The notes beneath the pieces are model-generated. The model was given only the letters and a program-made list of their open reading frames with translations. It was not told the DNA's origin and searched no databases. A stretch of 25,506 bases of DNA from a virus (lineage: Duplodnaviria > Caudoviricetes): the IMG/VR virus record IMGVR_UViG_3300032047_000116, positions 1 to 25,506 of that record. One strand, 5' to 3'. Of this stretch, positions 1 through 25,506 are shown in pieces (the first letter of the stretch is position 1; each line of letters begins with the position of its first letter). A program made the position numbers and the translations under genes.

Positions 1-150
1 GTTCAACAGCATGAAGCCATGACCAACGAAGAGCGCAGGGCGAAGACCGAAGCAGACAGGCTCGAAGAAAAAAAAGCGCGTGAAGCACAACGGCTCAAGG
101 CCGCTGAGGGCAACGCTACTCTTCCTCAGTTTCAACAGAACCCGGAATAG
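1..150 (+). CDS. 3' end of a hypothetical charged/coiled-coil protein (partial, convergent with the thermosome gene)
   Basis: Frame +1 is open from the window edge: VQQHEAMTNEERRAKTEADRLEEKKAREAQRLKAAEGNATLPQFQQNPE, then TAG at 148-150. Not in the ORF track. Confidence 0.6.
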   Translation, partial: VQQHEAMTNEERRAKTEADRLEEKKAREAQRLKAAEGNATLPQFQQNPE

Positions 151-245
151 GTAAGTTCCAAAACTTGCGCGAGCACCAATCAGCGAGCACGAAAAGCCCC
201 TCGAAGATAGCAACTGCTATCAAAAAGAACAATATCGAAGTCGGG

Positions 246-252
246 AAAAAAA
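246..252 (-). terminator. Candidate archaeal oligo-T terminator downstream of the thermosome gene
   Basis: A7 run on + (T7 on -) about 25 nt past the chaperonin stop codon, in a convergent intergenic gap. Confidence 0.4.
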
Positions 253-276
253 GTATTCCAAGCGTTCCCGATTCCA

Positions 277-1776
277 TCAAGTGCGCCTCGCAATAATATC
301 GTCAATGCGGAGGATTGAGCATGCAACCTCAGTCGCTGACTTGATGATTTGCTCAACAAGCGCGGCAGGTTCCCACACTCCATGCTCAATGCCTGTCTCA
401 GCGATGCTACCAACGCCTTCAAAGTCAATGTAAAGACCCATGTCTGCTGACACTGAACGCAATTCCATGACAACATCGAGTGCATCCATACCAGCGTTGC
501 TGGCGATAGCGGCAGGGATGATTTCAAGTGCATCAGCGAAGGCTTCCATGCACATACGCTCGCGCGCTGAGGATTGACGCTCAAGTGTGGCATGGTTGCG
601 AACAGACATAGCCAACTTGGAAAGCACTGCACCACCGCCGGGGTAAAGTCGCTGGTCCTTCATGTAAAGACATGCCACACCAAGCGCATCATCAAATGCT
701 CGCTCGTACTCGTCAAGGGTTTGCCTTGTAGCGCCACGAACAATCATGGTTATGCTATCACTTTCTTTACTCTCGATTGAAACATAGTCAAGGTCGCCGA
801 TTCTTAACGAAGACACTTTACCTTCAATGCGCGGGGCTTCATCCTCTGTAAATTCAGTAATGCGATGATGGATAGGCACGCCGATGATTCTCGAAACGCC
901 GTCAATGTCACTTTGTTGCACGCGACTAACAACTCCGATTTCCATCATGTCAAGATGCTTGGCAACTGCTTCGTGGATTCCGTCACGAACCATGACAACA
1001 TCACACATCTCAGCAATCTTGTGCGCAACATTGCTCAGTATTTGCATCTCTTGCTGTCGAATGGATTCAAGTTGAGCAGGGTCTTGGATTTGCATTTGCA
1101 CATCTTCGTAGTTGAACCCGTCAAGCCCACCGTCAAGGAGCAACACGCGCGGATTCTCTTTGCCAGCAAAGTCGGGATTGACAAACATCTTGTTGAGGAC
1201 GAGTCCACGATGGAGGTACGAGTCTGTCATATCTCCACCCGCTTGAGTCAAGGTACGAACGCGGTCAAGGTTACCATCCACGGCAAGCGCGGCCTTCTCG
1301 ACAAGTTGTGCGGCGAATCCAAGAGCAGACTCGGATGCTTTACCGCGCAATGCAGTTGCGGCAACATGGCATATCTCAACATCAGTGTCGCCCGAAGGCA
1401 TGCTCTCAAGAGCAACTCTTGACGACTTGTTGAAGGCGCGCACGATTGTTTGCGGGTGGATGCCACGCGCAAGCAGTCCTTCGCTCAGCGCAAGCATTTG
1501 ACCTGCAAGAACAACAACGCTTGTCGTACCGTCTTTGCATACTTCTTCTTGTGTTTGACTCGCTTGAACCATCATTTGCGCACCGGGGTGTGCAGTCTCA
1601 AGTTCTCGGAGGATTGTGATACCATCGTTGGTCACAATTGTTTCTCCGCGTTCGTCAACAAGCATCTTGTCCATACCAGCAGGGCCAAGCGTTGACCTTA
1701 CTGTTTCAGCGACCTGCACTGCGGCTCGTATGTTACTCATTTGGGCTTCTCTTCCAGTTTTTCTTTCTTCTGTCAT
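277..1776 (-). CDS. ths: Group II chaperonin (thermosome subunit)
   Basis: Motifs STLGPAGMDKMLVD, TNDGITIL, HPGAQM, KDGTTSVVVLAG (GDGTT variant), RGAT, RAFDDAL, PGGGA, FADALEIIP and SATEVACSILRIDDII. The helical-protrusion lid segment (QIQDPAQLESIRQQE) is present. Confidence 0.96.
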   Translation of the reverse strand: MTEERKTGREAQMSNIRAAVQVAETVRSTLGPAGMDKMLVDERGETIVTNDGITILRELETAHPGAQMMVQASQTQEEVCKDGTTSVVVLAGQMLALSEGLLARGIHPQTIVRAFNKSSRVALESMPSGDTDVEICHVAATALRGKASESALGFAAQLVEKAALAVDGNLDRVRTLTQAGGDMTDSYLHRGLVLNKMFVNPDFAGKENPRVLLLDGGLDGFNYEDVQMQIQDPAQLESIRQQEMQILSNVAHKIAEMCDVVMVRDGIHEAVAKHLDMMEIGVVSRVQQSDIDGVSRIIGVPIHHRITEFTEDEAPRIEGKVSSLRIGDLDYVSIESKESDSITMIVRGATRQTLDEYERAFDDALGVACLYMKDQRLYPGGGAVLSKLAMSVRNHATLERQSSARERMCMEAFADALEIIPAAIASNAGMDALDVVMELRSVSADMGLYIDFEGVGSIAETGIEHGVWEPAALVEQIIKSATEVACSILRIDDIIARRT

Positions 1777-1783
1777 GTGGGGT

Positions 1784-2389
1784 TCACCATCCTATGTGGT
1801 ATTCTTCAATCAAACCTGTCTCTTCATTACGGCCTTTCACAAAGCCTTCGTTTCTTCCATGAAGAAACAAGTCATGATTGAGTTTGCAGTCTGCTATGCA
1901 GTATTTGATAACCTCAGCGTATCGCCCTTCTTTCCAAGCGACGGGCGCGTCTGCTGAGTCCATAATTTCCTTTCCTTTACCGAGTGTATGCTTGCACAAC
2001 GAATTAAGGTGGTGGCTTTTGCCACACGCGCTTCTCAGCGACCAAGAAGTATCGACCATGCTATCCTTCTTGTTGAGAAGAACACCAGCATAGTGCATGT
2101 CAAGCGCGTCTCGGAGAACGGGTAAGTCGAAGCCTCGGATGTTGTGTCCAACCACGATACCTCCCTCGTCAACATGCTTCTTGAGGTGCTCACCAAGTTC
2201 ACGGGGATGGAGAGGGTGCATGTGCGCGTCTGCTACAATTACATCGTCAGCCTTGCTAAACACATGTGCTTCTTCACCATCCCATGTAGCCACAACTGTT
2301 GGCTCAAACAGGTGAGTGTTTCCCCACCCTCCAATCTCATGAGAGAAATTAGCCGTTTCAATATCAAGTGCCATTACTTTATTGCTCAT
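1784..2389 (-). CDS. DEDD/RNase H-like 3'-5' exonuclease (RNase_H_2/PolB-exo-like)
   Basis: ExoI ALDIET, ExoII GHNIRGFDLPVL and ExoIII YCIADC. Likely ATG at 2389. Confidence 0.85.
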   Translation of the reverse strand: MSNKVMALDIETANFSHEIGGWGNTHLFEPTVVATWDGEEAHVFSKADDVIVADAHMHPLHPRELGEHLKKHVDEGGIVVGHNIRGFDLPVLRDALDMHYAGVLLNKKDSMVDTSWSLRSACGKSHHLNSLCKHTLGKGKEIMDSADAPVAWKEGRYAEVIKYCIADCKLNHDLFLHGRNEGFVKGRNEETGLIEEYHIGW

Positions 2390-2391
2390 AC

Positions 2392-3816
2392 TCAATCCTC
2401 CTTGAAACGGACATACACAGAGTTGCCGACACGGTAGGTGGTGAAAAGACCTTCCACATCTTTGAACCGCTTGTAAACAGTCGGCTTGCTCTTTCCGAGT
2501 TGGTTAGCGTATCGGTCAAACATGTCGTTCTTGAGAACCCAACCGCTACCTCTACCTTCAATGTCACTGCTCTTGCAGGCTTTGAAAGCGTTGCTCCATT
2601 CATCTTTGCGCGCGGCTTTCTCAGCGGCTTTGGCTCCAACCTCAACTTCGGACTCAAGCCAAAGAACAAGTTGTTCGTAAATGTCGTAAAGAATTTCAGT
2701 TGCCATCTCAACATCGTCGCCAGTGACTTTCCACTCACCGTCAACAGGTGTATCGTCGCGCATCACTCTCATCAAAGCAAGGTGTGTTGCGAAAACAACA
2801 GTGTAGTTGAGGATGTTGGGGATGAAAGAACAAACAACATCCGACAAATGCTTCTCCATGCCGCGAACCAGTGTGTAGTATTCTTCGACGGAAGCGAGCA
2901 CTTGAGGCTCAAAGGAAGCGTCGATGGTAAACATCTCCTGCATGCAACCTCGCGCAACCTCTTCCTTTCCAGCAGGAGTGAGTCCTTCCCATGCATCTTC
3001 CGTCATGTTTGAAAGAAGCAAGAGGCGCTCTTGGGTTTTGATTTTGATTTCTTTGAAGTGGACTGCAATATCATCGAGTGATTGCACTTCAGTCAACTTG
3101 TTCTTGAAAACACCAGCCATCCTGCGCTCCGATACCATTTGTCGCATGTCATCGCTCCACGGTCTGTAAAGCAGCAAAACACGCTGGAACAATCCTTTGG
3201 TCAAAACATACTCTTTCACTCCACTCGGAGGGAATGATGTAATCCAAAATGATACGCGGGATTCTGTTTCCACTTTACCGTTCTTCATGTGTTTAGTCAA
3301 GGTATTACTGTGACTTCCGACAGGATTCATCGCTTGTTGTAGGTACAAGATAACTTCCGAAAAGAATTGCTTAGGGTTGGATTGAAGAAGGATTGAACCT
3401 TCATCAAAATTCAAGCACTTGTTACCGCCAAGCAACCCTTCGTTCTGCACAAGTTCGTATCCTCCATCGCCGTCACTCACTGAGTCAATTGACCCTATTA
3501 GCGCGCTGTCTGTTCCACTTGTGAACATGTCAATGTTCAATCCTGCTTTGTCTGCTACTTCGCCTGTAAATTCCCAAGCGATTGACTTACCGGACCGCGT
3601 TGCTTGAATCCAAAACACATGGATTCTTGGGTCAAGTGCCGAAGCCCATACGGGGATTCGCACATAGTCAACAAGGGCTTGCCCTTGTAGGTAGAAGAAG
3701 GAAATGAGGCCGGGGACTTCGTTGAAAAACGAGGTCGTCCGAAATCTCTCAAGGTATTCCTTCATCATCGGGTATTCTTTCACTGCGGTGTACTGGTTCC
3801 ATTGTCTTTGGGGCAT
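2392..3816 (-). CDS. MCM-like AAA+ replicative helicase (divergent, short N-terminus, C-terminal wHTH)
   Basis: HVFWIQATRSGKS (Walker A variant), MCM-like TSGTDSALIGS followed by YELVQNEGLL, Walker B LNFDEG, LQQAM, GLFQRVLL (Arg finger) and VTGDDVEMA. Confidence 0.7.
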   Translation of the reverse strand: MPQRQWNQYTAVKEYPMMKEYLERFRTTSFFNEVPGLISFFYLQGQALVDYVRIPVWASALDPRIHVFWIQATRSGKSIAWEFTGEVADKAGLNIDMFTSGTDSALIGSIDSVSDGDGGYELVQNEGLLGGNKCLNFDEGSILLQSNPKQFFSEVILYLQQAMNPVGSHSNTLTKHMKNGKVETESRVSFWITSFPPSGVKEYVLTKGLFQRVLLLYRPWSDDMRQMVSERRMAGVFKNKLTEVQSLDDIAVHFKEIKIKTQERLLLLSNMTEDAWEGLTPAGKEEVARGCMQEMFTIDASFEPQVLASVEEYYTLVRGMEKHLSDVVCSFIPNILNYTVVFATHLALMRVMRDDTPVDGEWKVTGDDVEMATEILYDIYEQLVLWLESEVEVGAKAAEKAARKDEWSNAFKACKSSDIEGRGSGWVLKNDMFDRYANQLGKSKPTVYKRFKDVEGLFTTYRVGNSVYVRFKED

Positions 3817-3867
3817 ATTTTCTGTCTCCTTTGGGGGGCGGATGACTCTTGGGGTATGGTGGTCAGC

Positions 3868-3890
3868 CTATAACCATTTCTTGTTTTATC
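3868..3890 (-). promoter_or_regulatory. Candidate archaeal BRE/TATA promoter for the helicase-exonuclease-thermosome operon
   Basis: The minus strand reads AAAACAAGAAATGG-TTATAG about 53 nt upstream of ATG 3816, with an AGGAG RBS before the start. Confidence 0.4.
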
Positions 3891-3902
3891 AATTATCACT
3901 AT
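3889..3902 (-). repeat. 14-bp motif ATAGTGATAATTGA (copy 1) in AT-rich intergenic island A
   Basis: The + strand TCAATTATCACTAT is the exact reverse complement of 15015-15028. Confidence 0.85.
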
Positions 3903-3952
3903 GTTGTTATAAGGATAAAAGATTGTCTTTTTACAGAGAGTAATCATAATAA

Positions 3953-4642
3953 TCACTTCTCTATGCGAACTTCTTGTTCGCTTGTGAGCACTTGCGTAAC
4001 TCTGTTGCGCAACACCTTCCCCATACGGGGAACATCGCGCAAACAATCTCCACATGCGGCTTCTTCAATAGAACCACATGCTTTGAGGATAGCGTCAACC
4101 ATATCGGGGCCGATGCCGGGTATTGTTATCAACATATCAGCGCGTACATCGTTTGTACTAACGCGGCGTACTGCTTGCGCTCCATGCCGACTTGCTTTTT
4201 TGTAGGTTTTCTCATGAAGGGCGACCATGAAAGCCGCCGCTTCACTTGCGTTGGGTGCTCGATAGATGAGGCAACCGAAATCGGCAACCACTCGACCGAG
4301 GAATCCAGTCATTTGCTTAAGGGCTTGACTGGCTGTTATTGTTGAACCACGGTCGCGCGCTCTGCGGACATAACCTGCTATGTCTCCCCATATCACTAAA
4401 CCGTAGTTCCCATCATTAGCGTCCATGTTATCCAACTGACGCATGAGGTGTCCTGTTCTCATGGATGAGAAGAGGTCGTCAACGCTCTTGGCTTCGATGA
4501 GCCAGTCACCACATTTGTAATCTCCATTGATGAGTTTTTGTCTCAACACATCAATACGGGGAGAGCGTGATTTCGCGCGTCGCTCAAGTGCTGAAACAAG
4601 AGAGCCACGCTCGTTGGTGTCAATAATGAGAGGTGGTTTCAT
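3953..4642 (-). CDS. ERCC4/XPF (Hef/Mus81-like) structure-specific endonuclease with C-terminal HhH motifs
   Basis: IIDTNE, GDY and IEAKSVDDL (ERKxxxD-like) motifs; HhH motifs IPGIGPDM and VPRMGKVL. Confidence 0.9.
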   Translation of the reverse strand: MKPPLIIDTNERGSLVSALERRAKSRSPRIDVLRQKLINGDYKCGDWLIEAKSVDDLFSSMRTGHLMRQLDNMDANDGNYGLVIWGDIAGYVRRARDRGSTITASQALKQMTGFLGRVVADFGCLIYRAPNASEAAAFMVALHEKTYKKASRHGAQAVRRVSTNDVRADMLITIPGIGPDMVDAILKACGSIEEAACGDCLRDVPRMGKVLRNRVTQVLTSEQEVRIEK

Positions 4643-4887
4643 TTAACCAATCTCCAAACTTTAACATCGTAATTCTGCCCGTGACCAGTATCATCAATCA
4701 CGCGCTCTTCGCCTGCTTCCGCAAATTCCTTTGACCTGCTGAGTAAGTTGCCTAAACTCGGCATACTTGGGGCAGTGCGAGGCCATCGTTCTTTGAGAGT
4801 GTAGTATAAATTAGCGGTGTTCATATCTCCTTCTTTGAGAATCTTGATTATGCGATTTATCGTTATAATGTTTCGTCGCTTCTTCAT
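4639..4887 (-). CDS. Small winged-helix DNA-binding protein
   Basis: ATG 4887 overlaps the primase stop. The pattern IIKILKEGDMNTANLYYTL...PSMPSLGNLL...VWRL is wHTH-like. Confidence 0.6.
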   Translation of the reverse strand: MKKRRNIITINRIIKILKEGDMNTANLYYTLKERWPRTAPSMPSLGNLLSRSKEFAEAGEERVIDDTGHGQNYDVKVWRLVK

Positions 4888-5966
4888 TGACCCACCTCGA
4901 ACTCTCCTGTCCCATCCCATAATTGACAGCGACCGACACAAAGACCTTTCCCAATCAAACTTTCACAGCGTTCCATGTATCCTCCATCAACGATGGAGCG
5001 TATTTGATACTCGGTGACAGAGGGGTCGTAGTCAGCCCACTGAAGCGTCTTGATGAAATTATGAAGGGTCAACATGTGCTTCTCTCTCATCTGCACAGTG
5101 GTTCGTTGAACAGGAAGGAAGTTTCGCAATCGCGATGCAAGGTAAATTGCAAGACTCGCGCGACTGATATGCGGAGGGTTGCTACCGACTTGGCAAGCAG
5201 ACTCCATGAGGCATGGAAGAATCTTGATGCCCCCCATCTTGACAGTATCGAACTCGACTGGTTCGCCTGTGACTTTGAATTGGCTTTTCTTCACTTCGGA
5301 TACTGGCAAATTAACACCCTTTGTTCCATAGAAGAAAGCAGTGTTGCGTGGCTCTTGAGCCATGTCACATATCTGCTCCCATGACAAAGTAAGCAACTCG
5401 TTACTTTCAAGCGGAATGCTCCATCGGAGCACATGTTGTTTAGCGTTGTAAGAGTTGGGGACTCGTATGACTCGCGCCATGTCAAATGGAACGGTCGGGT
5501 CCATGCAATACAATTCCATGTCTTTCTTCCACTTGTTGATGACTTTCTTCCCTGCCGCTTTAATGTGAGACACTTGCGCACCAGTGGATGGGAGATGAGT
5601 CTTGTCAAGGGAAATCCAAATGTGAAATCCATTGCCGCTAAACCAAACACCGTGGTTGATGTTTTCTTCCAGCAGGTATGCTTGGAGACGACGAACTTGC
5701 TCAACAACCTCATCGCCGTCAACCTCAACCATGTTGCTCCCTTTGCGGTACTTCTTGTCAAAGTCCAGCACGAAGTTGCTGACAACAGCGGTGTTGTATT
5801 CCGCGCGCCGTCCGTTAGGCTTCAATGCTCGGAAGCCATAAACCGACATGTAAGCGCACTGCGAGTTTTCAAGGCTCTTCCAGTATCTTTCAAACTCACT
5901 TTGGTTGTGAACAATTTTTCGGAATAGACCGACTTCTTTAGGAAAGTCGAACTTAAGGGGTTTCAT
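4884..5966 (-). CDS. Archaeo-eukaryotic primase: catalytic PriS domain fused to a PriL-like Fe-S C-terminal domain
   Basis: AEP motifs LDFD, FSGNGFHIW and DMARVIRVPNSYN. C-terminal LPCL..., PPHISR and YMERCESLIGKGLCVGRC resemble the PriL C-terminal domain. Confidence 0.88.
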   Translation of the reverse strand: MKPLKFDFPKEVGLFRKIVHNQSEFERYWKSLENSQCAYMSVYGFRALKPNGRRAEYNTAVVSNFVLDFDKKYRKGSNMVEVDGDEVVEQVRRLQAYLLEENINHGVWFSGNGFHIWISLDKTHLPSTGAQVSHIKAAGKKVINKWKKDMELYCMDPTVPFDMARVIRVPNSYNAKQHVLRWSIPLESNELLTLSWEQICDMAQEPRNTAFFYGTKGVNLPVSEVKKSQFKVTGEPVEFDTVKMGGIKILPCLMESACQVGSNPPHISRASLAIYLASRLRNFLPVQRTTVQMREKHMLTLHNFIKTLQWADYDPSVTEYQIRSIVDGGYMERCESLIGKGLCVGRCQLWDGTGEFEVGQ

Positions 5967-6105
5967 CGGTATCAAACCTCATTCCAGCAGTGACAGCAAA
6001 CTCAAGCACCTTGTCGATGCAAGAGAAACAAACAGCGCGCTTTGCATATCGCATTGCTATACCACCCTTGTCCCATCCACACAGTTCACACAGTCTTCCG
6101 TTCAT
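5953..6105 (-). CDS. Zn-finger microprotein
   Basis: CELC...CFSC; ATG 6105 is coupled to the upstream stop; GAGGTGA RBS. Confidence 0.65.
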   Translation of the reverse strand: MNGRLCELCGWDKGGIAMRYAKRAVCFSCIDKVLEFAVTAGMRFDTDETP

Positions 6106-7022
6106 TCGCTCACCTCTATTGCATACTTCGGACATAGTTCAAGGTAGTTGCAATATCCACACTTGAAATCTTGCTTCGTTGGAGGGAAGTGATTGTCAAG
6201 ATACATCTTGATGAGGTCATTGAGGCGCTTCATCATTGCACGCTCACTGACTTTCTTGACAGGTTCAATCATCCAATGGTCGGCGGCTGAATATCGCCAC
6301 CCCCAATGGGTGACAGGTCTGTCAATGCCGCGCTCCTGTAAGTAAGCACTGTCGCAGTTTTCAATCAAGAATTTGTAGTAGGCCATTTCTTTCCTCATCT
6401 CCGTCGCTTTGTTATCCTTCCACTTACCCGTCTTCAACTCATAGAGCATGAGTCCACCATCTTCCGCTTCAAACACACGGTCAATGATGCCGACAAACTG
6501 CACAGGAACTATACCGTAGCCCACAATATCCATGTCAATCTTCACTTCAATACGAACTTCGTTCGCAAGGGGCATTGGATTCTTAGGGTTCATCTTCATA
6601 CGCGCGTTCTCAAACTCCATCAGCCATTTCATGTTTCGGTAGTAATCCTCATGATAGAAGGGGAAGTCTTTGTTCTCTGCGCGACGATTCTCAATGATTG
6701 TTTTCTCAGTTGGAATCATCTTCGTAAGGTATTCGCTCATGTCTGCCTTGTTCTTAGCAAGGTGTTTGATAGTCTTAATCAAATGTGGCTTTTTCTCAAT
6801 GTGTTGATAGAAGAGGTCAAGTCCGTTGTGAACATCGTCACCAAGAACAAGATGCTTGACCAAGCCTTGTGGCTTGCGGTAGTTTTGTTCAAGCCACATC
6901 TGTTGTACGCACCACCCAATCGAACCAGCGGTTGATTTACTGATGCGGATGATGATACCATCTTTACCCATTTCGGGAGTCCAGCAGTAGGATGAACCAT
7001 CGTCGTAAATCTTAGCAGTCAT
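6102..7022 (-). CDS. Cas4/AddB-like PD-(D/E)XK exonuclease with 4-Cys Fe-S staple
   Basis: N-terminal Cys (WCVQQ), LGDDVH, GIIDRV, YELKTG, EMAYY and C-terminal CGYCNYLELC. Confidence 0.85.
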   Translation of the reverse strand: MTAKIYDDGSSYCWTPEMGKDGIIIRISKSTAGSIGWCVQQMWLEQNYRKPQGLVKHLVLGDDVHNGLDLFYQHIEKKPHLIKTIKHLAKNKADMSEYLTKMIPTEKTIIENRRAENKDFPFYHEDYYRNMKWLMEFENARMKMNPKNPMPLANEVRIEVKIDMDIVGYGIVPVQFVGIIDRVFEAEDGGLMLYELKTGKWKDNKATEMRKEMAYYKFLIENCDSAYLQERGIDRPVTHWGWRYSAADHWMIEPVKKVSERAMMKRLNDLIKMYLDNHFPPTKQDFKCGYCNYLELCPKYAIEVSE

Positions 7023-7405
7023 TGAATCGCCCCCTCTTTTCTTTCAACACTGTATTCCTTGTAGCATTTACCACAAAGGCGCACCGTGAGTTTGCTGTGT
7101 TGAGGGAGGAAGCGTAGTGGTTTGGTCTTCTGCTTATCAACCCACAGGAGAGTCCCCTCTTCGTTGGCTCGTTGAAGATTATTGACGAGCCATTCTTCAT
7201 CTTCGTGAGGCCGGAAGCATGATTCGCATTGAAGGTGCGTGCAAATTTCACTGTCACAGTCGCCCACTTGGTGAGTCTCACCTACGCCTTCGCCACCATC
7301 ACACCAACAGTCACAGCCGTCATCCGAGCGATGACCGCATTCCAATGCGGGGTTTTGGTAATCGTCAAACGCGCCCCAGTTCATTCCGGGTGGATAATTA
7401 TCCAT
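7019..7405 (-). CDS. Cys-rich hypothetical protein (multiple Zn-binding motifs)
   Basis: CGH, CDCWC, CESC and CGKC motifs; GGAGGTG RBS before ATG 7405. Confidence 0.65.
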   Translation of the reverse strand: MDNYPPGMNWGAFDDYQNPALECGHRSDDGCDCWCDGGEGVGETHQVGDCDSEICTHLQCESCFRPHEDEEWLVNNLQRANEEGTLLWVDKQKTKPLRFLPQHSKLTVRLCGKCYKEYSVERKEGAIQ

Positions 7406-7697
7406 GAAACGCACCTCCGCCTTCGCCTCGGTCCATTTCACGCGACATGTTCCTCAATGCAATTTGCTTTGAGCGCTTGATACTTTCAGTATTAACCATG
7501 TAGAGTTCTTCATCAAGATTCGGCGTTCTTATTTTAACGACAGTGGCTTGAGGAATGAGGGTGTAGTAGTCATCCCCTCCTGTGTTTGTCTTTACCCCAA
7601 GATAGTCGCTGAATAGCGCATCTCCGAAAAAGAGTTCACCTGTCAGTTGCTTGACTTCTTTGGTTCCTGTTTCAAAATAATCAATCACGACTTGCAT
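7398..7697 (-). CDS. Hypothetical protein
   Basis: 99-aa ORF in the coupled operon with a GGGGTGA RBS. Confidence 0.65.
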   Translation of the reverse strand: MQVVIDYFETGTKEVKQLTGELFFGDALFSDYLGVKTNTGGDDYYTLIPQATVVKIRTPNLDEELYMVNTESIKRSKQIALRNMSREMDRGEGGGAFHG

Positions 7698-7817
7698 TCA
7701 ATCACCCCTCAATGTTTTAGTGATGCGTCTCTGCTTTTTGTGGCAATGCAAACACACTCCAGTTAGAGGATGTACCGCGTTCACAATTTTTGAGCATTTT
7801 TTGCATCTTCGATTCAT
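7698..7817 (-). CDS. 39-aa Zn-finger microprotein (not in ORF track)
   Basis: MNRRCKKCSKIVNAVHPLTGVCLHCHKKQRRITKTLRGD*. It has an ATGA overlap upstream, abuts the next ATG and exactly fills the gap. Confidence 0.7.
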   Translation of the reverse strand: MNRRCKKCSKIVNAVHPLTGVCLHCHKKQRRITKTLRGD

Positions 7818-8029
7818 GACTGTCCCACCTTTGTTGGCACATGCAGTCTATTGATGAGAGGCAGTTCGGGGAACATGTCTTGCAGTTCACTGATAGCGCG
7901 GGCTAACTTCGCAGTGTCCGTTGCGTTTGCGTAATCTACATCAAGTTGGTCGTTGAGGTCTTGAACGAGTTCTTCAAGTTCAATGATTCGGGCTTCAAGT
8001 TCTTTTTGTTTTTGTTCTGTTTTTGTCAT
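7814..8029 (-). CDS. Small coiled-coil protein
   Basis: Heptad pattern KQKELEARIIELEELVQDLNDQL; GGTGA RBS before ATG 8029. Confidence 0.65.
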   Translation of the reverse strand: MTKTEQKQKELEARIIELEELVQDLNDQLDVDYANATDTAKLARAISELQDMFPELPLINRLHVPTKVGQS

Positions 8030-8034
8030 GGTAA

Positions 8035-10386
8035 TCACCAATATGTTGCAGGTCGGGGTGCTCCCATTGCGGCTTCAAGGTCCCAACCTAAGACCTTGAA
8101 CATTGCTTTGATTTTGTTTTGAACGAGTTTTTCAATGACTGCTTTCTTGTCAATCTCAAACCCATCCAAGTCTTGTTCTTCACGATAGGCGGCATATTTT
8201 GTAGGAGGTTTCCCAATAGGAGGATGAGAAACATACAGGTATGCGACTGAATTGCCTTTCACGAATGCATCGCGTTCATCTTTGACGATGTGTTCATTGT
8301 AGTATTGTGCTCCTTGCGCGGCAGGAGTTTTAGAAGGGAACACGCCTATGCGTGTCCATTGGGTTATCTCCTTCAAGTCGTATTCACCACGACGGAGCGG
8401 CTTGACCATCTTAAGGACGGCTTCACGCACATCACCTTCGGAGGCTCCTGTGCAGATGAGTTCGAGCACAGTGCGTTCAGCACGCTTGCTGATAGGTGCT
8501 TTGCCGCTCCCCTTCATCAGTTGAGCGTTCTTCCATTTGCCTTTATCGGCTTCGGGATATGACACGATACCTGCATAGCGGTTGTTTGTCTCCAAATACC
8601 AATAGTCCATGTAAGCCTCAAGTTCCGCGAACAACTTTTTGTTCCCGGTCTGTTCTTGGACAACATCAGTCACGCGCTTTGCCAAACGCTCTGCATCTTC
8701 AAGAGGTACTTGAATGAAAGCAGAGTCGGTGAATCCGTAAATCACATTGTACCCCATGTCGGTAGCAACGGTGTCAAGAAGGGCGATGCATCTGCGACCC
8801 TCGGAGAGAATCGTTTCAGCAAGGTCCATGTCAGCCCAACCGTATCCAGCGTGCGCGGTTAATCCATATAGTGACGCCATGACGCGTTTTACTGCCGACT
8901 GTGTTGTGTTCCATGCGGCTCGCCCTTGCTTTGTTTTAGCGTCGCGCATGTTCTGTTTGCATACATCACGGTAGTCAAACAAGTAGTCAACGATGGTAGG
9001 AAGTATGCCCTTCTCACCTTGATACCAGTAAGTACCGTTCTCCATTCGCAGAACATCTTCGCCCGGTCCGTCACGCTTGGTAGTCCAGCAGAGGTTGTAG
9101 CCTGTCATGAGTGATGGGTACAGTCCTTTGTAATCCAGCACTGCGACATTCTCGTAAAGGCCGTTATCTTTCTTGATGAACTCAGCGCCCTTGAGGTCCT
9201 CTCGCTGAGCATTATATCGAGACGGGGCTTTCAATCCTGTTCGTCGGGAAATCAAACCGCGTGCAAAGTTCGTGACATTGGATACTGAACTCAGCGACAC
9301 GCCTGTTAGACGCACCATCTCGACAAAGAAGTCGGTCACATTGCGCGCTTCATCAATACCACGAAGCAGAACGGTGTCAAGCAAACAGTAGTCAACAAAC
9401 TCGGACCAATACTCATACCAGCCGTTGTGGACTGTCATGCCGTCAATCTCTTCGGTGAGTTTTGAACCAAGACCAAGCGTCTCTGCGATAGTATTCAACT
9501 TGAGGTTAGGTAGTTGACCACCACCACTGTCTTTCCACACGCGCTCGAAGCCTGTGCCGCTTCCTTCGGGAGCGGCGGTGTCAAACTGCCAGCGACCAGC
9601 AATAGGTTGAGCGTCGTATCGGTATCTCCCGCCCTTCTTTGGGTATCGGATAACACCGAGAGGACTCAACTTAGACGCGCCACCATGACCGTAAATCTTG
9701 TCAAGGCGTTCAATCATGTGGGGTATGTCAAAGAAGGTTCCCGCGTGAGCAATCATCATGTCGGGGTCGCGCTCTTGTAAGAACTCAATGAAGCCATCAT
9801 ACATTTCCTTCTCGGATTTGAACAACTTCAAATGATATTCTGTGTCACGAACTTTTTTGTTCATTGTGCCTTGAGGACTCAATCTGTTGAGGTGCGGACA
9901 GTTGGTGCGTTCGTCAGCCCATGCAAAGACAACGGGTGTGTCAAGGTCGGAGTCAATGACAGCGATGACAGTCGTAAAGTTGTCATCGCCTGTGTCACAT
10001 TCAATATCATACCACCACTTGCGCGGCTTCCACTTTGGCATTTCAGCAACATTGTTGATGAGGTATTGGTCGGGGAAGTACACATCAGCCTCGTAGGTTT
10101 TTGTGAAACCCATAGCCATGTTGCGTATGTCATAAGGTGAGTCAGCCTCAACCTTCAGCAACTTCGTCTTATCAAGAGCAGTGAATGTCTCGCCTTCAAC
10201 TATTTGCGCAGTAGGGAAACTGCGAAGCATTTTCTTGATTCGATATTCCGGCGTGTGTGCAGGAAGGAAGAAGTGGGGTCTGTAATCCAACTGACGGTGT
10301 TCAAACAAGGCTCTGCTTTCTCCACCGCGCCATCTTGTATAGACAGTAGGTGGTCCATCGTCGTGATAAATCGCATCGACAATCAT
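8035..10386 (-). CDS. polB: Family B DNA polymerase
   Basis: ExoI YDIECD, ExoII FFDIPHM, ExoIII YCLLD, region II LDYKGLYPS, region III KRVMASLYG, region I YGFTDS and NRYAG. Confidence 0.96.
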   Translation of the reverse strand: MIVDAIYHDDGPPTVYTRWRGGESRALFEHRQLDYRPHFFLPAHTPEYRIKKMLRSFPTAQIVEGETFTALDKTKLLKVEADSPYDIRNMAMGFTKTYEADVYFPDQYLINNVAEMPKWKPRKWWYDIECDTGDDNFTTVIAVIDSDLDTPVVFAWADERTNCPHLNRLSPQGTMNKKVRDTEYHLKLFKSEKEMYDGFIEFLQERDPDMMIAHAGTFFDIPHMIERLDKIYGHGGASKLSPLGVIRYPKKGGRYRYDAQPIAGRWQFDTAAPEGSGTGFERVWKDSGGGQLPNLKLNTIAETLGLGSKLTEEIDGMTVHNGWYEYWSEFVDYCLLDTVLLRGIDEARNVTDFFVEMVRLTGVSLSSVSNVTNFARGLISRRTGLKAPSRYNAQREDLKGAEFIKKDNGLYENVAVLDYKGLYPSLMTGYNLCWTTKRDGPGEDVLRMENGTYWYQGEKGILPTIVDYLFDYRDVCKQNMRDAKTKQGRAAWNTTQSAVKRVMASLYGLTAHAGYGWADMDLAETILSEGRRCIALLDTVATDMGYNVIYGFTDSAFIQVPLEDAERLAKRVTDVVQEQTGNKKLFAELEAYMDYWYLETNNRYAGIVSYPEADKGKWKNAQLMKGSGKAPISKRAERTVLELICTGASEGDVREAVLKMVKPLRRGEYDLKEITQWTRIGVFPSKTPAAQGAQYYNEHIVKDERDAFVKGNSVAYLYVSHPPIGKPPTKYAAYREEQDLDGFEIDKKAVIEKLVQNKIKAMFKVLGWDLEAAMGAPRPATYW

Positions 10387-11144
10387 TGGTCAACACCTTC
10401 TTGGTGCTTGAGGATAAGCATGCAGTCCACTTCTTGGTGCTTGAGGATGAGAGCACTCTCTTTCCCAATGAAGAACTCAACATCACCACTGCCCATAACT
10501 CTCAATAGTTTAGGAAGAACTGACGAGAAGACAGTTTCAATCTTATCGAAGACGGGCGAACAGTCAACATCAATGACCCTGCTCATGCGAGCACCGCGCG
10601 CACTTCCGACGGTCACGGTCATCTCTTGTGTGTGCATGCTGATACGAACAGGTGCATCTTTGGAAGTTGCTTTGGTCATAGCGTCAAGACCATGCAGGTC
10701 ACTCATGGTTAGAGTTCCGCGACATTGTATATCAGCGCGCCCTAACTTCTTGTAGCCGCTCTTCTCGAATCCTGAGATTGCAAACCTTGCTCGCGCAACA
10801 GTTAGATTGGATAGAACTTCAGTGTAGGTAGGAGTGCTGTATTGGTCGTTTTCATTGACCAATGTCAGCACGCCTCCTACATGTCGAATGCTTGTGACAG
10901 CCCCTTTGCACGCCTTGAGGAAAGCGTTCACCTTGTCAAGTTGAGGGATGAACACATCACCCATGTTGTATGTATCTCCCATGTTCACAACGATTGATTT
11001 GTGAACATAGTGGGTATCAACATCAGCCCAACCTGTCAACTTCATGTCTTTGATTTGACAGAAGAGGTCATTGACGCCTTCACCGAAGCCGGAAATAAAC
11101 CCGCGCAACAAATCTGTGTTGAAACTCGCTTGAGCCAGCGTCAT
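10383..11144 (-). CDS. PCNA-like sliding clamp (divergent)
   Basis: About 253 aa, with a repeated alpha/beta pattern compatible with a clamp fold. It lies directly upstream of polB and a clamp loader is encoded nearby. Sequence motifs are weak. Confidence 0.6.
   Translation of the reverse strand: MTLAQASFNTDLLRGFISGFGEGVNDLFCQIKDMKLTGWADVDTHYVHKSIVVNMGDTYNMGDVFIPQLDKVNAFLKACKGAVTSIRHVGGVLTLVNENDQYSTPTYTEVLSNLTVARARFAISGFEKSGYKKLGRADIQCRGTLTMSDLHGLDAMTKATSKDAPVRISMHTQEMTVTVGSARGARMSRVIDVDCSPVFDKIETVFSSVLPKLLRVMGSGDVEFFIGKESALILKHQEVDCMLILKHQEGVDQ
10397..10448. repeat. 19-bp direct repeat (33-bp period) encoding LILKHQE twice at the clamp C-terminus
   Basis: cttcttggtgcttgaggat at 10397-10415 and 10430-10448. 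Confidence 0.85.
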
Positions 11145-11299
11145 TCGTATGCCTCCCCATTCAGCGTCATGTAAATCGCAATGCAATCTTCGCAAATAGG
11201 CGCATCGGAGTCGTCACCCACAGATGCGTAGTCGCCTATCGCTCCGCAGAGTCTTGGTTTCAGTAGTCCTTTAATGTGAATCACCTTTTGTTTCTTCAT
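11141..11299 (-). CDS. 52-aa Zn-binding microprotein (not in ORF track)
   Basis: MKKQKVIHIKGLLKPRLCGAIGDYASVGDDSDAPICEDCIAIYMTLNGEAYE*. GAGGTGA RBS; its stop overlaps the clamp ATG. Confidence 0.7.
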   Translation of the reverse strand: MKKQKVIHIKGLLKPRLCGAIGDYASVGDDSDAPICEDCIAIYMTLNGEAYE

Positions 11300-11645
11300 C
11301 TTTTTCACCTCTCGGTACATATCGCAAACACACGCAGTCGTAAAAGAAAATGACTTCTTCTCCTTCCTTCATCATGCGTTCTTGGACCGCGCCACCGCCT
11401 GCACATTGCGTGCATTTCGGGTCGGGGACCACTTGCCAGTCAATGAAAATGCAATCGCATGGGTGGTTGACGAACTCAACATCAACACACTCCCCTTCGT
11501 AGTTCCGAACGGGTTGTTCAATGATGTATTCACCAGTACCTCCACAGGCATTGCAGTCGGGGTTCGCTTCGTAGCACGGATTGTCTTCAAGACTTCTCCC
11601 TGTGGCATTGTTGTGCGCAGGTGTCCCTGTGGTTTTCCAAGCCAT
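11271..11645 (-). CDS. Protein with two DnaJ-type (CxxCxGxG) zinc-finger repeats
   Basis: NPDCNACGGTG...PCDCI and DPKCTQCAGGG...DCVCL. Confidence 0.7.
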   Translation of the reverse strand: MAWKTTGTPAHNNATGRSLEDNPCYEANPDCNACGGTGEYIIEQPVRNYEGECVDVEFVNHPCDCIFIDWQVVPDPKCTQCAGGGAVQERMMKEGEEVIFFYDCVCLRYVPRGEKDEETKGDSH

Positions 11646-12670
11646 CAAACTTCACCCTCTCGTAGTTCCGGTAGTCCAAACCACTGAGGCGCTTCGTCCT
11701 TCTTCGTCACCATGATGGTGCGTCGTTGGTCAAGCAAGTTAGGGTTGGTCTTGATTTTAACGAACTCAACTTCGTAGCGTGTCTCACCTGTTGGTGAGTT
11801 ATCTTCACCGCGCACTTTCTTCTTGTGGAAGTAGAGGATTTGGTTGAGGTAGTTCGCAGTGTGCTTTTCCCATGATGGTTTCTTACCAATCACATTGCCA
11901 CTCTTGTCTTGCAGTTCCTTGAAGTGAGTCTCAAAGTAAACATTCACGCCGAGGGACATGAGCGTCCGAGCGATGGTGGTGAGTTGGTGGAAACGCGTAG
12001 TACGAATCTGCCAGTTGAAGCGGAGTCCGACTTGCTCATGAGGCTTAACCTTCGCACCAATGCCATCGGGTGCAGTACCCAAGTCTTCGATGAACATGCA
12101 GTTCTTAGCGACTTCATCCCAAAGGTCAACCGCAGTGATAAGCACTGAGTGAAGACGAGGTTTGTCTCCGGGGCGTGCGGCCCAATCAACAAGCGTCTGT
12201 CCAATTTTCATCACGCGTCGGTGAGTTGCAGGATAGTCGATGGCTTCACGAATGTCACCATCAGCGTCAGTTTGTTGGAACATGACATTCGGACTGAGGC
12301 AACGGATGTTCTTGGCATGCTCGCGATGATGTGTGACGCGGGTGGTTTGTCCGCCACCATCAAAGTCCAACACGAAGATAACATCCCCGCGCTTCTTATC
12401 TTCTTCACTCATGCTGTCGAGTACGATGCCTGTCTTACCAACACCTTCGGGACCGATAAGGCCCATGAAAATTTGACTCGTAGGCACTTCGTCACCAGCG
12501 TTGACGATTTCGTCCCACACGGATTTAGCAATAGGTTGCTTGACGGGCGTGGTAGGGGCTTCAATCATCTCCCCGGTAGTCGGGTCAAATGGTGCGTCGG
12601 TTGTATGTTGGGGTCCAACCTTTGGGTGTGTCAGTCGGGCTTGGTTTTTCAAATCTTTTAGGTTAGGCAT
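11645..12670 (-). CDS. RecA-superfamily/AAA_24 (Sak4/RadA-like) ATPase, probable recombinase or annealing protein
   Basis: Walker A GPEGVGKT, followed by VLDFDGG and VYFETH. Adjacent to the SSB gene. Confidence 0.7.
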   Translation of the reverse strand: MPNLKDLKNQARLTHPKVGPQHTTDAPFDPTTGEMIEAPTTPVKQPIAKSVWDEIVNAGDEVPTSQIFMGLIGPEGVGKTGIVLDSMSEEDKKRGDVIFVLDFDGGGQTTRVTHHREHAKNIRCLSPNVMFQQTDADGDIREAIDYPATHRRVMKIGQTLVDWAARPGDKPRLHSVLITAVDLWDEVAKNCMFIEDLGTAPDGIGAKVKPHEQVGLRFNWQIRTTRFHQLTTIARTLMSLGVNVYFETHFKELQDKSGNVIGKKPSWEKHTANYLNQILYFHKKKVRGEDNSPTGETRYEVEFVKIKTNPNLLDQRRTIMVTKKDEAPQWFGLPELREGEV

Positions 12671-12675
12671 GTTAT

Positions 12676-13986
12676 TCACTCTCCGTATTGGGTAAGGTTT
12701 GTGTCGCCGCCTTCACCAGCAGGGATAGCGAGGCGTGGGACTGCGTAAACACCGAAGGTCTTGATTGCAGGTTCGGGTCCGTCATCAGTGACGCGCACAC
12801 TCAATCGTCCGAAGACAATGACCGTGGACTTCACTGCGTATGGTTTCCATCCTTCATCGGTGGCGTAATCAAACGGGTGTCCGTCATCGCCAAGCACTCC
12901 GTGGATGTAGCAAGGTAGGTTCTGTCGGCGGCTTCCGTTGAATGTGCGCATGAGGTCAAAGGATGACAACGACATTGAGTAGTCGTGACCAATCGGGTCC
13001 CACTCAGTCTCGCGTGCTTCCTTTCGCATGTCACTGACTTTGCCTCTTACGAAGACAAGAGGTCCGACAGGGTTGTATCCGGGGACAATTTCTTGTCGCG
13101 TCTCAAAGACTTCGGCAAGTGATGAAATGTCCTTGATGTAAGCATGGAGTCCGGGGACAAGTCTGTCCGGTCGGATAACATCACGAATCTCTTCTTCAAC
13201 AAACTCGTTGCCGTAAGTGAAAGATGCAGGTAGTGGGTAAGCAGTGTAGGAATCAGCCCACTCCGGCTTGACATTCGCGCTTTGAGGTCGCACTTTGAGT
13301 GTACCTTCTTGGAACAGTTGAGGGATGAACCACTCATCGGGGTTCTTGGAAGTCACGCTGATGCGCAATATTCTTTGTTCGTTCAAGTAGTTGTCCTTGT
13401 CATTACCGAGGAAGTAGTAAGTTCGTTGGTGTCGGTAAGGTGTGATTGGCTCACCGTAGCGGGACCACTGTTGGTTGTTTTGAAGGATGGCGATGCTCAG
13501 TCCGTGTTCTTCAAAGAGGAACCACGGCTTGATACCGGATGATTCTTCGGTAGCCTTCGGTCCATCGACTCCCTCAAGCATCCACACACCGCTCTCGGTG
13601 TATGCGCGGGCCACAAGTCCATCTGCAACGGCCCCGTCAAGGTCATTCAATGCGGCTTGCACAGCAGGTCCGCGCTTTCGTTCTTGGCTGTCACGGACCT
13701 TCGGGTCAACACCGATGAAGTATCCGACGAGTTCAACTGCGTTGTTGGTTCCGCCACTCATGACGCGTCGCTCAACCACGAAGGTTTCTGCGGCATCAAT
13801 CATGAAGTCGTCTTCTTCATCTTCGGGGTTGTCAACACCGAGTTCGTTCTTGAGGTAGGTGAAGAAATCACCTGTCGCGTCATCAAGACTCTTTCCGTTC
13901 TTCTCAGCCCACCACTTAAGGCGTTCTTCCACATCGCTGTGGAGGCTGTTGTTGTTTTTGGCTTCAGTTTGGTTTAGGTTTGGCAT
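12676..13986 (-). CDS. RPA-like multi-OB-fold single-stranded DNA-binding protein
   Basis: OB-like strands VELVGYFIGV, VFVRGKVSDM and TVIVFGRLSVR. Acidic, and positioned between RFC and the recombinase. Confidence 0.55.
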   Translation of the reverse strand: MPNLNQTEAKNNNSLHSDVEERLKWWAEKNGKSLDDATGDFFTYLKNELGVDNPEDEEDDFMIDAAETFVVERRVMSGGTNNAVELVGYFIGVDPKVRDSQERKRGPAVQAALNDLDGAVADGLVARAYTESGVWMLEGVDGPKATEESSGIKPWFLFEEHGLSIAILQNNQQWSRYGEPITPYRHQRTYYFLGNDKDNYLNEQRILRISVTSKNPDEWFIPQLFQEGTLKVRPQSANVKPEWADSYTAYPLPASFTYGNEFVEEEIRDVIRPDRLVPGLHAYIKDISSLAEVFETRQEIVPGYNPVGPLVFVRGKVSDMRKEARETEWDPIGHDYSMSLSSFDLMRTFNGSRRQNLPCYIHGVLGDDGHPFDYATDEGWKPYAVKSTVIVFGRLSVRVTDDGPEPAIKTFGVYAVPRLAIPAGEGGDTNLTQYGE

Positions 13987-13988
13987 GT

Positions 13989-14879
13989 TTAGTCCTCCTT
14001 GTTTTTGTTTTGGTTTTTTGTGTGTAAGGTCGCTACGAAGTAGTCAATAAATGACTCACTTCCGAGGTCCCATTGGTTCATCTTCAAGACGAAATCTCCC
14101 CACACAGAGAAGAAGGTATATAGTTGTTCCGAGGTCATCCCTACGGTTTTCACATATTCGTGAATGCGACGCATGATGTATTGATGGGAAGAGCCTTCCC
14201 TTAGCATATTCAGCATGGTTCTGTGGGCAGACTCCCACTCATTTGCGGCCAAGTCGAGAGCCAATGAATCTAAATCATCTTGTTCTTCGGGGAACAATTC
14301 AAGTCCACTTAGAAGATGATTACCAATAGCGCGAAGGTCCCCACCGAACTGTGAATGCAGTACCTCGGCGCTGACCGTAGGTGAAATGCCTTGTCTAATA
14401 ATCAAGTGTTCAATATACGCGCGTACATGTTTTACTTCGTATGGTCGGAATTTGAACATGACGCATCGTGATTTGATAGCAGGAATAATCTTGCTTTGGT
14501 CGTTGCAAGTTAGTATCCACCAACAGTTGCTCTTCTCCATGATGCGCTTCAATGAATCTTGCGCAGGCTTGGTAAGACCGTCAGCCTCATCGAGTAAAAT
14601 CAGTCGCCCACCATCCCAAAGGTTGGTCGCTTGAGCAACTCGCTTCAACTTGTTTCGGATAAATTCAATACCGCGCTCATCACTTGCGTTGTATTCAAAG
14701 ACTTGCAGTCCGAGATATTCTGCTATAATGTAAGCGGCGCTTGTCTTTCCGAGTCCCGGCGCTCCGTGCAACAGGAGGTTTTGGGGGCTATCAGCATCCC
14801 ACTCGTCAAGGTAAAACAAGGGCATGTGTGGTTCGTTTGCTCCGATAAAATCGGTTAATTTTCGGCAGGTGAGTTTCAT
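13989..14879 (-). CDS. rfcS: Replication factor C small subunit (clamp loader)
   Basis: LLLHGAPGLGKTSAA, EYNASDERGIEFIR, ILLDEADGLT, AQDSLKRIME, CNDQSKII, IKSRC and GDLR. Confidence 0.93.
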   Translation of the reverse strand: MKLTCRKLTDFIGANEPHMPLFYLDEWDADSPQNLLLHGAPGLGKTSAAYIIAEYLGLQVFEYNASDERGIEFIRNKLKRVAQATNLWDGGRLILLDEADGLTKPAQDSLKRIMEKSNCWWILTCNDQSKIIPAIKSRCVMFKFRPYEVKHVRAYIEHLIIRQGISPTVSAEVLHSQFGGDLRAIGNHLLSGLELFPEEQDDLDSLALDLAANEWESAHRTMLNMLREGSSHQYIMRRIHEYVKTVGMTSEQLYTFFSVWGDFVLKMNQWDLGSESFIDYFVATLHTKNQNKNKED

Positions 14880-14917
14880 TTTTCTTCCTCGAAATCACTT
14901 GCATATTCCGCGTCGCC

Positions 14918-14924
14918 TTATAAA
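14918..14924 (-). promoter_or_regulatory. TATA box (TTTATAA) for the rfc-ssb-polB replication operon
   Basis: Consensus archaeal TATA about 39 nt upstream of ATG 14879, with a GAGGA RBS. Confidence 0.6.
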
Positions 14925-14952
14925 GGGGGGGTCCAGCGACCACTCTTTCTCG

Positions 14953-15030
14953 ATATTATCTTATTATTATTATAAGAATAATAGTATTACTTTCTTTATT
15001 AGAATGATAATAGAATAGTGATAATTGAAA
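14953..15030. other. AT-rich island B, candidate origin or regulatory element
   Basis: Very AT-rich relative to the coding regions, with TAT/ATA triplet runs, an imperfect palindrome TATTATCTTA...TAAGAATAATA, and ATAGTGATAATTGA at 15015-15028. Confidence 0.55.
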
Positions 15031-15047
15031 CACCAATGCGTCAATAG

Positions 15048-15410
15048 TCAATCTTCTCTATCTAACAGGTCGATGATTTCAGCAATCTCTTTGTGGGTAG
15101 GAGCACGCCCTTTGAAATCCATGAGCCTCACCATCTTCACCATGTTCTTCAAGTCATACACATGCTGTTTGACGGGTGACAGTATGCGGATGATGTGCCG
15201 TATCAATTCGGCATCCTTGAGGATTCGTGCATTGATACCCTGCGTGGCGAGCCACATGTTGAGGGCGGGTTCGTCCTTTCGGCTAACCAAGACGCGCCTC
15301 TCTACGCGGTAACCAATTCGTGTTTTCGGAGAGAAGTGAACGCTTAGTTGGAACCGACATTCTCTCGCCAGCCAACCGAGAAAGAAAGCGTCTTCATCCA
15401 TTCGGCTCAC
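15048..15410 (-). CDS. Single-motif LAGLIDADG-like protein
   Basis: FFLGWLARECRFQLSV aligns with the YLAGFxDGDGSI helix. It is followed by a basic hairpin, SPKTRIGYRVERRVLVSRKD. Confidence 0.55.
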   Translation of the reverse strand: MSRMDEDAFFLGWLARECRFQLSVHFSPKTRIGYRVERRVLVSRKDEPALNMWLATQGINARILKDAELIRHIIRILSPVKQHVYDLKNMVKMVRLMDFKGRAPTHKEIAEIIDLLDRED

Positions 15411-16711
15411 TTCTCCATCAAGTCACCAATCTGCATGGCATCCGACTGACCAAGCGTCGTGTCTATTCGTGCAAGATACGGAGCGCGCATCTTCTTAGTT
15501 TCCTCATCATACCCAAGAGAGTGGAAGATACCAATCATCCCCTCATCAATATCCATCATACCTTGCGCCTCGTAAAGACGAACCAACTTGTCGGGTATGT
15601 CATCCGCTTTCACATAGGCGTAACCCACAGGGAATGGGTCGAAGCCGTCGAGCGCGGCGAGTTTAATTCGTATGCCTTCGCCTTCACGAAAGCCTCCAAG
15701 TATCAGTAGCGGTATGTCAAATGTTCTTCTCGGCACAATAAATCCTCCAACAGCCCCACTGTGATAGTAGGGTCGTTCACCATCCAAGAGGCGCAAGGTT
15801 TCACCATCCTCTAAATGCTGAACGAGTGCTCTCAAGTGGGCGCGGTCTTCTACCTTCTTAGGATTCGTGGCCCGCGCGGTTCTGTTATCCTTCCATAGAT
15901 TCGGCTCACCCTCACGGTACAGCCATTCTACGATGTTCCCCTGTTCATCCATCTCACACACGCAATCGTCTTCACCCTCAATGAGAGGGGCGCGCGCGAT
16001 ACGAAGTCCTTGACGGTCATACGAGTATAGCCTTCGGCTCCGCCTGTGTACGAAGTAGTTTTTTCCTCGGACGATTTCGTAGTGTGTTTCTTTGAAGGGT
16101 AGTGACCATTTATTCCAGCGAGAATAGTTGGGCGCTTGGAAGGGATAGGTTGGTTGAATGGCATACTCAGTCGGGAGTGTGTTGTTTATGGCGCGTTGGA
16201 TAACTTCGCCCGTCGGCATGAGCGCACGCATTTGTTGAAGATGATTCGTGTCGTAAGGTGTGGTGAGCGCTACGGCTCTCATGATAGGGCGTTTGTTCAA
16301 CGCGCTCCGACCAAAACAGAAACCCCAAAAAAGCATCGCACTCAATTGCGACATTGACTGGAATAGAATGTCAGCGTTCATTTCATTCTTCAAAATCATA
16401 TCCTTGAACTCAATGGCTTGTCGAAGCGTTATTGATTCGGCTACCTCAGCGGGAGATTCGGATGCAAGAAGCGTAGGCATTTCTTGTTCGTCCATGAGCG
16501 CTTCGTATTCTTCGGGGAACAACCCATACGATTCGGCTAACATGGAGACAACATGGTGAGGTTTGATTGAACTTCGTGGACTTGCGCAACACAGTGTGAT
16601 AATATCGTGCGCATCCGATTCGTGTTTCGTGAAAAGGTCGGAGAGTATTTTCGGGTGCTTTGGTTCTGTTTGATGCGCCGCAACAACATTCGCCAAAGCC
16701 TCGAACTTCAC
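15407..16711 (-). CDS. ATP-dependent DNA ligase homolog, apparently catalytically degenerate
   Basis: Archaeal-ligase-like N-terminal DNA-binding domain, IQPTYPFQAP, YFVH...YSYDRQG, FDIPLLILGG, PVG and MRAPYLARID. There is no KxDG motif. Confidence 0.7.
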   Translation of the reverse strand: MKFEALANVVAAHQTEPKHPKILSDLFTKHESDAHDIITLCCASPRSSIKPHHVVSMLAESYGLFPEEYEALMDEQEMPTLLASESPAEVAESITLRQAIEFKDMILKNEMNADILFQSMSQLSAMLFWGFCFGRSALNKRPIMRAVALTTPYDTNHLQQMRALMPTGEVIQRAINNTLPTEYAIQPTYPFQAPNYSRWNKWSLPFKETHYEIVRGKNYFVHRRSRRLYSYDRQGLRIARAPLIEGEDDCVCEMDEQGNIVEWLYREGEPNLWKDNRTARATNPKKVEDRAHLRALVQHLEDGETLRLLDGERPYYHSGAVGGFIVPRRTFDIPLLILGGFREGEGIRIKLAALDGFDPFPVGYAYVKADDIPDKLVRLYEAQGMMDIDEGMIGIFHSLGYDEETKKMRAPYLARIDTTLGQSDAMQIGDLMEK

Positions 16712-17337
16712 TCTTCCTCATCCCCGCGCTCATTCGTGCGGAAGATTAGACCCCTCAAGTGTGGAGGCACTGCACGCCCGTTCCAGTTGGATGGCATGAT
16801 AACGACTGACGCGTCTTCAAGTTCCTTCATCATCGTGCCGCTGTCTGCTATCTCTATGATTTCACCGCGCTCAAGAACATTCATCCCATCCATAGAGAAG
16901 AACAATTCGTCACCGGCAATGAGGTGAAAGTCCATAGGCGCTAACTCCTGCTCGTCATCTTCGTGTTTAACCAGCACGCGCCATTCACCGTTCTCCAACT
17001 CGCGCCATTCAGCATTCTCCAAATCAAAATCAACAAGCGGTATGCCACTCTCTTCGTGTACCCATTGTTTCGCAGTATCTTGCGCGGCTTGCATTGGGTC
17101 ATCGACAACCTCAACTCCATCTGCATTCAGTGTGATTCCGATTTCAAGACACACTTTACCGATGCGCTCAAGAGGAAGGATGGAAGACGGGGTGGCTTTA
17201 GTGATGCGAAAACCATCCTCTTCTTTGACGAGGACTGCATCAGCGATGCCCCATGTATCTCCTACTTGCATTCGTTCGTAGTGGTCTTTCGTCCATTCAA
17301 TGTCTTCTGCCGTAGGCTCCCAACTATCTTCAATCAT
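16708..17337 (-). CDS. Acidic hypothetical protein
   Basis: 209-aa D/E-rich ORF, coupled on both sides. Confidence 0.7.
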   Translation of the reverse strand: MIEDSWEPTAEDIEWTKDHYERMQVGDTWGIADAVLVKEEDGFRITKATPSSILPLERIGKVCLEIGITLNADGVEVVDDPMQAAQDTAKQWVHEESGIPLVDFDLENAEWRELENGEWRVLVKHEDDEQELAPMDFHLIAGDELFFSMDGMNVLERGEIIEIADSGTMMKELEDASVVIMPSNWNGRAVPPHLRGLIFRTNERGDEEE

Positions 17338-17630
17338 ATCTCTTCACCTTTGAACCACCGAAACTTGTTGCAACAACGCGCGGGGATAATGATATACTCT
17401 TTCTTGTCAGTGAATAAAGCGATTTGATGTGGGTCGATTCCTTCACCGCAGGAGCATACGATGGCATCGGAGAGTAGGTGGGACGCATAGTCGAATCCTT
17501 CGATTGAATAGTGAATACCATTGTCGGGATTCCTAATCGTCGCGTTCTTGACAGGTACACCGTCAGCCATCGGATGCTTAAGGAAGCCATCCTCTCCAAA
17601 ATGGCGCGTGCCTAACTGGTAACGGGGCAT
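17334..17630 (-). CDS. Zn-ribbon hypothetical protein
   Basis: CSCG...RCC; GGGGGTGA RBS. Confidence 0.65.
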   Translation of the reverse strand: MPRYQLGTRHFGEDGFLKHPMADGVPVKNATIRNPDNGIHYSIEGFDYASHLLSDAIVCSCGEGIDPHQIALFTDKKEYIIIPARCCNKFRWFKGEEI

Positions 17631-17657
17631 TATTCACCCCCAAGAGGGACAACCTAT

Positions 17658-17858
17658 TTATCCTTGCGGAAAAGCGGCGAGCGCTACATCAAAGGTTTGA
17701 CCCGTAAAATCGCACACAATCTCAATCTTGTGGAAGATACCATGAGTCGCGGTTCTGTAAATCAACATGTCAACAAGCGCGTCGGGATGTCCACCACATG
17801 GACAGTGAGCGTAAGGCACGATGATAACATCAAGCGGTTCTTGAGGCGCGGGCATCAT
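17658..17858 (-). CDS. Small hypothetical protein (Cys/His)
   Basis: HCPCGGH; ATGA overlap with the upstream gene. Confidence 0.55.
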   Translation of the reverse strand: MMPAPQEPLDVIIVPYAHCPCGGHPDALVDMLIYRTATHGIFHKIEIVCDFTGQTFDVALAAFPQG

Positions 17859-18205
17859 TCTTCCTCGTCCTCCTTCTTCTTTCCATTAGGTAAAGCAAGT
17901 TCGGGGTGCAGTCGATTGAAGTTGTTCACGCCGAGCATTGTCGCGTGTGTCATCATTTGAAAGATGTTGTAATCTCTAAATGGATGGAAGGAAGCAAGCG
18001 AGTCTCTATACTCGCGCCTGTCAAGTTCTGCTTTCATCGCACAGACTCTTGTGATTTGCTTGCGTAACGACGCTAAGTGTTTGTGTGCAAGGCTTCTCAG
18101 TATGCGGTCCGGCAAGTCTTCCAGCAGGACAAACCTGCCGTTCTTTAACTGCACAGTGTATGGTGCTGACGGAATGCTCTCTTCCTCTCGGAACTCATCG
18201 CTCAT
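17855..18205 (-). CDS. Hypothetical protein
   Basis: 116-aa ORF with an AGGTGG RBS, ending ...EDEEE*. Confidence 0.65.
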   Translation of the reverse strand: MSDEFREEESIPSAPYTVQLKNGRFVLLEDLPDRILRSLAHKHLASLRKQITRVCAMKAELDRREYRDSLASFHPFRDYNIFQMMTHATMLGVNNFNRLHPELALPNGKKKEDEEE

Positions 18206-18338
18206 CTCTAACCACCTGCATAGTTCCTGTGCATTTCTCAGTCGCGTGTCCTACAATCAACTTGCATTTACCCGCGCTTCTCATTCTTTGGCTTCCGCAT
18301 TTGCGGCATCTTCTCATCTTTCTTTTTCCGTGTGTCAT
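18195..18338 (-). CDS. 47-aa basic Zn-ribbon microprotein (not in ORF track)
   Basis: MTHGKRKMRRCRKCGSQRMRSAGKCKLIVGHATEKCTGTMQVVRDER*. ATGA overlap with the helicase stop; AGGTG RBS. Confidence 0.7.
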   Translation of the reverse strand: MTHGKRKMRRCRKCGSQRMRSAGKCKLIVGHATEKCTGTMQVVRDER

Positions 18339-20314
18339 AGTAATGCACCTTTTCCTTTCTTCAATTTAGTCAGTAATGCTTTGCCAATTGCTTCACGCGT
18401 CTTGCCGGTTTCACCGTCAAGGATACGCTCAACGAGGTCTGCTTTGTCAGCAACCACTTGGTCAAACATTGAATCAATGGTGTCCTTAGCGGACAGTACC
18501 ACCTTGTGACAGGTAGATTCTTCTTGTGTCATACGGCGAACGCGCGCCGCCGCTTGCTGTTCCCATGCTGGAACCCACTCACGCTCAACGAAGAGTGCAG
18601 TGTTGGCGCGGTCAAGGTTGACTCCTTCACGCATGGCGTTGGTGGAACAAACAAGGAAGTCCGAACCACCTGCTTGGAACTCTTCAATGATAATTTCTCT
18701 TTCATTGGATGGTGTTTGACCTGTGATACATCGGACGACGAATGCTTCATTGTGTGACATCAGTAAGCGTTCAGTCAATTCATCAATCACATCTAAGTGA
18801 TGCGCAAAAATAACGAGCGGCTTGTCATTCTCAAGGAAGTAAGTTGTTGCCCACTTAACAGCCGCCTCCACTTTGTGAAGACCTGCTTCGTGCCGCAACT
18901 CAGTCATCATGTTGAGTGTGAAGCCCGCGTCGGTGGAACCAAAGTTCTGTTGCTGGTCAACCCATGATTGCATCCAAGAGTTGTGCGTGTTCTTGTAAGC
19001 AGTCGTCTGCTTATCAGTCAGTTCGACGGGGATGATGCTTTCAACAAGCGAAGGCATTTCACCTGCGATACGCGGGTCGTCCATAGAGCGACGCAACATG
19101 AAGTCACGCAAGATGTGGTTGAGGGGTGTCGTTTGTCCGTCCCATGATTTGTCAATGTTGGATGAGCCACTCATATCCCATCCGAACTCAGTCTTGCGCG
19201 CATTACAATACTTCTTTGCGAAGACGAAAGAGTTGCTGAATGTCGCGGGCATCATCAAGTTGAGGGTGGGGAAGAACTCCATAGGGCGGTTCGTGATTGG
19301 CGTACCCGAAAGCGCAATGATACCGTCAATGTTCTTGGCGATGTAAAGCGCGGCTTTCGTGGTGGCCGTCTTTGGATTCTTGATGCGGTGAACCTCATCA
19401 AAAATAATGCAGTCATAGCCGATAGCGCGCAGGTGTTCTTTGCGAGCATCCAAAATGTCGTAGTTGATAATGTGGAAACGAGCAGGACGAATCTCGCCCT
19501 TCTCTCCACTGATGATTTCTCGGTCTTGAACTGCAAGGTGAACCCACTTCTCAATCTCCTTAGCCCAATTGTGCTTGACAATCGCAGGGCAAACAATCAA
19601 GACGCGTTCGTACCGAGCCAATTCAACACAACCGAGGGCTTGAAGTGACTTACCAAGACCCATCTCATCAGCGATGAGAATGCGCTCGCGTCCTCCTGTC
19701 ATATACATAACAGGAGCGATGCGCTGGTAGGGTCGCATTGATGTGAACGGTTCTTCATCGGGCAGTTCAATGTCAGTCTCCACCGCGCTTGATAGTTCCA
19801 CTCGTTGGAGCGTTGCTTCATGCGATGCTTTGACTTGTGGGTTGTCTTCGATTGCATCAGCCAATGCCTCAAAGAGAGGTCGGACGGCTGTTGATACAGC
19901 CATAGCAACACCGATAGGTATCACCCATGACTTAGAAGCATTGACCCACTTGGCTGAACCTGCGGCGGCAGACTTCATAGCCGCGTTGATTTCCTTCCAG
20001 TTGGGTTGGAAGTCCCATTTCATGATGAGATTGTCGGGAGCAGTGTATGTGACAGTAGCGTTGGAAGAAACCTCAATAGCAGTCTCATCGTATTCTAACC
20101 CATCCACTGTAATGTCATGGTCAGCGAGGAAAGCGAGAGCCTTCTCAATCACATCAGCGCGGTCTTGGATAGCCCAAAGACCCATGCCTCCGTTCCAAAC
20201 CATTTGAGGGAACGGTAGCGCGGCCTTCATCTCATCCTTCAAATTGAATGGGACTTTCTTGAGTGCGACTCGCGCACCGTAGTTGTCTGTGTATCGTTCG
20301 TATGTCATGTTCAT
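18335..20314 (-). CDS. SNF2-family helicase/translocase (SMARCAL1/HARP-like)
   Basis: RPYQ, ADEMGLGKS, IVCPA, DEVH, LSGTPITN, FMLRR, EGVNL and QAAARVRR. The N-terminus has two HARP-like repeats (WNGGMGLW, WVNASKSW). Confidence 0.92.
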   Translation of the reverse strand: MNMTYERYTDNYGARVALKKVPFNLKDEMKAALPFPQMVWNGGMGLWAIQDRADVIEKALAFLADHDITVDGLEYDETAIEVSSNATVTYTAPDNLIMKWDFQPNWKEINAAMKSAAAGSAKWVNASKSWVIPIGVAMAVSTAVRPLFEALADAIEDNPQVKASHEATLQRVELSSAVETDIELPDEEPFTSMRPYQRIAPVMYMTGGRERILIADEMGLGKSLQALGCVELARYERVLIVCPAIVKHNWAKEIEKWVHLAVQDREIISGEKGEIRPARFHIINYDILDARKEHLRAIGYDCIIFDEVHRIKNPKTATTKAALYIAKNIDGIIALSGTPITNRPMEFFPTLNLMMPATFSNSFVFAKKYCNARKTEFGWDMSGSSNIDKSWDGQTTPLNHILRDFMLRRSMDDPRIAGEMPSLVESIIPVELTDKQTTAYKNTHNSWMQSWVDQQQNFGSTDAGFTLNMMTELRHEAGLHKVEAAVKWATTYFLENDKPLVIFAHHLDVIDELTERLLMSHNEAFVVRCITGQTPSNEREIIIEEFQAGGSDFLVCSTNAMREGVNLDRANTALFVEREWVPAWEQQAAARVRRMTQEESTCHKVVLSAKDTIDSMFDQVVADKADLVERILDGETGKTREAIGKALLTKLKKGKGALL

Positions 20315-20636
20315 TCTTCTTCACCTCGTTCCTTCATCCACGCTTCGTAGCCGATGAGTTCTGCGGTATCCCATCCTTCGGTGAGTAATCGGTCTGCCTC
20401 CCTCTTGCTAATGCCTGTGTTTTGCCACACTTCGGGATAGTAATCGGTCTTCACCCAAAGCGTGCCTGTCCCTCGGTCAGTATCGTAGGCCATGTGGTTG
20501 TCCGTCCAGCCGTGTTGCTTGAAGAAAGCCTCGGCCATCTCATCCCACGCATCAGCAGTTCGCTCAATTCGTTCTTCTTCCAGTTTCATGTATTCTTCGT
20601 ATCGTTCGTATGTCATGTTCATTCTTCTTCACCTCG
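20291..20636. repeat. 38-bp exact direct repeat flanking one small gene
   Basis: gtatcgttcgtatgtcatgttcattcttcttcacctcg at 20291-20328 and 20599-20636. Confidence 0.92.
20311..20622 (-). CDS. Hypothetical protein (cassette gene MNMTYERY...RGEEE)
   Basis: 103 aa; shares its first 8 codons with the SNF2 gene. Confidence 0.7.
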   Translation of the reverse strand: MNMTYERYEEYMKLEEERIERTADAWDEMAEAFFKQHGWTDNHMAYDTDRGTGTLWVKTDYYPEVWQNTGISKREADRLLTEGWDTAELIGYEAWMKERGEEE

Positions 20637-21146
20637 GTCACCGTAGATGTTCTTAGGGTCAACATCTCCCCAAGTCAAATGCTTGCGCGTCTGTTCGTAA
20701 TAAGCGCGGTTGGACTTAATCACACTTGAGTCGGATACTGACAAGGGGACAAGCGCGTCACCGTCAATGTAAAAGTTACCGAACAAGGTTGACTGTCCAA
20801 CCATCTCGTTTGAGAGAGCGCAACGACTGTCAATGATTGAGGCAACCTCGTTCAGTTGCTTCATGAGTTCGGGGTACTGTTTCATCTCAGCGTCTTTACC
20901 CCACTTGATAGCGGCGGCGCGAGTGTTTCGGAACAACCAGCGAGCATTCTCGCGGGACACAACAGCCCAACGAATCATCGGATGACCATCAAGCGGCTCG
21001 AAGGGGAGGTCGTCAATGACCCCACCTTGCTCTTTGATAGCAGAGACGATGATTCGCGCACCGTCAAATGCGGCAGACTCACAGTCAAGCCAACACATCA
21101 TGTCGGCAGAGCGAACAGGGTTCTCATCAAGGACAAAGAAACTCAT
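20619..21146 (-). CDS. Degenerate paralog of the pyrimidine-dimer DNA glycosylase-like protein
   Basis: MSFFVLDENPVRSADMMC, GHPMIRW, ENARWL and RAYY mirror 22585-23118. Likely ATG at 21146. Confidence 0.65.
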   Translation of the reverse strand: MSFFVLDENPVRSADMMCWLDCESAAFDGARIIVSAIKEQGGVIDDLPFEPLDGHPMIRWAVVSRENARWLFRNTRAAAIKWGKDAEMKQYPELMKQLNEVASIIDSRCALSNEMVGQSTLFGNFYIDGDALVPLSVSDSSVIKSNRAYYEQTRKHLTWGDVDPKNIYGDRGEEE

Positions 21147-21313
21147 ACTCCCCCCTCCAATCGAAACCAACCTTCGCTGATGTGCAAGTCAAGTCGTTCC
21201 TCCGTCATAAACCACCAAGACATAGCGGGAGGCCATACATTAGAACACTCGGATTCAATCATGTATTCATCGTCGCCTGTGATGATAATTTGCTTGATAA
21301 TTTCATAACTCAT
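21143..21313 (-). CDS. 56-aa hypothetical protein (not in ORF track)
   Basis: MSYEIIKQIIITGDDEYMIESECSNVWPPAMSWWFMTEERLDLHISEGWFRLEGGV*. ATGA overlaps at both ends. Confidence 0.7.
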   Translation of the reverse strand: MSYEIIKQIIITGDDEYMIESECSNVWPPAMSWWFMTEERLDLHISEGWFRLEGGV

Positions 21314-21633
21314 TCTTCTTCACCTCCGTTAAGAAAGTCTTGAACAGTCATGTCCTTGTTGTTGTCGGTGATGCAAAGCGGGGTAATGATAGCGTTCTGT
21401 TTGCTTGTTCGTGCAATCTCATAGAACGCGTTGCAGTGCATACACTGAATCCGCATGTGGTCAACCTGTGTTTGGCTCGCACCGCTTGTTTTTTCAACAA
21501 TCCAAGAGTGACCCGACTCAGCACAGTGGTTAAGGTCTTGCAGTTTGTGGACGCGCTCAACCATCATCTCGGCTTGCACCGCCATTTGCGCTTGCTGGAT
21601 ACGCATCTTTTCCAATGCTTCTTCGGGACTCAT
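21310..21633 (-). CDS. Hypothetical protein with coiled coil and Zn ribbon
   Basis: CAESGHSW...CMHC; ends GGEEE*. Confidence 0.65.
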   Translation of the reverse strand: MSPEEALEKMRIQQAQMAVQAEMMVERVHKLQDLNHCAESGHSWIVEKTSGASQTQVDHMRIQCMHCNAFYEIARTSKQNAIITPLCITDNNKDMTVQDFLNGGEEE

Positions 21634-21869
21634 TCAATCACTCCCATGTATTCCTTGAACAGTTCGTAGTGTTCGTTGCGACCTGCTTCACCAAGTCCGT
21701 CCCATACGGACTGAATGAAATCACGCAAACGCTCAACTTCTTCAAGGAGAAGTGGTGCGTCTGCTATGAGTTCTTCATCAGCCGTGTTGTACGGTATGCT
21801 TCCGTCGCGGATTGATGTCACCGACCAATGGCCGGGTGTGCGTCCTTCGTATTTGTCTGTGTCAATCAT
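21630..21869 (-). CDS. MIDTD-family small protein (ADEELIADAPLLLEEVERLR motif)
   Basis: 79 aa; starts MIDTDKYEGRTP and ends MGVIE*. Confidence 0.7.
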   Translation of the reverse strand: MIDTDKYEGRTPGHWSVTSIRDGSIPYNTADEELIADAPLLLEEVERLRDFIQSVWDGLGEAGRNEHYELFKEYMGVIE

Positions 21870-22055
21870 TCAATCACCTCATATCCAACAATAAACCATG
21901 CGCTGTTGAGTATAGCGTTCTGCCATTCCCCGCATGACTGGCATGAGTAATCAGCATTTATTTTTGAAAGTGTGAGGTTGCCTCCATTCTCTCCGCAAAA
22001 GCAACAAGGTGGTGTGCGTCCTTCGTATTTGTCTGTGTCAATCATTCAATCACCT
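21835..22055. repeat. 45-bp exact direct repeat flanking one small gene
   Basis: ggtgtgcgtccttcgtatttgtctgtgtcaatcattcaatcacct at 21835-21879 and 22011-22055. Confidence 0.92.
21866..22045 (-). CDS. 59-aa MIDTD-family Zn-finger microprotein (not in ORF track)
   Basis: MIDTDKYEGRTPPCCFCGENGGNLTLSKINADYSCQSCGEWQNAILNSAWFIVGYEVIE*. Confidence 0.75.
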   Translation of the reverse strand: MIDTDKYEGRTPPCCFCGENGGNLTLSKINADYSCQSCGEWQNAILNSAWFIVGYEVIE

Positions 22056-22266
22056 TACCTTCTTCATCTTTGTATAGTCTAAGCGTTCCAATGTATTCGC
22101 ATCCTTCAAGGCGCATCGTTACACAATAACCTTCATCACGACTTCCCTCATCAATGCTCAACAGTTCACGCAACCGCTCGACTTCTGCGAGTGATTCGTT
22201 GTATGCTTCAAGTAGTTCCACCAAATCTCTTCGGCTCATGTTGTCTAAATCGTCTGTGTCAATCAT
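22042..22266 (-). CDS. MIDTD-family small protein
   Basis: MIDTDD...LAEVERLRE...GKVIE*. Confidence 0.7.
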   Translation of the reverse strand: MIDTDDLDNMSRRDLVELLEAYNESLAEVERLRELLSIDEGSRDEGYCVTMRLEGCEYIGTLRLYKDEEGKVIE

Positions 22267-22433
22267 TCTTCCTCATCCTCCATGCGAGTGATTTCAATCT
22301 CATAGACTTCGTAGTCCATCATGGGAGCAGAATCATCATGCGCCCATGCGTCCTTCTCCGCTTCTGCATCATTGTCAGCATACACAACGAAAGTGTATTT
22401 GACTGTCTTCACAACTTCGTATTCTTTGCTCAT
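22263..22433 (-). CDS. 56-aa acidic hypothetical protein (not in ORF track)
   Basis: MSKEYEVVKTVKYTFVVYADNDAEAEKDAWAHDDSAPMMDYEVYEIEITRMEDEEE*. ATGA overlaps at both ends. Confidence 0.75.
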   Translation of the reverse strand: MSKEYEVVKTVKYTFVVYADNDAEAEKDAWAHDDSAPMMDYEVYEIEITRMEDEEE

Positions 22434-22588
22434 TCAATCACCCCCATCAATCGCGCGACTTGGTTTAAGTATCCAGCACCGCTTGTATTAGCGCGGTCAC
22501 TGAATGCTTCTTCAAGCAACTCCATCAGTTGTTCGTGTTTCATTCTTAGTTGGGCTTCGTTCATGTTTGTTTGTCGGGTCATTTTCAT
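22430..22588 (-). CDS. Small hypothetical protein ending MGVIE
   Basis: Likely ATG at 22588 (MKMTRQ), overlapping the upstream stop, with a GGAGG RBS. Confidence 0.65.
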   Translation of the reverse strand: MKMTRQTNMNEAQLRMKHEQLMELLEEAFSDRANTSGAGYLNQVARLMGVIE

Positions 22589-23118
22589 TCCTCCATTTGT
22601 TCCCACCATTGAGGCGCGGGAGTACCTTTGTTCCACGACGCAAAGCGTCGCTTGTCTTGTGAGTAGTATGTCCGATACGCTTCTACGGTAGTGTAGCGCG
22701 AAGTATCGTAAAGGTGCGGGTATCGTTCTTTATTGAAAGCGCGAGCGAAAGCAGTGCGTACTCCCATAGGTAACAGGCGAAGCGCGTCGTTGCTGACCAT
22801 CTTGAGAATCTTGACTTCGCAAGCATGTTCGCGTGAGAATCTCAATCTGTATTCCGTACACAACTGATAGGCGTGGTTGTAAAGCCACATGTAGTTGTTG
22901 ATGTTGATAGAAGTCCATACCGTACATGGGTGATGTTGATAGCCCCCTCGGTACGGACGGCCATTGGCATTGAGTGGCATGAGTTCATCACCCGCTCCGT
23001 GTTTGCGAAGCGCACTCGCCATCATCTGCGCGCTCTCGACTATCATTTTTGGTATGTGTTTGTCGCACATCATTCGCGCGGCAAGGATAGGGTCTTCGTC
23101 CAATACGAATATGTTCAT
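22585..23118 (-). CDS. Pyrimidine-dimer DNA glycosylase/endonuclease V (DenV)-like protein
   Basis: MNIFVLD..P...A...CDKHIPKMIVESAQM, HHPCTVW, NYMWL, EYRLRF..EHAC and VEAYRTYY motifs. Confidence 0.75.
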   Translation of the reverse strand: MNIFVLDEDPILAARMMCDKHIPKMIVESAQMMASALRKHGAGDELMPLNANGRPYRGGYQHHPCTVWTSININNYMWLYNHAYQLCTEYRLRFSREHACEVKILKMVSNDALRLLPMGVRTAFARAFNKERYPHLYDTSRYTTVEAYRTYYSQDKRRFASWNKGTPAPQWWEQMEE

Positions 23119-23390
23119 TGAATGCGCCTCCACAGTTGTTCCTTTGCGTCGGGACCTTTCCTAACAAGGGTTGACTTCGTGAAGTTGGGGCTGACCCTCA
23201 AGATGTAAGAGAGGACTTGGGTGTTCGGCAGTTCCTTGTGATGGAAAGGACGGTTGCGTTTGATATACAATTCCGGTGTGTAGTCGCGCAACGCCAATCG
23301 TATCGAGTGGCAACTATGTTCTTCTCCTACGGGGACAATCTTGCAGATGTAATCATGGTATCGTCGGTGTGCGGGTTTCATTGGTTTCAT
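23115..23390 (-). CDS. Small winged-helix-like protein (resembles 4639-4887)
   Basis: PNTQVLSYILRVSPNF...LWRR is similar to PSMPSLGNLLSRSKEF...VWRL. Confidence 0.55.
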   Translation of the reverse strand: MKPMKPAHRRYHDYICKIVPVGEEHSCHSIRLALRDYTPELYIKRNRPFHHKELPNTQVLSYILRVSPNFTKSTLVRKGPDAKEQLWRRIQ

Positions 23391-23743
23391 TCTTCTTCAC
23401 TTCCTTTCTTTGCTTGTTCTTTTTCGTACTGCCAAGCGTTTCCAATCTTAGCAATCTCTTGATTTCTTTCGTCAACCATCGCGTGGTTTCCGAAGTTGAG
23501 TGGTGGTAGTTCTCCAGCGACAACGCCTCCGTGTTGAGCGATGAGTTCCATCAATACTTGTGGAGTGACGAATGCTTTCATCTTGTCTTCACTGTTGTAG
23601 CATTCGGGTGTACCGTCTTCAACCACAATCTCCACCGCGCCGTAAGACTTAGCGAAGTCATTGCGAGGTGAGCAGTAGTTGATGCTTGATGCTTGCACGC
23701 TGATGACAGTTCCATCCCTGCATAGGATAGGTTTGAACATCAT
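23387..23743 (-). CDS. Phage-type hypothetical protein (SVQAS..YCSPR motif)
   Basis: ILCRDGTVISVQASSINYCSPR...IAQHGG; ends GSEEE*. Confidence 0.7.
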   Translation of the reverse strand: MMFKPILCRDGTVISVQASSINYCSPRNDFAKSYGAVEIVVEDGTPECYNSEDKMKAFVTPQVLMELIAQHGGVVAGELPPLNFGNHAMVDERNQEIAKIGNAWQYEKEQAKKGSEEE

Positions 23744-24273
23744 TCCCATTCCCCCGTCACTGGATTGAAAGACTTGGCTTCGGGTTCATCGGGGACTTCG
23801 ATGCGTGGAGCGATGAAGGCCACCCAATCTTGACAAGGGAGTTCCATGCGAAGGATGTTCGGGTGTCCGCGTTGAGCGCCACCGTAGAAAACAATGTCGT
23901 CCGAGACTCGCTTGTAATGTTTGTTCACAAGGCGTATCAGTTTGCTGTCATACCAAGCGTCGTGGATTAGAACAAAGTCTTCATCGTTGGTTTGCATCCG
24001 CAAGTTGTCACAAGAGCGCATCGTTGTTTTGTCAACACTGTTGGTGGTCGCGAAGTATTTCTCATTCACACCGAAGTCATACTCAAGTCCGTGATTGATG
24101 AGTAAGTCTTGTCGCGCCGCATCAGTGACAGGTACAATGAGCACAGTCGATGCGTCATGCAAGATACCCGAAGCGTGTCCGTTTGCACCTTCCCATGCGT
24201 CGGGACCGGATGTCAAACGGAGAGGGTTGGTCTTTCCTTCCAACCACTTCTCGGTTGTGATTCGTACAGGCAT
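23740..24273 (-). CDS. Hypothetical protein
   Basis: 177-aa ORF in the coupled operon. Confidence 0.7.
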   Translation of the reverse strand: MPVRITTEKWLEGKTNPLRLTSGPDAWEGANGHASGILHDASTVLIVPVTDAARQDLLINHGLEYDFGVNEKYFATTNSVDKTTMRSCDNLRMQTNDEDFVLIHDAWYDSKLIRLVNKHYKRVSDDIVFYGGAQRGHPNILRMELPCQDWVAFIAPRIEVPDEPEAKSFNPVTGEWE

Positions 24274-24846
24274 TCAGTCCACCTTCCAGTGCTTGTTCTG
24301 TCGGCCCTCAGCGATAGCAAGGTTCGCAGACATGAAGTCGGCAAGACCTTTCTCATCAACATCGCCCCACTCTTTTCGTTGGAAGCGATAGTATTCTTCG
24401 GGGTTCATACCGTATGGTGCTTCGGTCATGAACTCACCTGTCGTTGGAACAAAGGTGCGCTCCGGCATAGAGTCACATGGTTGAGCAACAAGGCTACCTC
24501 GGTGTCCACTCATGTTGAGGTCGCGTCCCATGTAAGACCAGCCCCATGCGCCACGACATTGTGCGCCACGACATGGGCAGTCGCCAAGCATGATGGGTCG
24601 TCCGTCAACATAAGCGATACCAAGTACGCGCGTCGGTTCACCGAACATCTCACGGATGACTGAGTAAGTATCAACCCACTCACCATCGTCGTCTTGAAGC
24701 ATGAATGCCTCAGTGAGAATCATCACTCGGTCTTCGATTGTTTCATCGCTGAGGTCAATGATTTGTCCAACGCTTCGTGTCACTTTTCTACCATTAGCAT
24801 TGGTCGTTTCTTTGTTCTCTGCGTTCAGTGTCCATTGAATGCTCAA
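24274..24846 (-). CDS. Hypothetical protein
   Basis: 190 aa, TTG start overlapping the upstream stop, AGGAG RBS, and a CPC...C motif. Confidence 0.65.
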   Translation of the reverse strand: MSIQWTLNAENKETTNANGRKVTRSVGQIIDLSDETIEDRVMILTEAFMLQDDDGEWVDTYSVIREMFGEPTRVLGIAYVDGRPIMLGDCPCRGAQCRGAWGWSYMGRDLNMSGHRGSLVAQPCDSMPERTFVPTTGEFMTEAPYGMNPEEYYRFQRKEWGDVDEKGLADFMSANLAIAEGRQNKHWKVD

Positions 24847-25454
24847 GACATCATCTCCTTAAGAATGTCAAAGAGCGCGCGGTTGTCTTCTGTTGTACGA
24901 GCAGTCATGATGTGGTGGCTGATTCTTCCCTTGACAATATCAACGGTGGTCATGTGGTATTGCGCAAGCACTTCAAGGATGAGTGGCTCAGTGAAGAGGT
25001 CATCGTCATCATCAGTGCGAGGGATGGGTTCGTTGGTCAGCAGGGTACGAAGACCATCATCGTCGTCAGCACCGAGGTCAGCGAGAACCTTCTCAGCAAC
25101 CTTGACAGCATCGGGTGTGTCTTCGTTGGTGAAGGTGTTGCCACCCTCTTTGGTGTAGAGAGGTACAGGTATCTCTTCGCCGTCAACACTCATACCCAAC
25201 GGGAAGTAATGCACGCGCATCTCTCCTTCTTTGTTGAGCATTCTCGTCTTGCCAATCATCTCGTAGTTACCTGCGGCATCACTTAGGTTCGCGTGTATCC
25301 TTTGGGCAACCACATCGGGCATGGCTTCTGTGTCAATGCAAGCGAAGACTTCGCTGGCGGTCATTGGTCGGTTCTCACTTGTCACAATTCTTGTGACAAA
25401 TGCAATCTTGGCTTCGTTCTTGTTTTGTTCGTATTTGTATCTTGTTGGGTTCAT
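24843..25454 (-). CDS. Hypothetical protein (possible N-terminal winged helix)
   Basis: 203 aa, GGAGG RBS, RPMTASEVF motif. Confidence 0.65.
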   Translation of the reverse strand: MNPTRYKYEQNKNEAKIAFVTRIVTSENRPMTASEVFACIDTEAMPDVVAQRIHANLSDAAGNYEMIGKTRMLNKEGEMRVHYFPLGMSVDGEEIPVPLYTKEGGNTFTNEDTPDAVKVAEKVLADLGADDDDGLRTLLTNEPIPRTDDDDDLFTEPLILEVLAQYHMTTVDIVKGRISHHIMTARTTEDNRALFDILKEMMS

Positions 25455-25506
25455 AATAAATCCTCCATTCTTGCTACGCGCTCATCATTCCATGAGCAAC
25501 ATAAGT
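25451..25506 (-). CDS. 3' end of an upstream gene (partial)
   Basis: The frame ...LCCSWNDERVARMEDLL* ends in an ATGA overlap with the next start. Confidence 0.45.
   Translation of the reverse strand, partial: LCCSWNDERVARMEDLL

Follow-up and report, generated by a model that had tools for sequence, protein, structure and literature searches.

A predicted DNA ligase fold with eroded catalytic motifs is conserved in the replication block of group A magroviruses

What does a virus retain when it conserves a protein that is built like a DNA ligase and has lost residues on which ligation depends? This question is raised by one gene in the 25,506-nucleotide stretch of DNA analysed here (the window), which had been read from its letters alone as a full-length homolog of archaeal ATP-dependent ligases with altered catalytic motifs (the original prediction). 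The Lys of motif I is essential for ligation, and it is this residue that the gene product, here called the pseudo-ligase, appears to lack.

Assigned by gene content, the window corresponds to the replication block in a group A magrovirus (Apasviridae), with marine group II archaea as hosts. It forms one minus-strand gene run in which PolB and a primase are accompanied by two nucleases (PD-(D/E)XK and ERCC4), a DnaQ-like exonuclease, an RFC-type ATPase, a thermosome and an SNF2 helicase (Table 1). The presence of PolB, clamp, RFC and primase together with a thermosome and an SNF2 helicase agrees with the group A description in the consulted portion of PMC5434244, where the latter two in combination are a trait of this group, whose members infect marine group II archaea. 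Pfam and PHROG matches identify PolB, the nucleases, primase and thermosome, with weak ones for PCNA and RadA; the SSB and MCM labels, which have no family match here, follow from position and from the gene list in the same portion of PMC5434244. The relatives used for comparison were IMG/VR contigs.

Several other features of the window were observed in passing. The primase frame (4884-5975) encodes 363 aa as compared with about 530 aa in several relatives (for example L054:11049-12638), which suggests a variable extension or read-through. Two related minus-strand ORFs of about 183 aa each lie at 20619-21170 and 22585-23133; of these, only the second has a Pfam match (pyrimidine-dimer DNA glycosylase, PF03013), and the first may be its diverged paralog. 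At 21630-22266, also on the minus strand, three consecutive short ORFs share their first six to twelve residues, which suggests repeated gene-start cassettes in the early region.

Table 1. Coordinates of the features discussed, numbered along the window
Feature	Position	Strand	Remarks
Pseudo-ligase, 434 aa	15407..16711	-	DBD-like helical domain ~aa 1-183, NTase-like 184-330, OB 331-434
Eroded motif I (aa 211-218)	16058..16081	-	Ile213 at adenylated-Lys position; Lys in 2/90 homologs
Eroded motif IV (aa 304-310)	15782..15802	-	Glu kept; adenine-packing hydrophobic replaced by invariant Arg307, Lys by Leu309
LAGLIDADG-fold protein, 120 aa	15048..15410	-	Overlaps pseudo-ligase stop by 4 nt
AT-rich imperfect inverted repeat, ~80 bp	14940..15025		Conserved; between LAGLIDADG-fold gene and RFC promoter region
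Clamp-loader (RFC) small subunit	13989..14879	-	Sole PF00004 AAA gene in 3/3 near-complete relatives
Rest of replication block	277..13986	-	SSB-like, RadA-like, PCNA-like, PolB, PD-(D/E)XK nuclease, primase, ERCC4 nuclease, MCM-like, DnaQ-like exonuclease, thermosome
209-aa ORF, no family assigned	16708..17337	-	Overlaps pseudo-ligase start; upstream in examined loci, not always adjacent

The pseudo-ligase ORF starts with GTG, contains zero internal stops and overlaps both the preceding and the following ORF by 4 nt. The protein found no match in Pfam, PHROGs, NCBIfam, PDB sequences or annotated phages, and ESM Atlas gave a lead only (PF04675, 0.84). Since these sequence searches returned no family, identification as a ligase had to rest on structure. 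A family alignment was assembled from 45 of 51 close homologs, six fragments being left out. The AlphaFold2 model has a mean pLDDT of 78.6 and a pTM of 0.51, which leaves the orientation of the domains uncertain, and residues 401-434 are weakly modeled. In Foldseek, the top six PDB matches are archaeal ATP-dependent DNA ligases (2cfm, E 5e-14); 83 matches reach E <= 0.001, and the best named viral ones are DNA ligases as well. A wide structural search (VIA) covering 48,161 chains returned Z 20.0 to 2hiv (401 residues aligned, rmsd 10.9) and Z 18.5 to 3gde, with single-domain values of Z 14.4 for the NTase domain (rmsd 2.2 over 146 residues) and Z 9.8 for the DBD; the corresponding scores against RNA ligases were about 6.5.

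Sequence profiles lead to the same family. As motif controls we used 107 homologs of the HGTV-1 ligase, all of which carry KxDGxR (107/107); the 25 with all three Pfam ligase domains formed the control profile and are motif-intact by sequence. Alignment of the pseudo-ligase family profile to these 25 three-domain ligases gave a probability of 96.6 over 427 columns, against 0.17 for a reversed control, and some distant members reach ligases by sequence alone (P0075, BLAST E 4e-8; G019, PF01068 E 6e-4). Taken together, the protein is predicted to keep the whole three-domain DBD-NTase-OB fold of an archaeal ATP-dependent DNA ligase, in the domain order originally proposed. With the LigI-type archaeal enzymes (2cfm, 2hiv, 3gde) it shares this predicted full-length fold, the order of the motifs and the Glu residues of motifs III and IV. 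It differs from them in being only 12-14% identical, about 120 aa shorter and acidic, in the deletion of several loops, and in the loss of the motif I Lys and Asp, the IIIa Phe, the motif IV Met and Lys, the motif V Lys and the RxDK of motif VI.

The extent of this loss was assessed in a census of 90 distinct family sequences, comprising close matches, 17 full-length distant members (from 34 representatives) and loci. In the profile alignment the Lys, Asp and Arg of motif I (KxDGxR) correspond to I213, R215 and N218. The Lys column holds Ile or Val in 83/90 sequences; the two that keep Lys there (L108:2527-3876 and L117:2795-4129) lack the motif III Glu. The Asp column contains Asp in none of the 90 and Asn in six, the motif I Arg persists in 46 and the motif Ia Arg in 55. 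By alignment, the acidic metal ligands of motifs III and IV are present as E253 (Glu in 82/90) and E304 (76/90). The Phe of motif IIIa is V261 (aromatic in 1/90), the Lys of motif IV is L309 (Lys in 0/90), and the lysines of motif V are V326 and R328 (Lys at the first position in 0/90, Lys or Arg at the second in 82/90); R328 alone remains of the basic residues of motifs IV, V and VI in the window protein. Motif VI aligns to D417-T-T-L420, within the weak part of the model, and its Arg is kept in 0/90. The motif IV position that packs on adenine in ligases, which is Met, Val or Leu in 25/25 motif-intact ligases, is Arg in 90/90 family members. Overall, no homolog keeps more than five of ten catalytic positions, as compared with 10/10 in each of the 25 controls.

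Candidate substitutes for the missing Lys were considered and rejected. K217, the Lys of RGKN, falls on the x of DGxR, a variable position at which 36/90 homologs have Lys; a register shift of one residue still supplies no Lys (column 214, 0/90), and columns 211-214 as a whole are free of Lys in 88/90 homologs. Words resembling KxDGxR, one in the viral primase and one in gene 10 of HGTV-1, were judged by eye to be due to chance. The altered motifs I, III, IV and V described in the original prediction are read identically in the profile alignment (I213, E253, E304, L309, V326 and R328), and its proviso that the RGKN Lys might occupy the adenylation site finds no support there. Motif VI is altered as it stated, although not where it was placed: the aligned segment starts two residues beyond the RIDT chosen earlier. 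Judged by these residues, the protein is built like an active ligase and fails the motif tests of that family, and it very probably performs neither adenylation nor ligation.

Nonetheless, the gene is not decaying in the manner of a pseudogene. Its median dN/dS is 0.15 (128 pairs with dS 0.05-1.5 among 41 sequences, the pairs not being independent), next to 0.17 for PolB, 0.18 for PCNA and 0.15 for SSB, and by this measure it is under purifying selection like the core replication genes. An unbroken frame and non-neutral evolution bear out the earlier view of an intact, coupled ORF, and the loss of motifs in a conserved, selected gene supports the repurposing of the ligase fold that had been suggested. 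In one locus (L109) the pseudo-ligase is split; four other replication genes there are split too, which indicates sequence errors rather than decay. The order pseudo-ligase, 120-aa gene, RFC, SSB, RadA, PCNA, PolB is kept among the loci listed and survives even in homologs (L187-L191) whose identity is as low as about 18%, with the exception of a clade (L192) in which RFC directly follows the pseudo-ligase. Distant family clusters come largely from marine datasets, on contigs of up to 115 kb. A scan of prokaryote genomes with one member (P0238) found no pseudo-ligase locus, and scans of viral contigs with P0072 and P0075 likewise found none. RNA runs yielded scattered short contigs only (share of words 0.13 or less, with one 167-nt piece inside the pseudo-ligase), which do not amount to evidence of expression.

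With respect to where conservation falls, the OB domain scores highest (0.80, versus 0.71 and 0.67 for the other two). Twelve residues are invariant in 23/23 sequences under 60% identity (L82, E85, S86, A125, W129, R307, G323, D355, G356, G421, D424 and Q427), none of which is a ligase catalytic residue; those of the OB domain and C-terminus (D355-G356, G421, D424 and Q427) do not belong to ligase motifs. The conserved C-terminus falls in a poorly resolved part of the monomer model. Within the NTase domain, Arg307 and R280 are invariant, and E253, H222 and W199 are conserved.

The original prediction had proposed a search for a second, active ligase elsewhere in the genome. Three near-complete relatives were read whole: G002 (98% complete), G004 (100%) and G003 (89%). 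Among their 4,520 frames none has an intact motif I, and each genome has the same two ligase-like frames, namely one pseudo-ligase and one NTase-OB domain within a protein of 1,870-2,016 aa. Fifteen partial genomes gave no ligase-like frame beyond the pseudo-ligase, and no NAD-dependent ligase was found in G002, the single genome searched for one. The second domain lies near the end of the giant protein (L057:14-6061, minus strand, equivalent to G002 72014-78061; also L195, L196 and L197). It is ligase-like by several measures (PF01068 E 3e-6 in G004, Atlas 0.94, profile probability 83), and it is through this domain that a further genome, G005, passes the Pfam ligase cut-off. Where motif I should have its Lys, 29/29 sequences have Tyr or Trp, and one of them has a Lys one place earlier. 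A second ligase-like gene thus exists but it, too, is without the motif I Lys, and on sequence grounds both ligases of group A magroviruses appear to be dead, with no live one besides. In G002 the giant protein sits between the portal and the prohead protease and is possibly a virion protein. The same genome holds other very long ORFs, of over 4,300 aa (L055:6893-19927 with L056:2-4222) and of 2,310 aa (L058:6996-13928); a Pfam scan of the latter returned no family above cut-off.

These two genes correspond in position to ligases already in the literature. In the parts consulted of Philosof et al. 2017 (PMC5434244) and its preprint, two ATP-dependent ligases are reported for groups A and B, and the replication ligase of group A is called a 'thermostable ligase'. 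That account and the ICTV Apasviridae profile (PMC12999244) place one of the group A 'ATP-dependent DNA ligases' among the replication genes and the other in the structural module, as we do, and we infer that the published replication-block ligase is the pseudo-ligase gene. The published account, as far as the consulted text goes, treats both genes as ligases, whereas both lack the motif I Lys here. A ligase is also listed in the ICTV profiles PMC12999244 and PMC10768690 and in the consulted part of PMC10160649. The stem 'inactivat' is absent from the portion of the journal text of PMC5434244 that was searched, and the word 'ligase' is absent from PMC11706807 (main text and two supplements) and PMC5332604 (main text); the consulted parts of PMC8651126, PMC11322364, PMC13645618 and 10.1101/2025.10.05.680483 hold nothing further on a magrovirus ligase. 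We found no report of group A ligase inactivation within this literature, a scope that takes in few subscription papers and no preprint supplements.

In terms of function, the pseudo-ligase sits in a fixed position at the head of the clamp-loader/SSB/clamp/polymerase block, and a role in replication is probable. The reading that we favor, at a probability of roughly 0.5, is that it serves the viral replisome as an adaptor subunit without catalytic function, with the host ligase sealing nicks. In the profile alignment to ligases, deletions or changes affect a DBD loop, the RvG segment, a glycine-rich OB loop and the groove-binding segment of the OB domain, and these are segments that we take to contact DNA in ligases. 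The protein has a net charge of -13 (44 close members range from -3 to -20 and 17 distant ones from -6 to -26), as compared with a median of +1 in the 25 control ligases. Charge is a weak guide to the role, in that two controls lie at -15 and -20, other proteins of the block are acidic too (SSB-like -21, MCM-like -13, PolB -8) and the NTase domain of the pseudo-ligase is itself +2. The loss of DNA-contact loops in an acidic protein favors a protein adaptor over a clamp that binds nicks.

Beyond its being conserved, catalytically eroded and in the replication block, the steps of this adaptor model are ones that we infer. The pseudo-ligase would dock onto other replication proteins of its own gene block, its OB domain and C-terminus making protein rather than DNA contacts, and the invariant Arg307 would plug the adenine pocket against Glu212/Glu253. 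The likeliest partner would be the clamp loader or the clamp, because the virus encodes a small RFC subunit and apparently no large one: each of the three near-complete genomes contains one PF00004 gene (the RFC small subunit), and no large RFC subunit was found in any of them. Nicks in the viral DNA would be sealed by the host enzyme; MGII archaea presumably have a ligase of their own. Against the adaptor stands the possibility that the gene's position was inherited from an ancestral active ligase, so that it need not mean a replisome role. Moreover, the loss is not clean, in that the motif III Glu, motif IV Glu, motif I Arg, motif Ia Arg and second basic residue of motif V are partly kept and L108 and L117 retain the motif I Lys.

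Two neighbors of the pseudo-ligase bear on the alternatives. The model of the 120-aa protein has a pLDDT of 91, and every Foldseek match listed for it is a LAGLIDADG endonuclease, at a best E of 1.7e-3 (none at or below 0.001) and a TM of 0.74 to I-Vdi141I. In the canonical LAGLIDADG catalytic helix a small residue precedes an acidic one; here the acidic residue is present in 34/34 sequences but the preceding small position is Arg in 34/34, and this highly conserved single-domain protein is possibly a domesticated DNA-binding protein. The second neighbor is the AT-rich inverted repeat, whose arms pair at 22/30 bases in the window, a value reached by 1/200 shuffles; of 11 copies tested, eight pass (2 or fewer of 200 shuffles) and three fail. 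A weak partial copy lies upstream of the MCM-like gene at window 3890-3950 (nhmmer E 0.31), and in one clade (L045, L052) the repeat is richer in GC, its arms having an 8-bp periodicity and the symmetry being kept. Skew gives no support to an origin at the palindrome: the cumulative skew of G002 turns near 35 kb, where transcription switches strand. The repeat could be either an origin or an operator.

In a broader scheme, two ligases and a homing endonuclease would have been converted to other uses: the pseudo-ligase and the LAGLIDADG-fold protein would fill vacant initiator and large clamp-loader posts at an AT-rich palindromic origin, a second dead ligase would be built into the giant head-module protein, and the virus would have no ligase activity of its own; as a whole we regard it as doubtful. 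The best-surviving rival to the adaptor, though unlikely, is an initiation module: the LAGLIDADG-fold protein would bind the repeat as origin, and its pseudo-ligase partner would open DNA or load MCM in place of Orc1/Cdc6. The two genes do adjoin in 45/45 distinct junctions and in 5/6 distant loci, the repeat is the lowest-GC 60-mer of the locus in 38/44 cases as well as beating shuffles in most copies, and the Cdc6 C-terminal domain is missing from 3/3 near-complete genomes. However, the clade represented by L192 brings the pseudo-ligase directly before RFC, the repeat is shortened or is not the lowest-GC stretch in 6/44 loci, and its three copies in G002 (970-1048, 20133-20219 and 94922-95006) each lie immediately ahead of a gene, a placement that would suit an operator equally. 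A predicted complex of the two proteins scored 0.00 (mark 0.32) and was not counted as evidence.

The nick-binding or DNA-encircling role raised in the original prediction is decidedly unlikely. A protein whose three domains still close around DNA might protect or mark nicks or ends, and in its favor all three domains are retained and three basic NTase positions (the Arg of motifs I and Ia and one basic residue of motif V) are partly kept. Against it, the DBD and OB loops through which a ligase would hold DNA are deleted or changed, the protein is net acidic, and tight nick sensing by ligases needs the adenylate.

It is improbable that the pocket has instead been remodeled as a binding site for a nucleotide or phosphorylated end, the protein being a ligand-binding protein or an altered enzyme working without Lys-adenylate chemistry. 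The conserved Arg307, R280, E253, H222 and W199 of the NTase domain would suit such a pocket, and snurportin-1, whose cap-binding domain is a non-catalytic use of the same nucleotidyltransferase fold, is among the structural matches (Z 10.7, rmsd 3.1, 142 aligned). Snurportin-1 differs from the pseudo-ligase in being a single domain, eukaryotic and a binder of RNA caps. Against a ligand pocket, the adenine-stacking Phe of motif IIIa is lost, E253 is absent in 8/90, and the OB rather than the NTase domain is the most conserved.

A decoy role, blocking the ligase or the PCNA of the host, was also raised originally and is very improbable. A ligase shape with an acidic surface would suit that purpose, but with no intact viral ligase in 3/3 near-complete relatives an inhibitor of host ligation is awkward, because the virus would need the host enzyme; conservation also resembles that of core replication genes and not that of a fast-evolving host-interaction protein. 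Finally, an active but very divergent ligase that uses another Lys or a partner in trans is scarcely credible: PMC12999244 and the consulted part of PMC5434244 list ATP-dependent ligases for group A, two members keep the Lys and the window protein keeps both Glu ligands, but columns 211-214 lack Lys in all other members, K217 is not conserved, the basic residues of motifs IV, V and VI are gone apart from R328, and the only other ligase-like frame also has no Lys.

The adaptor reading has a counterpart in poxviruses, in which A20 is an inactivated ligase acting as a processivity factor, according to the consulted parts of 10.1101/2022.11.22.517515 and PMC11142717. As described there, A20/A22 (OPG148) is, like the pseudo-ligase, a dead ligase in the core of a viral replisome that has diverged past sequence recognition; the pseudo-ligase likewise combines a predicted ligase fold and a disrupted active site with the standing of a core gene in a viral replication system. 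The same parts trace A20 to NAD-dependent ligases, of which its middle domain (NTase + OB) alone is ligase-like, whereas the pseudo-ligase matches three-domain ATP-dependent ligases including the DBD. The folds match weakly (Z 5.4 to the mpox chain 8wpf_B, as compared with Z 20 to archaeal ligases), and the magrovirus also encodes its own PCNA-like clamp. Analogy is likelier here than kinship, with an independent origin.

The exaptation of a viral pseudo-ligase is a concept already known, to which the present analysis adds a virus group whose two ligases both appear dead, with no active one beside them. It corrects the standing annotation of abundant marine archaeal viruses, whose near-complete replisome is listed as including one or two DNA ligases. 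Since both ligase-like genes of group A are without the catalytic Lys, lagging-strand sealing would depend on the host. Poxvirus A20 was the first dead ligase retained among the core replication proteins of a virus; the pseudo-ligase is a second, likely of independent origin, and is distinct from A20 in that the whole three-domain ligase body is kept. Together with the LAGLIDADG-fold protein, it is a testable candidate for two parts that these viruses appear to lack, an initiator and a large clamp-loader subunit.
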